Assembly (NCBI GenBank): GCA_949432885.1
Contig: CASQXY010000002.1
Location: 98,252 to 162,251 of the forward strand
Reading direction: 5' to 3'
DNA length: 64,000 nucleotides
Source: an uncultured bacterium
Lineage (GTDB): Bacteria; Bacillota; Clostridia; Christensenellales; CAG-917
The notes beneath the pieces were generated by a model, which saw only the letters and a program-made list of their open reading frames with translations, searched no databases and was not told the origin of the DNA. The position numbers and the translations under genes were made by a program. The stretch's first letter is position 1, and each line of letters begins with the position of its first letter. This document shows positions 1-64,000 of the stretch, piece by piece.

Positions 1-873
1 TATTGTGTTTTTGCCTGCCGTAAGCCGTACGACTGTTTGGAAGCGCGCGGTCTTGTTGGGTTTTTTCTGCGGAGGGAAGTTCAGCTCGTATTCCTCGCCG
101 TCGTTGACCTTTATCACGAGATATTTTTCGTATTGCCCCTTCTTTTTTATGTTGACGGAAAGCACGTACTCGCCGTCTTCGTCCGCCTCAATATTGCCGT
201 AAACTATGCTCCCCAGATTGCCGTCCAAACCCGATACGTAGCTGCCGCAGCGCAGGGAGGTGTCCGTCATTTTGCGCGCAAGCCCGTGAAGCACGGCGTT
301 GTGTACGGAGTATTCGATCGGATGACCGTCGAATTTGGATACGCTTATGCTGTATACGAGCGGCGCGTAGCGGGATATGGGGATATTATGGCAAAAATCG
401 TATTTGAAATATTCGACGCCCCATTTCGCAAGAGTGTATGCGTCCGCCTTTTCTCTGCCTAAGCTGGCGGGCAAATCCTCGCAGGTGAGTGTGCCGTTGG
501 ACGTATAAGCGCCCAGTTTAAGCCCCAGCTTATTCACCTCGGATACGAGCCAAGGTATGCCGTGCGGAAACGCTTCTAGGTCTCCCTGCAAATCTCCGTT
601 TTCGTCGCGCATGGACGAATGCCAGTTGTCGTCCATGTTCAGATGAACGTAGCCAGCCTCAATCAAGCCGTTATTTTTCATCGCGCGCGCGGTTTCAAGT
701 ATCAGCGTTTCGTTTATGCGGTTGCGGAAGGTATTCCAGCTGGACCAACCCATAGGCGGCGTTTTCGGAGCGCCGTTTTCATAATCCGCGTATGTCGGTT
801 TCGCGCTTGTCGGCGGATTTTTGACGAACAGCTTGCGAAGATAGCATATAGGGCACATACCGTTTCTTTTCAT
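1..873 (-). CDS. alpha-galactosidase, GH27-like (N-terminal 291 codons; 3' end lies beyond base 1)
   Basis: Absent from the ORF track because no stop lies inside the window. The reverse complement from ATG 873-871 is open to base 1: MKRNGMCPICYLRK...TPPMGWSSWNTFRN...YVHLNMDDNWHS...WGVEYFKYDFCHN. PPMGW.SWN, DD.W and KYD.C resemble the GH27 melibiase signature blocks. Confidence 0.75.
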   Translation of the reverse strand, partial: MKRNGMCPICYLRKLFVKNPPTSAKPTYADYENGAPKTPPMGWSSWNTFRNRINETLILETARAMKNNGLIEAGYVHLNMDDNWHSSMRDENGDLQGDLEAFPHGIPWLVSEVNKLGLKLGAYTSNGTLTCEDLPASLGREKADAYTLAKWGVEYFKYDFCHNIPISRYAPLVYSISVSKFDGHPIEYSVHNAVLHGLARKMTDTSLRCGSYVSGLDGNLGSIVYGNIEADEDGEYVLSVNIKKKGQYEKYLVIKVNDGEEYELNFPPQKKPNKTARFQTVVRLTAGKNTI

Positions 874-917
874 AATTTCTCCGTTATTATTTCAGTATAA
901 TCTGTGTTTTAGGCAGG

Positions 918-1898
918 TTACGGCTGTTGTTCGCCGTTGTCGTTTGAATTGGAGCTGTCGCCGAGAGGGAATATCAGGCTGTAGTCGCCGCCAAGTACTT
1001 CGGGGAGCTTGCCGTCCCATTTCTCGTAGAACTGCTGTTTGAGCATGGCGTCCTTGACCTCTGCCGACAGCGCGCTCCATGCCCGTTGCATGATTTCAAG
1101 AGCTTCTGCGTCGCCCTTGGACTTTTCTATCACGGCTTCGGCCTCCTTCTTTGCGACTTCCAGAGCCTGTTCGGCCTGTATTATTGCTTTTTCCTTTTCA
1201 AATTGGGCTTTGAGCTTTTCCTGCTCGGCTATCATTTTATCCTCGACGGTTTTCTCGAAAGCGTCCGTGAAGGATATGTCGGTCAGAACCACGGTGTTTA
1301 TCGCCACGCAATAGCTGTCGGTTATCGCCGAGCGGATGGACGTCTCGATTGCGGGGCTGATTTCCGCGCGAGTTTCTATTATCGTCATCGCGGGCTTTTG
1401 CGCGAGTATAGCCTTTGCCTTTTCGATGGATACGACCTTTATTCTGCTGGACAGGTTGGTCAGATCGCCGTAGTTGTTGGCAATCTGAATGGCCTTGTCC
1501 GCGTAAATCTGATACTGTATCACCATTTGTATGTTCATCGTCTGACCGTCGCTGGAATATGTCTCGGTCTCTATGTCTATCTGCTGTACCTGCGAGTTGT
1601 ACATCAGATACTTTTTGGAGAACATATTATCCCAATAGGTGCCCGCGGTCCTAACGTATTTTGCGTCGCCCCATTCCTTGACGACAGCAACCTCGCCCGT
1701 TTCGACTACGCGGATGTTCCACGGTATAAAAGCGAAAAGCAGCACGAAAAGGACGGTTGCAGATACCGTGCCTATGCCTACCCATTTTCTTTTATTAGCG
1801 TTGGCGTATTTCATCTTGCGCAGCCAGATTCCTCCGCCGACTCCCGCTCCGATTGCGCAGAGCGCAAACAATATTGCCAAAACCGCTTTGATTGCCAT
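918..1898 (-). CDS. SPFH/band-7 (prohibitin/HflC-like) membrane protein
   Basis: ORF 918..1913. N-terminal TM helix, then an SPFH-like core (VVETGEVAVVKEWGDAKYV...) and a coiled coil (EQEKLKAQFEKEKAIIQAEQALEVAKKEAEA). GGAGG lies 8 nt upstream of the ATG at 1898, favouring that start over 1913. Confidence 0.8.
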   Translation of the reverse strand: MAIKAVLAILFALCAIGAGVGGGIWLRKMKYANANKRKWVGIGTVSATVLFVLLFAFIPWNIRVVETGEVAVVKEWGDAKYVRTAGTYWDNMFSKKYLMYNSQVQQIDIETETYSSDGQTMNIQMVIQYQIYADKAIQIANNYGDLTNLSSRIKVVSIEKAKAILAQKPAMTIIETRAEISPAIETSIRSAITDSYCVAINTVVLTDISFTDAFEKTVEDKMIAEQEKLKAQFEKEKAIIQAEQALEVAKKEAEAVIEKSKGDAEALEIMQRAWSALSAEVKDAMLKQQFYEKWDGKLPEVLGGDYSLIFPLGDSSNSNDNGEQQP

Positions 1899-2130
1899 TC
1901 TTATTTCCTCCAAAGATAAGTTGTCAGTAAATTATAAAATATTTTATAATCATAATCAAGATATTTTCATACGTCTTAGGCCATTTCCGCTTGATACGAT
2001 TACCTATATATCAGAATACTTACTTATAAAATCAGACTATAATCGTGTTTTCCATGAATTTCTTGACTTTTACGCTTGCTTGTCGGATATAATATGGTAT
2101 AATCATATTCCCGAAAGGGTCGCGTATTGC

Positions 2131-2494
2131 GGGGGTGTACTGGATTCGACATTCGCTCCTAGGCGGTATAAGCACGTCGTAGGCTCGTCTACGTTAAAAC
2201 GGAACGCAAAAAATTAAACGCGAATAAAACTCAAAAGAGCTCCTCTATGGAGTTCGCTCTCGCCGCATAATTTAGTCGGCGCGTCGCCCCGGGGTTTTCT
2301 GTTCCCTCGGCAAGCGGCGTCAGAAAAACAGACAACGCGCTTCGAGCGTCCGGTAGAAGCGCTGTCATTTCGGACTCATCAATGAGAGGTTTGCAGTTGA
2401 ACCGACCTGCGAAAAATTCAATCACCTGCTAAACGTGTAGAAAGTGCCGAGGAAGGGCGTATGGACCGGGGTTCGACTCCCCGCACTTCCACCA
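2131..2494 (+). ncRNA. ssrA: tmRNA (transfer-messenger RNA)
   Basis: 5' GGGGGTGTACTGGATTCGAC and 3' GGACCGGGGTTCGACTCCCCGCACTTCCACCA are the canonical tRNA-like ends. Acceptor stem GGGGGUG/CACUUCC includes a G3:U pair. The internal tag frame 2220-2270 reads ANKTQKSSSMEFALAA followed by TAA, a typical ...ALAA degradation tag. Confidence 0.93.
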
Positions 2495-2497
2495 GTC

Positions 2498-2545
2498 GCA
2501 ATCTAAATCGAACTATCTTGTTTGGTTTAGGTTGCTTTTATTTTG
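2498..2545 (+). terminator. intrinsic terminator after tmRNA
   Basis: Stem GCAATCTAAA (2498-2507) / TTTAGGTTGC (2526-2535) with one G:U pair, followed by TTTTATTTT. Confidence 0.55.
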
Positions 2546-2762
2546 GTCAACTTCATTCGCAAAACGTTTTACGCCGATTAGTTTGAAATATTTGTGCCAG
2601 TTTTATCTTGCTTCACAAATTGTCACGCACTGCGCGACCAATTGAGTTGGACAAATTACAACGATGGTGAGCCGCCGTGGGGATATACGATGCAACTTGT
2701 CGAAACGATATGATTATAATAGCTGTTTGAAAATTAATAGCTAACCGTTTAGATATCCTAAA

Positions 2763-2996
2763 TTACAAGTTTTCGTTTATAAGCTCGTCTGCGGTCACTT
2801 TGAATATCGAGCACAGCCTGCGCAGCATTTCGATATTAGGTTCGGTGCGGTCTTGCTCCCGGTTGGCATAACAGCTTTCTACTACGCCCAGGATCATAGC
2901 GACCTGCTTTTGAGTCATTCCGCGCTCCGCACGCGCGGTTTTGAGATTGATGCAAAACGTTTTATCCATATAACTATTATTCGCGCCGCTAGACAA
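2763..2996 (-). CDS. XRE-family helix-turn-helix transcriptional regulator
   Basis: 77-aa ORF with an HTH_3-like core: LKTARAERGMTQKQVAMILGVVESCYANREQDRTEPNIEMLRRLCSIFKVTADEL. The ORF-track start at 2996 is TTG. The ATG at 2969 is an equally plausible start. Confidence 0.85.
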   Translation of the reverse strand: MSSGANNSYMDKTFCINLKTARAERGMTQKQVAMILGVVESCYANREQDRTEPNIEMLRRLCSIFKVTADELINENL

Positions 2997-3002
2997 AACG
3001 TC

Positions 3003-3055
3003 TTGACACTAGACAATTTATCTAGTAAAATTTGTAATTGCAATATAATTGTCTA
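3003..3055 (+). promoter_or_regulatory. sigma-A-type promoter of the LRR lipoprotein gene, overlapped by an inverted repeat (candidate XRE operator)
   Basis: TTGACA (3003-3008), 17-nt spacer, TAAAAT (3026-3031). TAGACAATT (3010-3018) is repeated inverted as AATTGTCTA (3047-3055), bracketing the -10 region in the divergent intergenic space. Confidence 0.55.
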
Positions 3056-3089
3056 TTAAGTAAAATATTTATATAAGGAGAGGCGCGCT

Positions 3090-5624
3090 ATGAAAAAGAA
3101 ATGTTTTATCACATTGATTGTTGCAATCATAATGCTTGTTTTTGTTTTCGTACTGGCGGCTTGCGACGGTGCGGCCGATACCTGCGACAATGCCGATAAG
3201 GGAATAAAGCCGCCCTCTATCGGTGACCACAACGATAACGTAGTGAAGTTGCCCGATATTGACAATCCTACCGTTGAAAATCCCGATGTAAACGCGGGAG
3301 GGAACGGCGCGGATAAAGCGCTTACCTTGGATACAGCATACATACAGGCGGCTGAATTCGGTTATGCGGGCAGCCGAGAGGAATTTGTTGCGACTGTGAG
3401 CGCGGGCAGCAGCGCCGATGTTGACGTACAGTCCGTAAGCGTAAACGACAGCGGCAATGTTATCGTCACGCTTACAAACGGGAAAACCGTCGATCTCGGC
3501 GCGATAGTGTGCGTACACAGATATTCCGATTGGGAGGTAGGGATAGCTCCTACGTGCTCCTCTCTGGGTTACAACTTGCGCATTTGCGATAAGTGCGGCG
3601 ACAAGGATTATGATTTTATCGAGGCAACGGGTCACGTATGGGACGACGGAAAAGTTGTAATCGAGCCGCTTTGCTACAAGGACGGCACTACGCTGTATAA
3701 CTGCACGAAGTGCGGCGCGGCGAAATCAGAGACGGCGGAAATGCTGGGACATAACTACGTAAACGGCGTTTGCGACAGATGCAAGGAGATTGAACCCGAC
3801 GAATGTCTTCGATTCTATCTGAATGACGATGGGACGCATTATATAGTAGATGGAAAATACGAATATCAGGATATTGCCGTGTCGGTCGTTATACCGAGCG
3901 TATACAACGGAATTTCGGTTAAAGAGATTTACAGCAGTGCGTTCAGTAATTATACAAAACTTCGCAAAGTTGTGATATCCGAGGGAATTGAAACTATAAG
4001 TGACCATGCGTTCAGAAACTGCGGAGTACTTGAAAGTGTCAGTATTCCCGAAGGCGTAACTCGTATGGGTAATATGGTATTTATGCATTCAAGTATACAA
4101 AGCATACATCTTCCCCAAAGTCTTACGTCCATAGGCAGGGATTTGGCTATCATGTGCGAGAATCTTGACTATATCGAGGTCGCGGAAGGAAACCCCGTAT
4201 ATCATAGCGCTGACAACTGTCTTATAGAAACGGAAAGCAAGGCGGTAATCTTGGGAACAAACAATAGCGTAATTCCCAAAGATGGCAGCGTCACTTCTAT
4301 CAAAAAGTTTGCCTTTATGGGAAGAACGGGGCTTACGAGCATAAATATTCCGTCGAGTATAACTCAGATAGAAAGCCGCGCATTCGAGCGTTGTTACAGA
4401 CTTGCGGAGGTGTACAACTACTCAGATCTGGATATCGTAGCAGGAAGTTCTGCCAATGGCGGCGGTGTTTCGTACTATGCATTGTACGTATACGGAATAG
4501 ATGATGACGGAAGCAAGCTCATTTCGACGGCGGACGGTTACGTTTTCGACGAGAAAGACGGAGTATATCAGCTTGTAGGTTATCGCGGAAATGAGACGGA
4601 TTTGACGTTGCCCTCCGACATACTGGATCACGATTATACTGTCCGCAACTATGCTTTTTACGGCACGGATATAACGAGCGTAGTCATTCCCGACAGCCTT
4701 GCGGATTTGGGAACGTACACGTTCAAAAATTGCCGCAAGCTCAGAAGCGTACAGCTCGGCAGCGGATTAAACGAAATCGGAGTGAGCGTCTTTGAGAGCT
4801 CCGGAATAGAGAGCATAGTTATCCCGGACAGTATCGCGGCAATAGGCATGTGCGCATTCTGTGAATGTGAAAATCTGCGCAGCGTTCAGTTTGGGAAAGG
4901 TATAACGAAAATCGGGTACAGAGCGTTCGATTATTCGGGACTTCAAAGCATTGTTCTCCCTGACAGCGTGACGGAAATCGGCAGTAGCGTTTTTGACAAT
5001 TGCGCTTCGCTTGAAAGCGTGATCTTGAGTAAGAATATAACCGCAATTCCCGAATATGCGTTTGAGAGATGCAAAGTCCTCAGATATATCGAATTGCCCG
5101 AAGGAATTACCGTTATAGGTCAAGACGCATTCAGCTATTCCGCACTTGAAAGCATAGTCATTCCAAACAGCGTAACTCAAATCGGGCAGGATGCTTTCTA
5201 TTATTGCCGCAGTCTGAAAAAAGCTGTCTTAGGAAAAGGGATTACCGAGATTCCCGCAGGATTGTTCCGCTATTGCGGAAGTCTTGAAAAGGTGAATTTC
5301 GTCGGCGATATTACGCTTATCGGGAATAATGCGTTCTATAAATGTGAAAGTCTCAAATATGTTGTCATACCCGAGAGCGTAACTCAAATCGGAAAATTCG
5401 CTTTCTTCGGCTGCGACAGCCTTAAAAACGTAATATTCGAAGATGCGACGGGTTGGAGCCGCACATATACGGAAGAGGGCTCATCTCCAGAAGCCGTTGC
5501 GGAAGAGACGATTGCCGATACGGAAGATGCGGCTAAACTGCTCAAATGGGGCATCGCCGGATATTATTCGTACAGCTACGTATGGATGAAGCAACCCGCC
5601 GGCGAAAGCGATAACGCGGCATGA
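3090..5624 (+). CDS. BspA-type leucine-rich-repeat (LRR_5-like) lipoprotein with Cys-rich N-terminal repeats
   Basis: 844 aa. Lipoprotein signal MKKKCFITLIVAIIMLVFVFVLAAC (lipobox LAAC). Cys-rich module (CSSLGYNLRICDKCGD..., CYKDGTTLYNCTKCGA..., VCDRCKE). More than 15 repeats of the form I.IP.SVT.IG..AF..C..L. AGGAGAGG RBS precedes the ATG. Confidence 0.88.
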   Translation: MKKKCFITLIVAIIMLVFVFVLAACDGAADTCDNADKGIKPPSIGDHNDNVVKLPDIDNPTVENPDVNAGGNGADKALTLDTAYIQAAEFGYAGSREEFVATVSAGSSADVDVQSVSVNDSGNVIVTLTNGKTVDLGAIVCVHRYSDWEVGIAPTCSSLGYNLRICDKCGDKDYDFIEATGHVWDDGKVVIEPLCYKDGTTLYNCTKCGAAKSETAEMLGHNYVNGVCDRCKEIEPDECLRFYLNDDGTHYIVDGKYEYQDIAVSVVIPSVYNGISVKEIYSSAFSNYTKLRKVVISEGIETISDHAFRNCGVLESVSIPEGVTRMGNMVFMHSSIQSIHLPQSLTSIGRDLAIMCENLDYIEVAEGNPVYHSADNCLIETESKAVILGTNNSVIPKDGSVTSIKKFAFMGRTGLTSINIPSSITQIESRAFERCYRLAEVYNYSDLDIVAGSSANGGGVSYYALYVYGIDDDGSKLISTADGYVFDEKDGVYQLVGYRGNETDLTLPSDILDHDYTVRNYAFYGTDITSVVIPDSLADLGTYTFKNCRKLRSVQLGSGLNEIGVSVFESSGIESIVIPDSIAAIGMCAFCECENLRSVQFGKGITKIGYRAFDYSGLQSIVLPDSVTEIGSSVFDNCASLESVILSKNITAIPEYAFERCKVLRYIELPEGITVIGQDAFSYSALESIVIPNSVTQIGQDAFYYCRSLKKAVLGKGITEIPAGLFRYCGSLEKVNFVGDITLIGNNAFYKCESLKYVVIPESVTQIGKFAFFGCDSLKNVIFEDATGWSRTYTEEGSSPEAVAEETIADTEDAAKLLKWGIAGYYSYSYVWMKQPAGESDNAA

Positions 5625-5650
5625 ACAAGATCCGTAAATTGTGAATAAAT

Positions 5651-5677
5651 AAAAACAACGGCGACACCGTTGTTTTT
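5651..5677. terminator. bidirectional intrinsic terminator between the LRR gene and spo0A
   Basis: AAAAACAACGG-CGACA-CCGTTGTTTTT: perfect stem with A-run and T-run flanks. Confidence 0.8.
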
Positions 5678-5722
5678 ATTTTGTCCGTTTAGATTACGGT
5701 TTTGTTGGGTTGTATGCAATTT

Positions 5723-6475
5723 TTATGCGGATTCAAGCATCAGCTTGTCCGCGATAAGGGCTATAAATTCGCCGTTTGTGGGTTTTTCGTTGGGAGAATA
5801 AATTTTTATTCCGAAAATATTGTTGATATTCTCGATTTTGCCTCTGTTCCAAGCGACTTCTATGGCGTGACGTATTGCGCGTTCCACTTTGGAAGGCGAG
5901 GTTTGATAGCGTTCCGCGATGCCGGGATACAGTCTTTTTGTTATGGAATTGATGATATCGGGCGTTTCGATTGTCATTTTTATCGCTTCTCTTAAAAACT
6001 GATATCCCTTTATATGCGCGGGTATTCCGACGGATATAAACAGATTGGCAATTTTCTCGTCTATTGTGCGAATGCGCTTAGAGGTGGGAGGGGCCTTGTG
6101 CGCGACGGGCTGTTGAGGCTGGTTGAGCTCGTTCAGAAGATTGAGCAGGCGATTGTAATCCAACGGTTTTGCGAGGAAATAGCTGGCGCCGTATTGCATA
6201 GCTTTTTGTACGAATCCGTCCGTTGCGAGCTGAGACATCATTATTACGACGGGGCGCTTGCCTTCAATCGAGCTGAGCACGCCGAAGCCGTCCAGTTCGG
6301 GCATGACAATGTCGAGCAGCAGGAAGTCGGGGTCTTCCGATTCGAGCAAGGTGAGGGCTTCTACACCGCTTGCGGCCAGTCCCACAACGTCGTATGCTTC
6401 TTGCGAAGCAAAAAAGTCTTTAAGACTGTTGCAAAGAGCAAGGTTGTCGTCTGCTATCAAAATTTTCTTTTTCAT
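5723..6475 (-). CDS. spo0A: sporulation master response regulator Spo0A
   Basis: 250 aa. Receiver domain (ILIADDN...DFLLLDIVMPELDG). Spo0A-specific C-terminal signatures IPAHIKGYQFLREAI, SPSKVERAIRHAIEVAW and KPTNGEFIA. Confidence 0.95.
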   Translation of the reverse strand: MKKKILIADDNLALCNSLKDFFASQEAYDVVGLAASGVEALTLLESEDPDFLLLDIVMPELDGFGVLSSIEGKRPVVIMMSQLATDGFVQKAMQYGASYFLAKPLDYNRLLNLLNELNQPQQPVAHKAPPTSKRIRTIDEKIANLFISVGIPAHIKGYQFLREAIKMTIETPDIINSITKRLYPGIAERYQTSPSKVERAIRHAIEVAWNRGKIENINNIFGIKIYSPNEKPTNGEFIALIADKLMLESA

Positions 6476-6795
6476 AGTTTCTCCCTTTTAGGTGATATTT
6501 ATTTTTTTTTGTTTTTTACGGTATTATTTTAGCATAACGAATTATCGGCGAAAGAGAAAAATAACTCGTAAAGAGTTGAATTTTGTCTAATTTGCGAATA
6601 AATTGTCTTTATGGTAAACTCCGAAGCAAAACATGCAATTTTTTGAAGTTTATAGTCCGATTTTAGGACTTATTCGCGGCTTTTTCAACTATTATTTTAA
6701 TCATTTTTTAACTTTGCTATATCTTGTGAAATAGTGTAAAAACAACCACAAGATAACTTCGCGCAAAAAATTTTTTGTAAATACGCATAATTCGG

Positions 6796-6824
6796 TTTAC
6801 ATAATTTCATCTTATCAATATAAT
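6796..6824 (+). promoter_or_regulatory. sigma-A-type promoter for the acidic zinc-ribbon gene
   Basis: TTTACA (6796-6801), 17-nt spacer, TATAAT (6819-6824). This places the transcription start near 6831, downstream of the ORF-track start codon at 6827 and upstream of the 6854 ATG. Confidence 0.55.
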
Positions 6825-6853
6825 ATATGAAAATTAAACCTCAGAGGTCGGAA

Positions 6854-7318
6854 ATGGGAAGATATAAGAAATGCCCTCGCTGCGAGCTGAATTGGATTGC
6901 GCAGGAAGAAGAGCTGTGCGAAGTATGCAAAGCGCAGATGGGCAAAGCGAGCAAGATAAGTCTGCTCGAAGAGGATGACGACGACATCATTGATTTGAGC
7001 GAAAGGATTTGTCCCGTATGCAAGATAAACTATCTTGAAGCGGATGAGGATATCTGTCAAGCGTGCAGAGCGGAGCGCGCGGAGAAGGAAACCGATAAGA
7101 GCGAAGATGACAACTGGGAGGAGTATATCGACGACGAGGAACAGCTCGGCGACTCCGACGCCGGCGAGGTTTCGCTTTCTCAGTTGCAGGAGGAAGAGGA
7201 AGAAGAGGACGACGAGGAGGAATCTCCCATCGACGATTTCGAGGAGCTGGACGAGGAAGCTATTCTCGAATTGGGCGACGATGACGAAGAGGACCCCGAC
7301 GATGACGACGATTTTTAA
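6854..7318 (+). CDS. small double zinc-ribbon protein with an extremely acidic C-terminal tail (function unknown)
   Basis: ORF 6827..7318. The ATG at 6854 has an AGAGG RBS and lies downstream of the predicted promoter. Two CxxC-N13-16-CxxC units (CPRC...CEVC, CPVC...CQAC). By hand count, 45 of the last 78 residues are D/E. Confidence 0.8.
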   Translation: MGRYKKCPRCELNWIAQEEELCEVCKAQMGKASKISLLEEDDDDIIDLSERICPVCKINYLEADEDICQACRAERAEKETDKSEDDNWEEYIDDEEQLGDSDAGEVSLSQLQEEEEEEDDEEESPIDDFEELDEEAILELGDDDEEDPDDDDDF

Positions 7319-7452
7319 TTTCGGCGCGGAACGAATGATAAACTGAAAGCGGATATTTATATTTCGGAAGAAGAAATATGATTTGCAGAAGACGGAAGGG
7401 AAAGGTATGTGAAAGAGCATGCCTTTTACTTTTGTCACTTTCCCGCTTTTTG

Positions 7453-7481
7453 TTGCACTATTATTGTATTTATGATATAAA
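7453..7481 (+). promoter_or_regulatory. sigma-A-type promoter upstream of proS
   Basis: TTGCAC (7453-7458), 17-nt spacer, TATAAA (7476-7481). It is preceded by a weak hairpin with a T-run (GGGAAAG 7398-7404 / CTTTCCC 7438-7444, then GCTTTTTGTT) that may terminate the upstream gene. Confidence 0.45.
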
Positions 7482-7543
7482 ATACTTATATTTGAGTTTA
7501 ACGTGCGCTCACGCGTGCGAGCTCGCAAATCGAGGACAGGATA

Positions 7544-9010
7544 ATGGCAAAAGGACAGAAAGACAATCAGTTCGTCAAGGAAATCGCCGATATGTCGGCG
7601 GATTTTCCGCAGTGGTATACTGACGTCGTATTGAAGACTCAGCTTGTAGATTACGGTCCCGTCAAGGGAACAATGGTCATTCGTCCCTACGGATACGAGA
7701 TATGGGAGCGCATACAGGAAGAGCTGAACAGGCGCTTCAAGGAGACGGGGCACAAAAACGCGTATTTCCCGATGCTGATTCCGTATAGTTATTTGGTTAA
7801 GGAAGCCGACCACGTGGAGGGCTTTGCGCCCGAAGTCGCGCTCGTCACGCATATCGGGGACACTCCGCTTGAAGAACAGCTTGTGGTGCGTCCCACTTCC
7901 GAGACGATAATCTGCTCGATGTACTCCAAATGGGTGCAGAGCTACCGCGATTTGCCCGTGCTCATAAACCAGTGGGCGAACGTAGTTCGTTGGGAAAAGA
8001 CCACGCGTCCGTTTCTGCGCACAAGCGAATTTCTGTGGCAGGAGGGACATACCCTTCACAGAACGGAAGAGGAAGCGAGGGAGGAAACGCTCAAAATGCT
8101 CGAAGTGTATCGGGAGTTTATGCAAAACGTACTCGCAATAGACGTGCTTACGGGCGTAAAGACGGAAAAGGAGAAGTTCGCGGGCGCGGTCGATACCTAT
8201 TCCATGGAAGCAATGATGTTGGATGGCAAATCCTTGCAGGCGGGCACCTCCCACTATCTCGGACAGAATTTCGCTTCCGCTTTTGAAATCAAGTATTTGG
8301 ACAGCGACGGACAGCTCAAAAACCCCTATCAGACGAGCTGGGGCGTATCCACCCGTCTTATAGGCGCGCTTATCATGGCGCACGGCGACCAGCGCGGGCT
8401 CAAACTTCCGCCGAGAGTCGCGCCGATACAAGTCGTTATCGTGCCCGTCGCGTTCCATAAGGAAGGCGTGCTCGAAAAGGCAAGGGAAACGGCGGAGCGG
8501 CTAAAAGCCGCGGGCGTGCGCGTAGAGCTTGACGACAGAGACCAGTCTCCCGGATGGAAGTTTAATGAATGGGAGATGAAGGGCGTGCCCGTGCGTATAG
8601 AAATAGGACCGCGCGATATAGAAAACGGTCAGGCGGTCGCGGTGCGCCGCGATACGCATGAAAAGAGCTTTTTGGCGCTCGATACTCTTGCTGAGTCGAT
8701 AACCGCATTGCTCGACGACGTGCACGAGAACATGTTCAGACAGTCGCACGAGTTCCTCCATTCGCACATAGACGTCTGCGCGGATATGACAGAGATGAAA
8801 GAATCTCTTGACAAAGGTCACTTTGTAAAGACCACTTGGTGCGGCTCGCGCGAGTGCGAGGACCGTATAAAGACGGAGTATTCCGCAACGGCGCGAGTGC
8901 TTCCCTTCGACAGGACTGCGGTAGGCGACAGGTGCGTGTGCTGCGGCAAACATCTCGGAGAGGAAGAGAGGGCGAAGGGCGGAACGGTTTACTTTGCCAA
9001 GAGCTATTAA
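7544..9010 (+). CDS. proS: prolyl-tRNA synthetase (archaeal/eukaryote-like short form)
   Basis: 488 aa. FPQWYTDVVLKTQLVDYGPVKGTMVIRPYG, class II motifs (VRPTSET, FLWQEGHT), C-terminal zinc-binding domain (CGSRECE...CVCCG). GAGGA RBS. Confidence 0.93.
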   Translation: MAKGQKDNQFVKEIADMSADFPQWYTDVVLKTQLVDYGPVKGTMVIRPYGYEIWERIQEELNRRFKETGHKNAYFPMLIPYSYLVKEADHVEGFAPEVALVTHIGDTPLEEQLVVRPTSETIICSMYSKWVQSYRDLPVLINQWANVVRWEKTTRPFLRTSEFLWQEGHTLHRTEEEAREETLKMLEVYREFMQNVLAIDVLTGVKTEKEKFAGAVDTYSMEAMMLDGKSLQAGTSHYLGQNFASAFEIKYLDSDGQLKNPYQTSWGVSTRLIGALIMAHGDQRGLKLPPRVAPIQVVIVPVAFHKEGVLEKARETAERLKAAGVRVELDDRDQSPGWKFNEWEMKGVPVRIEIGPRDIENGQAVAVRRDTHEKSFLALDTLAESITALLDDVHENMFRQSHEFLHSHIDVCADMTEMKESLDKGHFVKTTWCGSRECEDRIKTEYSATARVLPFDRTAVGDRCVCCGKHLGEEERAKGGTVYFAKSY

Positions 9011-9065
9011 GCGTAAATTCGTATATTTTCCTTTTTGTTGTCTCACTCTAATGCAGAGGTGAACG

Positions 9066-9512
9066 ATGAAAGGAAAGAAATTTGTTTTTTCTGCTTTTAT
9101 AATTATCGTTGCCGTCGCAGCCTTGACGGGCGCGGCGGTATACGGCTTTGACGGCGGCGAAAGGCAGCTTTGCCGCGCCGCGGGTATTTACGATATGCTC
9201 AGCCCCGCTCTCGTAGAATTGTACGAGACGGAGATAGCGGGCGAAAGTATAATTTCCGATATCTCCCAATCCCAGCTTGCGAGGACGGCCAACCGCCTCG
9301 GAATAACCGTGGAGAAGCTCAGGGCCGTTTTGCTGTTGCAGGATTTTGCCGTAAAGGCGGGGCGTTCGGCAGGTCTCGACGAACTTGCCGCCATGAACGA
9401 TTTTCAGCTTATAGCCTATGCGAAGCAGTGCGCCGACACATATCTTGCCACACTGCCGCAGGAGAGGCGCGCAGAGCTCGAACAGAAGCTCAAAGCCGCG
9501 CTTAAAGGATGA
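9066..9512 (+). CDS. hypothetical membrane-anchored protein
   Basis: 148 aa. N-terminal signal/anchor MKGKKFVFSAFIIIVAVAALTGAAVYG. GAGGTG RBS. No motif recognised. Confidence 0.65.
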   Translation: MKGKKFVFSAFIIIVAVAALTGAAVYGFDGGERQLCRAAGIYDMLSPALVELYETEIAGESIISDISQSQLARTANRLGITVEKLRAVLLLQDFAVKAGRSAGLDELAAMNDFQLIAYAKQCADTYLATLPQERRAELEQKLKAALKG

Positions 9513-9614
9513 CGGCTGTACGATTGTCGAAAAATAAAAAAAGATGTAACGTGTTTGTGTAATCACTTGTATTATAATTTCCCCGATGTTATACTATAAC
9601 GGCAGGAGGGTGAT

Positions 9615-10433
9615 ATGGACGCTTCACAATCACAGTCTTTGACTGTCAAGGCAAGACAGCTACGCGACGACGCCATTCAGACGATAGGTACGTTTGGAGT
9701 CGGGCACATAGGCGGAGTGCTGTCGGTTATGGACGCTTTGACGGTCATTTTTTATTCCAAAGCTAATATAGACCCCAAAAATCCGCGCAAGCAGGATAGG
9801 GACAGAGTGATAATGTCCAAGGGACACGCGGGTCCCGCAATGTACGTCGTACTTGCGGACCTCGGATATTTCCCCAAAGAGTGGCTGAAAACTCTCAATA
9901 AAAACGGGACGAATCTTCCCTCCCACTGCGATATGCAAAAAACCCCCGGCATAGATATGACCGCGGGCTCTCTCGGTCAGGGATTGTCGGTTGCGGTCGG
10001 CATGGCGATGGCAGCAAAGTTGGACAAAAATCCCGCGACGATATATTGCATAATCGGCGACGGAGAGTCGCAGGAGGGTCAGATTTGGGAGGCGAGCATG
10101 CTCGCAGGCTCGCGCAAGCTCGACAATCTCGTCGTTATGCTGGACTACAACAAAATGCAGCTTGACGGCAAGGTCTCCGATATAAACGATATTTATCCCG
10201 TCGTAGACAAGTGGAAGTCCTTCGGCTTTTACGTGCAGGATATCGACGGTCACGATATAGGCGCGATATCCGACGCGATAGACAATGCCAAGTGCTCGGG
10301 CAGAGCGAATATGATAATACTCAACACGGTCAAGGGCAAGGGCGCGACTTTTGCCGAAGCCGCCGCAAACTGCCACAGCATGACCATAACCGAGGATATG
10401 TGGAGAAAGGAAACGGGGAGGTACGACGCATGA
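9615..10433 (+). CDS. transketolase, N-terminal (TPP-binding) subunit
   Basis: 272 aa. GHIGGVLSVMD, SKGHAGPAMY, GSLGQGLSVAVGMA, GDGESQEGQIWEA are typical of split transketolase subunit A. Confidence 0.92.
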   Translation: MDASQSQSLTVKARQLRDDAIQTIGTFGVGHIGGVLSVMDALTVIFYSKANIDPKNPRKQDRDRVIMSKGHAGPAMYVVLADLGYFPKEWLKTLNKNGTNLPSHCDMQKTPGIDMTAGSLGQGLSVAVGMAMAAKLDKNPATIYCIIGDGESQEGQIWEASMLAGSRKLDNLVVMLDYNKMQLDGKVSDINDIYPVVDKWKSFGFYVQDIDGHDIGAISDAIDNAKCSGRANMIILNTVKGKGATFAEAAANCHSMTITEDMWRKETGRYDA

Positions 10434-11374
10434 CGACGGATGAAAGAGAGATAAGGCAAACCCTTGCGCAGGCTCTCGTTTCGCTTGCCGAGCGCGACGA
10501 ACGTATCGTGGTGCTTGACGCGGACCTCATGAGCTGTCACGCCACCAAGTGCTTCAAGGAAAAATTCCCCGAAAGATTCTTCAACGTAGGCATAGCGGAG
10601 CAAAATATGATCGGCGTTGCCGCAGGCATGGCGACGATGGGCAAAATCCCGTTTGCGTACAGCTTTGCGCCGTTTGCCACGCGCCGCTGTTACGACCAGA
10701 TATTCATATCCGTTGCGTACTCGGGGCTCAATGTGAAAATTATCGGTTCCGAGCCGGGCGTCGCCGCGGAAGCGAACGGCGGCACGCATATGCCCTTTGA
10801 GGATATGGCGATTATGCGCGCTATTCCCAAGATGATTTGCTTCGAGCCTACGGACGCGACTATGATGGAAAAGGCGTTGCCGCAGATTGCGGATTATCCG
10901 ACTGCTGTGTACGTGCGTATGTTCCGCAAAAAAGCGGCGAAGATATACGACGAAAGCCTTGACTTCAAACTCGGAAAAGCAATTACCCTCAAAGACGAAG
11001 GCAAGGACGTGACCCTCATCGCAAGCGGAATTATGGTGGAAAGAGCGCTCCAAGCTGCGGAAATCCTTGCTGAGCAAAATATAGGCGCAAGAGTGGTGAA
11101 TATTCACACTTGGAAGCCTATCGACGCGCAAGCTGTGAAAGAGAGCGCGCAAAAGTCGGGAGCAATCGTGACCTGCGAAAATCACAATGTTTACGGGGGT
11201 CTCGGCAGTGCGGTTGCGGAGGTTGCGGCAAGGGAATGCCCCGTGCCTATGGAGACGGTCGGCATAAACGACGAGTTCGGACAGGTTGGAAAGAACGCTT
11301 ATCTGAGCGAGGTGTATCATATAACCACAGCGGATATCGTAAACGCCGCAAAGAAAGCGATTTCAAGAAAATAA
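10430..11374 (+). CDS. transketolase, C-terminal (pyrimidine-binding) subunit
   Basis: Real start is the ATG at 10430, overlapping the upstream TGA (ATGA coupling) within ORF 10211..11374. FNVGIAEQNMIGVAAGMA, GGTHMPFEDMAIMR. Confidence 0.92.
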   Translation: MTTDEREIRQTLAQALVSLAERDERIVVLDADLMSCHATKCFKEKFPERFFNVGIAEQNMIGVAAGMATMGKIPFAYSFAPFATRRCYDQIFISVAYSGLNVKIIGSEPGVAAEANGGTHMPFEDMAIMRAIPKMICFEPTDATMMEKALPQIADYPTAVYVRMFRKKAAKIYDESLDFKLGKAITLKDEGKDVTLIASGIMVERALQAAEILAEQNIGARVVNIHTWKPIDAQAVKESAQKSGAIVTCENHNVYGGLGSAVAEVAARECPVPMETVGINDEFGQVGKNAYLSEVYHITTADIVNAAKKAISRK

Positions 11375-11398
11375 CAAAAAAACAGATTTTATACATAC

Positions 11399-11425
11399 AA
11401 AAACCGCACTTTAAGTGCGGTTTTT
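11399..11425 (+). terminator. intrinsic terminator after transketolase
   Basis: AAAAACCGCACT-TTA-AGTGCGGTTTTT. Confidence 0.8.
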
Positions 11426-11433
11426 GTATAACC

Positions 11434-11645
11434 GAGGTGTAAGTGCTCTACAAGAGTGCACGTCGGGTATTTTGATTTAGATAACCCACCCATTTCCTGC
11501 GTGCTGTTCCGACTTCGCGGTCTGCGAAGCAAGCCCGCTCGTTCGCTTAGGCTAGGCACAATCCGCCGGTTTGTGCGTTTAACGCGTCGCGCCGCTCCCG
11601 CTCGCTCACGAAGTGAGCTTAATTCCATTTATCCGCTCAAATAAA
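11434..11645 (+). repeat. copy A of a structured intergenic element family (other copies at 31604-31910 inverted and 40278-40522)
   Basis: 11434-11491 aligns by hand with the reverse complement of 31854-31910 (GAGG..GTGCTCT.CAAG.GTG.ACGTCGGGTA...ATAACCC). Downstream islands keep the same order: CCCACCCATTTCC; GTTCCGACTTCGCGG (11506-11520) versus rc of 31782-31797; GCTCGTTCGC (11537-11546). The overlapping ORFs are not conserved at protein level between copies. Confidence 0.6.
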
Positions 11646-11675
11646 ACGCACCCGTCGGGTGCGTAAATTCTTTTT
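11646..11675 (-). terminator. probable intrinsic terminator of the glutamine synthetase gene
   Basis: On the minus strand, ACGCACCC-GAC-GGGTGCGT is followed by TTTATTT, about 90 nt past the stop at 11755. Confidence 0.5.
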
Positions 11676-11754
11676 GCAAAAAGTGCGCAAAACGTCCCTA
11701 TTTTGTGGGGTTAAAGGGTTGACGTTTGGCGCCAATTACACTCGGCGCAAATTA

Positions 11755-13836
11755 TCAATGCACCGAAAACAGCAAATCCCCATAATTCGGGAAAGGCCAG
11801 AAGTTCTTTGCCGTTTGAAGCTCCAACTTATCGCAGGTGTGGCGCAGGTTGTTCATTGCGGCGAGAACCTCGTCGCGGTAGCAACGTCCGCATTCTATGT
11901 GAATGCCGATAGAGTGCGCTTTATCAACGGCGGCTTTGAGCTCCGCAATCTGTTGTCTTGCCGCATTCAAAAGCTCGGCGAGAGTGTTTGCGGTTTCGAT
12001 TTCCGTTTCCGCATTTATGCCGACCGCGATGGAGTTTTTCGCCGTTTTTACAAGCGCGCCTTTGTATTCGAGCACTGCGGGCAGAATTTCCATAGTCGCC
12101 ATATCGAGCATTGTCATAGCCTCTATGTTGAGCAGGCGGCAGTAGTTTTCGATATAGATTTCCTCGCGGGATATAAGCTCGCGCTTGGTGAGTACGTTCT
12201 GACTTTCAAACAGCGCGATATTTTTTTCTGAGGTCAGGTAGGGCAGCGCGTCTATTGTGGAGGCGAGATTGAGCAAGCCGCGTTTCTTTGCCTCTTCCAC
12301 CCACTCGGCGGAGTAGTTGTTGCCGTTGAAGATAATTCTGCCGTGCTCCGTCATCACGCGCTTGATGATGGCGGTTATGCCCGCCTTTAAGTCGTCCGCG
12401 TTTTCCAGCTCATCCGCGAATTTGCCTAGCTGCTCCGCCATAATGGTGTTGAGCACCATATTAACCCCCGCAATGGACTGCGCGGAGCCCGGCATGCGGA
12501 ACTCGAACTTATTCCCCGTAAAAGCAAAGGGGGAGGTGCGGTTGCGGTCGGACGAATCCATTGCGAATTTGGGAAGCACGTGTACCCCTAGCTTAACCTC
12601 GCAGTTGGCGCGGCGGGAATACGTTCTACCGTCGGCGATGGCCTGCAATATTCCCGTAAGTTCGTCGCCGAGATACATGCTTATTATTGCGGGCGGAGCC
12701 TCGTTGGCGCCCAGACGGTGGTCGTTTGCGGCGGAGGACACGGATATGCGCAGCAAATCCTGATGCTCGTCCACGGCGGCTATGACAGCCGCGAGTATAA
12801 GCAGAAATTGCGCGTTGTCCTCGGGACTTCTGCCCGGCTCGAACAGATTGTGCCCGAAGTTGGTGGAGAGCGACCAGTTGTTGTGCTTGCCGCTTCCGTT
12901 CACGCCGTCGAAGGGCTTTTCGTGCAGAATGCAGGTCATTCCGTGCTTTGCCGCGACCTTTTTCATTATTTCCATAGTGAGCTGATTTTGGTCGGAAGCG
13001 ACGTTTACGGTCGTGAAAATGGGTGCGAATTCATGCTGTGCGGGAGCAACTTCGTTATGCTTAGTTTTGGCGAGTATGCCGAGCTTCCAAAGCTCCTCGT
13101 CCAGCTCCTTCATATACTTGACCACTTTGGGCTTTATCGCGCCGAAGTAATGGTCATCGAGCTCCTGTCCCTTGGGCGGACGCGCGCCGAACAGGGTTCT
13201 GCCTGTATAAAACAAGTCCTTGCGTTTTTCAAAGGTTGCGGTGTCCACAAGGAAATATTCCTGTTCGGAGCCGACGGTGGCGTTGAGGCGTTCGGTTTTT
13301 CTTCCGAACAGCTTCAAGAGCCGCAGACCCTGTCTGTTGACAGCTTCCATAGAGCGCAGAAGAGGAGTTTTTTTATCCAGCGCGTCCCCGTTGTAGGAGC
13401 AGAACGCCGTGGGAATGCACAGTATGCCGTCCTTTATAAACGCGAACGAGGTGGGGTCCCACGCGGTGTAGCCTCTCGCCTCGAAAGTGGAGCGCAGACC
13501 TCCGCTGGGGAAAGAGCTCGCGTCCGGTTCGCCTTTTATAAGCTCCTTGCCGCTGAGCTCCATAATCACGCCGCCCGACTTTGTGGGGGTGATAAAACTG
13601 TCGTGCTTCTCTGCGGTTATGCCCGTCATAGGCTGGAACCAGTGCGTGAAATGGGTGACTCCCCTTTCCACCGCCCATTCTTTCATCTCGTTTGCGATGA
13701 TATTGGCGACGTCTAGGGAGAGAGGAAGGTCGTTCGCGCAGCATCTTTTCAGTTCTTTGTACGTTTCTTTGGGCAGGCGGCGGGACATAACCCTGTCGTC
13801 GAAAACCAGACTGCCGTAAAGCTCGGACATAATCAT
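11755..13836 (-). CDS. glnN: glutamine synthetase, type III
   Basis: 693 aa, the length and N-terminal block typical of GSIII (FTHWFQPMTG...AEKHDSF...GGLRSTFEARGYTAWDP). NEVAPAQHEFAPIF catalytic block. AGGAGA RBS 8 nt upstream. Confidence 0.9.
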   Translation of the reverse strand: MIMSELYGSLVFDDRVMSRRLPKETYKELKRCCANDLPLSLDVANIIANEMKEWAVERGVTHFTHWFQPMTGITAEKHDSFITPTKSGGVIMELSGKELIKGEPDASSFPSGGLRSTFEARGYTAWDPTSFAFIKDGILCIPTAFCSYNGDALDKKTPLLRSMEAVNRQGLRLLKLFGRKTERLNATVGSEQEYFLVDTATFEKRKDLFYTGRTLFGARPPKGQELDDHYFGAIKPKVVKYMKELDEELWKLGILAKTKHNEVAPAQHEFAPIFTTVNVASDQNQLTMEIMKKVAAKHGMTCILHEKPFDGVNGSGKHNNWSLSTNFGHNLFEPGRSPEDNAQFLLILAAVIAAVDEHQDLLRISVSSAANDHRLGANEAPPAIISMYLGDELTGILQAIADGRTYSRRANCEVKLGVHVLPKFAMDSSDRNRTSPFAFTGNKFEFRMPGSAQSIAGVNMVLNTIMAEQLGKFADELENADDLKAGITAIIKRVMTEHGRIIFNGNNYSAEWVEEAKKRGLLNLASTIDALPYLTSEKNIALFESQNVLTKRELISREEIYIENYCRLLNIEAMTMLDMATMEILPAVLEYKGALVKTAKNSIAVGINAETEIETANTLAELLNAARQQIAELKAAVDKAHSIGIHIECGRCYRDEVLAAMNNLRHTCDKLELQTAKNFWPFPNYGDLLFSVH

Positions 13837-13993
13837 AAGAGCATTCTCCTGTGTAATCGCCGCAAAACATTTAGTTTTACGGAGTGTAAATTAGCTTAAT
13901 TATCCTTAATTATATGCTTAACCCAAAAAAAATCAAAACGGTTTTAGTGAAAATTTTTTATATATTATATAGTTTTTTTAATATTATAAAGTT

Positions 13994-14022
13994 TTGACAA
14001 AAAGCGTTATCGGTGGTATAGT
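13994..14022 (+). promoter_or_regulatory. sigma-A-type promoter (extended -10) upstream of purB
   Basis: TTGACA (13994-13999), 17-nt spacer, TGgTATAGT (-10 hexamer at 14017-14022). Confidence 0.6.
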
Positions 14023-14105
14023 GAAATCAGTCGGAAGTGTTCAATTTTTTTTTAGCGATATGCTGAAAAGGGTTAGGACACTTTTTCAATCTTGTGGAGG
14101 GCGAT

Positions 14106-15536
14106 ATGAACGATTACGTATCACCGCTTTGTGAAAGATATGCGGGCAAGAGAATGAAATACATTTTTTCTCCCGATTTCAAATTCAGCACTTGGCGCAG
14201 GCTTTGGATTGCGCTTGCCGAAGCCGAAAAGGAATTGGGCATTTGTATAACCGACGCTCAGATACAGCAGATGAAAGAGCATGTCGAAGATATCGACTAT
14301 GATTTTGCAAAGGCGAGGGAAAAGGAAGTCCGTCACGACGTCATGGCGCACGTGCTCACCTACGGCGAGGCATGCCCCGACGCAAAGCCTATAATTCATC
14401 TCGGCGCGACAAGCTGTTACGTCGGCGACAATACGGACGTAATTCAGATGAAAGAGGGCTTGCTCGAAATCAAGCGCGCTCTTGTCACCTGTATAAAATC
14501 CGTGCGCGAATTTGCGGACAAGCACAAGAATCTCGCCACTCTCGGATATACTCACTTTCAAGCGGCGCAGCCGACCACTGTAGGAAAGCGCGCAACGCTT
14601 TGGTTGCAGGATTTGGTTGTGGACTTGGAAACCCTCGATTTCGAGCTTTCGAGGCTCAAACTCCTAGGTTGCAAGGGTACGACGGGAACCGCCGCAAGTT
14701 TTGTTGAGCTGTTCGAGGGCGACTCCGCAAAGGTCAAGGCTCTCGACAGAATCATCGCAAACAAAATGGGCTTCGAGCACAGCGTCGAAGTCAGCGGTCA
14801 GACCTATACGCGCAAGGCGGATTACAACGTGATAAGCGTGCTTTGCGGCATAGCGCAGAGCGCGGCGAAGTTCTCCAACGATATAAGATTGCTTTCACAC
14901 CTCAAAGAGGTGGAGGAACCCTTTGAATCCAAGCAAATCGGCTCCTCGGCTATGGCATACAAGCGTAATCCCATGCGCAGCGAGCGCATAGCTTCGCTTG
15001 CGAGATACGTCATGTGCGATACGCTCAATCCCGCGATTACAGCGGCTACGCAATGGTTTGAGCGCACTCTCGACGACAGCGCGAACCGCCGTATCGCAAT
15101 CCCCGAAGCCTTCCTTGCGGTGGACGCAATACTTGCGCTTTACAACAATATTATAAGCGGACTGACCGTGTACGACAAGATTATAGAAAGGCATCTAAGC
15201 GCCGAGCTTCCGTTTATGGCAACGGAAAATATACTTATGTACTGCGTGAAGAACAAGGGCGGCGACAGACAGGCGTTGCACGAGGCAATACGCAAGCATT
15301 CCGTTGCGGCGGCAAAGGTCGTGAAGCAGGAGGGAGGAGACAACGATTTGCTCTCCCGTATTCTGAACGACGATACGTTCGGGCTGTCCGCACAGGAGCT
15401 CGAAAGCCTCCTCGACGTGCGAGCGTTTATCGGAATCGCGCCCGTACAGGTTGACGATTATCTGAAAAATACAGTTGACCCGTTGCTTGAAAGAAATAAG
15501 GACTATATCGGAGAAAGCGGCGAAATCAACGTGTAA
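14106..15536 (+). CDS. purB: adenylosuccinate lyase
   Basis: ORF 14094..15536. The ATG at 14106 follows GGAGGG. PLCERYAG, HLGATSCYVGDNTD, signature GSSAMAYKRNPMRSE. Confidence 0.93.
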   Translation: MNDYVSPLCERYAGKRMKYIFSPDFKFSTWRRLWIALAEAEKELGICITDAQIQQMKEHVEDIDYDFAKAREKEVRHDVMAHVLTYGEACPDAKPIIHLGATSCYVGDNTDVIQMKEGLLEIKRALVTCIKSVREFADKHKNLATLGYTHFQAAQPTTVGKRATLWLQDLVVDLETLDFELSRLKLLGCKGTTGTAASFVELFEGDSAKVKALDRIIANKMGFEHSVEVSGQTYTRKADYNVISVLCGIAQSAAKFSNDIRLLSHLKEVEEPFESKQIGSSAMAYKRNPMRSERIASLARYVMCDTLNPAITAATQWFERTLDDSANRRIAIPEAFLAVDAILALYNNIISGLTVYDKIIERHLSAELPFMATENILMYCVKNKGGDRQALHEAIRKHSVAAAKVVKQEGGDNDLLSRILNDDTFGLSAQELESLLDVRAFIGIAPVQVDDYLKNTVDPLLERNKDYIGESGEINV

Positions 15537-15638
15537 TTTTTTCGCGCGTGAGCGCGACGTGCACACATTCAAGAGAGTGTTCGGCTCCCTCTATCGGGAG
15601 AGTTACGCGAGAATAAAAATAAATTTTGAGGTTTACAT

Positions 15639-16910
15639 ATGCTTACATCAATCGTAGGTATCAACTGGGGTGACGAGGGCAAGGGCCGCATGGTCGATTT
15701 GCTTTCGCAGTCGCAGGACGTAGTCGTGCGCTATCAGGGCGGGAACAATGCGGGTCATACCGTCATAAACGACAAGGGTAAATTCGTGCTCAATCTGTTG
15801 CCGTCCGCAATATTGCGCGAGGACAAGGTCAACGTCATGGGCACGGGTATGGTTATCGACATCCAGCACCTTTGCGGCGAGATTTCCAGACTCAGAGAGG
15901 GCGGAATAAAAATCACTCCCGACAATCTGAAAATCAGCGACAAGGCAATAGTATGCTGTCCCTACAACGTTGCGCAGGACTGTCTCGAAGAGGATAGGCT
16001 CGGAGACAAGAAATTCGGCTCTACACGCCGCGGCATCTCTCCCGTCTATGCGGATAAGTATATGAAAAAAGCAATCCGTATGGGCGATTTGCTCCATCCC
16101 GAGTATCTCAGAGCACGTCTTGAAACCATTGTCGAGTGGAAGAATCTCACAATCAAGGGCATGTACGGCGGCGGGGAGTATACTGTGGACGGTCTTCTGG
16201 AATGGTTTGAAAAATACGGCTCGCCCTTGAAAGACCATATCTGCGATACGGGATATTATCTCAACTCCGCGCTCAAAGAGGGCAAGAGGGTTATGCTCGA
16301 AGCACAGCTTGGCGCGCTCAGAGACATCGATTTCGGGATTTATCCGTATACGACCTCGTCGTCTACGATAACCGCGTACGGTCCTGTCGGCGCGGGCATT
16401 CCCAACCGCAAGGTGGACAATGCGATAGGCGTTATGAAAGCGTACTCAACGTGCGTTGGCGAAGGTCCTTTCACCGCGGAAATGTTCGGAGAGGAAGCGG
16501 AAAATCTCAGAAGAGCAGGCGGCGAATACGGCGCGGCTACGGGGCGTCCGCGCAGAGTGGGCGGATTCGACGTTGTGGCTTCAAGGTACGGCTGTATGGT
16601 TCAATCGGCGGATGAAATCGCTCTTACCAAACTGGATATCCTCGATACTATCGAAAAAATTCCCGTATGCGTTGCGTACGAGGTGAACGGCAGAAGAGTG
16701 GACGAGTTCCCGAGCGGAGAAGCGCTCAACATCGCAAAGCCTGTAATCGAATACGTTGACGGCTGGTGCTGTTCGACAGCAGACTGCCGCAGATACGAGG
16801 ATTTGCCCGAGAACGCGCGTAAGTATATCGAGTATATAGAAAAAGCCGTCGATTGCAATATCAAGTATATTTCCGTCGGCGCGGAGCGTGATGCAATAAT
16901 CATAAAATAA
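15639..16910 (+). CDS. purA: adenylosuccinate synthetase
   Basis: 423 aa. P-loop-like GINWGDEGKGRMVD, GGNNAGHTV, GTTRRGI-like STRRGISPVYADK, ATGRPRRVGGFD. Confidence 0.93.
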   Translation: MLTSIVGINWGDEGKGRMVDLLSQSQDVVVRYQGGNNAGHTVINDKGKFVLNLLPSAILREDKVNVMGTGMVIDIQHLCGEISRLREGGIKITPDNLKISDKAIVCCPYNVAQDCLEEDRLGDKKFGSTRRGISPVYADKYMKKAIRMGDLLHPEYLRARLETIVEWKNLTIKGMYGGGEYTVDGLLEWFEKYGSPLKDHICDTGYYLNSALKEGKRVMLEAQLGALRDIDFGIYPYTTSSSTITAYGPVGAGIPNRKVDNAIGVMKAYSTCVGEGPFTAEMFGEEAENLRRAGGEYGAATGRPRRVGGFDVVASRYGCMVQSADEIALTKLDILDTIEKIPVCVAYEVNGRRVDEFPSGEALNIAKPVIEYVDGWCCSTADCRRYEDLPENARKYIEYIEKAVDCNIKYISVGAERDAIIIK

Positions 16911-16913
16911 CAC

Positions 16914-16943
16914 AAAAACGGGTTTTAAAGCCCGTTTTGCTTA
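16914..16943 (+). terminator. hairpin/terminator between purA and guaA
   Basis: AAACGGG-TTTTAAAG-CCCGTTTT. Confidence 0.55.
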
Positions 16944-16958
16944 TATAAAGGTGGGTTA

Positions 16959-18494
16959 ATGGCAAATAATGACATTCAGACTGTTTTAGTCCTCGATTTC
17001 GGAGGACAGTATAAGGAGCTCATCGCTCGCAGAGTCAGAGAGTGCGGAGTGCACTCGCAGATACTTGCGGGAAGCACCCCGATAGAGAAAATCAAGCAGA
17101 TTTCTCCTATCGGAATTATTCTCACGGGCGGTCCGCACAGCGTATATGAGGATAGCTCTCCGCACACCGTCAAGGAGCTGTTCGAGCTCGGCATACCCGT
17201 GCTCGGGATATGCTACGGCATGCAGCTAATGGCGTATACGCTCGGCGGCGATGTTAGGTCATGCGACGTGAGCGAGTACGGCACAATCAATACGAGCTAT
17301 GACGACAAAGACTGCCCGCTGTTTAAGGGGCTAAGCGAAAACGCCGTAACGCTTATGAGTCATACGGACCGTATTTATGAAACGCCCGAGGGGTTCAAGC
17401 CCGCGGCGCATACGTCGGACTGTCCGATTGCCGCTATGTACGACGAAGCACGCAGATTGTATGCCGTGCAGTTCCACCCCGAGGTCGAGCGCACTAAACA
17501 GGGCACGCAGCTTTTGCGCAACTTTTTGTATGAGGTCTGCGGTGCAAAGGGCGACTACAATATGGACGACTTTATCCAACGCGAGCTTGTGAGAATAAGA
17601 GAGCAGGTCGGCTCGCGGCAAGTCGTGCTGGGGCTCAGCGGTGGAGTGGACAGCTCCGTTTGTGCGGCTATTCTCGAAAAGGCGATTCCCAATCAGCTCA
17701 CCTGTATTTTCGTTGATCACGGAATGATGAGAAAAAACGAAGGCGACGAAATAGAGCGCGCATTCGCGGGCAAGTCGCTCAATTTCGTGAGAGTAAACGC
17801 GGAAGACAGGTTTTTGACTAAGCTCGCGGGGGTATCCGACCCCGAGCGTAAGCGCAAAATAATTGGTGAGGAATTTGTGCGAGTTTTCGAGGAGGAGAGC
17901 GCGAAATTCGCAGGCAGCCTTCTGGCGCAGGGTACGATATATCCCGACGTTGTTGAAAGCGGACTTACGACGGGCGCAGTGATAAAATCCCACCATAACG
18001 TGGGCGGATTGCCAAAGGATACCAAATTCGTCGGACTCGTCGAGCCGCTTAGGTCGCTATTTAAGGACGAGGTGCGCGAGCTAGGCAGAAAGCTCGGACT
18101 TGACGAAACTCTCGTCTCCCGTCAGCCTTTCCCCGGACCGGGACTTGCCGTGCGCTGTATAGGCGAGATAACAAAGGAGCGTCTCGATATACTCCGCGAC
18201 GCAGATTATATTTTCCGCGAAGAACTGCAAAAGGCCGATTTGCATTACGGGCAGTTTTTTGCCGTACTTACCGACATGAGGACGGTCGGCGTTATGGGCG
18301 ACGGTCGCACGTACAATTACGTGCTCGGCTTGCGCGCCGTCATAACCTCCGACTTTATGACCTGCGAGTACGCGCATATTCCCTACGAGGTGCTCGACGT
18401 AGTATCTTCGCGTATCGTGAACGAGGTGAACGGCATATCGAGAGTGGTGTATGATATCACGGGGAAGCCGCCTGCGACTATCGAATGGGAGTAA
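16959..18494 (+). CDS. guaA: GMP synthase (glutamine-hydrolysing)
   Basis: 511 aa. GATase block [12 protein letters not shown]-PPase SGGVDSSV, C-terminal KPPATIEWE. Confidence 0.95.
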
Positions 18495-18496
18495 AG

Positions 18497-18616
18497 CCGC
18501 GCTATTGAGCGAATAACTTTGTTGAGGCACTTTTGCAAACAGCCTAATGTAAATGTAATACATGACTGTTCGCAAAAGTGCCTCTTTCTGGTTCTTCATC
18601 TCGATGTCGCGGTTTT
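18497..18616. repeat. ~120-nt palindromic element R1, abutting the guaA stop codon
   Basis: CCGCGCTATTGAGCGAATAACTTTGT...GTTCTTCATCTCGATGTCGCGGTTTT. Outer 13-bp stem, long inner stem GAGGCACTTTTGCAAACAG/CTGTTCGCAAAAGTGCCTC, T-run. The same flanks recur at 31466-31585 and, interrupted, at 40216-40575. Confidence 0.75.
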
Positions 18617-18747
18617 ATTATACGTTTGCTTGTGAGGAGGAAGTAAAATCTAATTAAAAAAGCATTTTTCTGAGAGGGAATAAAATTAAATACTCGAAGT
18701 GCAGTATTGGGGATTATGTCACATAAAGTTTGACAAGCTCAACATCC

Positions 18748-19317
18748 TTACAACCTTGTCAAATCGCCTTTTTTCGTAAGATAACGGTTTTTTCCGAGCT
18801 CGAAGATATAGGAGTCATGCTTTACGCTGTCCGAATAGACGTCTGCGACTTCCGCTTCGGGAAGTTCCGCCAGCAGGCGGTTGACCTTTTCCTCTCTGCG
18901 GCAGACTTTGCCGAGCAGTTTGCCCGTCCTTTCGTCGTGAGGTGAGGCGATACACAGGTCCACTTTCATGCGCTTGGCGATTTCGTTTATAAGGAAGTCG
19001 GGACTTGCGCTTATAAGCACGCATTTTTTGTCCGCGGGTCTGTTTTCGGGCAGGAAGAAGGGATATACGTCCTTTTGGTGCTTATCCCAAAATTTTGCAA
19101 CGGTTTTTTTTGTATTCACAAACGTGACGAAGCGGAAGCACACGCGTTTGTACGCGGGCACGGAGATTATGCGGCAGAACGCAAGTACGCTCCAAAACAA
19201 CTGCCAGGGCAACAGTAAAATCAGATACGGGCGGTGTAAGAGACACCAATACCAGTATTTCATAGCGCTGTCGTAAGGCACTGCGGTCTTGTCGAAGTCG
19301 TATACGTCTATCTGCAT
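18748..19317 (-). CDS. HAD-superfamily hydrolase (subfamily IB-like)
   Basis: ORF 18748..19344. The ATG at 19317 has a GAGG RBS. DxDxT motif (VYDFDKT), LISASPDF and a C-terminal DS..D block. Confidence 0.75.
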   Translation of the reverse strand: MQIDVYDFDKTAVPYDSAMKYWYWCLLHRPYLILLLPWQLFWSVLAFCRIISVPAYKRVCFRFVTFVNTKKTVAKFWDKHQKDVYPFFLPENRPADKKCVLISASPDFLINEIAKRMKVDLCIASPHDERTGKLLGKVCRREEKVNRLLAELPEAEVADVYSDSVKHDSYIFELGKNRYLTKKGDLTRL

Positions 19318-19474
19318 GTGTACCTCGCTTGGTTGTTGCGGCACGAATTGCCGCCGATAATAATATTATAGCATAACGCTCGGATTTTGAAAAGCTGAAC
19401 GTTTCGGTTGTGCGAGAGGGAAAACCGGTGTATAGTAATGTTTGAAAAAGCGGTTGAAAAGCGAGGACGAAAAT

Positions 19475-20074
19475 ATGACGGACGAAGACAGAAGCCTTAT
19501 CGAGACGGAGGTTGCCGCACATCGGTTGTATAGCGGACGAATCATAAAACTTCGAGTGGACGACATAGCTTTGCCGGACGGCAGACCCGCAAAACGCGAG
19601 TACGTCTGCCACAACGGCGGCGCGGCTATACTCGCCGTGGACGAAGAGAATTATGTATATCTTGTGCGCCAGTTTCGATATCCGTACCGCAAGATTATCT
19701 CCGAAATCCCCGCGGGCAAATTGGAGGAGGGCGAGGAGGCGATAGTCACCGCCGTGCGCGAGCTTGAAGAGGAAACGGGAATGACTGCCGAAAAGGTAAT
19801 CCCGTACGGAGTGCTGTATCCATCTCCCGGATACACCGACGAGCTGTTGCATATATATCTTGCCGTAGGACTGAAAAAGACAGCGGCGCATCTCGACAGC
19901 GACGAGTTTCTCAATGTGCGCCGAGTACCTTTTGCCGAGGTTTTAAACGGCGTACTCAACGGTGAAATTCACGACGCAAAGACCTGCTATGCCGTGCTCC
20001 GATATGCCGCGGAGAACGGATTCAAAGCCGAGAATACAAGCCGCGGCAAAAAGGGGAATAGCTCAATTAATTAG
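19475..20074 (+). CDS. NUDIX hydrolase, ADP-ribose pyrophosphatase-like
   Basis: ORF 19442..20074 (TTG). The ATG at 19475 has a GAGGA RBS. Nudix box GKLEEGEEAIVTAVRELEEETG. Confidence 0.85.
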   Translation: MTDEDRSLIETEVAAHRLYSGRIIKLRVDDIALPDGRPAKREYVCHNGGAAILAVDEENYVYLVRQFRYPYRKIISEIPAGKLEEGEEAIVTAVRELEEETGMTAEKVIPYGVLYPSPGYTDELLHIYLAVGLKKTAAHLDSDEFLNVRRVPFAEVLNGVLNGEIHDAKTCYAVLRYAAENGFKAENTSRGKKGNSSIN

Positions 20075-20090
20075 AATAAAGAGTCTAAAA

Positions 20091-20125
20091 AGACAGAAAC
20101 GGACGTTTATGCGTCCGTTTTGTCT
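20091..20125. terminator. bidirectional terminator (NUDIX / rubrerythrin)
   Basis: AGACAGAAACGGACG-TTTAT-GCGTCCGTTTTGTCT. Confidence 0.75.
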
Positions 20126-20144
20126 ATCTGAATACAGTGTTTAA

Positions 20145-20735
20145 TCAATTCCCGTCATTGAGTTTGAGCATAACAAAGCCCTGCTTGGCTTTGCAGAGAG
20201 GACACATATCCCATGCTTCTTTGCCTTCGGCTTCGTATCCGCAACCCGCGCACTTCCATTTTACGGCGTGAGTTTTTTTGTAGAGCGTGCCCGTGCTAAG
20301 CTGATTGTGCAAATCCTCGAACAGCATTTTATGGCATTCCTCGACGCTTCCTATCATTTTGAAAAGTTCCGCGATTTCGTCGAAACCTTCCTCTCTTGCG
20401 GTCTGTTCAAACGCTTTGTAGATTTTGACTTCCGATTCCTCGTCCTCGGCGGCGAGTTTCAGATTTTCGATGAGATTCCATTTCTCCTTGAAAGGATAAC
20501 CCGAGCAAACGTCGATATTGTCGATGGTCTTGTTGCTTGCCTGCTGTATATAGGTGTAAAGCATGCGCGCATGGTTGAATTCGTTGTATACGACCTTGTC
20601 TATGACCTCGGCAAGAGCATTGTAGCCCTCGTTGCGCGCGCCGTATTCGATAAACTTGTAGCGTGTGTACGCCATGGTTTCGCCCGCGTAGGACTTTGCG
20701 AGATTGAGCAGTGTTTTGCTGTCGATAAGTTTCAT
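20145..20735 (-). CDS. rbr: rubrerythrin
   Basis: 196 aa. Ferritin-like diiron domain (E..E..H pattern: YAGETMAYTRY, NEFNHARM, EDEESE, VEECH) plus C-terminal rubredoxin CAGC...CPLC. Confidence 0.9.
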   Translation of the reverse strand: MKLIDSKTLLNLAKSYAGETMAYTRYKFIEYGARNEGYNALAEVIDKVVYNEFNHARMLYTYIQQASNKTIDNIDVCSGYPFKEKWNLIENLKLAAEDEESEVKIYKAFEQTAREEGFDEIAELFKMIGSVEECHKMLFEDLHNQLSTGTLYKKTHAVKWKCAGCGYEAEGKEAWDMCPLCKAKQGFVMLKLNDGN

Positions 20736-20901
20736 AAAAATTCTCCTTGTGAGTTTTTATAATTATTGCTATCAAGGTTAAAACTTATACTATACCGAAC
20801 GAGATTGCCGTTGATATTTTCAAAATACAAAACGCTTGAAGAGAGCCGAAATCGGTGGTATCATATTAAATACGAAATATATATGCAAGGAGTATATGAA
20901 T

Positions 20902-21714
20902 ATGAGCGAATGCAATCATGACTGCGGTTCCTGTTCGCAGGAGTGCGGCAGCAGAATAACGTACGAAAAACCGCACGAACTCACAAGAGTAAAGCATGTT
21001 ATAGGCGTGGTGAGCGGAAAGGGCGGCGTAGGTAAATCATTGGTGACCTGCTTGCTTGCGCTCGGCGCCGTTAAGGCGGGAAGAAGTGCGGCGATACTAG
21101 ACGCAGACATAACGGGTCCGTCTATTCCGCGTTCCTTCGGAATCAAGGGCGGCATCGAAGGCGACGATACGGGGATATATCCCCGCGCGAGCAAGCTCGG
21201 AATCAAAATGATTTCCTCCAACCTGCTGCTCGAAAACGAGAACGACCCCGTCATTTGGCGCGGACCCGTCATCGCCGGCATGGTCAAGCAGTTCTGGCAG
21301 GAAGTCATATGGGGCGACGTGGACTATATGTTTGTGGATATGCCTCCGGGAACGGGCGACGTGCCTCTGACAGTTTATCAGTCCATAAAGCTGGACGGAA
21401 TCGTCATCGTCACATCGCCGCAGGAGCTCGTCTCTATGATAGTGGAAAAGGCTGTCAAAATGGCGGAAAAGATGAATATCAAAATTTACGGCGTGGTGGA
21501 GAATATGAGCTACCTCAAATGCCCCGACTGCGGAAAGGAAATCGACGTTTTCGGCACGAGCAAGGTGGACGAGGTGGCGACTGATTTCGACCTGAAAGTG
21601 CTGGGAAGACTGCCTATCGACAGGAAAATCGCCCGCGCCGCGGACGGCGGAGATATCGAGAGCTTAATCGACGAGGACTATCTCGCTCTTGCGATAAGGG
21701 AGTTTGAAAGATGA
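20902..21714 (+). CDS. Mrp/ApbC/NBP35-family Fe-S cluster carrier ATPase
   Basis: ORF 20836..21714. The ATG at 20902 lies 9 nt after AAGGAG. N-terminal Cys cluster CNHDCGSCSQEC, deviant Walker A GKGGVGKS, CPDCG motif. Confidence 0.88.
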   Translation: MSECNHDCGSCSQECGSRITYEKPHELTRVKHVIGVVSGKGGVGKSLVTCLLALGAVKAGRSAAILDADITGPSIPRSFGIKGGIEGDDTGIYPRASKLGIKMISSNLLLENENDPVIWRGPVIAGMVKQFWQEVIWGDVDYMFVDMPPGTGDVPLTVYQSIKLDGIVIVTSPQELVSMIVEKAVKMAEKMNIKIYGVVENMSYLKCPDCGKEIDVFGTSKVDEVATDFDLKVLGRLPIDRKIARAADGGDIESLIDEDYLALAIREFER

Positions 21715-22166
21715 CCAAAAGAGAGCTTGCCGAGAGCTATTTCCTAAAAGGCTATACGTGCGCGCAGGCGGTAGTGTTGGCGTTTGCGGATGAAATAGGC
21801 AAAGACGGGAACGCAATAAAAACGCTGGTTAAAGCGGCTTCCTCATTCGGCGGCGGCTTCGGCAGACTGCGTGAAGTTTGCGGCGCGGTGAGCGGTATGG
21901 GTATCGCGGTAGGCGCAATGTTCGGAGTGGATGAGCCCGACAACGCGAAAAAATCCGAGCACTACAAGCTGATACAGCGGCTTGCAGGCGAGTTTCGGGA
22001 ATTGAACGGCAGTATAATCTGCCGCGATTTGCTGGGCGCAAAGATTGCGGCGACAAATCCCGAGCCCGACGTGCGCACTCCCGAGTATTATAAAACCCGT
22101 CCGTGCGCCAAGCTGGTCGGCGACGCTGCAAGTATCTTACAAGCATATTTAGAGGGCTCGGAATGA
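21711..22166 (+). CDS. C_GCAxxG_C_C-family putative redox-active protein
   Basis: 151 aa. YFLKGYTCAQAVVLAF, later ICRDLLG and RPCAKLV match the family's spaced cysteines. ATGA overlap with the upstream gene. Confidence 0.7.
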   Translation: MTKRELAESYFLKGYTCAQAVVLAFADEIGKDGNAIKTLVKAASSFGGGFGRLREVCGAVSGMGIAVGAMFGVDEPDNAKKSEHYKLIQRLAGEFRELNGSIICRDLLGAKIAATNPEPDVRTPEYYKTRPCAKLVGDAASILQAYLEGSE

Positions 22167-22486
22167 GTTTTTACGATATCGTCTACGACGTAGTACGGCA
22201 AATCCCAAAGGGAAGAGTTGCGACGTACGGGCAGATTGCCGTGCTGTGCGGCTCTCCGCGCGCGTCGAGAGCGGTGGGATACGCGTTGCATTTCAACCCC
22301 GACCCCGAGCATATACCCTGCTTCCGTGTGTTGAACAGATTCGGGGCTTGCGCGCCCGCGTTTGCGTTCGGCGGCAAGGAGGTGCAGGCGAGACTGCTGA
22401 AAGCCGACGGAGTAGAGGTAAGTGAGGATTTCATCGTGGATTTGGACAAATTCAGATGGAATCCGTTTTCGGATTCTGAGGAGTGA
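22163..22486 (+). CDS. MGMT/ATL-family DNA-binding domain protein (variant PCFRV active-site motif)
   Basis: Real start is the ATG at 22163, overlapping the upstream TGA. GRVATYGQIA...RAVGYAL...IPCFRVLN corresponds to the O6-alkylguanine transferase C-terminal domain, with Phe in place of the usual His of PCHRV. Confidence 0.8.
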   Translation: MSFYDIVYDVVRQIPKGRVATYGQIAVLCGSPRASRAVGYALHFNPDPEHIPCFRVLNRFGACAPAFAFGGKEVQARLLKADGVEVSEDFIVDLDKFRWNPFSDSEE

Positions 22487-22489
22487 TTT

Positions 22490-23164
22490 ATGGAGCTTGC
22501 CGCTCTCAGACACAAATCTCCCGATTTCGGGAAGCTGACGGAGTTCGGATTTGTTGCCGATAACGAGGTGTATACCTATCGTACTCAAATCGTCGACGGG
22601 CAGTTTGAAATGACCGTCCGTATAAACGGCGAAAGAGAGGTGGACGTTTGCCTCGTCGACCGCGCTACGGACGAGCTGTACACTTTGCATTTGGTCGAGG
22701 GCGCTACGGGCGCTTTTGTGGGGCGCGTGCGTTCGGAATTCGACGATGTGCTTCGGCGTATAGCAGATAGCTGTTTCAAGCGCGACGTCTTCAAGGAAAT
22801 ACAGGCGAAGCAGATCATAAGCTACATATCCGATAAATACGGCGACGAGTTGGAATTTTTATGGGAAAAGCTCCCGACTGGCGCGATATGGCGCAGGAAG
22901 GACAACCGCAAATGGTACGGCATACTCATGATAATCTCCAAGCGCAAGCTGGGACTTGACAGTGACGAGCTCATATCCGTCATAGATCTGAGGCTTGACC
23001 CCGAGCAGAGTATTGCGGACGGCAAGAGATATTTTGCGGGTTATCATATGAACAAGCGCACTTGGTTTACAATATGCCTCGACGGCTCCGTCCCGACTGA
23101 GGAGATATGCGGATACATTGACAAAAGCTACATGCTCGCATTTCCCAAAAAAATCAAAAAATGA
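22490..23164 (+). CDS. MmcQ/YjbR-family protein with N-terminal extension
   Basis: 224 aa. The C-terminal half (EFLWEKLPTGAIWRRKDNRKWYGILM...YHMNKRTWFTICLDGS) resembles the YjbR/MmcQ fold family. Confidence 0.7.
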   Translation: MELAALRHKSPDFGKLTEFGFVADNEVYTYRTQIVDGQFEMTVRINGEREVDVCLVDRATDELYTLHLVEGATGAFVGRVRSEFDDVLRRIADSCFKRDVFKEIQAKQIISYISDKYGDELEFLWEKLPTGAIWRRKDNRKWYGILMIISKRKLGLDSDELISVIDLRLDPEQSIADGKRYFAGYHMNKRTWFTICLDGSVPTEEICGYIDKSYMLAFPKKIKK

Positions 23165-23191
23165 GACGATTATCAAATTTATTATTAACAT

Positions 23192-23256
23192 AAAAACGGA
23201 GCTACGCTCCGTTTTTTAACAGAAAGAGCGGAGGATGTCCTCCGCTCCTGTTTTTT
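23192..23256. terminator. two tandem hairpins between convergent genes
   Basis: AAAAACGGAGC-TAC-GCTCCGTTTTTT, then GAGCGGAGG-ATGT-CCTCCGCTC followed by a T-run. Confidence 0.75.
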
Positions 23257-23305
23257 ATAGTACAGAACACTTTGTATTCAACTTATAACAATTATCGTTC
23301 TAACG

Positions 23306-25048
23306 TCACTCGGCGAGGGATTTCATGTATGCAAGGTATCTGTCGGCAAGCTCCGTCGCTTCCTGCTTTGTGTTTTTGGACGTTGCGACGTAAAATTTCA
23401 GCTTTGGCTCGGTGCCGCTAGGGCGAACGCAAATCCAGTCTCCGTTTTCGAGATGAAGTTTGAGCGCGTTGGTCTTCGGGAGCGCGATATTCTCCTTTCT
23501 GCCGTCGGCGTCAGTCTTCACGCGCGATACGAAATCGCTCACCGCAAGCACCTTCGTGCCTGCGATATCCGAATAAGTCCTTTCGCGCAGAGAGAGCATA
23601 ATTTTTTTCATCTTTTCCATGCCGTCCAGTCCGCCGAAGGTCACGGACAGCGCCTTTTCCACAAAATAACCGTATTTTTCATACAGCCCCTGCAATACGC
23701 CGTAAACGCTTTCGCCCACAGAGTCGAGATAGCAGACCATTTCCGCAAACATCATGCTTGCCACGACCGCGTCCTTATCGCGCGCGTGAGTACCGACCAG
23801 CGAACCGTAGCTCTCTTCAAAGCCGAACAGATAGGTGTATTCGCCGCTCTGTTCCCACTCCTTGATTTTTTCGCCTATAAACTTAAAGCCCGTAAGTACG
23901 TCGAAGGTGGCGACTCCGTAATCGTCCGCAATTTTGCGCGCAAGCTCGGTTGTCACTATGGTCTTGACTGCCGCGCCGTTTTTGGGAAGTGCGCCGCTTT
24001 CGCGCATACGGCGGAGAATGTAATTCAGAAGAAGTACGCCTATCTGATTGCCGTTGAGCAGAACGAATTGACCGTTGCCGTCGCGTATCGCTATGCCCAT
24101 ACGGTCGGCGTCGGGGTCCGTGCCTATTACGATATCGCTTCCGATGCGGTCTGCCAGCGCGACTCCCAGTCTCAGCGTATCCGCCTCTTCGGGGTTGGGA
24201 ACGCGGACTGTGGAAAACTCCGTATCGGGAGCCGCCTGCTCCTCGACGACGTTTACCTTTATGCCCATTCTGCCCAGAATGGAGGTGACGGGCATATAGC
24301 CGCTTCCATGTATGGGCGTATAGACGAGGCGCACGTTCGCGCCGTGGGATTTAACTGCCTCGGGTGATAAGGACAGCTTGCTTATTTCATCGAAATACGC
24401 GTCGTCCACGCTCTTTCCGATTACGGTGATATTATCGTCGATTCGCTGGTTGTCAAGCCCCTTTATGCGCTTTGCGCAAAGCTCCGCGTTTGCGGTTTTA
24501 ATTCCGAAATACGGGGTTTTATCTATAAATTCGACCACTTTATCTGTTGATTCGGGCGACATTTGTGCGCCGTCATCGCCGTAAAACTTGTAGCCGTTGT
24601 ATATCTTAGGATTGTGAGACGCAGTAATCATAATGCCTGCGATTGCGTTAAGGTGACGTATTGCAAACGAACAGATTGGGACGGGACGGACGAACTCGTA
24701 AAGATACGCCTTTATGCCGTTTGCCGACAGCACCTTTGCGGCTTCTATTGCAAACTCGCTCGAATACTTCCTCGTATCGTAGGAGATGACCACTCCGCGT
24801 TTTGCCGCCTCTTCACCCAGCGTGTTTATGTAGTCCGCAAGCCCCTTGGTCGCGCGGCGGACGGTGAAAACGTTCATTCTGTTTATGCCAACGTCAAGCA
24901 CACCGCGCATTCCCGCAGTCCCGAAGGCGAGGGGAGCGTAAAACGCTTCCTTCTTTTCTTCTTCGCTTAGCTCGGCAAGTCTTTGCTTATCTTCTGCCGA
25001 GACCTCGTCGCTTGCGAGCCATTCCTCATATCTGCTTTGATAATCCAT
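23306..25048 (-). CDS. phosphoglucomutase/phosphomannomutase family protein
   Basis: 580 aa. Active-site TASHNPKIYNGYK, metal loop GTDPDADR, GFEESYG sugar-binding loop. Confidence 0.92.
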   Translation of the reverse strand: MDYQSRYEEWLASDEVSAEDKQRLAELSEEEKKEAFYAPLAFGTAGMRGVLDVGINRMNVFTVRRATKGLADYINTLGEEAAKRGVVISYDTRKYSSEFAIEAAKVLSANGIKAYLYEFVRPVPICSFAIRHLNAIAGIMITASHNPKIYNGYKFYGDDGAQMSPESTDKVVEFIDKTPYFGIKTANAELCAKRIKGLDNQRIDDNITVIGKSVDDAYFDEISKLSLSPEAVKSHGANVRLVYTPIHGSGYMPVTSILGRMGIKVNVVEEQAAPDTEFSTVRVPNPEEADTLRLGVALADRIGSDIVIGTDPDADRMGIAIRDGNGQFVLLNGNQIGVLLLNYILRRMRESGALPKNGAAVKTIVTTELARKIADDYGVATFDVLTGFKFIGEKIKEWEQSGEYTYLFGFEESYGSLVGTHARDKDAVVASMMFAEMVCYLDSVGESVYGVLQGLYEKYGYFVEKALSVTFGGLDGMEKMKKIMLSLRERTYSDIAGTKVLAVSDFVSRVKTDADGRKENIALPKTNALKLHLENGDWICVRPSGTEPKLKFYVATSKNTKQEATELADRYLAYMKSLAE

Positions 25049-25122
25049 AAGAAATCTCCTTGGAATTTTAATACATAATTATTATATATTACGGATTTTA
25101 TAATTTCAATAGTAAATAAATC

Positions 25123-25154
25123 CGAAAAGACCGCGACGGTAAACAGTCGCGGTC
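25123..25154 (-). terminator. intrinsic terminator of the VanW-like gene
   Basis: Minus strand: GACCGCGAC-TGTTTACC-GTCGCGGTC followed by TTTTCGG. Confidence 0.7.
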
Positions 25155-25183
25155 GGATATGATTTCGGTTGATTACTTGAAAG

Positions 25184-26026
25184 CTATTGCTGCGGCTCGG
25201 CGGGAGCTATGTCGGGATTTGTGCCTTTGAGAATGATTCGCTTTTGGGGCAGATAGGTGTCTCTGCGTATAAGCACGGAGTTTATCAGCTTTCCGTCCTC
25301 GAAAAAATCAAGATATCCTTCCGATTTCAGACCGTCCTTGCCGTAGGCGTCGATTTTCTCTTCGCCGAGGGGCAGGGTGTCGTCGTCTTTATATTCCGTC
25401 TCGAAGGGCAGAACCTCGACGGTCTCCGAGCGGCGGCGCACGCTCACCGTATCGAAGCCGTACATTTCCGCTCTTATATACTTTCCGTCCGTCTTGACTT
25501 TGAGCGTAATGGGACCCGAGAGCGTATTTACAAAGCAAAAATCGTTTTCGGAGGACACCATAGCGTCAAAGGAGGGCGCTACGTAGCTTACGGGCAGAGA
25601 ATGCGGCCTTACATGCGAAATGGTAAGTCCCGATAGCAGAGCGCAGTTGTATACGGTGCTTGATACCTGACACACTCCGCCGCCTATGCCTTCCACAAAT
25701 GCGCCGTCCTGAATGATAAGCGCGTTCTTGAAGCCGTTCGCCTCTGTGCGTCTTCCTACGGTGTCGTTAAATGAAAATTCGTCCTCGGGATAGAGAATTG
25801 TTCCGTCGATTTTACGCGCGGCGAGCTCTATGTTGTATTTTCTGCTTTCGGAGCTTTCGCCGTAATAAGTTGTGAAATGCGCCATAAGTTTACTTTCGTG
25901 CGCATTCGCTATATCCGCGCCGTATTTTTCGGTCATTCCCAATACCCCCGAAGCGGCTGTCGCGGCGAGCGCGATAAGTATAAACAGCCGCAGCTTAAAC
26001 ACTCTTATTGTAGCCTTTCGTTTCAT
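25184..26026 (-). CDS. VanW-family protein
   Basis: Real start is the ATG at 26026 (MKRKATIRVFKLRLFILIALAATAASG signal anchor) inside the chimeric ORF 25184..26584. VanW core FSFNDTVGRRTEANGFKNALII...GGGVCQVSSTVYN. Confidence 0.85.
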   Translation of the reverse strand: MKRKATIRVFKLRLFILIALAATAASGVLGMTEKYGADIANAHESKLMAHFTTYYGESSESRKYNIELAARKIDGTILYPEDEFSFNDTVGRRTEANGFKNALIIQDGAFVEGIGGGVCQVSSTVYNCALLSGLTISHVRPHSLPVSYVAPSFDAMVSSENDFCFVNTLSGPITLKVKTDGKYIRAEMYGFDTVSVRRRSETVEVLPFETEYKDDDTLPLGEEKIDAYGKDGLKSEGYLDFFEDGKLINSVLIRRDTYLPQKRIILKGTNPDIAPAEPQQ

Positions 26027-26072
26027 AGATATAGTATGAGTTAAAATATAAAAAAGTTGAATATGCTTTATT

Positions 26073-26960
26073 ATGAATACGTTGATTTTGGTTATATCCG
26101 TCGTCGCAGGCGTGGTCGGCACGGGGTTGGGCGGTATATTCGGAGCATTGCTGAAAAACAGGGACGCGAAGGTTATGGGTAAGGTTCTCGGCTTTGCGGG
26201 CGGAGTTATGATAGGCGTCGTCGCGTTTGAAATGATTCCCGAGGCGGCGGAAGGCGCGTTTATGCTCGGCAAAATTGAGGGAATATCGGTCGTCGTGGCG
26301 TCTCTGATCTCAGGTATAGCGGCGGTTTTCTTTATTAACAGACTTTTGGACTTCATAGAGCACAAAAAGCATAAGACGGATGACGACGCGTACAGAGCGC
26401 TCGCCGTCGTGCAGGCGCACGCGGGATGCGGCCGCAAATACGGCGCAAAAGCCGAGGTGTGCGGAGGCAAATCCCAAAACTCCTCCAAACCGAACGGATT
26501 GTATTCGGCAAACAGAAGAGAGCTTTTGAAGGCAGGCACAGTCATGCTTATAGCGATTGCTTTGCACAATTTCCCCGAAGGCATGGCAATCGGAGCGTCG
26601 GGCGCCGCGCAGGTTCAGACGGGCGTGCTCGTAGCCATTATTATTGCGGTGCACAATATACCCGAGGGCATGGCGATAGCCGCTCCCCTCGTAGGCGGCG
26701 GAGTGAACGGAGGCAAGGCGGTTGCGCTTACAGCGCTTGCCGGCGGAGCAACGGTGGTCGGCGCTCTTATCGGGCTTGCCGTCGGGGGCTTGGGAGATAT
26801 AGCGACGGGCGTGTGCCTTTCGCTTGCGAGCGGAGCTATGCTGTACGTCACCTTCTGCGACATAATTCCGCAGTCGGTTTCGCTCAACGGAGGCAGAGTG
26901 TCTTCCGCAAGTTTCATAACGGGGATTATCTTTTCCGTTATTTTCGTATTTGCGTTCTAA
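26073..26960 (+). CDS. ZIP-family divalent metal (zinc) transporter
   Basis: 295 aa, polytopic. Paired HNFPEGMAIG / HNIPEGMAIAAP motifs. Cytoplasmic loop rich in His/Cys/Asp. Confidence 0.88.
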   Translation: MNTLILVISVVAGVVGTGLGGIFGALLKNRDAKVMGKVLGFAGGVMIGVVAFEMIPEAAEGAFMLGKIEGISVVVASLISGIAAVFFINRLLDFIEHKKHKTDDDAYRALAVVQAHAGCGRKYGAKAEVCGGKSQNSSKPNGLYSANRRELLKAGTVMLIAIALHNFPEGMAIGASGAAQVQTGVLVAIIIAVHNIPEGMAIAAPLVGGGVNGGKAVALTALAGGATVVGALIGLAVGGLGDIATGVCLSLASGAMLYVTFCDIIPQSVSLNGGRVSSASFITGIIFSVIFVFAF

Positions 26961-26991
26961 GTACGATTTTGACAAGCATAATTTTATTTTT

Positions 26992-27025
26992 ATTGTCAAC
27001 CTAAAATATAAATATGGTTGACAAT
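26992..27025. promoter_or_regulatory. BirA operator (perfect inverted repeat)
   Basis: ATTGTCAACC (26992-27001), a 14-nt AT-only spacer, then GGTTGACAAT (27016-27025). It lies 40 nt upstream of birA-bioY. The architecture matches BirA operators: TGT.AAC-type half sites with an AT-rich spacer of about 14-16 bp. Confidence 0.8.
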
Positions 27026-27064
27026 ATATTTTTGCGCGGCGTATAATGCACGCGAGGTATAAGC

Positions 27065-28021
27065 ATGAAAACAAAAGAAAAGGTTTTGAAAGCGCTCGAA
27101 GAAAACCGCGGCGGTTACGTCTCGGGGGCGGAGCTCGCAGATATGCTCGGCGTGAGCAGAACCGCGGTTTGGAAGGGAATATCCGCGCTTAAAGCGGCGG
27201 GGGTGAAAATATATTCGCTGACGGGCAGCGGTTATATGCTCCCCATCGACGCGGATACGTTAAGCGAGCATGGCATTGCAAAATATCTGACCGAAGACGG
27301 AATATCATTTCGCATATACGATTGCGTGGATTCCACAAATAACGTGGCAAAGAGGCTCGCGGCGGAGGGATGCGAAGAGGGTGTCGTCGTCATCGCGCAT
27401 ACGCAGAGCGGCGGAAAGGGAAGACAAGGCAGAAAATTCTGCTCGCCGCCCGAGGCGGGCGTATATATGACGGCCGTACTAAGACCGGAAGCGAAAAAAG
27501 TGTCTATGCTCACCGTGCTCGCGGCGGTCGCCGTCGCGGAGGGTATAGAAAACGCGGGCGGTAAGTCCGCAAGCATTAAGTGGGTGAACGACGTGTTTAC
27601 CGACGGCAGAAAATGCTGCGGAATACTCACCGAAGCCGTCGCCGACCTCGAATCGGGCGGAGTGGAGTACGCCGTAGTGGGCATCGGAGTGAACGTAACA
27701 GAACCTAACGGCGGTTTTGATAAATCCATAAAAGACGTGGCTTCCGCCGCCTGCGAGGGAGTGCCCGACGCGCGCAATAAAGTCGCCGCCGAGGTGTTGA
27801 ACGCGTTTTTTGCGCGCTATCGCAATTTCGACAAATCGGAGATAGCGGCGGAATACAAAAGGCGCTCCTTCCTCATCGGAAGAAGCATAACCGTTGTCAA
27901 ATCGGACAGCGAAATTCCCGCCGTCGTGAGGGATATCGACGGCGATTGCAGGCTTGCGGTCGAATACGAGGACGGAAACACGGAGCTTCTCAACGCAGGG
28001 GAGGTCAGACTGAAATTATGA
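27065..28021 (+). CDS. birA: bifunctional biotin-[acetyl-CoA-carboxylase] ligase / biotin operon repressor
   Basis: 318 aa. N-terminal wHTH (GGYVSGAELADMLGVSRTAVWKGISALK). Ligase motifs GGKGRQGRKF and KWVNDV. Confidence 0.92.
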   Translation: MKTKEKVLKALEENRGGYVSGAELADMLGVSRTAVWKGISALKAAGVKIYSLTGSGYMLPIDADTLSEHGIAKYLTEDGISFRIYDCVDSTNNVAKRLAAEGCEEGVVVIAHTQSGGKGRQGRKFCSPPEAGVYMTAVLRPEAKKVSMLTVLAAVAVAEGIENAGGKSASIKWVNDVFTDGRKCCGILTEAVADLESGGVEYAVVGIGVNVTEPNGGFDKSIKDVASAACEGVPDARNKVAAEVLNAFFARYRNFDKSEIAAEYKRRSFLIGRSITVVKSDSEIPAVVRDIDGDCRLAVEYEDGNTELLNAGEVRLKL

Positions 28022-28680
28022 CGTATTCCAAACGCGCGCCGGGGCTTCAAAGAAAAAGAGGTCGCACTCTGCGACTGGTGCTGATTGCGATATTCGTCGC
28101 GCTTATCGCAGTGGGGGCGTTTATCAAATTCCCCGTTGGGATAGTGCCCGTTTCCATGCAGTGCGCTGTGTGCATACTCTGCGCGCTGTTGCTGGGAGCA
28201 AGGGACGCTACGATAGCCGTGGCGATATACCTCGTCATGGGGCTTGTGGGAATCCCGATATTCACTGCGGGCGGCGGCTTCGGCTACGTTTTGCAGCCCA
28301 CGTTCGGTTATCTGCTCGGATATATTGTAGCTCTGCCGATCGGCGCGCTTATTGCGCGAGGCGTAAAAAATACCTCCCGTCCAAAGCTTTGGCGACTTAT
28401 TTTGGGCGCGTTTACCGCGCTCGCTATCGTATACACATTCGGAGTGCTGTATATGTATCTTATGTTAAATTTTTATATGGGCAAGGCGCTCGAAATGTCC
28501 AAGGCGTGGCTTACGGGCTGTGCGGTGTTTTTGCCTACGGACTGCTGTTGGTGCGTGGTTGGCGCGCTTATCTCGCACAGAGTCGTACCTCTTGTGTTCC
28601 GTAAATACGACGGCATGTACGGAATATCCGCCGAGCTCTGCGGCGAGGAGTACTCGCGCGGCGCAAGCGGCGAGGAATAA
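28018..28680 (+). CDS. bioY: biotin ECF-transporter S component BioY
   Basis: Real start is the ATG at 28018, overlapping the birA TGA. Hydrophobic. FIKFPVGIVPVSMQ, GGFGYVLQPTFGYLLGY are typical of BioY. Confidence 0.9.
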   Translation: MTYSKRAPGLQRKRGRTLRLVLIAIFVALIAVGAFIKFPVGIVPVSMQCAVCILCALLLGARDATIAVAIYLVMGLVGIPIFTAGGGFGYVLQPTFGYLLGYIVALPIGALIARGVKNTSRPKLWRLILGAFTALAIVYTFGVLYMYLMLNFYMGKALEMSKAWLTGCAVFLPTDCCWCVVGALISHRVVPLVFRKYDGMYGISAELCGEEYSRGASGEE

Positions 28681-28706
28681 AATCTTTTGCATAAAACTTA
28701 TTTTAA

Positions 28707-28743
28707 TGTACAAAATCCGCGGATAAACTGCGGATTTTGTACA
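28707..28743. terminator. bidirectional intrinsic terminator after bioY
   Basis: TGTACAAAATCCGC (28707-28720), 9-nt loop, GCGGATTTTGTACA (28730-28743). Confidence 0.8.
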
Positions 28744-28807
28744 TTAAACAAATATTCTTAGTATTTAACTCAAAATGTTTATTTGCGAAATCTTTCTTCC
28801 TAAGTCA

Positions 28808-29212
28808 TCAGACAACAGGCGAAGAAGTTTGCGGAGGGTTTTGAGGTTTGCTGTATTCGGGATTTTTTGTAAGACAAACGTATACCTTGTTCCCCTCTTC
28901 GATAACATAGCTGTCGCTCGTATATTCTGTCCCGATTTTATCCGCTATATCGGCAGGGGAGATTTGGTAAAAATCTTCTTTATCGGTATAATACGCGTAT
29001 TCTGTTGAGTTGCCGTAGTCGTAACTGGAAAGGGGGTTTATGTTGCTGTTTACAGGAACTTCTGTGCAAACAAAGCGGTAACCTTCTTCTACATTATTAG
29101 TTCCGCGACTAATTCATCCAAAGAGATGTTTGATATCTTCGTTTGGAGTCAGAGTAGTGTGTTCGGCAAGGTTTGGATTTTTAGGCTTGCCGTTTTGTCC
29201 TGTACTGCGCAC
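28808..29212 (-). pseudogene. gene remnant with an in-frame TGA (unknown product)
   Basis: Minus strand: GTG at 29212, 32 codons, TGA (29116-29114), then 102 further in-frame sense codons with no start codon, ending at TGA (28810-28808). Translation: ...NNVEEGYRFVCTEVPVNSNINPLSSYDYGNSTEYAYYTDKEDFYQISPADIADKIGTEYTSDSYVIEEGNKVYVCLTKNPEYSKPQNPP.... The open frame without a start suggests a disrupted gene. Confidence 0.35.
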
Positions 29213-29241
29213 GATTTTATAATAAAAAAGCCTCGCCTATA

Positions 29242-29358
29242 ATTGCGACACAGTCCTTATCAATCTAAGATCATATTTGGAAAAGACAAGACAATAATTG
29301 CCTAATTTGATGATCTTAGAATTTTCTAAAATGCAGATTTATTCAGCTGTGTCGCAAT
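29242..29358. repeat. 117-nt imperfect inverted repeat / long hairpin upstream of the DUF2804-like gene
   Basis: ATTGCGACACAG (29242-29253) pairs with CTGTGTCGCAAT (29347-29358). CTAAGATCAT (29265-29274) pairs with ATGATCTTAG (29310-29319). The internal loops are asymmetric. Confidence 0.7.
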
Positions 29359-29479
29359 GCCGTATTGGCACAAATCTTTCGGGTTGGCAATATATTTACG
29401 CGTTTTGGGATTTACGCTCTTGTATTTGCTTATTTGATATGTTATCATTTATATATTATAAAAGCTATGGAGTATAGAT

Positions 29480-30697
29480 ATGGAGAAATACGATAGCAAT
29501 AAGCAGGCGGATATCGCCGAAAACGTACAAGAGACTCTCGAAGCGGAAGCGAACGAAATCGCCGTCAACGCGGAGAAAACGGAAGCGAAAGGCTCTGCGC
29601 CTGTCGTTTCAGCTTCCGAAAACGAAACGGCGGAAACTAAGACCGAAGCTCCGAAAGAGGAACAGCAAGAGATTGTCGAGCTGACTGATTTACTTGACGA
29701 AAACGGAAATATCGCAAAGCCCGGCTTCGCAAAAAAAATGCTGTATAATTATAATCGAGAGAATATAAAGGCGAACAAAATGCGCCTCAAAGAATGGGAT
29801 TACTATTATATCTCCAACAAGGAATACGCGATTTGTCTGACTATCAGCGATATGGGCTTCGTGGGCGCGCTGAGCATTACGGTTATGGACTTTGTGACTC
29901 CCGCGCAGTTCACAAATTCCGCAATATGCCTATTCCCTATGGGCAAGTTCAATATGCCGCGCACAAGCGAAAAGGGCGACTGCTCCTGGAAGATAGGCAA
30001 GGTCGAGATGAAGTTTGAAAACGACGGCGAAAAGCGTCATCTTACGGGCGTATATCCCAATGCGGATAAGCTCGGCACGGACGTGAAGTGGGACATCGTT
30101 ATATCCGACGTACCGGAGGAGAGCATGGTCATTGCCACGCCATTCGACAAGGACAAGCACTTCTATTTCAATCAGAAAATCAACTGTATGAAGGCGGAAG
30201 GCAGCTTTACGCTTGGCGATAAGGAATGTCCTTTCGACCCGAGCGACAGCCTCGCCACTCTCGACTGGGGCCGCGGCGTATGGACGTACGACAATACCTG
30301 GTATTGGGGCAATCTGCATACGAGATTGGAAGACGGCAGCACGTTCGGCTGGAATATAGGCTACGGCTTCGGCAATACCTCCGCCGCGAGCGAGGATATG
30401 CTGTTCTATAACGGCAAATCCCACAAAATCGGCAGGACGGAGTTTATTATCCCCGGCGATAAAGAGGGCGAGCCGCGCTATATGGAGGACTGGAAATTCG
30501 TCTCGGACGACGGCAGACTGGATTGCACATTCAAGCCGCTCATAGACCGCTACGAGCCGTTTGACCTCAAATTCATGTGCATGATTCCTCACCAAGTTTT
30601 CGGCTATATCAGCGGCAAATGCATACTTGACGACGGAAATGTTATAGAGCTGGAAAACGTGCTGGGGTTTGCGGAGAAAGTCCACAACAAGTGGTGA
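29480..30697 (+). CDS. DUF2804-like protein with acidic low-complexity N-terminal extension
   Basis: 405 aa. GGAG RBS. The body (LKEWDYYYISNKEYAICLTISDMGFVGALS...WYWGNLH...) resembles the DUF2804 family from memory. The product assignment is tentative. Confidence 0.6.
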   Translation: MEKYDSNKQADIAENVQETLEAEANEIAVNAEKTEAKGSAPVVSASENETAETKTEAPKEEQQEIVELTDLLDENGNIAKPGFAKKMLYNYNRENIKANKMRLKEWDYYYISNKEYAICLTISDMGFVGALSITVMDFVTPAQFTNSAICLFPMGKFNMPRTSEKGDCSWKIGKVEMKFENDGEKRHLTGVYPNADKLGTDVKWDIVISDVPEESMVIATPFDKDKHFYFNQKINCMKAEGSFTLGDKECPFDPSDSLATLDWGRGVWTYDNTWYWGNLHTRLEDGSTFGWNIGYGFGNTSAASEDMLFYNGKSHKIGRTEFIIPGDKEGEPRYMEDWKFVSDDGRLDCTFKPLIDRYEPFDLKFMCMIPHQVFGYISGKCILDDGNVIELENVLGFAEKVHNKW

Positions 30698-30737
30698 CAG
30701 TCTAAGTACCTGCCCGTAGGGGCGTAACGGAGGGCAT

Positions 30738-31454
30738 ATGCCGTATTCGGGTGAAGGCGTTCAGGCGCTAGTCTGCGCCTTGGACGATATGAAAAACGCA
30801 ACGGTCATTTACGCCGCCGAGAGCATAAGGCGCGTGCTCAAATGTCTGGCGTATTATGAGGAGTTCCGCTCCGCACTTTCCTATTGCAACAAGGGATTCG
30901 ACTATCGGTCGGAAAAGGACAGGGCGTGCGGTCAAATAAACGGAGATATTGTGTTTATACTGCCCAAGGCGAAGAAATCGCTCGTCGCGCTCGTCGCAAA
31001 TCTCCTTATGGAGTTTGACAGGGATTCTACATACGTCGTCACTTTTTGCGACGAGTACTTCCATGCGGAAAACAAACAGACAAGCTACGACTTTTTCTGT
31101 GCGGGCGTTATGACTCCTTTCAAGCTCGCGCTTGTGGATTTGGTGGTCAACGGCGTAGAGGAAGATCCGAAGGTGGTGGAACGCACGGTGGATTTTGCTC
31201 CGTCGGGCTTGCAGCAGCAGACGGAATATCTGATTGTGAACATATACGACGAGGTGAGTTCGCTCGCAAGCGAGCAAAGAGAGCCGCTCTCCGTTATGGT
31301 TGAGGGCTTCGCCGCCGCGCTCGACGCGCGCGATTCGCTTATGATAAGGGCAATATGGTACGGGCTCAAAGGCGCGCTGGATTCCGCCAAAATCTGCAAA
31401 AAGGAGATTGCGCAGATAGACGAGACTTTGCGGCTCTATCTTGTCAGCAAGTAA
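30738..31454 (+). CDS. hypothetical protein
   Basis: 238-aa ORF. GGAGGG lies just upstream. No motif recognised. Confidence 0.6.
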   Translation: MPYSGEGVQALVCALDDMKNATVIYAAESIRRVLKCLAYYEEFRSALSYCNKGFDYRSEKDRACGQINGDIVFILPKAKKSLVALVANLLMEFDRDSTYVVTFCDEYFHAENKQTSYDFFCAGVMTPFKLALVDLVVNGVEEDPKVVERTVDFAPSGLQQQTEYLIVNIYDEVSSLASEQREPLSVMVEGFAAALDARDSLMIRAIWYGLKGALDSAKICKKEIAQIDETLRLYLVSK

Positions 31455-31465
31455 AAACCTAAAAA

Positions 31466-31585
31466 CCGCGATATTGAGCGAATAACTTTGTCAGCGCCGC
31501 CCGCCTGTCACGTCATGTACGTCAGTACATTAGGCTTGCCAATCGGGCGGCGCTTTCGCGTTCTTCATCTCAATATCGCGGTTTT
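31466..31585. repeat. ~120-nt palindromic element R2
   Basis: CCGCGATATTGAGCGAATAACTTTGT...GTTCTTCATCTCAATATCGCGGTTTTT. Perfect 13-bp outer stem. The inner stem CAGCGCCGCCCG/CGGGCGGCGCTT differs in sequence from R1 but still pairs. The element starts 11 nt after the stop at 31454. Confidence 0.75.
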
Positions 31586-31603
31586 TATAATTGCAGTTGG
31601 ATA

Positions 31604-31910
31604 GGAAGTGAATACGACGGGTCGCAGTTCAAGGAGCTGCATAGCGCGTGCAGGGCGCGCGCCTACCTGAGTGCCGAGCTTGACGTTCCGTACAAGTGAG
31701 CGGACATTGTTGTTTAAGTCCGCGAACGAGTGATATAAACAGTGTTCTAAGCTTGTATATGCGAGCGCCGAGTGTCTCCCTCCGCGAGCGACGGAACGTT
31801 AAATAGTGTACGTTCCTAATTCGAGTGGTGGGAGAAAAGCCCGAAGGGAAAGAGGGGGTTATTTCTTTTTAGAGTACCCGACGTACACCCTTGCAGAGCA
31901 CGTCCCCCTC
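31604..31910 (-). repeat. copy C (most complete, inverted) of the structured intergenic element family
   Basis: The reverse complement aligns in blocks with 11434-11645 and 40278-40522. Examples: ACGACGGGTCGCAGTTCAAGG (31614-31634) versus rc of 40491-40511; CGAACGAGTGATA (31724-31736) versus 40390-40402; hairpin GCGGAC/GTCCGC (31700-31705/31718-31723) replaced by GGGGCA/TGCCCC in copy B. Confidence 0.65.
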
Positions 31911-31925
31911 AGCTTGATAAAGTTT

Positions 31926-32147
31926 TTATTCCAAAAACTTAGACAGGTTCAATTTCGCCTGATAAGCGTTGTACAATTTTCTAGCGGTGAAATAGAATTC
32001 CGCCGTCGTGCCTTTCGGCAGACGGCGCAGACACCAAATCAGTTTAGCTTCCCAATCGTTAAGGTGCGTTCTTACTTCTTCATACAGCTTTTCGTAATCT
32101 ATTTTCAATTCGGGAGATAACTTCCATTGTCTGTTATATTTTTCCAT
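31926..32147 (-). CDS. hypothetical small protein (73 aa)
   Basis: ORF only. AT-rich. No motif recognised. Confidence 0.4.
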   Translation of the reverse strand: MEKYNRQWKLSPELKIDYEKLYEEVRTHLNDWEAKLIWCLRRLPKGTTAEFYFTARKLYNAYQAKLNLSKFLE

Positions 32148-32301
32148 TTTTATGTCCGTTACACATATTTCATAACTTAGTATAAAATAAAAATTTGACT
32201 TTTGTTAACTTACTCCAAACCGGAGTAAAGAATTTTTCAAGCGATATTTATTGGAAAAAATAGTCTAAAAAGTCTTCTAAAAACTAGCCGATAAAATTTG
32301 T

Positions 32302-34041
32302 TTATGCTTTCTTCAACGGCAAAACTATCTCAAACTGCGTTTTGCAATTTTCTATATCCGATTTGCAAAGAGAGATTTTGCCGCCGTGGGCGTCTATGAT
32401 TTTTTTGCATACCGCAAGTCCTAGTCCCGAGCCCTGTTTGTTTCTGGATTGCTCCGCGACGACAAAGGGCGCGAATATATCCTCGCTCAAATCTTCGGAT
32501 ATGCCAATACCGTCGTCGGCAAATATGATAAGCGTCTCGTTCTCCCGCTTTGACAGCCTTACGTACAGGGTCGAGCCCTGCGGCGTGTATTTGAAAAAGT
32601 TGCCTATCAGATTTTCCCAAACGCGTATAAGCTGTTGTTTGTCCACACTGCAAACGAGTTGTTCTTCCGCTATATCCACGTCGAGATAGAAGCCCTGCAA
32701 GCCGAATTCGTCATATCTGACGGCGAGATAGGTGCGCGTCAGCTCCGCTATGTCGAGGTCTTCGAGGTTAAGTTTGAAATCCGGGTGGTCCAGCTTGCTG
32801 TATTCGTAAAATCCGTTGATGAGCATCCCCATGCTTTCGGATTTGCTGAGGATAAGATTGAGATATTTTTGCTTTTCGTCATCGCTGACGAGCCCGTCTC
32901 GCATCGCCTTGGAAAACCCTTGTATGACGGTAATAGGCGTTTTGAGGTCATGCGACAATCCCGCGAGCATACGCTGTCTGTCCTGTTCTAGAGCGGTGCG
33001 CTGTTTTTCCGACGCGTCGAGCAGAGTCACCATTTCGTTGAAGCTGTCCGCAAGCTGTTCAAACTCCTTCAAACCGTGGTAGGTCAGCTGTTTTCTGTAT
33101 CCGTTTTTTGCAAAATCCGTCATCTCCGTGCCGAGCGCTTTTAGAGGGCGCTGAACATGCTTGTTTATATACCTTATATACACGGCGAGCATCGTCACAA
33201 GCAGAGCGACTACGCCCAAGATGAAGATAATCAAAAATACGTAAGGCGTTACGCCTTCCTCGTTGTTGGTGTCGTAACAAATCGCATAAAAGCCGTCGTC
33301 GCCCTGTGCGAAATAAAATTTTTCGATAACGTATCCGTTATGTCGCGTATTGTAGGTGTAAAGGTCGAGTTCTTTTTCGGTAAACTGAGTTTTTGTCGTA
33401 ATAATAGAGTTGGAGATGATTTTCAAATCGGAATCGAGCAGTATATATTGCGTAGAGCCGCTTTTGTCGGAGGGTACGCGGGAGATAAGACGGTTGTAGT
33501 CTCCGTTCGGCATTTTGAAGCTCTGCAACGTAATGATATCCTCGTTGCCGTAATTCTGAATACAGTCTAGCTCGGAAAGCGTGTATTCTCTCGGGATGCC
33601 GTCCGAGGAATATTTAAATTCTCCGCGCTCGCTTACCACGCAGAGCCATCCGCCGTCGCCGCATATCCTGCTTACGGGAATTTCGGAAAATTTCCCGCGC
33701 GAAAGCAGGTCTTCATAGCTGGATATAACGCTTTTTCTGAACAGAAGGGTATCGCGGTTGCTCGCCCAAGTCGCTATCAAAAAAATAAGCCCCACCGAAA
33801 TAACGGTGATAAGCATAAAGGAAACGAAGGAACGTATCAGAAGCGCAAGGAAGCTGCGGTTGTCTATATGCGCAACGGCGGCGTTTTTCGTATCGCCGTG
33901 CTTGCTCTTTTTGACGGAAGCCGCTTTCGGTTGCGGATTCGGCTCCGCGTCCGCGGAAGAGGAAACTGCGGCTTCGATTTCCGAGCCGCACGGCTCGCCG
34001 TCACAGGCGATTATGCGTTGTTCTTCCCGTTTGCCTTTCAC
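32302..34041 (-). CDS. two-component sensor histidine kinase
   Basis: 579 aa. Two TM segments flank a sensor domain of about 180 aa. HAMP, H-box LSHDLKTPITVIQG, N/G boxes (WENLIGNFFKYT, DDGIGI, GSGLGLAV). Confidence 0.9.
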   Translation of the reverse strand: MKGKREEQRIIACDGEPCGSEIEAAVSSSADAEPNPQPKAASVKKSKHGDTKNAAVAHIDNRSFLALLIRSFVSFMLITVISVGLIFLIATWASNRDTLLFRKSVISSYEDLLSRGKFSEIPVSRICGDGGWLCVVSERGEFKYSSDGIPREYTLSELDCIQNYGNEDIITLQSFKMPNGDYNRLISRVPSDKSGSTQYILLDSDLKIISNSIITTKTQFTEKELDLYTYNTRHNGYVIEKFYFAQGDDGFYAICYDTNNEEGVTPYVFLIIFILGVVALLVTMLAVYIRYINKHVQRPLKALGTEMTDFAKNGYRKQLTYHGLKEFEQLADSFNEMVTLLDASEKQRTALEQDRQRMLAGLSHDLKTPITVIQGFSKAMRDGLVSDDEKQKYLNLILSKSESMGMLINGFYEYSKLDHPDFKLNLEDLDIAELTRTYLAVRYDEFGLQGFYLDVDIAEEQLVCSVDKQQLIRVWENLIGNFFKYTPQGSTLYVRLSKRENETLIIFADDGIGISEDLSEDIFAPFVVAEQSRNKQGSGLGLAVCKKIIDAHGGKISLCKSDIENCKTQFEIVLPLKKA

Positions 34042-34742
34042 TGCCTTTCTATTTTGTATCCCAGTCCTCTGACCGTCTTTATATAACGCGGATTCTTTGC
34101 GTCATCCTCGATTTTGTCGCGGAGATTGGAGATATGCACCATCATAGTGTTGTCGTCCGTCACATAATAATCGCCGTTTACTTCTTCGTAAATCTGCATT
34201 TTTGTAAAAACTCTGCCGGGGGATTTCATAAGCATAACGAGGATTTTATATTCCGTGGCGGTGAGAGATATCGGCTGTCCGCGTTTTTCCAGCGTGAGCT
34301 GATGGGTATCTAGCGTAAGGTCGCCCACGACGATTTTGCCGTCTTCGTTGCCCCCGGGAGAATTGACGTTGCCGAGGTGATAAAACCTACGCAGCTGTGC
34401 GTTTATGCGCGCAATAAGTTCGAGCGGATTGAAGGGCTTGACGAGATAGTCGTCCGCGCCCAGATTGAGCCCGAGTATTTTATCGCTGTCGAGATGCGCC
34501 GCCGACAGTATCACGATAGGAATATTGCTTTTGGCTCTGATGTTTTTTGTGAGCTCATAGCCGTTCATGCAAGGCATCATTATATCGACGAGTGCAAGGT
34601 CAATCTTTTCCTTGCCGAATATTTCCAGAGCTTCGACGCCGTTTTTTGCCCAAAAAATATTGAAACTGTCGTTTTCAAGATACAGCTTTATCAGTTTTAC
34701 GATATCCTCGTCGTCCTCGGCAAGCAAAATATTGAAGTTCAT
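34038..34742 (-). CDS. OmpR-family response regulator
   Basis: 234 aa. Receiver (ILLAEDDEDI...LALVDIMMPCMNG) plus winged helix (LTATEYKILVMLM...IKTVRGLGYKIE). ATGA overlap with the kinase gene. Confidence 0.92.
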   Translation of the reverse strand: MNFNILLAEDDEDIVKLIKLYLENDSFNIFWAKNGVEALEIFGKEKIDLALVDIMMPCMNGYELTKNIRAKSNIPIVILSAAHLDSDKILGLNLGADDYLVKPFNPLELIARINAQLRRFYHLGNVNSPGGNEDGKIVVGDLTLDTHQLTLEKRGQPISLTATEYKILVMLMKSPGRVFTKMQIYEEVNGDYYVTDDNTMMVHISNLRDKIEDDAKNPRYIKTVRGLGYKIERQ

Positions 34743-34871
34743 AAAGCACCTCGCTTCATCGTTTTGTAGATTATATCATATTTTACCGTCTTTCTCAACG
34801 CCAATTTGAAATTTTGACTCTTTGCCGCGTAACTATTGTAAACACGGTCCGCTTATGCTAATATTTGAGCT

Positions 34872-35651
34872 ATGGAAAGCGTTGTCGCCCGCGTGTATGC
34901 AAAAATCAATCTGTCCCTTGCCGTTACGGGCAAAAGGGGGAATCTGCATACCCTCGATATGATTGTCTGCCCATATCGCAAATTCTTCGACGAGGCGGAA
35001 TTTGTGCCGCGTGCGGATATGGAATATATAACGCTGCAAAACGCGGAATCTTCGTTTTACGGATTCAAACCGCATATTTTTGCGGAATTCTTCAATCCCA
35101 AGCTGAAAATTATATCCGAAAAATTCGGAATAGGCGGCGTCGTAAACGTCAAAAAGGGCGTGCCGCTCGGCGCGGGACTCGGAGGCTCCTCGGCAAGCGT
35201 AGCCGCGGCGTTGAAGGCGGTTGCCGATTGCGTTGAGCTTATGGGCGGAAGCGCCGAAACCTCCGACGAATTCTTACTTTCTCTCGGGAGCGACGTGCCG
35301 TGCATGTACCGAGGCGGCGTGTGCAGGGTGCGCGGAGTGGGCGAAATCCTCACTCCTCTCGATGAGGTTATAACCGAAGATTTTTGCGTGAAAATTGCCG
35401 ACGGCGGCTCGGATACTATAAAATGCTACGCGCTTTTCGACGAATACGGCGGAGAGCGGTATGCAAACCTGCCTATTGCCGACAGCGTCGAGGCGGCGCT
35501 CCGATTCCCGAGAAACGACTTGACGGAAGCCGCAATCGCACTGAATCCGAAAATCGGCGAGCTATTGAAGTCTATGAAAGAGGAGTTTGAAATTGCCGTT
35601 ATGAGCGGAAGCGGAAGCGCGGTCGTCGGTTTTAATAAAAGAAAAAACTAA
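34872..35651 (+). CDS. ispE: 4-diphosphocytidyl-2-C-methyl-D-erythritol kinase
   Basis: 259 aa. AKINLSLAVTGKR, GHMP kinase loop KGVPLGAGLGGSSASVAAALKA, C-terminal MSGSGSA. The RBS is weak. Confidence 0.85.
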   Translation: MESVVARVYAKINLSLAVTGKRGNLHTLDMIVCPYRKFFDEAEFVPRADMEYITLQNAESSFYGFKPHIFAEFFNPKLKIISEKFGIGGVVNVKKGVPLGAGLGGSSASVAAALKAVADCVELMGGSAETSDEFLLSLGSDVPCMYRGGVCRVRGVGEILTPLDEVITEDFCVKIADGGSDTIKCYALFDEYGGERYANLPIADSVEAALRFPRNDLTEAAIALNPKIGELLKSMKEEFEIAVMSGSGSAVVGFNKRKN

Positions 35652-35684
35652 ACGCAGTCATCGCAGCAATTCGTTTATAACTTA

Positions 35685-35800
35685 CATAAATTGCAAAAAC
35701 CCACAAATTTGCAATTTATTTTTTATTATTTTTGCAATTTTTGACAAATTTATCAAATTTGCAGTTGCAAATTTCGTATTTTTGCAAAAATTGCCTTTAT
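35685..35800. promoter_or_regulatory. array of palindromic TTGCAA hexamers in an AT-rich tract upstream of the glg operon promoter
   Basis: Perfect TTGCAA at 35691, 35709, 35732, 35765 and 35782, plus TTGCAG at 35759. Most sit in the context (A/T)3-5 TTGCAA (A/T)3-5. 35756-35773 is an 18-nt stretch AATTTGCAGTTGCAAATT with perfect 8-bp palindromic arms. Confidence 0.6.
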
Positions 35801-35803
35801 CTA

Positions 35804-35832
35804 TTGTGTGCCTCGGATTATTTTGGTATAAT
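35804..35832 (+). promoter_or_regulatory. sigma-A-type extended -10 promoter of glgB
   Basis: TTGTGT (35804-35809), 17-nt spacer, TGgTATAAT (-10 hexamer at 35827-35832). Confidence 0.6.
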
Positions 35833-35916
35833 TGCTTCAAAGTATATTTAACTACATAACTGCAATACGATAATTATAAGAACTTAAATTTTCATGTTGC
35901 ATATATACGGAGGTTT

Positions 35917-37809
35917 ATGAGTAAGGTCATAGACAGCTACGCGTGCTATTTATTCCACGAGGGGACGAATTATCAGGCGTATAAGATGTTTGCGCCCGCA
36001 AAAGGCGTTGAGAATTGCGAGGACGGCTGGTATTTTTCCGTTTGGGCTCCGAACGCCGCAAAAGTCAGCGTAGTCGGCGACTTTAACAACTGGAACGCCG
36101 ACGCGAATTACATGAAGCCGTCCTCGGACGGAATATGGACGGTTTTTATCGCCGGTCTCAAACAATACGACAATTATAAGTACGCTGTGACTTCCAAGAG
36201 CGGAAAGACGGTGTTCAAATGCGACCCCTATGGCTTGCATTTTGAAACCGCGCCTGCAAACGCTTCCAAGCTATACGATATTTCGGGGTATCGCTGGAAG
36301 GATAAGAAGTGGATGAGCGACAGAGCGAACTACAATCCGTACGGAAGTCCGATGAATATTTACGAAATGCACTTCGGAAGCTGGCGCAGATACGAAGACG
36401 GCAATTTCATCAACTATAAGGCGATGGCGGACGAAGTTATACCTTACGTCAAAAAGATGGGCTATACCCACATCGAGATAATGCCGCTTACGGAATATCC
36501 TTTCGAGGGCAGCTGGGGATATCAGGTCACGGGCATGTTTGCGCCCACTTCGCGCTACGGCACACCCAAAGATTTTATGGAATTTGTAGACCGCTGCCAC
36601 AGGGCGGGTATAGGCATAATTTTGGATTGGGTGCTTGCGCATTTTCCGCGCGACGAGCACGGACTGAGCAATTTCGACGGTACGCCGCTTTATGAGTACG
36701 CCGACCCGCGCAAGGGTGAGCATAAGGAGTGGGGCACGAAGGTGTACGATTTCGGCAGGAACGAAGTCAAATCCTTCCTTATCTCTGCGGCTATGTTCTG
36801 GTTTGACGTGTATCACATCGACGGAATACGGTGCGACGCAGTCGCAAGCATGCTCTATCTCGACTACGGCAGAAAGGACGGAGATTGGGAGGCGAACAAG
36901 TACGGCGGCAACTATAACCTAGAAGCCCGCGACTTTTTGAGGCAGATGAACACCGCGATTCTCACCAAGTATCACGGAGCGCTTACGATAGCGGAGGAGT
37001 CCACCGCCTATCCTATGATAACCAAGCCCGCGTACGACGGAGGCTTGGGCTTCAATTTCAAATGGAATATGGGCTGGATGAACGACAGCCTTCATTATCT
37101 GTCACTCGACCCGTTTTTCAGAAAGGACAATCACAACGACCTTACGTTTGCGATAACCTATGCGTACAGCGAGAATTATATCCTGCCTATTTCCCACGAC
37201 GAGGTCGTGCACGGAAAGTGCAGTATGATAAACAAAATCCCCGGAGATTACGACCAAAAGTTCGAGGAGCTCAAAGCGTTTTACGGATATATGATAGGTC
37301 ATCCCGGCAAAAAACTTACGTTTATGGGCGGCGAGTTCGCACAGTTTATAGAGTGGAACTATTCTCAGCAGCTTGATTGGTTCTTGCTCGGCTATCCCAG
37401 ACATAAATCTTTCCAAAAATTCGTAAAGGATTTGAACGAATTTTATCTAGAAAACAAATCGCTTTGGCAGTTGGATTGCAGTTACGACGGGTTCAAATGG
37501 ATAGTCGTAGACGACAACAGCCAAAACATAATATCCTTTATGCGCCGCGCGGCGGACGGAGAGTATGTGATATGTATAGTCAACTTTTCTCCCGTGGAAA
37601 GGCTCAAATATATCATGGGCGTTCCCGAGGGCGTGACGTACAAGGCGGAGCTATTCTCCGCGCTCAAAAAATACGGCGGCGAGGAGGAGAGAAGACCTTC
37701 CTTCCGCGCTACGGCGAAGCCCTCTCACGGTCAGCCTTATTCGATAAAGGTCAATATCCCCAAAAATTCGGTCATGTTCTTAAAGCCCGAATATAAAGAG
37801 AATAAGTAA
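35917..37809 (+). CDS. glgB: 1,4-alpha-glucan branching enzyme
   Basis: 630 aa. GH13 blocks: WGYQVTGMFAP, GIGIILDWVLAHFP, DGIRCDAVASMLY, TIAEESTAYP, ISHDEVVHGK. Confidence 0.95.
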   Translation: MSKVIDSYACYLFHEGTNYQAYKMFAPAKGVENCEDGWYFSVWAPNAAKVSVVGDFNNWNADANYMKPSSDGIWTVFIAGLKQYDNYKYAVTSKSGKTVFKCDPYGLHFETAPANASKLYDISGYRWKDKKWMSDRANYNPYGSPMNIYEMHFGSWRRYEDGNFINYKAMADEVIPYVKKMGYTHIEIMPLTEYPFEGSWGYQVTGMFAPTSRYGTPKDFMEFVDRCHRAGIGIILDWVLAHFPRDEHGLSNFDGTPLYEYADPRKGEHKEWGTKVYDFGRNEVKSFLISAAMFWFDVYHIDGIRCDAVASMLYLDYGRKDGDWEANKYGGNYNLEARDFLRQMNTAILTKYHGALTIAEESTAYPMITKPAYDGGLGFNFKWNMGWMNDSLHYLSLDPFFRKDNHNDLTFAITYAYSENYILPISHDEVVHGKCSMINKIPGDYDQKFEELKAFYGYMIGHPGKKLTFMGGEFAQFIEWNYSQQLDWFLLGYPRHKSFQKFVKDLNEFYLENKSLWQLDCSYDGFKWIVVDDNSQNIISFMRRAADGEYVICIVNFSPVERLKYIMGVPEGVTYKAELFSALKKYGGEEERRPSFRATAKPSHGQPYSIKVNIPKNSVMFLKPEYKENK

Positions 37810-37888
37810 AGAGCGCAAAAAGGACAAACCGCCGCTTGCGGCGATAACAATAAAATAATCTCACAACCCGAAATAAGGAGGAGAAATA

Positions 37889-39085
37889 ATGGGTAAAGTT
37901 TCAAAAAAGGAATGCATTGCGATGCTGCTTGCGGGCGGACAGGGCACGCGACTTGGCGTGCTCACCTCGAACGTGGCAAAGCCTGCCGTTCCTTTCGGTG
38001 CGAAGTACCGCATCATAGATTTTCCGCTGTCGAACAGTATCAACAGCGGCATAGACACAATCGGAGTTCTGACGCAGTACAGACCCTTTGAATTGCACCA
38101 ATATATCGGCAACGGTCAGCCTTGGGACCTCGACAGACTCAGCGGAGGAATATATGTTCTGCCTCCTTATATGGGTGCGAAATCGGGCGAATGGTATAAG
38201 GGCACCGCAAACGCGATTTATCAGAACATAGACTTTATCGACAATTATGACCCCGATTATGTAGTGATTTTGAGCGGAGACCATATTTATAAGATGGATT
38301 ATCACGATATGCTCAAAGACCATAAAAAGAACAACGCCGACTGCACAATCGCGGTGCGCGACGTGCCTATCGAGGAAGCGAGCCGTTTCGGAATCCTCAA
38401 TCTCAGGAAGAATTCCCGTCAGATTGAGGAGTTCGAGGAGAAGCCCAAACAGCCGAGAAGCACAAAGGCTTCCATGGGTATTTATATCTTCACATGGTCC
38501 AAGCTCAGACAGTATCTCGTCGACGACGAAAACGATAAAGACAGCGAAAACGATTTCGGAAAGAACATAATCCCGAAAATGCTTGCCGACAATCAGAGGC
38601 TGTTTGCCTATCAGTTCGACGGCTACTGGAAGGACGTGGGTACGATTTCTTCTCTGTGGGAAGCCAATATGGACGTGCTTCGCGGAAGCGAGCTCAACCT
38701 CGACGACGACAAATGGAAAATATACGCGCGCAATAATGCGGAGCCGCCGCAGTTCATCATGCCGACGGGCAGAGTCAGCAACTGCCTCGTGTCCGAGGGT
38801 ACGCTCGTTAAGGGCACCGTCAAGGACAGCATAATATCGCATTCGGTCACGATAGGCGAAGGGGCGTACGTGGAAGCATCCATAATCATGCCCGGCGCGG
38901 TTATCGAGGACGGGGCGGACGTCAGATATTCGATTATAGGCTGGGACGCCGTTGTAGGAAAGAACGCGATGGTAGGCGAGACTTTGGACGAGTGCAGACC
39001 CGGCGAATGGAAGATAAGCGTAATCGGTCCCGATTACGTGTTGCCCGAGAACGCTGTCGTAGGCGCAAATGAAATGTTGGGCTAA
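37889..39085 (+). CDS. glgC: glucose-1-phosphate adenylyltransferase, catalytic subunit
   Basis: 398 aa. [45 protein letters not shown]-terminal left-handed beta-helix repeats. Confidence 0.95.
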
Positions 39086-39097
39086 GGAGGGGAGAAT

Positions 39098-40213
39098 ATG
39101 AAAAACCATACAATGAGCGTTCTGTTTGCATCCGACGCGGAAAGTCACCTCAACGATTTGACTATACACCGTACGACCGCGTCTTTGCCGTTCGGCGGAA
39201 GATATCGTCTTATAGACTTCGCGCTTTCCAATCTCGTGAGCGCAAATATCACGACGATAGGTATAATCACTCGCAACAACTATAACTCCCTTATGGACCA
39301 TATCCGTATGGGGCGCGACTGGGATTTGAACAGGAAAAACAGCGGATTGACCGTGTTCCCTCCCTTTGTGTTCAACAGCGCGCACGACGTTTATAAGGGC
39401 AAAATCGAGGCTCTTTATACCTTGCGCGGATTTATGATGAACAACAACGAGGAATACGTCGTCATCGCCAATACCAATATCGCGTTCAACATCGACTTCG
39501 AGGAAGTGGAAAAATTCCATATTGAAAAGGGCGCGGATATCACGGTGCTGACTTATAAGACGGACGATACCAATCCCCGCAAGATTATAATCTCCGAGGA
39601 CAAGAACCACCGTATCACCGATATGCGCTATCCGGTGGCGAGCGACGCAGGCAAACAGAGGTGCAATCTTAACATCTATTTTATAAAGAAGGATTTGCTT
39701 ATTTCGCTTGTGGACAACGCATACGCGCACGGAGCGTACGATTTTGAAAAGGATATACTTCAAAAGAAACTGGACGAGCTTTACATTATGAACTACGAGG
39801 TCAGGGAATACGTCGCCGTTATCGACCGCATACCCACCTACTTCAAGCGCAGTATGGAGCTTCTCGACCCCGAAGTGAGAGATACGCTATTCTATAAGCA
39901 CTCCACAATACTCACAAAAGTCAAGGACAGCGTTCCCGCAAAGTACAAGGCGGGTGCGAACGTCAAAAATTCCATAATTGCCGACGGCTGCGTCATAGAC
40001 GGAACGGTGGAAAATTCCATTCTTTTCAGAAGCGTAAAGGTCGGCAAGGGAGCAGTCATCCGCAATTCCATTATAATGGAGGATTCAATCATAATGGACG
40101 GCGCGACGTTGGATTATACCATAACCGACAAGGACGTCATAATTCAGTCGGGCAGGACGCTGAGCGGATATGAGAGCTATCCTATGGTGGTTGTCAAAGG
40201 CAAAGTGATTTAA
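39098..40213 (+). CDS. glgD: glucose-1-phosphate adenylyltransferase, regulatory GlgD subunit
   Basis: 371 aa. GlgC paralogue lacking the GGxGxRL loop (VLFASDAESHLNDLT...ASLPFGGRYRLIDFALSN), located directly after glgC. Confidence 0.9.
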   Translation: MKNHTMSVLFASDAESHLNDLTIHRTTASLPFGGRYRLIDFALSNLVSANITTIGIITRNNYNSLMDHIRMGRDWDLNRKNSGLTVFPPFVFNSAHDVYKGKIEALYTLRGFMMNNNEEYVVIANTNIAFNIDFEEVEKFHIEKGADITVLTYKTDDTNPRKIIISEDKNHRITDMRYPVASDAGKQRCNLNIYFIKKDLLISLVDNAYAHGAYDFEKDILQKKLDELYIMNYEVREYVAVIDRIPTYFKRSMELLDPEVRDTLFYKHSTILTKVKDSVPAKYKAGANVKNSIIADGCVIDGTVENSILFRSVKVGKGAVIRNSIIMEDSIIMDGATLDYTITDKDVIIQSGRTLSGYESYPMVVVKGKVI

Positions 40214-40215
40214 TT

Positions 40216-40575
40216 GCGCTATTTGGCGATATGCTTTGTCAGAAGCATTTTTGCTCACCGCATATCGTTAATGCAATGACCCCTTTCCGCAGGGTTTCCC
40301 ACAATCGCGTTCTCCCTGCTCATACGGGAGGAACCCATGCTTTATGGGTGACACCTGCGTTCGGGGGCGACAGCATAGAGCACTCATTATTTCACTCGTT
40401 CGGGGCAATAAAACACAGCTTGCCCCTCGCTTGTACAAAGAGCAGTCCTCGAAACCGCGCTCTCCTCGCCCTGCGCGTCGCGGTGCAGTCCCTTGAATAG
40501 CGACTCGTCGTGTACGTCTCCGCATAAGCCGAGTGCAACGGCGGAAAGTGCTTACAAAATCTCAATATAATATAT
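40216..40575 (+). repeat. composite repeat: third copy of the palindromic element, split by copy B (40278-40522) of the long structured element
   Basis: Left flank GCGCTATTTGGCGATATGCTTTGTCAGAAGCATTTT resembles the R1/R2 5' flank GCGCTATTGAGCGAATAACTTTGTCAG. Right flank GAAAGTGCTTACAAAATCTCAATAT resembles the 3' flank CTTTC..GTTCTTCATCTCAATAT. The interior aligns with copy C. Confidence 0.6.
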
Positions 40576-40604
40576 ATCTCAACCTAAAAAAAGAGAGGTA
40601 AATT

Positions 40605-42029
40605 ATGAAAATATTATTCGTTGCGTCCGAAGCGGCGCCGTTCATCAGATCCGGCGGTCTAGGAGACGTCGCGGGCGCGTTGCCAAAGGCGTTCAATCAG
40701 GCGGGTCATGATTGCAGAGTTATCATTCCTTTTTATAAGGAGGAGATAAAGGGCGATTTGCAGAGCAATCTGCGCTATCTCGCGTCCACGTTTGTGGACC
40801 TTAGCTGGCGCCGTCAGTATTGCGGCGTATTTGAAGCCAGATACGACGGGGTGACGTACTATCTCATAGACAACGAATACTACTTCAAGCGCAGGGGATT
40901 GTACGGCCATTTCGACGACGGCGAGAGATTTGCGTTTTTCTCCAAAGCCGTGCTCGAAGTGCTTCCGCTCATCGATTTCTTCCCCGACGTGCTTCACGCC
41001 AACGATTGGCATACCGCGCTTACCCCCGTTTTCCTCGACGTGTTCTACCGATACAGCGAGGATTATCAGAAGATAAAGACGGTGTTTACAATTCACAATA
41101 TTGAGTTTCAAGGCAAGTACGGCACGGAGCTTATGGGAGACATACTCGGATTGCCCGATTGGGCGCGTTCGCTTGTGATGAACGGCGACTGCGTGAACTT
41201 TATGAAGGGCGGCATCGAGTGCTCCAACGCAGTGACTACTGTCAGCGAAACGTATGCGGGAGAAATCCTCGACCCGTTTTATTCCTACGGATTGGAGGGG
41301 ATTCTTTCTCAGCGCCGCTTCAAGCTGCACGGCGTAGTCAACGGTATAGACCAAAAGGAATACGACCCCAAGCACGACAAGCGCCTGTTTGCGCAGTACG
41401 GAATCAAGGACGTCGCGGCGGGTAAGGCGGAAAATAAGAAGTCGCTTTTGGAAATGATAAATCTGCCTTATGACGAAAACCGTCCGCTCGTCGCTATGGT
41501 CACGCGTCTTACGGAGCAGAAGGGTATGGACCTTGTGGGCGCTGTGATAGACGACATCATGCGCGCGGATATTCAAGTGGTTATATTGGGCACGGGAGAC
41601 TGGAAGTACGAAAACATGATAAAAGCCGTCGAAAACAGATATCCCAACAAGTTCAGAGCAATACTCGCGTTCTCGCAGGACCTCGCGAGCAAGATATACG
41701 GCGCAAGCGACCTCTTCCTTATGCCCAGCAAGTTCGAGCCCTGCGGCTTGTCGCAGCTTATCGCAATGAGATACGGCGCAGTGCCTATCGTACGCGAGAC
41801 GGGCGGACTCAAAGACACTGTTCCCGCATACAACGCCGAGACGGGAGAGGGTAAGGGCTTTACCTTCAAGACCTATAACGCTTATGATATGCTCGACGCG
41901 GTATGGCGTTCATACGCGTGCTTCTACGACAAGGCGCAGTGGAGCAAGGTTGTGAAAAACGCAATGAAGTCCGACTACGGTTGGAGCGTCAGCGCGCAGA
42001 AGTATCTTGATATATTCCAGAATATATGA
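40605..42029 (+). CDS. glgA: glycogen synthase (ADP-glucose type)
   Basis: 474 aa. MKILFVASEAAPFIRSGGLGDVAGALPKA, HNIEFQG, SKFEPCGLSQL, GGLKDTV. Confidence 0.95.
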   Translation: MKILFVASEAAPFIRSGGLGDVAGALPKAFNQAGHDCRVIIPFYKEEIKGDLQSNLRYLASTFVDLSWRRQYCGVFEARYDGVTYYLIDNEYYFKRRGLYGHFDDGERFAFFSKAVLEVLPLIDFFPDVLHANDWHTALTPVFLDVFYRYSEDYQKIKTVFTIHNIEFQGKYGTELMGDILGLPDWARSLVMNGDCVNFMKGGIECSNAVTTVSETYAGEILDPFYSYGLEGILSQRRFKLHGVVNGIDQKEYDPKHDKRLFAQYGIKDVAAGKAENKKSLLEMINLPYDENRPLVAMVTRLTEQKGMDLVGAVIDDIMRADIQVVILGTGDWKYENMIKAVENRYPNKFRAILAFSQDLASKIYGASDLFLMPSKFEPCGLSQLIAMRYGAVPIVRETGGLKDTVPAYNAETGEGKGFTFKTYNAYDMLDAVWRSYACFYDKAQWSKVVKNAMKSDYGWSVSAQKYLDIFQNI

Positions 42030-42088
42030 CGTTAAAGCAATATCCGAAAGGACGAAACTGCAATGGCATAAAACTAAATAAAAATTGC

Positions 42089-42116
42089 AAAAAGCCGCGA
42101 TTAACGCGGCTTTTTG
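42089..42116. terminator. bidirectional intrinsic terminator after glgA
   Basis: AAAAAGCCGCG-ATTAA-CGCGGCTTTTT. Confidence 0.8.
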
Positions 42117-42203
42117 TATAAATAAACTATGAAATATGATATTTAATCGCAAAACATGATGCATTTGTTTCGTGATATTTCAAACAAAAGAAGTTTAAAA
42201 ATT

Positions 42204-43015
42204 TTATGCCCTAATATTCTTATCGGAACAGTGGACTACGAGCCGTTTTGTTTTGTGATTCCACTGCTTTCCCTTTTTTATGCCTTTCCACTGTTTGGAC
42301 GTGCCGTCGTAAAAAATATCTCTAAGACACTCGCAAAAATCAAAAGCCAGCCAGCCGATTTCGGTTACGCCCGAAGGAATGGTGACGCTTTTAAGATTGC
42401 TGCATAAAGTGAATGCGGCATTATCTATAAGATTCACTTCGCTCGGAATTTCTACGCTTTCAAGTTGTATGCATGAACTGAACGTTTGCGTTTTCTTAAA
42501 ACATATAAAGATATCGTACGGCTGCGTCGTAGCCTTGATTTTTCTATAAGTGGATTTGGCGGCGATGAGCTTTGCGACAAGCGATTTATAGTTTTCAAGT
42601 CTTTCGCTAGAACAGTTTATCGCGCCTAGATAATTTGGAGAAGTTTCGATGTCGGTGGAAACTATGTCATAAAAGGACGGGAAAGTTTCGCCTTGCGCGT
42701 TCGTCTCGAATATTACGCGCTGCTCGCAAAGGAGAAGCTCCCAATAAACGGAAGATAAGTCGCGGTTTTCGTATTTTTTCAACAAACGGCGGCAGGTAGC
42801 TTCCGCCGCCTTGAAGTTGAGACATTCTCGTAATGTTTGTGCTAGTGTAATAGTTTCAAAGAGCTCGGTATCGGTTTCAAGCTCATAGACGTTATGGTAG
42901 GAACGGCACTCGTAGATATTGTCGGTTGTAAGTTCCAGTCTGCCTCCGCATTAGGGCATTTTCTTTGTTTTAGTTGCTGCAAGACGGTTTCCTCTGTTTT
43001 AGTATATGACGGTAT
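42204..43015 (-). pseudogene. decayed paralogue of the zinc-ribbon/TIR/LRR gene (start lost, frameshift, TIR core and most LRRs deleted)
   Basis: ORF 42204..42785 aligns with aa 79-169 of the 45068..47350 product (VYWELLLCEQRVIFET...PYDIFICFKK). It then jumps directly to a last LRR unit plus cap (DIFYDGTSKQWKGIKKGKQWNHKTKRLVVHCSDKNI). Upstream, KCP (42958-42953) is followed by only 2 nt before CGGRLEL...YECRSYHNVYEL, a 1-nt deletion inside the CPxC zinc knuckle. The codon matching Met1 is ATA (43015-43013). Confidence 0.8.
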
Positions 43016-43130
43016 TATTGCAGCATATCCGACATAAGCAATGCAACGAGGTTTTTCGTTGAAAGGAAACGGATTACCTGTTTTACATTTCTCTTTATGT
43101 TTGTTATAATAAAAAGCAAATTCAAAGGTT

Positions 43131-44903
43131 ATGTCAAATATGAACAATCAAAAAAACAAAGCAAACAATCGTAATTCGAGTCTGCTAAGGAGATTCGTCG
43201 GCTATTACAGACCGCACAGAAAGCTGTTTATCATCGATATGATATGCGCTTTTGTCATATCCGTTTTCAATCTCGTATATCCCTACGTGACCAAGGAAAT
43301 CATCAACAACTACGTGCCCAACAGACTGCTCAATATGCTTATCGTCGGCGCGTGTCTGCTGCTCGGCTTTTACATTCTCAAATCAGTGCTCAACTTCGTG
43401 CTTCAATACTGGGGACACCTCGTGGGCGTGAGAATGCAGGCGGATATGCGCGCCCAGCTTTTCGGACATCTGCAAAAGCTGCCGTTCTCCTACTTCGACA
43501 ACAACAAGACGGGCGTTATAATGAGCAGAATGACAAACGACCTCTTCGAGATATCCGAGCTTGCCCACCACGGTCCGGAAGACGTGTTTCTGTCCTTGGT
43601 GACGATAGTGGGTTCGTTCATTATGCTGGCGTTTATCAACGTATATCTCGCGCTCATAGTGTTCGCATTCATTCCGCTTATAGTGATATGCACGGCGCTT
43701 ATGCGCAAACGTATGAACAGGGTGTTCGGCGAAGTGCGCGTAGTGCAGGGCGAGGTCAATGCGGATATAGAAAGTGCGATATCGGGAGTGCGCGTGTCTC
43801 GCGCATATACCGCGCAGGAGCATGAGAGCGGAAAGTTCGGGCGCGGCAACAAAAAATTCGTCGAGGCGAAGAGCAGACAGTATAGAGTCATGGGCGAGTT
43901 TTTCTCGACGATGATGTTTTTGATGGATTTTCTGTATTTCGCGGTGCTTATCGCGGGAGGTCTTTTCTTCTATTACGGCAAAATCGACGCTGGCGAGTTT
44001 ACCGCGTTCGTGCTGTATATAAGCACGCTCATCACTCCTATAAGAACTCTGACCACTATATTTGAGCAGATACAGGACGGCGCGACGGGATTCAGACGAT
44101 TCTGCGAGATTATGGACATAGAAGAGGAGTCCGAGTGCGAGAATGCCGTTGTTCCCGACAAGCTGAACGGCAATATCGTATTCGACGGAGTTACGTTCGG
44201 TTATGAGGCGTCGGACGGGAAAAATGTCATATCCGATTTCTGTATGAATGTGGAGGCGGGGAAGACAGTTGCGCTGGTGGGACCGTCGGGCGGCGGCAAG
44301 ACGACGATATGTCACCTTATTCCGCGCTTTTACGAAATCGACGGAGGTAGCATAACCATAGACGGTTATGACGTGAAAACGCTCGACAGACAGGCGTTGC
44401 GCAAGAATATCGGCATCGTCCAGCAAGATGTATTTTTGTTCAACGGAACAATAAAGGAAAATATAGCTTACGGTAACTTCGAGGCAAGTGACGAAGAGAT
44501 TATAAATGCGGCAAAGGCGGCGAATATACACGAGTACGTTATGAGTCTTCCCGACGGCTACGAAACGAACGTAGGAGAGAGGGGAGTCAAACTCTCGGGC
44601 GGACAAAAACAGAGGGTGTCCATCGCGCGCGCATTCCTCAAAAATCCGCCGATTTTGATATTGGACGAGGCGACTTCCGCTCTCGACAACGCGACGGAAA
44701 TGCTCATACAGGACGCGCTCAACAAACTGTCGGAAGGCAGAACGACAATTGTCGTCGCGCACAGACTGTCGACTGTGAAGAATGCCGACGAAATAATCGT
44801 CGTCACTCAAAAGGGAGTTGAAGAGCGCGGCAGCCACGAGCAGCTCATCGCCAAAGGCGGACTGTACAAAACTCTCTACGAGTATCAGTTGCTCAACGAG
44901 TGA
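43131..44903 (+). CDS. ABC transporter, fused permease/ATP-binding protein (MsbA/multidrug-exporter type)
   Basis: 590 aa. Six-TM ABC_membrane domain. Walker A GPSGGGKTT, Q-loop IGIVQQDVFLF, signature LSGGQKQR, Walker B ILILDEATSALD, H-loop VVAHRL. Confidence 0.92.
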   Translation: MSNMNNQKNKANNRNSSLLRRFVGYYRPHRKLFIIDMICAFVISVFNLVYPYVTKEIINNYVPNRLLNMLIVGACLLLGFYILKSVLNFVLQYWGHLVGVRMQADMRAQLFGHLQKLPFSYFDNNKTGVIMSRMTNDLFEISELAHHGPEDVFLSLVTIVGSFIMLAFINVYLALIVFAFIPLIVICTALMRKRMNRVFGEVRVVQGEVNADIESAISGVRVSRAYTAQEHESGKFGRGNKKFVEAKSRQYRVMGEFFSTMMFLMDFLYFAVLIAGGLFFYYGKIDAGEFTAFVLYISTLITPIRTLTTIFEQIQDGATGFRRFCEIMDIEEESECENAVVPDKLNGNIVFDGVTFGYEASDGKNVISDFCMNVEAGKTVALVGPSGGGKTTICHLIPRFYEIDGGSITIDGYDVKTLDRQALRKNIGIVQQDVFLFNGTIKENIAYGNFEASDEEIINAAKAANIHEYVMSLPDGYETNVGERGVKLSGGQKQRVSIARAFLKNPPILILDEATSALDNATEMLIQDALNKLSEGRTTIVVAHRLSTVKNADEIIVVTQKGVEERGSHEQLIAKGGLYKTLYEYQLLNE

Positions 44904-44973
44904 CTTATCGATAGCGGTTCATAATTCAGTTATGAGAATTGTAGGATATAATAGAAAACGAAGTTGATGCAAT

Positions 44974-45001
44974 AAAAACCGCAGTTAAACTGCGGTTTTT
45001 G
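44974..45001. terminator. bidirectional intrinsic terminator (ABC / TIR-LRR convergent pair)
   Basis: AAAAACCGCAG-TTAAA-CTGCGGTTTTT. Confidence 0.8.
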
Positions 45002-45067
45002 CTGTATTAAATGCTTTTATATAGCAAATCATATGATTGATACTGAGTGAATAATAGACAACTTATA

Positions 45068-47350
45068 TTAGAAAATCGATTTTTTCAAATCACCGTCGGT
45101 GCAATGTACTACATATTTACCTGTGCCGGCATGCCACTGATTTCCTTTGTATATCTTTTTCCATTCCTTAGTTGTACCGAGATAGTTGATATCCATAAGT
45201 CTGCTACAACCCTTGAATGCACGGTAATCTATGCTCGCCACGCTGTTCGGGATCATAATACATGTAAGCTCGCTACATCCTTCAAACGCACTGTAACCTA
45301 TTTTGGTCGCGCCAATTGGAATCGTGATACCTTCAAGTTTGCTACATCCTAAAAAGGAATAATTGCCTATGCTAGTTACGCTTCCGTCATTAGGTATTAT
45401 GCTGTTTTGGCAACCGATAACTAACGTCTTGCTTGAAGTTTCTATTATACAGTTCCCATCACTATGGTATTTTGCATTACCTCTTGCAACCGTTAAATTT
45501 GTAAGCGAATCGCAATTGCTGAATGCGCTCCAAGCGATATCCGTTACGCTGTCGGACATGATTATGCTTGTAAGTTTGGCGCAACCCTCGAAGGCATTCC
45601 AGCCTATCCTTTTCACGGAATTGGGAATAAGAGCGTCTGTCAGATTCTCTTGATTTCTGAATTGACTGTCTTTTATTTCCGTTGTACCCTCGGGGACGAT
45701 ATAATTCGGTTTAACAATTTTTATGGGTGCGGGAGCAGCAGGCTTTGCGACGGGCGCGTTTTTGATGATATTTCCGTCAGAGCAGTGAACGGTATAATCC
45801 TTGGTTTGCAAATCCCAACCGTTTACTTTGGTTATAGCATTCCAGTCCGTTTTTGTGCCTTTATAGTATATGTGTTCGAGTTGCGAGCAAAACGAAAGAG
45901 AGTCCGCACAGATATCCGTTACGCTTCGTGGAATGGTTATGCTTTTCAGATTTTCACAGCCGTTGAGAATCCATTCGTTTATCATTTTCAAATTGTCGGG
46001 CAGCACAATATTTGTCAAGCCCGTATTGGAGAACGCATCTTCTCCGATTTCATGCACACTGACCGGAAGGCTGATAGCCGTTAAATTTATACAATTGTCA
46101 AACGCGAAATCGCCAATCGAAGTTACACCGTTGGGAATCTCAACCTTTGTCAATTCCGAACAATCGGCAAATGCAAAATTTCCGACGCGTTTCACCGTAT
46201 TCGGGAGAGCGATTTCCTTCAAATCGGTACGCTCCTGAAATTCGTAATCTCCTATTTCTTTTGTGCCGTAGGGAACAATATAGTTTTGCACCGCGTTTTC
46301 CTTAGCAAGTTTTTGGGTAGCAATTTGTTGATTTGTCGGTTGCATATCAGGCGCGTTTTGTCCTGCGAATTGCTTTGAAAACGCTTCCATCATTTCCGCT
46401 TTGATTTTTGCGGCAAGTTCCGCCTCTCTGTCCACGGGATTCAGTATAGCTTTCACTGCCTGCGTAAGATTGTACAGCAAGCCTATATCGTCTCTTATCC
46501 CTTGGCAGCTTCTCAGCTCGTCGGGAAGCTGTTCAGGTTGGAAGTTGTTGCGGAAGATTGGAATTATAGATTTAGTCTGTGAAGTCGTGTTGCTCATCAT
46601 CTTGAAGCGAGACCACTCGTTCTTTACCCACTGCGAATTTATGTACGCGCTCTGCGAACAAATTATTATCATAATCTTCGCCGTATACAGAGCATGGTAG
46701 ATATTCGGCTCATATTCTCTTACTACGATATTGTTCAAAGACCTCTCGCTGAAAAATACCCTGTAATCGTCGTTGAGTTTGTTGTATAAGTCCATTGCGA
46801 GCTGGTAATCCTTGGTGAGTTTGGACGGGTCTTTTGTGGAAGATTTCTTGAAGCAGATGAATATATCATACGGCTTGGTCGTCTCGTTTATAGTCCTGTA
46901 CTGCTTTTTCGCAAGGTGCATTTTGTTTACAAGACTTACGTACGTAGAAATATTCGCGGGATTAAACTTGTTCGCGTATGAAATAGTCTGTCCGTAATAT
47001 TCGGACTCGTCTATTTCGGTTGCGGATATATCGTAAAAAGAGGGGAATTGCTCGCCGTTCTGGTCAGTCTCGAACATAACGCGCTGTTCGCAGAGGAGTA
47101 AATTCCAATAAACGTCTGTCAGGTTATCCCCGTCATATTCTTTGAGGAGCTTTTTATAAAGTAGTTCCGCCTGTTTGAAATTGAGGCTTTCGCGAAAGGT
47201 GGAAGCCAGCTCTATATCATGATACAGATTGGCGTTGCGTTCGTTGAGCTCATAAACATTGTGACAGGAACGGCACTCGTAGTTATTTCCCGACAGCAGA
47301 TCCAATTTACCGCCGCAGGTAGGACATTTTTTTTGCGTGAATGTGGGCAT
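45068..47350 (-). CDS. cytoplasmic zinc-ribbon / TIR-domain / tandem BspA-type LRR protein
   Basis: 760 aa with no signal peptide or TM segment. CPTC...CRSC zinc ribbon (aa 9-29). TIR-like block at about aa 160-290 (nt ~46481-46873): YDIFICFKK, RVFFSERSL, KIMIIICS, SQWVKNEWSRF. Two LRR_5-like modules, each ending in a Y.GT...W......W....Y.VHC.DG cap. GAGGGA RBS. Confidence 0.85.
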   Translation of the reverse strand: MPTFTQKKCPTCGGKLDLLSGNNYECRSCHNVYELNERNANLYHDIELASTFRESLNFKQAELLYKKLLKEYDGDNLTDVYWNLLLCEQRVMFETDQNGEQFPSFYDISATEIDESEYYGQTISYANKFNPANISTYVSLVNKMHLAKKQYRTINETTKPYDIFICFKKSSTKDPSKLTKDYQLAMDLYNKLNDDYRVFFSERSLNNIVVREYEPNIYHALYTAKIMIIICSQSAYINSQWVKNEWSRFKMMSNTTSQTKSIIPIFRNNFQPEQLPDELRSCQGIRDDIGLLYNLTQAVKAILNPVDREAELAAKIKAEMMEAFSKQFAGQNAPDMQPTNQQIATQKLAKENAVQNYIVPYGTKEIGDYEFQERTDLKEIALPNTVKRVGNFAFADCSELTKVEIPNGVTSIGDFAFDNCINLTAISLPVSVHEIGEDAFSNTGLTNIVLPDNLKMINEWILNGCENLKSITIPRSVTDICADSLSFCSQLEHIYYKGTKTDWNAITKVNGWDLQTKDYTVHCSDGNIIKNAPVAKPAAPAPIKIVKPNYIVPEGTTEIKDSQFRNQENLTDALIPNSVKRIGWNAFEGCAKLTSIIMSDSVTDIAWSAFSNCDSLTNLTVARGNAKYHSDGNCIIETSSKTLVIGCQNSIIPNDGSVTSIGNYSFLGCSKLEGITIPIGATKIGYSAFEGCSELTCIMIPNSVASIDYRAFKGCSRLMDINYLGTTKEWKKIYKGNQWHAGTGKYVVHCTDGDLKKSIF

Positions 47351-47379
47351 ATTTCCCTCGCATGGTTTGAATTACATAA

Positions 47380-47409
47380 ATCGTATCACCGAGGAAAGAA
47401 AATTGTCAA
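47380..47409 (-). promoter_or_regulatory. candidate promoter of the TIR-LRR gene
   Basis: Minus strand: TTGACA (47409-47404), 18-nt spacer, TGaTACGAT (-10 hexamer at 47385-47380). Confidence 0.4.
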
Positions 47410-47556
47410 GCGAGGGTTGCCGAATATATGTGCTTGATAGAGTAAGTTGGATCTATTCACTCGCACAAAGTGTGAGACATTCGGCGTCATCGCATATTTA
47501 GATCTGACAAACAAAACGCGCGAATTTACTTCGCGTTCTGGGTTCCCGCAAACGTC

Positions 47557-47610
47557 TATTGTTCCGTTGAACAAAAACACATCCTGCTGAACGATGCCGA
47601 CCTGTTTGCG
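47557..47610 (-). pseudogene. relic of a second ABC-transporter gene (Q-loop fragment only)
   Basis: The minus strand reads CGCAAACAGGTCGGCATCGTTCAGCAGGATGTGTTTTTGTTCAACGGAACAATA (..KQVGIVQQDVFLFNGTI..). This is roughly 85% identical by hand alignment to 44400-44453 of the intact ABC gene (RKNIGIVQQDVFLFNGTI). No similarity extends on either side. Confidence 0.7.
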
Positions 47611-47655
47611 GGGCAAATGGGTTACGGTTGGCGAAAAAATATATTATATAGATGT

Positions 47656-47684
47656 TTGACATATCTTGCGTAAATAAGTAAAAT
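47656..47684 (+). promoter_or_regulatory. sigma-A-type promoter of glgP
   Basis: TTGACA (47656-47661), 17-nt spacer, TAAAAT (47679-47684). Confidence 0.6.
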
Positions 47685-47778
47685 ATTAGTCGGTTGCGTT
47701 AATAATATGTTTGAATATATTATAATAAGGCATAATTTACTTTCGTCCGGGGGGGAAAGCGGAAGGAAGGTAGGTAAT

Positions 47779-50205
47779 ATGAAATACAACGTCACTTCAA
47801 AGGAATTTTCCTCTCAGCTGTCCTCGTGCCTTGCAAGGTACTTCGGCGTTAAGCCCGAGGACGCGAGCAAAACTCAGATTTACAGAGCCACCTGCATGTG
47901 CGTAAGAGACATACTCACTCAGACGCGCGTCAATTTCAAAAAGCGGGTGCGAGAGAAAAACGCAAAGCAGATTTACTATATGTCCATGGAATTTCTGCTC
48001 GGCAGGTCTCTTCGCAATCACCTGTTCAATATGGGGATTACGGACGAGGTCACAAAGGCAGTTGAAAGCCTCGGCGTGAGCATGGACGAGATATATGCCT
48101 ACGAGCCCGATGCGGGTCTCGGCAACGGCGGCTTAGGAAGACTCGCCGCGGCTTATATGGACGCTCTCACCTCGCTCGGCTATGCGGCAAGCGGATTTTC
48201 CATACTTTACGATTACGGTCTTTTCAAGCAGATTATCGTTGACGGTTGGCAGTTGGAGCAGCCCGACGACTGGCTTAAAATGGGCGACGTATGGCTTGCG
48301 CCCAGACACGAGGAGATGTACACCGTCAAGTTCGGCGGTCACGTTGACCAAACTTGGGAAAACGGCAAGCTCACCGTCAATCAGCGCGATTGCACGATTG
48401 TCAACGCAATCCCTTATGATATGAATATTTCCGGCTACGACACAAAGACGGTCAATCGCATAAGGTTTTGGCATTCGGAGGCTCCGCAGGATTTTGATAT
48501 CCATATGTTCAGCAAGGGAGAGTATGTCAAGGCGAGTGCGGCGAAAGCGGTTGCGGAATCCATCAACAAGGTGCTTTATCCCGCAGACGACCATATCGAA
48601 GGTAAGTCGCTGAGACTCAAACAGCAGTATTTCTTTGTTTCCGCTTCGATACAGAGTATTCTTCACAGACATCTGAAAACAAATCCGTCGCTCGACAATC
48701 TGCCCGATTGCGTGGCAATACACATCAACGATACCCACCCCACGCTGTGCATTCCCGAGCTCATGCGCCTGCTTCTCGACGAGTACGGCTACGGCTGGGA
48801 CGAGGCGTGGAATATTACCTCGCATACGGTTTCGTACACCAACCATACGGTTATGGCTGAGGCGCTAGAAAAATGGCCGCAGGAGCTGTTTGCAAGTCTG
48901 CTGCCCCGTATATTCCAAATTGTGCATGAGATAAACCAACGTTTCTGCGACGAGCTTTGGAAATATTATCCCAACAACTGGGACGTCGTGTCACGCAACG
49001 CGGTGCTGTCGGGCGGACAGGTGAAAATGGCAAACCTCTGTCTTGCGACCTCTCATACGATAAACGGCGTTTCGGCTTTGCACAGCGACATACTCAAACA
49101 TGACGTGTTTGCGGACTATTTCAGAATGCACCCCGAAAAATTCACCAATGTCACGAACGGCATAACTCACCGCCGTTGGGTATCGCAGGCAAATCCCCGT
49201 TTGGCTTCCTTTATAACGGAGCTTATCGGAGATAAGTGGCTCAAAGACGCCGACCATTTGCAGGAATTGCAAAAGTTTATGGGCGACAGACAGGCGCTCG
49301 ACCGCCTCGCGCAAATCAAACTCGCAAACAAAGAGGATTTGGCAAAGTATATTTCCGAAAACTGCAAGGTGTCCGTCGACCCCGAAAGTATATTCGACGT
49401 ACAGGTTAAAAGATTGCACGAGTATAAGAGACAGCTGCTCAATGCGCTCAATATTCTAGATTTGTATTTCCGCATAAAAGATAATCCCAATCTCGACGTA
49501 CAGCCGCGTACGTTTATCTTCGGCGCAAAGGCTGCGAGCGCGTATTATATGGCAAAGCAGATTATCCGCTTTATATGTACGCTCGGCGACGTTGTGAACA
49601 ACGACGCCGATATCAAAGGCAAGATAAAGGTGGTATTCCTCGAAAACTACCGCGTCACTCTTGCAGAGATGATTATGCCTGCGTCCGAGGTGAGCGAACA
49701 GATTTCTCTCGCAGGTAAAGAGGCCAGCGGCACGGGAAATATGAAGTTTATGATAAACGGCGCGCTGACGATAGGCACGCTCGACGGTGCGAACGTCGAG
49801 ATACATCAAGAGGTCGGCGACGAAAATATGTTCCTCTTCGGTCTGCTTACGGAGGAGGTCAACGAGATGTGGAGAAACGGCTACAACCCGTCTCACTATT
49901 ATCAGACCAATCCTCGTATCAGACGGCTTATCGACGCGCTTCGTCATGGGCTTAACGGAATTTCCTTCGGCGAAATCGCGGATTCGCTCATCACGGGTCG
50001 CGGAGGTCAACCCGACGGATATATGGTGCTCGCGGACTTCGATAGCTATGTCAACGCGCAGGATAAAGTCAACGCTACCTATTGCGACAAAGAGAGATGG
50101 AACAGAATGTCACTTGTCAATATCGCAAAGGCAGGCTTCTTTGCGGCGGACAGAGCGGTGGAGGAGTATGCGAAGAGGATTTGGGGGCTTAAACCCATAA
50201 AATAA
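47779..50205 (+). CDS. glgP: glycogen/maltodextrin phosphorylase
   Basis: ORF 47707..50205. The ATG at 47779 follows GGAAGGTAGG. GLGNGGLGRLAA, PLP-lysine block EASGTGNMKFMINGALTIGTLDGANVE. Confidence 0.94.
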   Translation: MKYNVTSKEFSSQLSSCLARYFGVKPEDASKTQIYRATCMCVRDILTQTRVNFKKRVREKNAKQIYYMSMEFLLGRSLRNHLFNMGITDEVTKAVESLGVSMDEIYAYEPDAGLGNGGLGRLAAAYMDALTSLGYAASGFSILYDYGLFKQIIVDGWQLEQPDDWLKMGDVWLAPRHEEMYTVKFGGHVDQTWENGKLTVNQRDCTIVNAIPYDMNISGYDTKTVNRIRFWHSEAPQDFDIHMFSKGEYVKASAAKAVAESINKVLYPADDHIEGKSLRLKQQYFFVSASIQSILHRHLKTNPSLDNLPDCVAIHINDTHPTLCIPELMRLLLDEYGYGWDEAWNITSHTVSYTNHTVMAEALEKWPQELFASLLPRIFQIVHEINQRFCDELWKYYPNNWDVVSRNAVLSGGQVKMANLCLATSHTINGVSALHSDILKHDVFADYFRMHPEKFTNVTNGITHRRWVSQANPRLASFITELIGDKWLKDADHLQELQKFMGDRQALDRLAQIKLANKEDLAKYISENCKVSVDPESIFDVQVKRLHEYKRQLLNALNILDLYFRIKDNPNLDVQPRTFIFGAKAASAYYMAKQIIRFICTLGDVVNNDADIKGKIKVVFLENYRVTLAEMIMPASEVSEQISLAGKEASGTGNMKFMINGALTIGTLDGANVEIHQEVGDENMFLFGLLTEEVNEMWRNGYNPSHYYQTNPRIRRLIDALRHGLNGISFGEIADSLITGRGGQPDGYMVLADFDSYVNAQDKVNATYCDKERWNRMSLVNIAKAGFFAADRAVEEYAKRIWGLKPIK

Positions 50206-50230
50206 CGTATTGCGCCGTGTAACAGCGACA

Positions 50231-50277
50231 AAAGCGTTTCTGCCAACCGAGATATACGTGACCGGCAGAAACGCTTT
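50231..50277. terminator. bidirectional terminator after glgP
   Basis: AAAGCGTTTCTGCC (50231-50244) pairs with GGCAGAAACGCTTT (50264-50277), then a T-run. Confidence 0.7.
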
Positions 50278-50355
50278 TTATGTTTTCTATATCCAGAAAT
50301 AATAAATTTTTGATTTAAATACTTTCCCTATGCGGAGCGGAGTTGTCCCAAAATA

Positions 50356-51792
50356 TCAAATTATCGCCGTATCGTTTGTCCAACCGCTCACAATGCTTTC
50401 TATGTCGTAGCCCTGCGTTTTGAAGGCGGAGCAGAGCGACTGTTCGTTTGCAATACTCAGCATGTTGTCTTTATAGTACTGTTTCAGAGCCGCTTGGAAT
50501 TTTTCGTCTCCGACGAGAGTTCGCAGAGTATCGAAGAGCAACGCGCCCTTATAATACGTGACTGCGACATACTCGCCCTCCGTGAGATAGGTGGAAAGAT
50601 GTCTGTTCATTCTGCCGTCGAAGCCGACCGTCGGTTTGAGCGCGGAAAAAGAGGAGTATGAGCGTGAGATTTCCGACATCGCGGCTGTGTGCGCGGTGCG
50701 GTCACCCGACAGATAATGGAAATAATAGGTGCAGAACTCCGTAAGCCCCTCGTCCAGCCAAGCGGAGTTGAGCTGGTCGCTGCCGACCGCGTCATACCAC
50801 CACTGGTGAGCCGTCTCGTGGGTTATGGTATCCAAATAGCTCTCATAGGACGGAGTGGGGGATACGAGGACGAAAGAACCGTATTCCATGCCGCCCGCGT
50901 TTTGCAGGTTGCTTTCGACGACCGTAAACGACGAGTGGGAGTAATCTCCGAACGCCTGCGAAAATACGGCGATTGAGCTTACCGCGCGTTCCAAGGAAGC
51001 GGTCGGGTTTTTGTCGGAGTAATAGCAGTAATTGACCGTTACTTCTTTTTCATGCAATCGGACGGATTCCGACAGGGACTCGAACTGTCCCGCCGCCATT
51101 CCGAAATCACGTATGTTTTCCGCGGATATTTCCACCGTCTTTTTACCTTTCGCGCCGCGTCGCTCGACGCCTACGATTTCGCCGCTGGACGCAACGTTGA
51201 TATTTTCATCGACGGTCAGGTTTACGTAAAAAGAAGATATATCGCTGAAAAACGGGTCTCCGAATGAGGAGTAGCAATCCTCGCGCCAGCCGCCATCATA
51301 TCTTGCGAGCACGGGATAGAAGCAGGTGAGATTGACAATGCCGTCCTCCGTTACGCCCAGCCTAGAATCGGAGTGAGGAAGTCTTACCGTATACTTGCAT
51401 GAGATTATGTATGTGGAGTTCTCAATGAACGGATATATTGCTTTGAGAAGAGTCCTGTCTTCGCCGTATATCTCGTAATCGACGGTTTGTCTGTCGATTT
51501 GAAGAGATAAAATGTCTATTGCGTTATAACTTTGTGAAAATGCGTTCGCGTATATATGCAAAACCGCGCAATCGGAGTCTTGACGGGCGGTGTAAAGAAT
51601 CTCCTGCGAAGCGGAGAGAGTGGAGGTCTCGACGTCATATTCGGCGGAGATGTCATAGCATGGGGAGGAATCCCGTTCTGTCGCGTCCTTGCGGTTGCAC
51701 GCGGTGATCAGCAGGCATATCGCCGCGCATATCAGCGAACAGACAAGCAGAGAGACGGCGCGTATTTTTTTGTTGTTGAAATTTTTTGACAT
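50356..51792 (-). CDS. M1-family (gluzincin) metallopeptidase lipoprotein
   Basis: 478 aa. Lipobox LLITAC. HETAH-X18-E zinc motif (HETAHQWWYDAVGSDQLNSAWLDEGLTEF). Confidence 0.85.
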   Translation of the reverse strand: MSKNFNNKKIRAVSLLVCSLICAAICLLITACNRKDATERDSSPCYDISAEYDVETSTLSASQEILYTARQDSDCAVLHIYANAFSQSYNAIDILSLQIDRQTVDYEIYGEDRTLLKAIYPFIENSTYIISCKYTVRLPHSDSRLGVTEDGIVNLTCFYPVLARYDGGWREDCYSSFGDPFFSDISSFYVNLTVDENINVASSGEIVGVERRGAKGKKTVEISAENIRDFGMAAGQFESLSESVRLHEKEVTVNYCYYSDKNPTASLERAVSSIAVFSQAFGDYSHSSFTVVESNLQNAGGMEYGSFVLVSPTPSYESYLDTITHETAHQWWYDAVGSDQLNSAWLDEGLTEFCTYYFHYLSGDRTAHTAAMSEISRSYSSFSALKPTVGFDGRMNRHLSTYLTEGEYVAVTYYKGALLFDTLRTLVGDEKFQAALKQYYKDNMLSIANEQSLCSAFKTQGYDIESIVSGWTNDTAII

Positions 51793-51853
51793 AATCGTTT
51801 GATTTCTTTATATGACGGTGCGGTACAATACTATTTTGCAATACTTTCCCAAG

Positions 51854-52855
51854 TCAGTTGTTTTCGCGCTTTTTGGGCGAGGGCTTTACGCTGTTGAGCG
51901 TGAGCTCTACAAGTTTTCCCGCGCGTCTTGCTTTTTCTACTATAACGTCGGAAACGGCGCTGCCTTCGGTAGCGATAAGCTCTCCCGTGTATGTGCGCAG
52001 GTCTGCACCGAGCGTTCTGCCGAGCAGAAATTCGTAATCGCAAATTATTCTGGTCGGAGTGTGCGAGTCTTCGTCGTAGGAATACGCGTCGGAGCCGTCG
52101 AGTATCATACGGAAAGCTCCGTTTGAAAGCACGGGTTCGCGGTTGTCGGCGGACAGAGCGACGGCGGGAGCGGGGCGCGCTTCGGAAACGGCGTAGCTGT
52201 CCGATTGCGGCGCGGAAGCAGTCTGTGCGCCGCCCGTTTGCGAAATCGCGTCCGAGGCGGTCGCGTCGGTTTTTGTACGCAATGGAGCTTCGTTTGCGGA
52301 TTGCGCGGTCTGTGCGTATGCGGGAACGTCTCCGGCCGAATCCGTTTTATCGGCGTTGCCGTCGAGGATATGGACGGGATAATCAAACTCGGGTTTCGGT
52401 ATGCGCGCCGCCCGTTTTTTGCGGTTTGCGGCGGGTTTGACCGCATTTTTCAGCAAAATCACGTCGCCTATTGCGGATATGGAGGGAGGAGTGAATTCCC
52501 ACTCTCCGCAAACAAGCCGAATCACCTTTCCCGCGGGAGTAAACAAAACGTCGGAAAGCGTGCCTTTGAGTGTGCCTGTCTGCGTATAGACGGGCATATT
52601 TTTCAATCCGCTTTTGAAGGTCTCTCCGTTCGGAGCTGTAAGCGCGCTTTCATCCGCGACGATAACCGCGTCGGATACGCTTCCCGCGCTTTCTATCGGG
52701 AGCAGTGCCGCGTCGTTTTTCAGAGGCTGCTGTATGTAAAAATATACAGCTTTCTTACAGTTTGAGTCAAAATATACATCGCTCACATTTCCTATTATGC
52801 AAGACGTGGCAAGCGATAGCACGGGTCTTCCGATGACCGAGGAAAGTTCAATCAT
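51854..52855 (-). CDS. PRC-barrel-domain protein with low-complexity linker
   Basis: 333 aa. Two N-terminal PRC-barrel-like units (VIGRPVLSLATSCIIGNVSDVYFD..., MPVYTQTGTLKGTLSDVLF...), an Ala/Pro/Ser-rich linker and a C-terminal conserved block. GAGGTG RBS. Confidence 0.7.
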   Translation of the reverse strand: MIELSSVIGRPVLSLATSCIIGNVSDVYFDSNCKKAVYFYIQQPLKNDAALLPIESAGSVSDAVIVADESALTAPNGETFKSGLKNMPVYTQTGTLKGTLSDVLFTPAGKVIRLVCGEWEFTPPSISAIGDVILLKNAVKPAANRKKRAARIPKPEFDYPVHILDGNADKTDSAGDVPAYAQTAQSANEAPLRTKTDATASDAISQTGGAQTASAPQSDSYAVSEARPAPAVALSADNREPVLSNGAFRMILDGSDAYSYDEDSHTPTRIICDYEFLLGRTLGADLRTYTGELIATEGSAVSDVIVEKARRAGKLVELTLNSVKPSPKKRENN

Positions 52856-53036
52856 AATATCACCTCGTCAAAGTTTATGCGAAAGGCTTGCGGTATATGC
52901 GTTGACATATTTTCAGTATCCCGCGTTTAGATATCGCAAAATATGTCGAAAATAGGCATTTTTTGCGCTCGTGTGATAAAATATTATGCCGCGGAGTATG
53001 CTGTATACGGTGAATTTGTTCGGCATAAAACGGGGG

Positions 53037-53092
53037 TTGTCCACGGAGTTGTCCACATTTGCGAGTCAGAATGTGGATAACTTTGTGGATAG
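53037..53092. promoter_or_regulatory. cluster of four DnaA boxes
   Basis: TTGTCCACG (53037-53045), TTGTCCACA (53049-53057), TGTGGATAA (53072-53080, the perfect complement of TTATCCACA) and TGTGGATAG (53084-53092). Two are forward and two reverse, within 56 bp of the divergent PRC-barrel/cwlD-like intergenic region. Confidence 0.7.
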
Positions 53093-53138
53093 GTATGCAT
53101 TTTTATGCCGCATTGAATAAGTTCAACATTGAAACAAT

Positions 53139-53852
53139 ATGCATAATACAGTGAGTAAAAAAGCATGGATTTTCAAAGCGGCGGCGATGGCATTGAGCGC
53201 GGTATTCGTAGCGCTTGCGCTTACGACGCCGTTTATTATTGTCTCGGTATCCGACGGCGCGCGCACCGTAGTCGTTGTGGACGCCGGACACGGCGGCGCG
53301 GACGGCGGAGTTATAGGCAGACGTACGGGAGTTAAGGAAAGTGAACTCAATCTCAAAGTGGCGAAGCTATTGGGCGAGTATCTTGCAAGCGGCGGATATA
53401 AGGTGGTGTACACGAGGCGCAACGACACGATGCACACTTTCCCGGGGGTGTCCAACAGAAAGCGAGCGGATATGTTCAAAAGAGGGGAAATTATCAACAA
53501 CGCAAAGCCCGCGGCTATGGTCAGCGTGCATATGAATTATTATTCGGCCTCGTCACGCCGCGGCGCGCAGGTGTTTTTCGACAGGACGGACGACGGCGGC
53601 AGGGCGTTTGCGAATATTATGCAGGACACGCTTAACCGCGACGTGAACAGCGTGGGCGGCGGCAGGGAGTACAGCGCGCTGTCCGCGGAAAAATATCTGC
53701 TTTCTTGCAGTCCCTATCCGAGCATAATCGTGGAGTGCGGATTCCTCAGCAATCCTTTCGACGAGGAAAATCTCGTCCGCGCGGACTATCAGGCGAATCT
53801 TGCCTATACGCTGTATCTCGGCATAGTGGAGTTTCTGAACACGGAGTCGTAA
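53139..53852 (+). CDS. cwlD: N-acetylmuramoyl-L-alanine amidase (Amidase_3; CwlD-like germination amidase)
   Basis: 237 aa. N-terminal anchor. VVVDAGHGGADGGV, ESELNLKVA, VSVHMN, GFLSN blocks. The short single-domain form is typical of CwlD. Confidence 0.8.
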   Translation: MHNTVSKKAWIFKAAAMALSAVFVALALTTPFIIVSVSDGARTVVVVDAGHGGADGGVIGRRTGVKESELNLKVAKLLGEYLASGGYKVVYTRRNDTMHTFPGVSNRKRADMFKRGEIINNAKPAAMVSVHMNYYSASSRRGAQVFFDRTDDGGRAFANIMQDTLNRDVNSVGGGREYSALSAEKYLLSCSPYPSIIVECGFLSNPFDEENLVRADYQANLAYTLYLGIVEFLNTES

Positions 53853-54078
53853 ACAAAATGCCGAAAGCGCTTTTACGCACGGTAAATCAGATATTTGTTG
53901 ATATTTGCAACGGTTTGATTGTATGACCGCATAAAGACGGATGTCAAACTCGAAAAAGGATATGGATACGCGCCGGCTCTGCGTCTTACGCCGATTGCGC
54001 ACGGCGTAAAAATTAAAGCGGGAATTTTCGGTGATATTATTATTGATTTATATATTTATTTAGTATACAATACTAGCT

Positions 54079-54495
54079 ATGACGAACGCGTTTGCATATA
54101 TAAGCGAAAAGGCGCTCAAAGCTCATTCGGACGACCCTGAAACCGCGCTTATTCTCAAAGATATCGAGAATGCCAGACAGGGCGTTATGACCTTTTCTAA
54201 GGAGGTCAAAAAATATATGCTGCAGTTCATACACCAAAGATACGACGGCAATGAGGAGGTCTCCGCGCTTATCGACGTGCTCAGACAGTGGAGCAGGTAT
54301 CAGTCTTTTAACAATCTGGAAATATTCCAGATGCAGGACGAATGCTATTTTTGGTACGATTTCCTTCACGCATACGGCGTATGGAAACTGATAGGCGAGA
54401 AGTACGGCTTTGCGGACGAGGAGGACGCGTTGCGTATTTTGGTACGCCTCGTCAAGCTTGACGAGAGCGTTTTTAAGGAATTCCCCGAGATTTAG
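54079..54495 (+). CDS. hypothetical protein (possibly leaderless mRNA)
   Basis: 138-aa ORF. TTGATT (54043-54048), 17-nt spacer, TACAAT (54066-54071). The -10 ends 7 nt before the ATG and there is no SD sequence. Confidence 0.6.
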   Translation: MTNAFAYISEKALKAHSDDPETALILKDIENARQGVMTFSKEVKKYMLQFIHQRYDGNEEVSALIDVLRQWSRYQSFNNLEIFQMQDECYFWYDFLHAYGVWKLIGEKYGFADEEDALRILVRLVKLDESVFKEFPEI

Positions 54496-54511
54496 GAGGA
54501 TTTGCCAAGAT

Positions 54512-55252
54512 ATGTCAAAGCATTTGCACGACGGACACAGACAGAGAATGAGAGAGCGAATCAAAAACGGCGATTTTAAAAACTTCCAGCCGCATGAGAT
54601 TTTGGAATACCTCTTGTTCAGTTTTATTCCGCGAAAAGATACAAATGCAATCGCTCACGAGCTGATAAACAAATTCGGCTCTTTCAACGCGGTTCTCAAC
54701 TCGGACTATACGCGCTTGCGCGACGTCGTGGGTATGACGGAGAATGCGGCGTTGTTTTTGTCCTCGCTGCCCGTAGTCTTCCGCAGATATTTGGTCAGTC
54801 TGAAAGACCCGAAGACGGGACTTTCGGGAAGAGGGGTTGTCAAGGAGTATATGTGCGGGCTTTGCATGGGACTTCCCGAGGAGCACGCTTTTGCGGTCGG
54901 GCTTGACGTTCACGACAACGTGATTGCCATGTATGAAAATACCAGCGGTCTCGGCGATTCGGTCGAGATGCGCGTGAGAGATGTGGTCAATTTCGCAATA
55001 TCTCATCATGCGGTCAGCATTATCGTCGCGCACAATCATCCGAGCGGAGTCATATATCCGTCTTTCAACGACGTAGCGTTTACAAAGGATTTGCATTATG
55101 CGCTGGCGTTGGTACAGGTTAATCTTCTCGACCATTTTATTTTCTGCAACGAGGACAGTTATTCCTTTGAAGCTTCGGGAATAATGAAGGAAATCTCCGA
55201 AAGAACAAAAAAACTTAACGAAGGAGTCTGGAAATATGAACAGGACAGTTAG
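54512..55252 (+). CDS. radC: RadC-family JAB-domain protein
   Basis: Real start is the ATG at 54512, after AGGAGGA, within ORF 54410..55252. GHRQRMRER, ELLEILL-like EILEYLLFSF, JAMM motif HNHPSG. Confidence 0.88.
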   Translation: MSKHLHDGHRQRMRERIKNGDFKNFQPHEILEYLLFSFIPRKDTNAIAHELINKFGSFNAVLNSDYTRLRDVVGMTENAALFLSSLPVVFRRYLVSLKDPKTGLSGRGVVKEYMCGLCMGLPEEHAFAVGLDVHDNVIAMYENTSGLGDSVEMRVRDVVNFAISHHAVSIIVAHNHPSGVIYPSFNDVAFTKDLHYALALVQVNLLDHFIFCNEDSYSFEASGIMKEISERTKKLNEGVWKYEQDS

Positions 55253-56684
55253 AACCAGATTTGCCCCGTCGCCGACGGGGTTTATGCATATAGGAAATTT
55301 GCGTACGGGACTGTACGCATACCTGTTTGCGCGTAAAAACAAGGGCGTATTTATTCTGCGCATCGAAGATACCGATAGGGAAAGGAAAGTCGACGGCGCG
55401 GTGGAAATGGTGTATCGCACGCTTAAAATCGCGGGTATCGACCACGACGAAGGTCCCGACAAGGACGGCGGATACGGTCCGTACGTGCAGACCGAGAGAA
55501 TGGGTATTTACAAGCAGTACGCCGAAAAGCTCGTGGAGCTGGGCGGAGCGTATTACTGCTTCTGCGATAAGGAGAGGCTGGAAAGCCTCAAAGACGGGAA
55601 CGGGGTGCATACCTACGACAAGCACTGCCGAAATCTGGACTCGGCCGAGGTTAGGCGCAGGCTGGAAGCGGGCGAACCGTACGTGATAAGACAGAAGGTG
55701 CCCGAGGGAACCGTTTCCGAATACGAGGACTTGGTCTTCGGCAGAATCAGCGTGGAGTCCTCGGATATCGAGGACGGCATTTTGCTCAAATCCGACGGGC
55801 TTCCCACATACAATTTCGCAAACGTGGTCGACGACCATCTTATGGGAATCACGCACGTTATACGCGGTACGGAGTATCTCAGCTCTACGCCTAAGTACAA
55901 CATGATATACGACGCGTTCGGCTGGGAGAGGCCGACATATATGCATCTGCCTCCCATAATGAAGGACGCTACGCGCAAGCTCAGCAAAAGATTCGGCGAC
56001 GCCAATTTTGAAGATTTTATCGCAAAGGGCTATCTGCCTGAGGCAATCGTAAACTATATAGCACTGCTCGGCTGGTGTCCGAAGGATAACCGCGAAAAAA
56101 TGACTATGGAGGAGATGACGGAGGCATTCGACGTGGACGGCATTTCGCACAGCAGCTCCATTTTCGACGAAACTAAAATGCGTTGGCTTAACGGCGAGTA
56201 TCTCAAAGCCATGTCCAAAGAGGAGTTTTATAATGCCGCGCTGCCTTGGATTGAAAAGGCGGTTGACGGCAAGAATTATGACAGGGCGGAGCTTGCCTCG
56301 CTTATGCAGACGAGAGTCGATATCCTCGGCGAAATTCCCGAGAAGCTCGCGTTTCTGAACGGTTACGGCGAATACGACCTGAGTATGTACGAGCATCGGA
56401 AGATGAAAGTGGATAAGTCCGTTGCGCTCGCTGCGGTCAGGCTCGCGGAGGAGGCGCTGTCTTCGCTTGAAGATTGGTCGGAGGACTCCATAAAGGAATG
56501 CGTCGTGCAGGGCGCGGAAAGAGGCGGAATGAAGAGCGGTCAAGTGATGTTCAGCATGCGCGTGGCGCTCACCGGCGAACCCGTTACTCCCGGCGGCGCT
56601 ATTGAGATGGCGGTCGTTCTCGGAAAAGAAGAAAGCCTCGCAAGGCTGGCATTTTCCGCACAGCTTCTCGAAAGGAATTTATAA
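55236..56684 (+). CDS. gltX: glutamyl-tRNA synthetase
   Basis: 482 aa. RTRFAPSPTGFMHIGNLR (HIGH), KLSKR (KMSKS). Overlaps the radC end by 17 nt. Confidence 0.94.
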   Translation: MNRTVRTRFAPSPTGFMHIGNLRTGLYAYLFARKNKGVFILRIEDTDRERKVDGAVEMVYRTLKIAGIDHDEGPDKDGGYGPYVQTERMGIYKQYAEKLVELGGAYYCFCDKERLESLKDGNGVHTYDKHCRNLDSAEVRRRLEAGEPYVIRQKVPEGTVSEYEDLVFGRISVESSDIEDGILLKSDGLPTYNFANVVDDHLMGITHVIRGTEYLSSTPKYNMIYDAFGWERPTYMHLPPIMKDATRKLSKRFGDANFEDFIAKGYLPEAIVNYIALLGWCPKDNREKMTMEEMTEAFDVDGISHSSSIFDETKMRWLNGEYLKAMSKEEFYNAALPWIEKAVDGKNYDRAELASLMQTRVDILGEIPEKLAFLNGYGEYDLSMYEHRKMKVDKSVALAAVRLAEEALSSLEDWSEDSIKECVVQGAERGGMKSGQVMFSMRVALTGEPVTPGGAIEMAVVLGKEESLARLAFSAQLLERNL

Positions 56685-58588
56685 TGAGTTTACGCGCGAG
56701 AAAGACGCTTTTTGTATACATTTCAATACTGCTTTGCATAGCGGTATTTTCCGCGTGCGCGTCTGCTTCGGGATATGCGCTCGCCGCCGATTACGGCGGA
56801 AATGACTCGTCCCGACTTTGGTACTATCAGAGCGGCGCTCTCGACGTGAACAATGCGAGGAGTGTCGTCGACAGTTGGGATAAGAACAGGCTGTCTCCCG
56901 TTATAATCGCCGTTGCGGATACGGGAATAGACGTATCGCACGAGCTTTTCGGCGGCTTGCTGTATACGGAAAACGGGGAGCCGGTCGGATTCAATTCCCG
57001 TACGAATAAAAGGATAACCGCCGCCGAGCTTGCGGACAACGCGGTCAATGCGGACGGCAAGGTGGAAAAACACGGCAATTCCGTGGCGGGCGTTATCGCA
57101 ATGCTTATAAAGGAGCTCGGGCTTCAAGACTATATCAAGATATATCCCATAAAGGCGAACAGTCTTTCGAGGGACGGCAAGTCGGAGGTCAGCTCGTTTT
57201 CCATATCTTCGATTGTAAAGGCTATAAACAAGGCGAATGAAATTGGCGCGTGCGCAATCAATCTTTCGCTCGGCATTTATGCGTCCAAAATGTCTTCCGA
57301 CGCCGATTGGTCGAAGGACAGGCAGTTGGATTACGCGATAGATAACGCGCGCGAAAAAATGCTCATTGTAGCCGCGGCGGGCAACGACGAAAACGGCGGA
57401 CACGATTCCGCAATAGCGGGCGACAGGTTTTATCCCGCGGCGCGAGAGGGCGTGTTTTCAGTGATGAATTATACCGAGGACGGCACTATTCACGCCAATT
57501 CAAATTTCGGAGACGCTTACGATATAGCGGCGCCCGGCACGGATATATACACGGCAAAGTTTTCCGCGTCCTCATATCAGACGCTGAGCGGTACTTCATT
57601 GGCGACGCCCTTTGCGAGCGTGGCGGCGGCTCTTTTGCAATTACGTTATATGGCGGAGGGCAAGACTGTCCCGAGCGGAGACGGCGTAGCGCGCATGCTC
57701 AAAAATCTCGACTCCGCAAAAACACAGAAGGGCGGCTATTCGATTCGGCTTTTGGATTTGGGCGCGGTGCTCACGCAGGATTTTGAAAATACCGAATACG
57801 ATTACGTTCCGCCTACTTCAATCAAGATTACTCACAACGGCGTGCTCGGCACGGCGGAGTACGAGGACGCCGTTTATATGCAGGCGACCAGGGTACAGCC
57901 TCTGACGTTTATCGCAAGGCTGAATCCGTACGGGGAAACTTCGCCCGACCTTTACGACAGCATTCAATGGATTCTGGAAAGCGGCGACGGCGACAGCTCA
58001 GTCGAGACGGTTTTGGGCACGGGAGCGAAATTCGTATATACGGCCGAGATATACGGGGACACTGCTATAACAGCCCGTTTGGTTTACGGGGATACGGTGA
58101 TAGAGGAGAGTCAGGCGATTCATATAGAGTACGCGCCCTATCTTGCAGGCGAGGTGCGCGTGACTTATGAGCAGAACATGTTCGACGACGTGTCGCAAGC
58201 GCCGCGCGGCGGCGTGCTTTACACCCACGCGACGACGGTTTTTGCGCTTACGGGCTTGAAATATGCAGACAGGACGGTGCCTATAAAATGGTTTGTCAAC
58301 GGCGAGCTTGCAGGCGAGGGCTTCACTTTCGCTTTCAAACCGACGAGGACGGGATACTATAAGATTTCCGCGCAGTACGGCGACAATCCCGTGCTGGATA
58401 CCACGTACGTCTTCGACGCGAACGTCAAGCCGTTTGTCGCAAGACCCCTCGACCTCTCTATGCTGATTATCGGGCTTTGCATACTGATTGCGGCGGGAGC
58501 ATTGGCGGCGGTTCTTGCGCAGAGGCATAAAAAAATCAAGGAAGAGAATAAGTCCGAAGCTGCGGAGGCGGACGACGCGCAAGGTTGA
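56684..58588 (+). CDS. S8-family subtilisin-like serine peptidase, membrane-anchored
   Basis: 634 aa. Signal/lipobox AVFSAC. Triad blocks AVADTGID, HGNSVAGV, SGTSLATP. C-terminal TM helix plus a charged tail. Confidence 0.88.
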   Translation: MSLRARKTLFVYISILLCIAVFSACASASGYALAADYGGNDSSRLWYYQSGALDVNNARSVVDSWDKNRLSPVIIAVADTGIDVSHELFGGLLYTENGEPVGFNSRTNKRITAAELADNAVNADGKVEKHGNSVAGVIAMLIKELGLQDYIKIYPIKANSLSRDGKSEVSSFSISSIVKAINKANEIGACAINLSLGIYASKMSSDADWSKDRQLDYAIDNAREKMLIVAAAGNDENGGHDSAIAGDRFYPAAREGVFSVMNYTEDGTIHANSNFGDAYDIAAPGTDIYTAKFSASSYQTLSGTSLATPFASVAAALLQLRYMAEGKTVPSGDGVARMLKNLDSAKTQKGGYSIRLLDLGAVLTQDFENTEYDYVPPTSIKITHNGVLGTAEYEDAVYMQATRVQPLTFIARLNPYGETSPDLYDSIQWILESGDGDSSVETVLGTGAKFVYTAEIYGDTAITARLVYGDTVIEESQAIHIEYAPYLAGEVRVTYEQNMFDDVSQAPRGGVLYTHATTVFALTGLKYADRTVPIKWFVNGELAGEGFTFAFKPTRTGYYKISAQYGDNPVLDTTYVFDANVKPFVARPLDLSMLIIGLCILIAAGALAAVLAQRHKKIKEENKSEAAEADDAQG

Positions 58589-58790
58589 CAGAAAATACAA
58601 AAAGCGGATATTTGCGTAAAAAATTAAATTTGTTTTTTCAAACGTTCGACAAGTCTCGGATTGTGTGCTAATATAGCCGTAGCAAAGAAATAAGGTCGGT
58701 CTGCGCCGACAGGAATTTCGAGGATAATAGGTGTTTGTCAAACGGTTCTTGTCGGAAGCGACGGGGACTTTTTTCTTGTAAGGAGACGCC

Positions 58791-60005
58791 ATGACGAAAA
58801 TAAAGGATATGAAGCGACTCAAAAGCCTTGTTCCGAGGGAGCTGTCGGGCGTCGAGTATTTCTCTTCTACCGATATTTCCCGTTTCGATTGTTCGGACTT
58901 CGTATTAATTCCCGGTTTCTGCGACGTGCATGTGCATTTCAGAGAACCGGGTTTTTCATATAAAGAGACGATAAAAAGCGGAAGCCTTGCCGCCGCGCGC
59001 GGCGGCTATACGCAGGTCTGCACTATGCCGAATCTCAATCCCGTGCCCGATACGCCCGACAATTTGCGCGTACAGCTTGATATAATTGAAAAGGACGCTG
59101 TCATTGGCGTTCTGCCGTACGGAGCGATAACAAAGGGCGAAAATGGAGAGGCGCTCTCGGATATGGAAGCTATGAGCGGCAGCGTAGTGGCTTTTTCGGA
59201 CGACGGGCGCGGAGTGCAGTGCGAGGATATGATGAGAGCGGCTATGATAAAAGCCGCGGGCCTTAACAAAATCATAGCGGCGCACTGCGAGGCGAACGAG
59301 CTTTTGAGGGGCGGATATATTCACGACGGCGTTTACTGCGCCGAGCATAATCACCGCGGGATTTGCTCCGCGAGCGAGTACGTGCAGATAGAGCGCGATA
59401 TAAGGCTAGCCAAAGAGACGGGTTGTGCTTATCACGTCTGCCATATCTCGGCAAAGGAGAGTGTGGACATAATCCGCAGAGCCAAAGCGGAGGGCGTAAA
59501 CGTGACCTGCGAGACTGCGCCGCACTATCTGGTGCTCGACGAAAACGATTTGCGCGAAGACGGCAGATTTAAGATGAATCCGCCTCTACGTTCACGCGAA
59601 GACAGGCTTGCGCTTATAGCGGGAGTGGAGGACGGCACGATTGATATGATTGCCACCGACCACGCGCCGCATTCCGCAGAGGAAAAGGCGAGAGGTCTTG
59701 AAAAGAGCCCTTTCGGCATTACGGGACTCGAAGTCGCGTTCCCCTTGATGTATACGGAGCTTGTAAAAACGGGAATCATCCCGTTAGAACGCTTGATTGA
59801 GTTGCTTGTAATAAATCCGCGCAGGAGATTCGGCATTCCGTTTTGCAGCGATTTTTCCATATGGAATTTGTCCTGTGAGTACAAAATCAATCCCGACGAA
59901 TTTATATCCAAGGGCAAAAGCACTCCGTTTGCGGGCAGGAGCGTATTCGGAAGAAATATGCTCACGGTGCGCGAGGGAAAAGTGGTTTACAGCTATAAAC
60001 AATAA
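58791..60005 (+). CDS. pyrC: dihydroorotase
   Basis: 404 aa. DVHVHFREPG, metal ligands HCE / HVCHIS, ATDHAPH. AAGGAG RBS. Confidence 0.92.
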   Translation: MTKIKDMKRLKSLVPRELSGVEYFSSTDISRFDCSDFVLIPGFCDVHVHFREPGFSYKETIKSGSLAAARGGYTQVCTMPNLNPVPDTPDNLRVQLDIIEKDAVIGVLPYGAITKGENGEALSDMEAMSGSVVAFSDDGRGVQCEDMMRAAMIKAAGLNKIIAAHCEANELLRGGYIHDGVYCAEHNHRGICSASEYVQIERDIRLAKETGCAYHVCHISAKESVDIIRRAKAEGVNVTCETAPHYLVLDENDLREDGRFKMNPPLRSREDRLALIAGVEDGTIDMIATDHAPHSAEEKARGLEKSPFGITGLEVAFPLMYTELVKTGIIPLERLIELLVINPRRRFGIPFCSDFSIWNLSCEYKINPDEFISKGKSTPFAGRSVFGRNMLTVREGKVVYSYKQ

Positions 60006-60035
60006 TTTACAATATAGAATAAGGAGAGCTCACAA

Positions 60036-63000
60036 ATGGCAAAGAGAACAGACATTAAGAAAATTCTTATCATAGGTTCGGGTCCTATCGTGATAGGACA
60101 GGCTGCCGAATTTGACTATGCGGGTACGCAGGCGTGTCTTGCCTTGAAGGAAGAGGGATACGAAGTCATACTTGTCAATTCCAATCCCGCTACGATAATG
60201 ACGGATACGGCGATTGCGGATAAAGTGTATATGGAGCCGCTTACTCTCGAATATGTAGCCAAAATACTGCGCTACGAGCGTCCGGACGCTATCGTCCCCG
60301 GAATCGGCGGACAGACGGGACTCAATCTCGCTATGCAGCTTGAAAAGAAAGGCATACTCAAAGAGTGCGAGGTGGAGCTGCTCGGCACACCCTCTTCTTC
60401 TATCGAGCGCGCGGAGGACAGAGAGCTGTTCAAGGAAATGTGCCAGTTAATAGGCGAGCCTGTGATTCCCTCGGAAATCACGTACGGCATAGAAGAGGCG
60501 AAGAAGGCGGCGAAGGAAATCGGATATCCCGTAGTTTTGCGTCCCGCGTTTACACTGGGCGGCACGGGCGGCGGCTTTGCCAACAACGAAGAGGAGCTTA
60601 TCGAAATAGGCGCGAACGCTTTTAAACTCTCTCCCGTGCATCAGGTGCTCGTCGAAAAGAGCGTAAAGGGATATAAGGAGATAGAATTTGAGGTCATGCG
60701 CGATTCCAACGACCATGCGATTACGATATGCGGCATGGAAAACGTAGACCCCGTCGGCGTACATACGGGGGATTCCGTCGTTGTCGCGCCTATTATGTCG
60801 CTCAACGAACACGACCTCAAAATGCTTAACGACAGCGCGATAAAAATTATCCGAGAGCTGAAAATAGAGGGCGGCTGCAACGTGCAATTTGCGCTCAATC
60901 CCGTAAGCAGCGAATACTACCTTATAGAGGTCAATCCCAGAGTATCGCGCTCTTCCGCACTCGCCTCCAAGGCGAGCGGCTATCCTATCGCGCGAGTAAC
61001 GGCGAAGATAGCGGTGGGTATGGCGCTCGAAGATATTCCCGTCGCGGGAGGCACTGCGGCAATAGAACCCAGACTCGATTACGTGGTCGCAAAGTTCCCG
61101 AGATTCCCGTTTGATAAATTTACCACCGCAAAAAACACGCTCGGCACGCAGATGAAGGCGACGGGAGAGGTTATGGGCATCGGCTCTTCTCTCGAAGAAT
61201 GCTTCCTGAAATCAGTGCGCTCATTGGAGACGGGCGTTACGCATTTCTATATGAAGAAATTCGCGGATATGACGACGGAGGAGATTTACGGTTATATCGA
61301 GGAGTTTAAGGACGATACGATTTTCGCGGTGACGGAGCTTTTGCGCCGCGGAGAAAGCATAGAAAAAGTTCACGAAGCGACGATGATAACGGAGCTGTTC
61401 CTAGAAGCGCTTGCGAGAATATGCGAAATGGAAAAAATCCTCAAAGCCTCTCCTAAGGACGCAAAGAGCCTGCGCGCCGCGAAGACGCTCGGTTTTTCGG
61501 ATAAATATATCGCGGGGCTGTGGGGCATCTGCGAGCAGGATGTTTACGACATGCGCAAAAAGCACGGCATTACGCCCGTGTTCAAGATGGTGGACACGTT
61601 GCATACGGGCAAGTATATAGCGTATCTCTATTCCTCTTATATCGGCGAGAATGCGTCGAGGCTTACTGATAAGAAAAAGATAGTCGTGCTCGGCGCGGGT
61701 CCGATACGCATAGGACAAGGAGTCGAGTTCGATTATTCCACGGTGCACGCGGTGCAGACGATACGCCGCGCGGGCTATGAGGCTATAATTATCAACAATA
61801 ACCCCGAGACCGTATCTACGGACTATACGACGGCGGACAAGCTATATTTCGAGCCGCTTACTCCCGAGGACGTTATGGCGATTATAGACTTCGAGAAGCC
61901 CGAGGGCGTTATAGGTTCACTCGGCGGACAGACAGCCATAAATCTCGCCGCGCCGCTTATGAAGCGCGGAGTGAAGATTATAGGCACCGACTGCGAGGCA
62001 ATAGACCGCGCCGAGAACAGAGACAGTTTTGAAAAGGTACTTCAAAAACTGGGAATACCTCAGCCGCAGGGCAAAGCCGTCACCAACATCGAGGACGGAG
62101 TGGACGCCGCACATGAGATAGGCTATCCCGTGCTCGTAAGACCCAGCTTTGTGCTCGGCGGCAGGGCAATGCAGATTGTAGCCAACGAAAACCAGTTGAG
62201 ACACTATCTGAAAACCGCAGTCGAAATCGACGAGGACAAGCCCGTGCTTGTTGACAAATATATTATCGGAAAGGAAGTCGAGGTGGACGCGATATGCGAC
62301 GGGCGCGACGTGTTCGTTGCGGGAATTATGGAGCTTGTAGAGCGCACTGGAGTGCATTCTGGCGACTCCATAAGCGTTTATCCGTCGTTCAGCATTTCGG
62401 ACAAAGTCAAGGGCATAATTCTGCAATACGCCAAAAAGCTGGGGATGGGAATAGGAATTGTGGGACTTTTCAATATCCAGTTTATAGTGGACGAAAACGA
62501 AAAGGTATTTATAATAGAAGTCAATCCGCGCTCGTCGAGGACGGTTCCCTTCCTCTCGAAAGCTACGGGATACAGCCTAGCGGATATTGCGACGGAAGTA
62601 ATTTTGGGAAAGAGCCTCAAAGAGCAGGGAATATTCGATATATATCCTACGGAGAAGAGCAGATGGTATGTCAAGGTGCCGGTATTCTCTTTCAACAAAA
62701 TTCGCGGTCTCGACGCGTATCTCTCGCCCGAGATGAAATCCACAGGCGAGGCGATAGGCTACGACGATAAGCTCAACCGCGCTCTTTACAAGGCGTTGCA
62801 GGCTTCGGGCATGAAGTTGCAGAATTACGGCACGGTGTTTGCAACTATTTCGGACAAGGACAAGGAAGAGGCTCTGCCGCTTATCCGCAGGTTTTATGAC
62901 CTCGGCTTCAATATACAGGCGACGCAGGGCACGGCAAAGTTTTTGATAGCCAACGGCATACGCACGCACGTGCTCAAAAAGATAAGCGACGGAAGCGAGG

Positions 63001-63209
63001 ATATTCAAGAGGCTATCAGACAGGGACATATAGCGTACGTCATCAATACGCAGGACGTGCAGTCCACGGGGCAGATGAAGGACGGTTATATGATAAGAAA
63101 ATGCGCCATTGAAAACAACGTTACGCTGTTTTCTTCTCTCGATACGGTGAGGGTGCTTCTCGACGTGTTGGACGAGACCACGCTCCGCATATCCACTATT
63201 GACGCATAA
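60036..63209 (+). CDS. carB: carbamoyl-phosphate synthase large subunit
   Basis: 1057 aa. Duplicated ATP-grasp halves (ILIIGSGPIVIGQAAEFDYAGTQA / IVVLGAGPIRIGQGVEFDYSTVHA). C-terminal MGS-like domain. Confidence 0.96.
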   Translation: MAKRTDIKKILIIGSGPIVIGQAAEFDYAGTQACLALKEEGYEVILVNSNPATIMTDTAIADKVYMEPLTLEYVAKILRYERPDAIVPGIGGQTGLNLAMQLEKKGILKECEVELLGTPSSSIERAEDRELFKEMCQLIGEPVIPSEITYGIEEAKKAAKEIGYPVVLRPAFTLGGTGGGFANNEEELIEIGANAFKLSPVHQVLVEKSVKGYKEIEFEVMRDSNDHAITICGMENVDPVGVHTGDSVVVAPIMSLNEHDLKMLNDSAIKIIRELKIEGGCNVQFALNPVSSEYYLIEVNPRVSRSSALASKASGYPIARVTAKIAVGMALEDIPVAGGTAAIEPRLDYVVAKFPRFPFDKFTTAKNTLGTQMKATGEVMGIGSSLEECFLKSVRSLETGVTHFYMKKFADMTTEEIYGYIEEFKDDTIFAVTELLRRGESIEKVHEATMITELFLEALARICEMEKILKASPKDAKSLRAAKTLGFSDKYIAGLWGICEQDVYDMRKKHGITPVFKMVDTLHTGKYIAYLYSSYIGENASRLTDKKKIVVLGAGPIRIGQGVEFDYSTVHAVQTIRRAGYEAIIINNNPETVSTDYTTADKLYFEPLTPEDVMAIIDFEKPEGVIGSLGGQTAINLAAPLMKRGVKIIGTDCEAIDRAENRDSFEKVLQKLGIPQPQGKAVTNIEDGVDAAHEIGYPVLVRPSFVLGGRAMQIVANENQLRHYLKTAVEIDEDKPVLVDKYIIGKEVEVDAICDGRDVFVAGIMELVERTGVHSGDSISVYPSFSISDKVKGIILQYAKKLGMGIGIVGLFNIQFIVDENEKVFIIEVNPRSSRTVPFLSKATGYSLADIATEVILGKSLKEQGIFDIYPTEKSRWYVKVPVFSFNKIRGLDAYLSPEMKSTGEAIGYDDKLNRALYKALQASGMKLQNYGTVFATISDKDKEEALPLIRRFYDLGFNIQATQGTAKFLIANGIRTHVLKKISDGSEDIQEAIRQGHIAYVINTQDVQSTGQMKDGYMIRKCAIENNVTLFSSLDTVRVLLDVLDETTLRISTIDA

Positions 63210-63411
63210 TTTGTTGAATGCGCCGGATGTCCTTCCTCGTAAACGCGGTGCGCAAAATCGCAAACTTCGATAAAAAATTATTTGGGATAACAGATTGTTT
63301 AATCTTTGCGAAGTATGCGGGTTTTGCTCTGGGCGCAAACTCATAAGGTGCAAAAGAGGCAAATGAATTTCACTTTTGCGAGATACAATTTTATAATAAA
63401 CGAATAGGGAA

Positions 63412-64000
63412 ATGAAGCAAAGTATTTTTACGATTATAAACAACGCTCCGCTCACGCGCGATGTTTTCAGAATGACGCTCTTGGGCGATACGTCCGCGAT
63501 AACAGCGGCGGGGCAGTTTGTCAACGTCAAACTGGACGGGCTGTATCTGCGCCGTCCGATTTCCGTCTGCGACCAAAGCGGAGACGAACTCACACTGATA
63601 TATAAGGTTGTAGGCAAGGGTACGGAGCTTATGAGCGGTATGCGCGGGGGAGAGCTGGATTTGCTTACGGGACTGGGCAACGGTTACGACCTCTCAAAAT
63701 CGGGCGACCGTCCGCTCCTTATAGGCGGCGGAGTGGGAGTGCCTCCGCTTTACCTGCTTGCGAAAAGACTTATTGCCGAGGGCAAACGCGTGAGCGTAAT
63801 ACTCGGGTTCAACACGAAATCCGAGATGTTTTACGAGAATGAGTTCAGGGACTTGGGCGCGCGCGTTACGGTGACGACTGCGGACGGCTCGTACGGGGTC
63901 AAGGGCTTTGTTACAGCCGCTATGCCTGAGAATTATACCTACGTCTATACCTGCGGACCGCAGCCTATGCTTAAAGCCGTATACGACGTTTCGGCGACAA
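63412..64000 (+). CDS. pyrK: dihydroorotate dehydrogenase electron-transfer subunit (partial, runs off the window)
   Basis: Not in the ORF track because it is open-ended. From ATG 63412: MKQSIFTIINNAPLTRDVFRMTLLGDTSAITAAGQFVNVKLDGLYLRRPISVCD...LLIGGGVGVPPLYLLAK...YTCGPQPMLKAV. The FAD/NAD-binding PyrK pattern (RPIS, GGG.G..P) is present. Confidence 0.85.
   Translation, partial: MKQSIFTIINNAPLTRDVFRMTLLGDTSAITAAGQFVNVKLDGLYLRRPISVCDQSGDELTLIYKVVGKGTELMSGMRGGELDLLTGLGNGYDLSKSGDRPLLIGGGVGVPPLYLLAKRLIAEGKRVSVILGFNTKSEMFYENEFRDLGARVTVTTADGSYGVKGFVTAAMPENYTYVYTCGPQPMLKAVYDVSAT

Follow-up and report, generated by a model that had tools for sequence, protein, structure and literature searches.

The intergenic stretch at 31604-31921 (minus strand) of the 64-kb stretch of DNA analysed here (the window) raises the question of what kind of element it is. 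A preliminary description, made from the sequence, had grouped it (copy C) with two other stretches, copies A and B, as a family of three copies, either of an unclassified structured RNA or of a non-autonomous mobile element. With each copy as query in a sensitive blastn search of the window, copy C was found to be 66% identical to copy B over 171 nt (E 1e-12) and 70% identical to copy A over 88 nt (E 7e-9), and no other comparable similarity was seen in the 64 kb. An nhmmer profile built from 23 family members matched copy C at 31634-31875 (E 6e-52) and copy B at 40265-40501 (E 1e-13), close to the full profile in each case. With its filters switched off, a covariance model of the 3' core returned only C (31619-31793, 126.7 bits) and B (40336-40506, 88.1 bits) in the window, and the next-best match reached 7.8 bits. 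The kinship of the three stretches is real and far beyond chance, and the sequence islands quoted for them are present where they had been placed. The count of three complete copies stands for C and B only: B, at first taken to match in its 3' part, is full length, and A is a fragment.

Each element forms one ordered unit, some 250 nt long and reaching about 550 nt where optional domains are present. Its modules follow one another from a leader through a 5' domain and a core to a 3' hairpin (H_D) and tail; the 5' domain is closed by a pyrimidine-purine helix (T2:R, or H_A), and the core centres on H_B, a long irregular hairpin whose upper stem is hypervariable and whose A/C-rich loop is conserved. 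The four modules occur together in a constant order, and solitary ones lie almost all at the edges of the sampled loci; a loose, BIME-like mosaic of independent modules is ruled out, as the modules are nearly always together and in order. Polarity is fixed, with distinct 5' and 3' domains, and the element is not a palindrome.

Copy C carries all parts on the minus strand, namely leader, 5' domain, core, 3' domain and tail, and the similarity of its leader to copy A reaches 31921. The leader hairpin GTGCTCT-GCAAG-GGTGTAC (31883-31901), described previously together with its counterpart in copy A (11443-11461), is borne out in both, as are the positions of the GAGGGGG/CCCCCTC arms described as enclosing it in C; the GAGGGGG arm beside the hairpin (31904-31910) can pair with a partner inside the first pyrimidine tract, T1 (CCCCCUCU, 31851-31858). 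T1 is the mirror of the second tract, T2 (UCUCCCACC, 31827-31835), and the parallel complement of the purine tract R (GGAGGGAGA, 31775-31783); T2 forms the 5' strand and R the 3' strand of H_A, which closes the 5' domain. Between T1 and T2 lies a small hairpin, CCC-UUC-GGG (31840-31848), in place of which other subtypes carry CCGG-ACACG-CCGG. The conserved core block CACUGUUUAUAUCACUCGUUCG (31723-31744) comprises the direct repeats DR1 and DR2 and supplied the pattern for the genome scan. It is followed by H_B (31700-31723), recognised by covariation, with its A/C-rich loop and the variable stem GCGGAC/GUCCGC at 31700-31705/31718-31723, as first proposed. Beyond it come a conserved block with DR3 (CUCACUUGUAC, 31690-31700), hairpin H_D (31645-31663), which has a conserved GC-CYU-GC apex above a covarying lower stem, and a tail island (CUUGAACUGCGACCCGUCGU, 31614-31633) shared with copy B.

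Copy B (about 40265-40511, plus strand) is more diverged and occupies the glgD-glgA spacer. Its tracts T1 and T2 lie at 40280-40288 and 40296-40303, its core block at 40381-40402, DR3 at 40426-40436 and its tail at 40492-40511; the H_B stem GGGGCA/TGCCCC at 40402-40407/40421-40426 agrees with the preliminary description. Copy A (11421-11604, plus strand) is a 3'-truncated 5' fragment. It retains the leader hairpin, T1 (11484-11491), an optional domain of 83 nt (domain (i), 11511-11593) and GCTCCCGCTCG (11594-11604), where it ends; it is devoid of R, the core and the 3' domain, and is not matched by the core covariance model. Over 184 nt it is 84% identical to the 5' portion of a complete copy from a related metagenome-assembled genome (MAG; locus L036, 707-532).

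Optional domains occupy fixed positions within the element and are placed so that the host helix stays intact. Domain (i) occurs at one position only, inside this element, which rules it out as an independent nested element. Many leaders contain GUGCG. The most conserved part of the element is central, not subterminal, and in a second subfamily DR2 differs while the loop motif CAACAACAC is still conserved; the apparent invariance of the core is in part an artefact of the exact-pattern search. Element copies contain no ORF, none is interrupted by a gene-sized insert, and no internal promoter or terminator was found within the element. An inverted-repeat search of four full copies with their flanks recovered internal stems only, with no terminal inverted repeats. 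The ends are fuzzy: similarity between copies fades at variable points and grades into 33-nt repeat units, and the upstream flanks share no motif except A/T richness. A hidden small gene was considered, since ATG-TCA-CTC-GTT-CGC (M S L V R) is a possible reading of the core, and was rejected: the window copies and several others have ATA or ATT in place of the ATG, the stop codon is likewise not conserved, and a ribosome-binding site is lacking. The template and variable repeat pair of a diversity-generating retroelement was likewise dismissed, since mismatches between copies also fall at non-adenines.

Covariation, which the preliminary description had named as the test of its compensatory stem changes, is strong in two hairpins. 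In H_B and H_D together, 96.4% of cells are paired in a set of 39 sequences, compared with 29-41% in slid controls, and 113 cells show a double change where shuffles give 35; in a set of 72 sequences the paired fraction is again 96.4% (22-51% in slid controls), with 212 double-change cells against 56. A third helix, H_A, shows four compensated variants, and in other subtypes the T2:R pairing is compensated as TCTTCC/GGAAGA or TTCCCCT/AGGGGAA. The fold is thus conserved through compensated changes between subfamilies. Within H_B, mismatches in single copies are A.C at least as often as G.U, and stem variants are largely genome-specific, so that selection acts on master copies and not on the individual copies, which decay neutrally one by one. 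The stems are almost exclusively Watson-Crick and therefore both strands can fold. In one 3-bp helix, G.U pairs make up 32 of 117 cells at the subfamily level, which hints at the folding of one particular strand and would fit RNA. Two further pairings were discarded: a CUUG/CAAG helix after the core lacks covariation and is disrupted in one lineage, and a pseudoknot joining the UUGUU block to the H_B loop would have complementary strands in the main family and the window lineage, but not in two other lineages.

The family is not confined to three copies, and dozens exist beyond the window. When species-representative genomes were scanned for exact matches to the core-block pattern (22 positions, 18 of them specified), 52 loci were recovered, of which 50 lie in 11 Christensenella-like MAGs. 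Many copies are present per genome, and one MAG has 20 core copies or more. Among relatives sampled as 8-kb pieces around the pattern matches, the profile search gave 68 matches and the covariance model 72 core copies, often two to four per 8-kb locus. Several MAG copies contain runs of N, and one complete MAG in the set measures 1.65 Mb. No element was found in the phage, plasmid and viral collections searched, and an association with phages or plasmids was set aside because those collections gave no matches. The preliminary description could not place the element in a known class, and no Rfam 15 family matches it: at the gathering threshold the whole window yields a tmRNA only and 11 of the loci tRNAs only, while copy C and a copy with all optional domains, scanned at permissive E-values, return sub-threshold snoRNA or miRNA noise only. 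A literature search found no earlier account of it. The element is previously undescribed and lineage-specific to Christensenella-like Clostridia.

Copies are intergenic and occur in either orientation, with a preference for the 3' ends of genes: in tandem spacers 16 copies are sense and 11 antisense, and a further 14 copies lie in convergent and two in divergent spacers. No orientation bias was seen with gene direction as a proxy for replication. The neighbours of copies are housekeeping genes with no common functional theme, and gyrB, argS and corC lie between paired copies. A second hairpin repeat family lies within 200 nt of 16 of 61 copies, a fraction that rules out an obligatory link between the two. 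Copy B lies between co-directional genes of the glgC-glgD-glgA operon, where read-through transcription is expected. No transposase, integrase or reverse transcriptase gene is present in the window, no TnpA, TnpB, IscB or recurring ORF or neighbour protein was found in about 460 kb around some 60 copies, and no RAYT (Y1 transposase) gene was seen in the window or in those loci.

Comparison of close relatives shows that the element is gained, lost or replaced. The glgD-glgA spacer measures 391 nt with the element in the window and 85-89 nt in relatives (GlgD 88-89% identical) that lack the element, and other relatives hold different repeats there; across relatives with 85-94% identical GlgD the spacer is empty or carries unrelated repeats, and strains with identical GlgD have a different, core-less allele. 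At L062 a copy is found in the next spacer, on the opposite strand. Other pairs of filled and empty spacers measure 389 nt (L012) and 30 nt (L053), and 659 nt (L041) and 45 nt (L049). These two pairs, and the window compared with L061-L062, differ over the whole spacer with junctions that are unreadable, and the homology breakpoints show no visible direct repeat; deletions or allelic exchange could in part account for the spacer differences. Short patches are homogenised between the copies of a genome, probably by gene conversion, as at L001, where five differences are clustered in 34 nt of an otherwise identical 471 nt, and at L002, where a strain otherwise 98% identical has the whole of hairpin H_B exchanged for another.

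Both alternatives of the preliminary description, unclassified structured RNA and non-autonomous mobile element, receive support, and the evidence leans to the latter. The element is best explained as a lineage-specific, non-coding, non-autonomous dispersed structured repeat of Christensenella-like Clostridia, comparable to BOX, bcr1 and ERIC, to which we give a probability of roughly 0.55; it is most likely selfish and dispersed rather than a gene for a regulatory RNA. We lean to a dispersed or mobile element because of its presence, absence and allele replacement between relatives, its occurrence in either orientation, its lack of a promoter and the neutral decay of its copies. Functional structured RNAs, acting in cis on mRNA stability, processing or polarity, or in trans by binding or titrating a protein through the A/C-rich loop and CACU repeats, would accord with at least three covarying helices, subfamily-level G.U pairs in one small helix, the preference for gene 3' ends and the transcription expected for copy B inside its operon. 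Optional domains that spare their host helix and a loop motif kept even in the second subfamily are further points for such RNAs; these domains and the conserved loop and core, being also expected of a functional RNA, count against the repeat reading. However, the absence of an internal promoter or terminator speaks against functional RNAs, and the 16:11 ratio in co-directional spacers means that about 40% of copies would be transcribed antisense. The empty, unrelated or core-less state of the glgD-glgA spacer in relatives indicates that no gene needs the element, single copies gather unpaired A.C mismatches, and the flanking genes share no functional theme, so that we regard functional RNAs as fairly unlikely. 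A new class of structure-dependent mobile nucleic acid, a multi-domain folded single strand (RNA or ssDNA) in which the core (CACU repeats and H_B) would be recognised by a putative enzyme acting in trans and the 5' domain clamped by a pyrimidine-purine-pyrimidine triple helix, or alternatively a family of mobile protein-titrating RNAs, seems to us distinctly unlikely.

An element that acts as DNA, either as a binding site for a host protein that organises the nucleoid, in the manner of gyrase or IHF at BIMEs, or as non-B DNA such as an intrastrand triplex of T1, T2 and R, would suit an orientation indifferent to transcription and near-exclusive Watson-Crick stems that let both strands fold; we nevertheless judge it improbable, and we know of no protein that binds the element. 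T1 is the parallel complement of R over 6-8 nt in all three subtypes (CCCCCTCT/GGGGGAGA, CCCCTT(C)/GGGGAA(G) and TCCCCC(T)/AGGGGG(A)), but the match has a nominal p of about 0.005-0.01 in subtype 1 only and of 0.03-0.66 elsewhere, because the tracts are of low complexity. A triplex is also disfavoured by the ability of T1 to pair antiparallel with R, by loops of 20 to >100 nt, far longer than in described motifs, and by runs of C+.G-C triplets, which are unfavourable at neutral pH. The order of the tracts (Hoogsteen, pyrimidine, purine) is that of a 'class IV' intrastrand triplex, and the same study associates these motifs with genomic instability (PMC4666352). The preliminary description had raised an omega-RNA or PATE hypothesis, to be checked through IS200/IS605, IscB or TnpB genes elsewhere in the genome. 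The copies would then be decayed IS200/IS605 PATEs or orphaned scaffolds of TnpB or IscB omega-RNA, moved by a Y1/HUH transposase with its gene at another place in the genome. The absence of terminal inverted repeats, the lack of a visible target duplication, the conserved one-strand hairpins in a non-coding unit and a length of about 250 nt, as expected of a left end plus a right end, would agree with such an origin, which we hold to be very improbable: no TnpA, TnpB or IscB gene and no recurring ORF accompanies the copies, none has a gene-sized insert, the ends are imprecise and grade into 33-nt units with no fixed short target, and no orientation bias is seen with the gene-direction proxy. 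The conservation peak is moreover central and not subterminal, and the Rfam HEARO and IS605-related models match nothing. ORF-less group II (class C) introns inserted after transcription terminators were suggested by the many copies that lie shortly after terminator hairpins and by GUGCG in many leaders, but terminators precede the element in 8 of 46 cases in sense and 8 of 46 in antisense, there is no domain V-like hairpin and no Rfam group II match even at E up to 5-10, and about 250 nt is too small; this origin is effectively refuted.

Among known systems, the 'MITE-like' BOX of Streptococcus pneumoniae, a modular boxA-boxB-boxC repeat of 67-637 bp, resembles the element in being non-coding, multi-copy, intergenic and non-autonomous, with ordered modules of variable content, a predicted fold and a similar size (PMC3184786). 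The two have no sequence similarity, and the variable part consists of optional domains at fixed fold points in the element, whereas in BOX it is the number of boxB units; the mobilisation of BOX is attributed to a named IS, ISStso1, and the element has no known candidate for this role. With bcr1 and other bcr repeats of the Bacillus cereus group it shares a lineage-specific occurrence in Firmicutes, a distribution not conserved between close strains, and compensatory changes that keep a multi-hairpin structure while single copies lose stability (PMC3184786); bcr1, however, is about 155 bp long and flanked by 5-bp direct repeats, whereas the element measures 250-550 nt with no target duplication seen. 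In common with BOX- and bcr1-type repeats it is lineage-specific, non-coding and modular, with a non-conserved distribution and a structure kept by compensatory changes; transcription, a further feature of such repeats, is predicted for copy B by read-through. ERIC/IRU and REP/BIME repeats of enterobacteria likewise lie at gene 3' ends in either orientation, are mosaic, are passively co-transcribed (predicted for the element) and have other small repeats clustered alongside (PMC3184786, PMC4666352). Unlike REP, which are palindromes of 20-40 bp, and ERIC, an imperfect palindrome of 127 bp, the element is non-palindromic, has no terminal inverted repeats and has fixed polarity; nor does it match a REP/BIME unit (a 20-40-nt imperfect palindrome with a GTAG/CGTC-type tag, in inverted pairs), as its unit is at least 250 nt with no independent inverted modules. 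PATEs and omega-RNAs share with it strand-specific hairpins and the lack of terminal inverted repeats; they also have no target duplication, and none was visible for the element. The element has no associated gene, imprecise ends, no guide-like variable flank and no Rfam match. The BoxC/TM triplex motifs of Holder et al. (2015) are similar in having three one-strand tracts in the class IV pyrimidine-motif order and in being repeated at variable loci; their spacers are 1-6 nt, as opposed to 20 to >100 nt and structured in the element, of which the tracts are only a small part (PMC4666352). Like MITEs, the element is small, non-coding and multi-copy and is present or absent between relatives, but the terminal inverted repeats of MITEs are absent from the four full copies.

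As a dispersed structured repeat, the element may multiply from a few master copies, mobilised in trans by a putative enzyme that would recognise a folded single strand (DNA or RNA) together with the conserved core. Recombination and gene conversion between copies would then spread and reshuffle them. Transposition is only putative, since the analysis recovered neither a mobilising enzyme nor a target-site duplication, and neither defined ends nor a clean empty site. Individual copies would be mostly neutral passengers, and those that are read through, such as copy B in the glgC-glgD-glgA operon, may incidentally change mRNA folding and stability, an effect reported for ERIC and BOX elements.

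For RNA biology the element provides a clean multi-helix fold that covaries well and has no entry in Rfam, and for the biology of mobile elements a repeat that has neither inverted ends nor a visible partner gene. Christensenella-like bacteria are prominent gut organisms, mostly uncultured and with small genomes, and their intergenic spacers are crowded with at least three families of structured repeats that turn over between strains. The element is a possible strain-level marker as well as a source of assembly breaks, and it explains complete spacer differences inside conserved operons of near-identical strains.

Three intergenic loci in the window had been put forward in the preliminary description as a three-copy family. 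Their mutual similarity is real. In sensitive blastn searches with each copy against the whole window, copy C (31604-31921, minus strand) matched copy B (about 40265-40511, plus strand, in the glgD-glgA spacer) with 66% identity over 171 nt (E 1e-12) and copy A (11421-11604, plus strand) with 70% identity over 88 nt (E 7e-9), no other match in the window had a comparable score, and the quoted islands and stems were found at the positions described. A profile built from 23 family members aligned over almost its full extent with copy C (31634-31875, E 6e-52) and with copy B (40265-40501, E 1e-13). When both strands of the window were searched with filters off, using a covariance model for the 3' core, C (126.7 bits) and B (88.1 bits) were the only two matches, against 7.8 bits for the runner-up. 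Copy A (184 nt) shares 84% identity with the 5' portion of a complete copy from a related MAG (locus L036). It has the leader hairpin and first pyrimidine tract plus one inserted domain of the optional kind, and stops before the core is reached; of the three loci in the window, two are thus full copies and one is a fragment truncated at its 3' end. A 73-aa ORF (31926-32147, minus strand), which several assemblies annotate as a gene and which has no Pfam match, directly precedes copy C and itself follows a histidine kinase/response regulator pair. The tmRNA gene at 2131-2494 (Rfam RF00023, 147.8 bits) is unrelated to the element.

Exact protein matches assign the window to uncultured Clostridia MAGs (GCA_948721515.1, JGI 3300006217). 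The family extends well beyond these three loci. A single scan of species-representative genomes with the pattern CACTNNTTATNNCACTCGTTCG gave 52 loci, 50 of them in 11 MAGs that include Christensenella sp. UBA7588 (17 loci), UBA7571, the complete 1.65-Mb Christensenella MAG CP091723.1, 'uncultured Clostridiales/Clostridia' and a few bins under other names. The other two, in Acidiferrales and Nanoarchaeota, are chance matches where the rest of the element is absent. The 8-kb pieces fetched around the loci contain 68 copies by profile and 72 by covariance model, often several per piece; both counts are lower bounds, as the DNA searched was the surroundings of exact pattern matches, a selection that also exaggerates the apparent invariance of the core. 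The pattern is absent from 19 of the 72 model matches, and five of these form a second subfamily in which CACGCGCUUUG replaces CACUCGUUCG while the adjacent UUAUGCCAC, the loop motif CAACAACAC, CUUGUAC and the 3' hairpin are retained.

Read on its own strand, the element begins with a leader (..AGAGUGCGUCGUAACUCCUCUAAAUGCAA..), which in the window lineage forms the hairpin of the preliminary description. The pyrimidine tract T1 (CCCCCUCU) follows, then a small hairpin (CCGG-ACACG-CCGG or CCC-UUC-GGG), a second pyrimidine tract T2 (UCUCCC), the mirror of T1, a variable stretch with one or two hairpins, and the purine tract R (GGGGGAGA). The core reads CGGCACUCGCAUAGA.AAGUAUCGUU-CACUYRUUAUGYCACUCGUUCG-[hairpin H_B]-CUCACUUGUAC, and the 3' part consists of CGUCAAGCUCGGCGCUC, the hairpin H_D with a fixed apex (GC-CYU-GC) and a tail. 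The optional domains, of which there are three (about 50, 85 and 150 nt), are confined to the same three points; that of copy A is the 85-nt one, which interrupts the 5' strand of the T2:R helix, and the helix survives. The four basic modules are seldom found apart or out of order, which makes the element a single unit and excludes a loose mosaic of modules. The tail grades into repeat units of about 33 nt. Tandem units of this length (GTGCGTGTATAAGTACGCTTTGAATGAG...) flank many copies on either side, as in L034 (about 700-880), L042 (about 2950-3130), the upstream flank of L032 and the tails of many copies; they resemble both leader and tail, so that the ends of the element grade into arrays.

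Compensatory stem changes, reported earlier for the window copies, hold for the whole family. In a MAFFT alignment of 39 copies, scored for H_B, H_D and one 3-bp helix, 96.4% of cells are paired, against 29-41% with partners slid by 1-3 columns, and double-sided changes occur in 113 cells against 35 +/- 4.5 after shuffling (0 of 500 shuffles reach 113). A model-guided alignment of all 72 copies, which is biased towards the structure, gives 96.4% against 22-51% and 212 double-change cells against 56 +/- 6. H_B has about 10 fully compensated versions of its upper stem, among them CCAACGA/UCGUUGG, CCGACAA/UUGUCGG, CAAGUGC/GCACUUG, CCGAUGA/CAUCGG, GGGGCAAU/..UUGCCCC and GCGGAC/GUCCGC, and the T2:R helix, which reaches 12 bp in one subtype, has four (UCUCCC/GGGAGA, UCUUCC/GGAAGA, UUCCCCU/AGGGGAA and CCCCU/AGGGG). 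A proposed CUUG/CAAG helix was unsupported. Nothing resembling the element was found in Rfam 15, in phage or plasmid collections or in IMG/VR contigs, and we found no description of it in the literature. The repeat family is real, well covarying and apparently undescribed.

Stem versions are mostly genome-specific, and among single-copy mismatches A.C is no rarer than G.U, so the fold is kept up in the lineages from which subfamilies arise, while single copies drift. Changes between strains are patchy. Locus L001 differs from copy C by five substitutions packed into 34 nt, the remaining 437 nt being identical, and in L002 (3882-4059) the entire H_B, stem and loop (window 31700-31723), is swapped for a compensated GGGAGCGA/UCGCUCCC in a region otherwise 98% identical. 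These changes look like short gene-conversion tracts between dispersed copies.

In all three subtypes T1 is the parallel complement of R (CCCCCTCT/GGGGGAGA, CCCCTT(C)/GGGGAA(G) and TCCCCC(T)/AGGGGG(A)), hence T1 and T2 are mirror repeats; in copy C the pyrimidine pair lies at 31827-31858 and the purine tract at 31775-31783, and the tracts change in step between subtypes. T1, T2 and R follow one another as the Hoogsteen, pyrimidine and purine tracts do in a 'class IV' intrastrand pyrimidine-motif triplex (PMC4666352). The parallel match exceeds shuffles in subtype 1 only (p ~0.005-0.01), a weak statistic because the tracts are of low complexity, and T1 can also pair conventionally with R or, in copy C, with the leader GAGGGGG. 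An intrastrand triplex is therefore recorded as a possibility and not as a finding.

Comparison of flanks among the fetched loci revealed filled and short versions of the same spacers (L012, 389 nt, vs L053, 30 nt; L041, 659 nt, vs L049, 45 nt) between flanks of 79-94% identity. Copy B offers the clearest case of turnover, in a glgB-glgC-glgD-glgA operon that is conserved throughout while its glgD-glgA spacer varies. This spacer is 391 nt in the window and includes the element; it is 85-89 nt, without the element, in relatives with 88-89% GlgD identity, holds two copies of a different hairpin repeat in one relative at 86%, and contains yet other sequence at 85% and 94%. In L065, the relative at 94%, a tandem repeat unrelated to the element (..CGGCGCAAATCAC.GCGCAAC..CCGCAAGGCGGTTAT..; unit roughly 200 nt) follows glgD at 3152-3579. 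L062 carries an element copy in the following spacer, glgA-glgP, on the opposite strand. Strains with GlgD identical to that of the window have another allele, a 250-nt spacer with leader, T1, 85-nt domain and 3' tail and no core, possibly the product of a deletion between two GCGTCGCG repeats. Filled and short spacers differ throughout, so a clean empty site or target duplication is not readable.

A second repeat family of about 130 nt is present at 18489-18617 and 31455-31590. Its members are long hairpins whose ends are perfect inverted repeats of 17 nt (AAAACCGCGATATTGAG ... CTCAATATCGCGGTTTT); they contain conserved TTGAGCGAATAACTTTGTCA / GTTCTTCATCTCAAT blocks and have T runs after them on both strands, which gives them the look of bidirectional terminators or of a MITE. 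There are 23 copies in 12 related loci, often adjoining the main element, and two copies fill the glgD-glgA spacer of L063. The glgA-glgP distance is about 125-550 nt in four relatives (L061-L064) vs about 5.6 kb in the window (42030-47700), where a BspA-type LRR fragment (42204-42785, minus strand), an ABC transporter (43131-44903) and a TIR-domain plus LRR protein (45068-47350, minus strand) are encoded; the stretch has the appearance of an insertion specific to the lineage and possibly connected with defence.

The window is ordinary chromosome (spo0A, purine genes, tRNA synthetases, the glg operon) and has no transposase, integrase or reverse transcriptase. The element contains no ORF, no internal sigma-70-like promoter or intrinsic terminator and no terminal inverted repeats; no copy has a gene-sized insert, and no protein family recurs near copies, the genes between paired copies being gyrB, argS and a CorC-type transporter. 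Terminators lie upstream of 8 of 46 copies in sense and 8 of 46 in antisense. By codon-aware gene calls, co-directional spacers hold 16 sense and 11 antisense copies, convergent spacers 14 and divergent spacers 2. Together, the missing ORF, signals and inverted ends, the lack of a recurring neighbour gene and the mixed orientation speak against reading the element as a cis-regulatory RNA, as an RNA gene of its own or as an element of the IS200/IS605 or group IIC type, and they fit bacterial interspersed repeats tolerated at gene 3' ends. That the element is a functional RNA is unlikely, and that it acts at the DNA level is less probable still. For want of inverted ends the element does not qualify as a MITE, and it also fails defining tests for REP/BIME, group II introns and PATE/omega-RNA, the last being a suggestion of the preliminary description. 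Several MAG assemblies break or are N-padded exactly inside copies (L023, L054, L017, L011), and the element appears to cause assembly gaps in these genomes.

The closest analogues are BOX, bcr1 and ERIC (PMC3184786), which belong to other Firmicutes and to enterobacteria and are likewise structured, modular and restricted to their lineages. The element has the defining features of this loose kind, being non-coding, multi-copy and modular, with compensated structure and non-conserved distribution. Its likeliest history, to which we give slightly better than even odds (about 0.55), is that a few master copies were amplified with the help of a putative trans-acting factor reading the folded strand; recombination would then spread and homogenise the copies, most of which would be neutral.

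Follow-up and report, generated by a model that had tools for sequence, protein, structure and literature searches.

TIR domains are common to the innate immunity of animals, plants and bacteria. To our knowledge, the bacterial TIR systems studied to date pair the TIR domain either with a separate sensor, as in Thoeris, CBASS and SPARTA, or with a STAND NTPase. A TIR domain fused directly to leucine-rich repeats (LRRs) would, if it were a true receptor, be the simplest possible receptor-effector design, and the same would apply to membrane-spanning proteins of this kind. Here we describe such a fusion in a window of 64,000 nucleotides (the whole stretch of DNA analysed) from an uncultured clostridial bacterium, for which an earlier note had proposed an intracellular LRR sensor of phage proteins acting through NAD+ depletion. 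The gene and its features are as follows, with the evidence for each in brackets.

45068..47350, minus strand: complete TIR-LRR gene, with zinc ribbon, helical domain, TIR and two capped LRR_5 modules (ORF list, Pfam, AF2)
47380..47409, minus strand: promoter-like site TTGACA-18-TACGAT with TG extension, just 5' of the start codon (consensus scan and sequence; a consensus match only)
47264..47326, minus strand: Cys4 zinc ribbon, C9, C12, C26 and C29 (cysteine conservation; beta-strands at aa 15-34 in the AF2 model)
46880..47242, minus strand: family-specific helical/beta-hairpin domain, aa 37-157, with one TPR-like repeat (AF2 secondary structure, weak TPR matches)
46436..46873, minus strand: TIR domain, aa 160-305 (Pfam TIR_2, Foldseek, profile matches)
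46616..46630, minus strand: C-helix WxxxE motif, W241-V-K-N-E245 (conservation, AF2 helix 240-255, profile alignment)
46289..46429, minus strand: helix and disordered linker from TIR to LRR, aa 308-354 (AF2 helix 308-330; pLDDT <50 at aa 332-354)
45761..46288, minus strand: LRR_5 module 1, aa 355-530, cap at aa 496-526 (Pfam, self-alignment, cap motif, Foldseek)
45707..45760, minus strand: Pro/Ala-rich flexible linker, aa 531-548 (sequence; pLDDT <50 at aa 534-548)
45080..45685, minus strand: LRR_5 module 2, aa 556-757, cap at aa 723-753 (Pfam, self-alignment, AF2)
44956..45018, no strand: hairpin (CCGCAGTT/AACTGCGG) with A and T runs on its flanks (inverted repeat I2 and sequence)

The open reading frame begins with ATG and encodes 760 amino acids; a GAGGG ribosome-binding site lies 4-5 nt 5' of the start codon, and the start call is taken to be correct because homologues align from residue 1-2 of the N-terminus. 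The gene had been described as monocistronic, which agrees with its own promoter-like site and with the hairpin, a likely bidirectional terminator between the convergent ABC exporter and TIR-LRR genes. It had also been called AT-rich, and its GC content (43.1%, GC3 49%) is indeed below that of its surroundings (49.3% for the window, sd 2.6% in windows of the gene's size; GC3 62-67% in neighbouring genes), but at 43% against 49% the contrast is modest and weaker than the 30-43% against 57% that had been claimed. An identical protein (100%) was found on 7 public contigs from different samples, which gives no indication of diversification between strains.

The TIR-like block picked out by eye was confirmed by profile search, with Pfam TIR_2 (PF13676) matching aa 180-280 above its gathering cut-off (E=8e-9, 36.4 bits compared to 28), and the AF2 model (pLDDT 91) supported a TIR fold. 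The best Foldseek matches in the PDB were all TIR domains (SARM1, TIR-STING, AbTir, RUN1, L6, SPARTA and MyD88), with TM-scores of 0.66-0.70 relative to the target, reaching 0.70 for AbTir and SARM1. A single-sequence phmmer search of the PDB with the N-module (zinc ribbon, helical domain and TIR) found nothing relevant and a profile of the whole N-module found designed TPR proteins only; a family profile restricted to the TIR domain was required for TIR matches and a residue-level alignment, and this profile matched the TIR domains of TLR15/TLR2 (E=5e-6), L6 and RUN1.

In an alignment of 63 diverse relatives W241, N244, E245 and W246 were invariant, as were D162, F164, K168, E214, P215 and R248, and the family profile aligned E245 with the Glu of “WCL(D/M)EL” in L6, RUN1 and AtTIR. 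The C-helix WxxxE Glu is required for TIR NADase activity, and bacterial TIR proteins with WxxxE include TcpB/BtpA (PMC10641520). E245 is the predicted catalytic Glu of the TIR-LRR protein, and the three candidates named in the earlier note were wrong: the position of E202 is Arg in 84% of relatives, E212 is unconserved, and E214 is invariant but lies within the BB-loop/alphaB “YEP” motif. All 21 family-invariant columns (alignment A1), including C26, C29 and the WxxxE motif, are present in the TIR-LRR protein, whose TIR domain is most likely an NAD+-cleaving enzyme.

The zinc ribbon reported at the N-terminus holds up on the conservation of its four cysteines, which are kept in 98-100% of 104 family members; Pfam zinc-ribbon models matched this region weakly (E about 0.2). 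The helical region that had been noted after it corresponds to the helical/beta-hairpin domain of the AF2 model, in which A49, R53, F58, A61, W82 and P103 are conserved and weak TPR matches fall at positions 40-85 of the N-module profile.

Pfam LRR_5 matched the C-terminal half in 4 stretches (E=1.4e-80), and self-alignment resolved these into the two modules, each ending in the cap motif, that had been seen in the sequence; they share 33% identity. Foldseek matched this half to 4gt6, 4fs7, 4h09, PcpA and TpLRR (rmsd 1.5 Å over 146 columns between TpLRR and an LRR module), and the nearest LRR_5 proteins were only 30-43% identical in sequence. Among close relatives identity is 53-69% over the N-module and 28-38% over the LRR half, and so the LRR half diverges far faster than the TIR module, as expected of a recognition module. 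The full-length AF2 model (pLDDT 89.8, pTM 0.48) consists of three rigid, high-pLDDT modules joined by disordered linkers. It shows no confidently predicted contact of the TIR domain with an LRR module and so speaks neither for nor against an autoinhibited closed state, and this modelled “beads on a string” architecture would be compatible with activation by clustering.

By sequence criteria the protein is cytoplasmic. It has no hydrophobic segment (the top 19-aa Kyte-Doolittle window is 1.08), in agreement with the earlier reading that it has neither signal peptide nor transmembrane segment, and hydropathy and sequence inspection found no signal peptide, lipobox or cell-wall anchor. The accompanying statement that LRR_5 repeats are normally secreted was only half true, as signal-less LRR_5 proteins are common (of the 120 nearest, about 41 have no hydrophobic stretch at the N-terminus). 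BspA-type LRRs mediate host adhesion in oral bacteria, and the organism is gut-associated and the WxxxE motif is shared with TcpB/BtpA, all of which would suit a host-directed TIR effector like Tcp/Btp/TirS that is released to act on host TLR signalling or NAD+ while its LRRs bind the host. We consider this highly improbable: the protein carries no signal peptide or recognisable secretion domain, there are no secretion-system genes nearby, the TIR domain is on the cytoplasmic side of the membrane in the family, and the family is spread over many commensal and rumen lineages in multi-copy arrays.

The gene lies in an insert that separates two glycogen genes, with the following further features.

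42030..47706, no strand: lineage-specific 5.7-kb insert between glgA and glgP (comparison with related loci; GC 43.9%)
42204..42965, minus strand: decayed paralogue (tblastn, three-frame translation; direct repeats D2 and D3 spaced 4364-4367 nt)
43131..44903, plus strand: ABC exporter (ABC_membrane and ABC_tran), inside the insert and convergent with the TIR-LRR gene (Pfam)
47557..47610, minus strand: 54-nt ABC transporter gene relic, an inverted copy of 44400-44453 (inverted repeat I1, 87% complementary)

The content of the insert is thus the pseudogene, the ABC exporter, the TIR-LRR gene and the ABC relic (blastx, 18 aa, 89% identity). In all 22 related metagenome loci compared (≥12 kb, glgA 57-84% identical, related species) glgP directly follows glgA, while 5.7 kb lie between them here, which bears out the proposal that the glycogen cluster is interrupted; an exact-protein look-up of glgA returned the same insert-bearing arrangement only. 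This comparison of loci shows the TIR-LRR gene to be an accessory, lineage-specific insertion. No mobility genes or terminal repeats bound the 5.7-kb insert, the only repeats being those of the paralogue and the 54-nt ABC relic. A link between the ABC exporter and the TIR-LRR gene was considered and rejected, as the exporter has a host-like GC3 of 64% and does not adjoin any relative of the TIR-LRR gene.

The paralogue had been recognised as decayed and this proved correct: an in-frame stop codon stands at the first Cys of its zinc ribbon, C29 is changed to Y, and its TIR domain is missing after “PYDIFICFKK”, where the sequence joins to one LRR module plus cap. With a paralogue at a distance of 4.4 kb already reduced to a pseudogene, one may ask whether the TIR-LRR protein is itself a non-enzymatic or degenerating by-product, that is, a member of a surface LRR_5 adhesin-like family (with the zinc ribbon and TIR as a “handle”) which has lost its membrane helix, senses nothing and is possibly decaying. 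Its LRR half is structurally nearest to “cell surface” LRR proteins of gut bacteria, PcpA and TpLRR, the same domain types stand outside the membrane in relatives, and the Pro/Ala-rich linker is typical of wall-spanning proteins. Against this, the 760-aa frame is intact with all 21 family-invariant residues kept, the protein is unchanged on its 7 contigs, the gene retains its own promoter-like site, ribosome-binding site and terminator, and signal-less LRR_5 proteins are common. The TIR-LRR protein also belongs to a membrane-less TIR-LRR_5 clade that comprises several clusters at 50% identity, each of them intact (P0241-P0245, P0250, P0270). We regard the by-product reading as improbable.

The suggestion that the gene sits in a defence island was not upheld: besides the gene the insert holds only the ABC exporter and relics, and by Pfam no known defence genes occur in the insert or within about 15 kb, the flanks being glycogen and housekeeping genes. 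PADLOC, which the earlier note had proposed as a check, gave no match (0) for either the TIR-LRR protein or a 193-aa paralogue, and among the relatives tested only one marginal match to a TIR model (E=1.3e-3, for the 69%-identical L007 protein). The NCBIfam model of the Thoeris III TIR protein ThcB4 scored 18.2 bits compared to a cut-off of 220. The PADLOC and NCBIfam searches thus placed the protein in no defence system. No ThsA-like effector (SIR2/SLOG/Macro or TM) adjoins the gene, whose neighbours are the ABC exporter, glgA, glgP and the pseudogene, and Pfam found no P-loop or STAND NTPase in the protein, in which a 45-aa helix/linker joins TIR to LRR.

The neighbourhoods of homologues, also offered as a check, lent no support to a defence setting, the sole recurrent partner being an SPFH (Band_7_1) gene and no known defence component. 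Close relatives occur as single genes at different housekeeping sites (rplM/rpsI, lepA/hemW, dxs), and PADLOC matches among 150 neighbours of family members were scattered, with no recurrent system. A tblastn search found nothing among 50,697 phage and 72,556 plasmid records, and only 3 relatives were found in 2.9 million viral contigs. With next to no family members in these three sets, we rejected the possibility that the gene is carried by a phage or plasmid.

The explanation that we tentatively favour, with a little more doubt than confidence, is that ligand-induced clustering of the soluble TIR-LRR protein switches on its TIR NADase. Like other TIR enzymes, the TIR domain would be active only with several copies together, and the two LRR_5 solenoids, on flexible linkers from the TIR module, would be the recognition part. 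A multivalent or oligomeric intracellular ligand, most plausibly a protein of a phage or other invading element, could cluster the protein so that TIR active sites assemble and NAD+ is cleaved. The likeliest output would be a direct depletion of NAD+ and an arrest of growth, and not a relay by a cADPR isomer, because no signal-responsive effector gene lies beside the TIR-LRR gene. We infer that the protein is an NADase, that a ligand activates it by inducing oligomerisation, and what kind of ligand this is, and hence the role in defence, which is plausible.

The zinc-ribbon/TIR N-module, as judged from sequence comparison, is the hallmark of a large and so far uncharacterised family, with at least 1,118 clusters at 50% identity (30-72% identical to the TIR-LRR protein, E<=1e-30), and a full-text literature search found no papers on it. 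Its members come only from anaerobes of the gut and rumen, in several phyla, and with this restriction an ecological function other than phage defence fits equally well. The C-terminal domains of relatives include LRR_5, DUF6273, RCC1, ankyrin, TPR, SH3 and others, and paralogues occur in tandem arrays of 2-5. A TIR domain followed by a membrane helix and then, on the outside, a domain longer than 120-150 aa was found in 60 of 103 genome-derived members and in 47 of 138 representatives. In 93 of 98 relatives with a single membrane pass, the positive charges flank the membrane helix on its TIR side and therefore the TIR module is cytoplasmic family-wide, with an N-in/C-out topology. As most relatives have their variable domain outside the cell, cytoplasmic sensing of phage proteins is not the ancestral logic of the family, of which the TIR-LRR protein is, by its domain content, a membrane-less offshoot.

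At 47 of about 69 family loci an SPFH Band_7_1 plus zinc-ribbon gene, whose product we liken to YdjI, lies nearby in the same orientation, mostly just upstream. A small multi-pass membrane protein often accompanies it. The SPFH gene gave no tblastn match in the 64-kb window and is missing near close relatives of the TIR-LRR gene, L010 excepted. This partner points to membrane organisation or envelope signalling, and the family might consist of transmembrane sensors of environmental, host or cell-cell cues, receptors with a signalling or regulatory rather than a defensive role. The TIR domain would then be a scaffold or second-messenger generator working with an SPFH membrane-microdomain protein, and the protein described here a soluble form, sensing a cue inside the cell or modulating membrane-bound paralogues. 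The frequent N-in/C-out layout, the SPFH association, the occurrence in gut and rumen anaerobes across phyla, the near absence from mobile elements and the housekeeping gene contexts would all fit. We nevertheless think it rather unlikely, because the TIR-LRR protein has neither membrane helix nor SPFH neighbour, nor any linked output gene such as that of a transcription factor. The strict conservation of the catalytic motif also favours an enzyme over a pure scaffold, and tandem arrays, retroelement hypermutation and a patchy accessory distribution are features more usual in conflict systems.

The apparent hypermutation concerns two relatives, L037 and L055, in which a C-type-lectin-like DUF6273 domain shows the A-biased mismatch signature of diversity-generating retroelement (DGR) targets; one of the two loci carries a full Avd-TR-RT cassette. 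A wider reading, which we put forward as a doubtful possibility, is that the family is an NTPase-free bacterial counterpart of Toll-like receptors (TLRs), in which a variable recognition domain, in some members hypermutated by a DGR, is wired to a catalytic TIR domain. Recognition would be mostly outside the cell, with an SPFH scaffold, and inside the cell in the clade of the TIR-LRR protein, and clustering alone would start NAD+ cleavage. If this were true, gut bacteria would have germline-encoded, partly somatically diversified pattern-recognition receptors both at the surface and in the cytosol, the membrane-spanning relatives (with LRR, lectin-like or RCC1 ectodomains, some apparently retroelement-hypermutated) reproducing Toll-like receptor topology in bacteria. 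A large family absent from PADLOC would also be a testable entry into how commensals sense phages, competitors or the host; were the TIR-LRR protein only a soluble remnant of a surface-protein family, it would be of minor interest.

Among known systems, the bacterial TIR NADases (AbTir, TcpB/BtpA, ThsB, TIR-STING, SPARTA TIR-APAZ) and SARM1 share with the TIR-LRR protein the TIR fold and the C-helix WxxxE Glu, and by analogy their dependence on oligomerisation would be expected of it also. Their sequences are remote from it (no phmmer match in the PDB and no match to ThsB, CBASS or SPARTA models), and it has a family-specific N-terminal Cys4 ribbon and helical domain and directly fused LRR_5 modules, with no ThsA, STING, Argonaute or cyclase partner. 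Plant TNL and bacterial NLR-like receptors (Avs, bNACHT) have the same order of an N-terminal TIR effector and a C-terminal repeat sensor, and a presumed ligand-induced assembly would be common to both, but they possess a central STAND/NB-ARC/NACHT NTPase, for which Pfam found no counterpart here, so that only the ligand or the N-terminal domain would be left to drive assembly.

DGR-diversified antigen-sensor conflict systems of multicellular bacteria include TIR among the effectors on hypermutated sensors (PMC10907252), and L037 and L055 resemble them in linking a domain with a DGR-target signature to TIR. Those systems use STAND NTPases or MoxR-vWA, whereas in the zinc-ribbon/TIR family, of gut anaerobes, the sensor is joined directly to TIR, usually via a membrane helix; the TIR-LRR protein itself is no retroelement target. 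The BspA/TpLRR-type LRR_5 surface proteins (4gt6, 4fs7, 4h09, PcpA, TpLRR) have its repeat type and fold, but here signal peptide, lipobox and anchor are lacking and the LRRs are fused to a predicted cytoplasmic enzyme domain.

Toll-like receptors, like the TIR-LRR protein, combine LRR recognition with TIR, and at least 9 family representatives have their topology, with LRR_5 repeats outside, a single membrane helix and the TIR domain in the cytoplasm (for example P0269, P0251 and P0275). There is no evidence for common descent of the whole TLR-like architecture. The TIR-LRR protein differs from TLRs in that it has no membrane helix and its TIR domain is N-terminal, its repeats are of the BspA/TpLRR (LRR_5) type, and its TIR domain, unlike an adaptor scaffold, retains the putative enzymatic Glu.

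The TIR-LRR gene is a complete ORF with a ribosome-binding site (GAGGG) 4-5 nt 5' of its ATG, and as a promoter-like site precedes it and a hairpin separates it from the convergent ABC exporter gene, it is monocistronic, as the earlier note had proposed. The features of this region are as follows:

42204-42965, minus strand: decayed paralogue, with a stop codon at the first Cys of the zinc ribbon and with C29 changed to Y
Within the insert 42030-47706: ABC exporter gene, intact, with host-like GC3
44956-45018: hairpin with flanking A and T runs, between the TIR-LRR gene and the convergent ABC exporter gene
45068-47350, minus strand: TIR-LRR gene, complete ORF, 760 aa, ATG start
47409-47380, minus strand: promoter-like site, TTGACA-18-TACGAT with a TG extension, 5' of the TIR-LRR gene

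Neither a signal peptide nor a membrane helix was found by a Kyte-Doolittle scan of the 760 aa (top score 1.08 in a 19-residue window), in agreement with the first reading of the ORF, and homologue alignments start at residue 1-2, so no upstream signal peptide was missed. By these sequence criteria the protein is cytoplasmic.

A comparison set of 22 related metagenome loci (at least 12 kb, glgA 57-84% identical) was used for the genomic setting. In all 22, glgP directly follows glgA, whereas 5.7 kb (42030-47706) intervenes here, which confirms that the glycogen cluster carries an insert and the TIR-LRR gene was shown to be accessory. Seven public contigs, from gut-type MAGs such as GCA_948721515.1 and from two JGI metagenomes, encode the identical protein, each time in the same arrangement. 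The insert consists of the decayed paralogue, the ABC exporter, the TIR-LRR gene and a 54-nt inverted ABC relic; the paralogue, correctly recognised beforehand as decayed, has lost its TIR right after 'PYDIFICFKK' and is fused to one LRR module and cap. The relic, just upstream of the TIR-LRR gene (47557-47610), is 87% complementary to 44400-44453 (18 aa at 89% identity), and together with paralogue repeats spaced 4364 nt apart this points to a history of duplication or inversion. The gene has 43.1% GC (GC3 49%) compared to 49.3% for the window, and neighbouring genes have GC3 of 62-67%; the shift is real but moderate, and so the gene is AT-rich as claimed, with a smaller contrast. No integrase, transposase or bounding repeats were found in the insert and no known defence genes in or around it, and the suggestion of a defence island was not borne out.

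Nearby, the glgD-glgA spacer (40214-40604, 391 nt) has a relatively high GC content. Strain L002, otherwise almost identical, has nothing that corresponds to the first ~260 nt of the spacer, and the folding of region 40225-40500 is somewhat better than that of shuffled sequences (z = -2.19); the spacer matches no Rfam family, the sole Rfam match in the window being the tmRNA gene at 2131-2494 (RF00023, 147.8 bits). In a near relative of the organism (L170:1-9437, glgP 90.6% identical), P0002, a family member with a membrane anchor (N-terminal module 57% identical), is encoded ~7 kb downstream of glgP, at a different site from that of the TIR-LRR gene.

Pfam detects TIR_2 at aa 180-280 (E=8e-9, 36.4 bits, cut-off 28) and LRR_5 in four stretches (E=1e-80), but zinc-ribbon models match weakly; since C9, C12, C26 and C29 are 98-100% conserved among relatives, the zinc ribbon noted earlier is, judged by its conserved ligands, real despite the weak score. 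AlphaFold, supplied with 63 relatives, models aa 1-345 (pLDDT 91, pTM 0.80) as a small ribbon of beta strands, then at aa 37-157 a helical domain that includes a beta-hairpin, and at aa 160-305 an alpha/beta domain of TIR type. The top Foldseek matches to this model in the PDB were all TIR domains (SARM1, TIR-STING, AbTir, RUN1, L6, SPARTA TIR-APAZ and MyD88; TM-scores up to 0.70 relative to target), and so both Pfam and predicted structure uphold the TIR assignment.

The C-terminal half consists of a pair of LRR_5 solenoids at aa ~355-530 and aa ~556-757 (33% mutual identity), joined by an 18-residue Pro/Ala linker and closed, as had been read from the sequence, by caps at aa 496-526 and 723-753. 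It resembles gut-bacterial BspA/TpLRR-type proteins (4gt6, 4fs7, 4h09, PcpA and, at 1.5 A rmsd, TpLRR). The LRR_5 lipoprotein at 3090-5624 (lipobox 'LAAC') is 25-41% identical to this half and lacks the Y.GT..W...W...V.C.DG cap present on both modules. When the whole protein was modelled, each of the three modules had high confidence, overall pTM was 0.48, the linkers (aa 332-354 and aa 534-548) showed disorder and no confident inter-module contacts were found; the modelled architecture is one of modules on a flexible string.

The catalytic Glu candidates in the earlier note (E202, E212 and E214) did not hold up, and conservation favours E245:

E202: Arg in 84% of relatives
E212: not conserved
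E214: invariant, within a 'YEP' motif at the BB-loop/alphaB junction
E245: invariant, within the motif W241-V-K-N-E245 in helix 240-255

W241, N244, E245 and W246 are invariant in 63/63 aligned sequences. A profile of the family TIR region matched the TLR15/TLR2 TIR in the PDB (E=5e-6) and also flax L6, AtTIR and RUN1, and it aligns 'WVKNEW' with plant 'WCL(D/M)EL', where the Glu of 'WCLDEL' is the catalytic residue (RUN1, L6). [quoted passage not shown] The Glu of the C-helix WxxxE is needed for NAD+ hydrolysis in TIR enzymes, for example AbTir W204/E208 (PMC10641520).

Searches with the N-terminal 332-345 aa showed that zinc ribbon, helical domain and TIR form one conserved module, matched in 5,271 clusters among 1.84 billion representatives at E<=1e-3 (4,288 at E<=1e-10; 1,118 at E<=1e-30). 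A scan of species-representative genomes gave at least 566 copies, all from gut, rumen or faecal anaerobes, mostly Clostridia and also Bacteroidales, Lentisphaerae, Planctomycetes, Fibrobacterota, Sphaerochaetaceae and Anaerolineaceae. A role as a host-directed effector is highly improbable for the TIR-LRR protein. Phage and plasmid collections gave no match to the module and IMG/VR only 3, and full-text searches found no literature on the family.

Architectures of zinc-ribbon/TIR family members:
103 members called in genome loci: TM helix and outside domain 60; C-terminal TM anchors only 23; no TM 20
138 representatives: TM helix and outside domain 47; C-terminal TM anchors only 54; no TM 37

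In the 60 genome-locus members with an outside domain, a helix at about aa 500-600 is followed by more than 150 aa, comprising DUF6273 (32), RCC1 (11), TPR, Flg_new, LRR_5, SH3_3, RHS, YARHG or GLUG. The N-terminal helix flank is richer in Lys/Arg in 93 of 98 single-pass members (mean +3.6), which places the TIR module inside the cell and the C-terminal domain on its outer side. Members that lack a TM helix bear LRR_5, DUF6273, RCC1, ankyrin or TPR. LRR_5 follows a membrane helix in at least nine representatives (P0269, P0251, P0275, P0359, P0271, P0272, P0252, P0256 and P0307), which have a single helix after a cytoplasmic zinc-ribbon/TIR module and whose helix flanks fit the positive-inside rule, N-in/C-out; theirs is a Toll-like-receptor topology in bacteria. 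Nine LRR_5 representatives are helix-less, among them all of the closest relatives of the TIR-LRR protein (P0241-P0245, 49-72% identical), and the premise that LRR_5 is normally found on secreted proteins needs correcting, as cytoplasmic LRR_5 proteins are common. That the TIR-LRR protein is a soluble, functionless derivative of a surface-protein family is distinctly improbable, given its intact ORF and its invariant WxxxE motif. Tandem arrays of 2-5 paralogues occur in 20 loci, with same-strand arrays of 3-5 at L025:3662-12288, L026:9986-16879, L078:4311-12976 and L171:3253-9647; those of L171 differ at their C-termini, one with LRR_5 and two without.

A mismatch signature of diversity-generating retroelement (DGR) targets was found at two main-branch loci, L037 and L055. 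In L037 (Bacteroidaceae MAG CAVAJR010000009.1) the cassette is complete (9989-14523, family gene included) and the member carries zinc ribbon, TIR, TPR, TM and DUF6273:

12434-12558: variable repeat
12675-13115: Avd-like ORF, after the target gene and before the template repeat
13166-13290: template repeat
13438-14523: reverse transcriptase, 361 aa, YMDD motif, after the template repeat

Between the final 125 nt of the family gene and the downstream template repeat there are 20 mismatches, 19 of them at template adenines. In L055:9989-13238, which has no intact reverse transcriptase, an Avd-like ORF occurs together with a template repeat for which 18 of 21 mismatches fall at adenines. Some ectodomains therefore appear, from these repeats, to be deliberately hypermutated, a strong argument for ligand recognition as the role of the C-terminal domains. 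The closest parallel in the literature is that of DGR-diversified sensors on STAND or MoxR systems of multicellular bacteria, whose effector domains include TIR (PMC10907252), but no NTPase is involved in the zinc-ribbon/TIR family.

A gene for an SPFH Band_7_1 protein with multiple zinc ribbons adjoins the family gene, co-oriented and mostly just upstream, in 47 of ~69 loci (L040:8068-9974, L022:8483-9940, L055:7514-9414, L085:7329-9242 and ~43 others), often with a gene for a small multi-pass membrane protein (~230 aa) between them, an order that we take to recall B. subtilis ydjG-ydjH-ydjI. This makes a non-defence signalling role tied to SPFH/membrane biology conceivable, if rather unlikely, for the TIR-LRR protein. 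No Band_7_1 gene was found in the window, nor near its closest relatives except L010. The genes of close relatives stand alone, flanked by housekeeping genes at sites that differ (rplM/rpsI, lepA/hemW-like, dxs). PADLOC has no models for the TIR, SPFH or membrane proteins, and its matches were scattered among 150 neighbours of family members, a sample with no control set. At L010:6711-18602 (Christensenellaceae MAG) a Band_7_1 and zinc-ribbon gene follows a relative of 43% identity, which has two AAA ATPases, coiled-coil proteins, a zinc-ribbon trypsin-like peptidase and a BrxL-like Lon protease as neighbours; this is the only close relative whose context looks like a conflict locus.

Among close relatives the LRR half is 28-38% identical compared to 53-69% for the TIR module, and was shown in these alignments to diverge far faster. 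TIR enzymes (SARM1, AbTir, plant TNLs, TIR-STING, SPARTA) need TIR self-association for activity. We tentatively propose, giving it somewhat less than an even chance, that ligand-induced clustering switches on NAD+ cleavage. The catalytic motif of the TIR is intact and the two LRR_5 modules hang from it on flexible linkers; a multivalent ligand, which could be a phage or mobile-element protein, would on binding to the LRRs cluster the protein and so assemble TIR active sites. The output would more likely be NAD+ depletion than a relay signal, as no effector gene is linked to the gene. Of the interpretation first offered, sensor-effector logic and probable NADase competence stand, as predicted from sequence, but the defence-island context and anti-phage role do not.

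Thoeris, CBASS, SPARTA and NLR-type systems were rejected as assignments as their defining partners or NTPase are absent, and a typical BspA surface protein as there is no export signal. Nor is the protein a Toll-like receptor, since it lacks a membrane helix, its domain order is reversed and its LRRs are of a different type. If confirmed, the family picture could be newer, with a topology like that of TLRs, a partner of SPFH type and targeting by DGRs, all in gut anaerobes of several phyla. The closest likeness for the working of the TIR-LRR protein itself is a minimal pattern-recognition receptor whose sensor and effector are joined directly.
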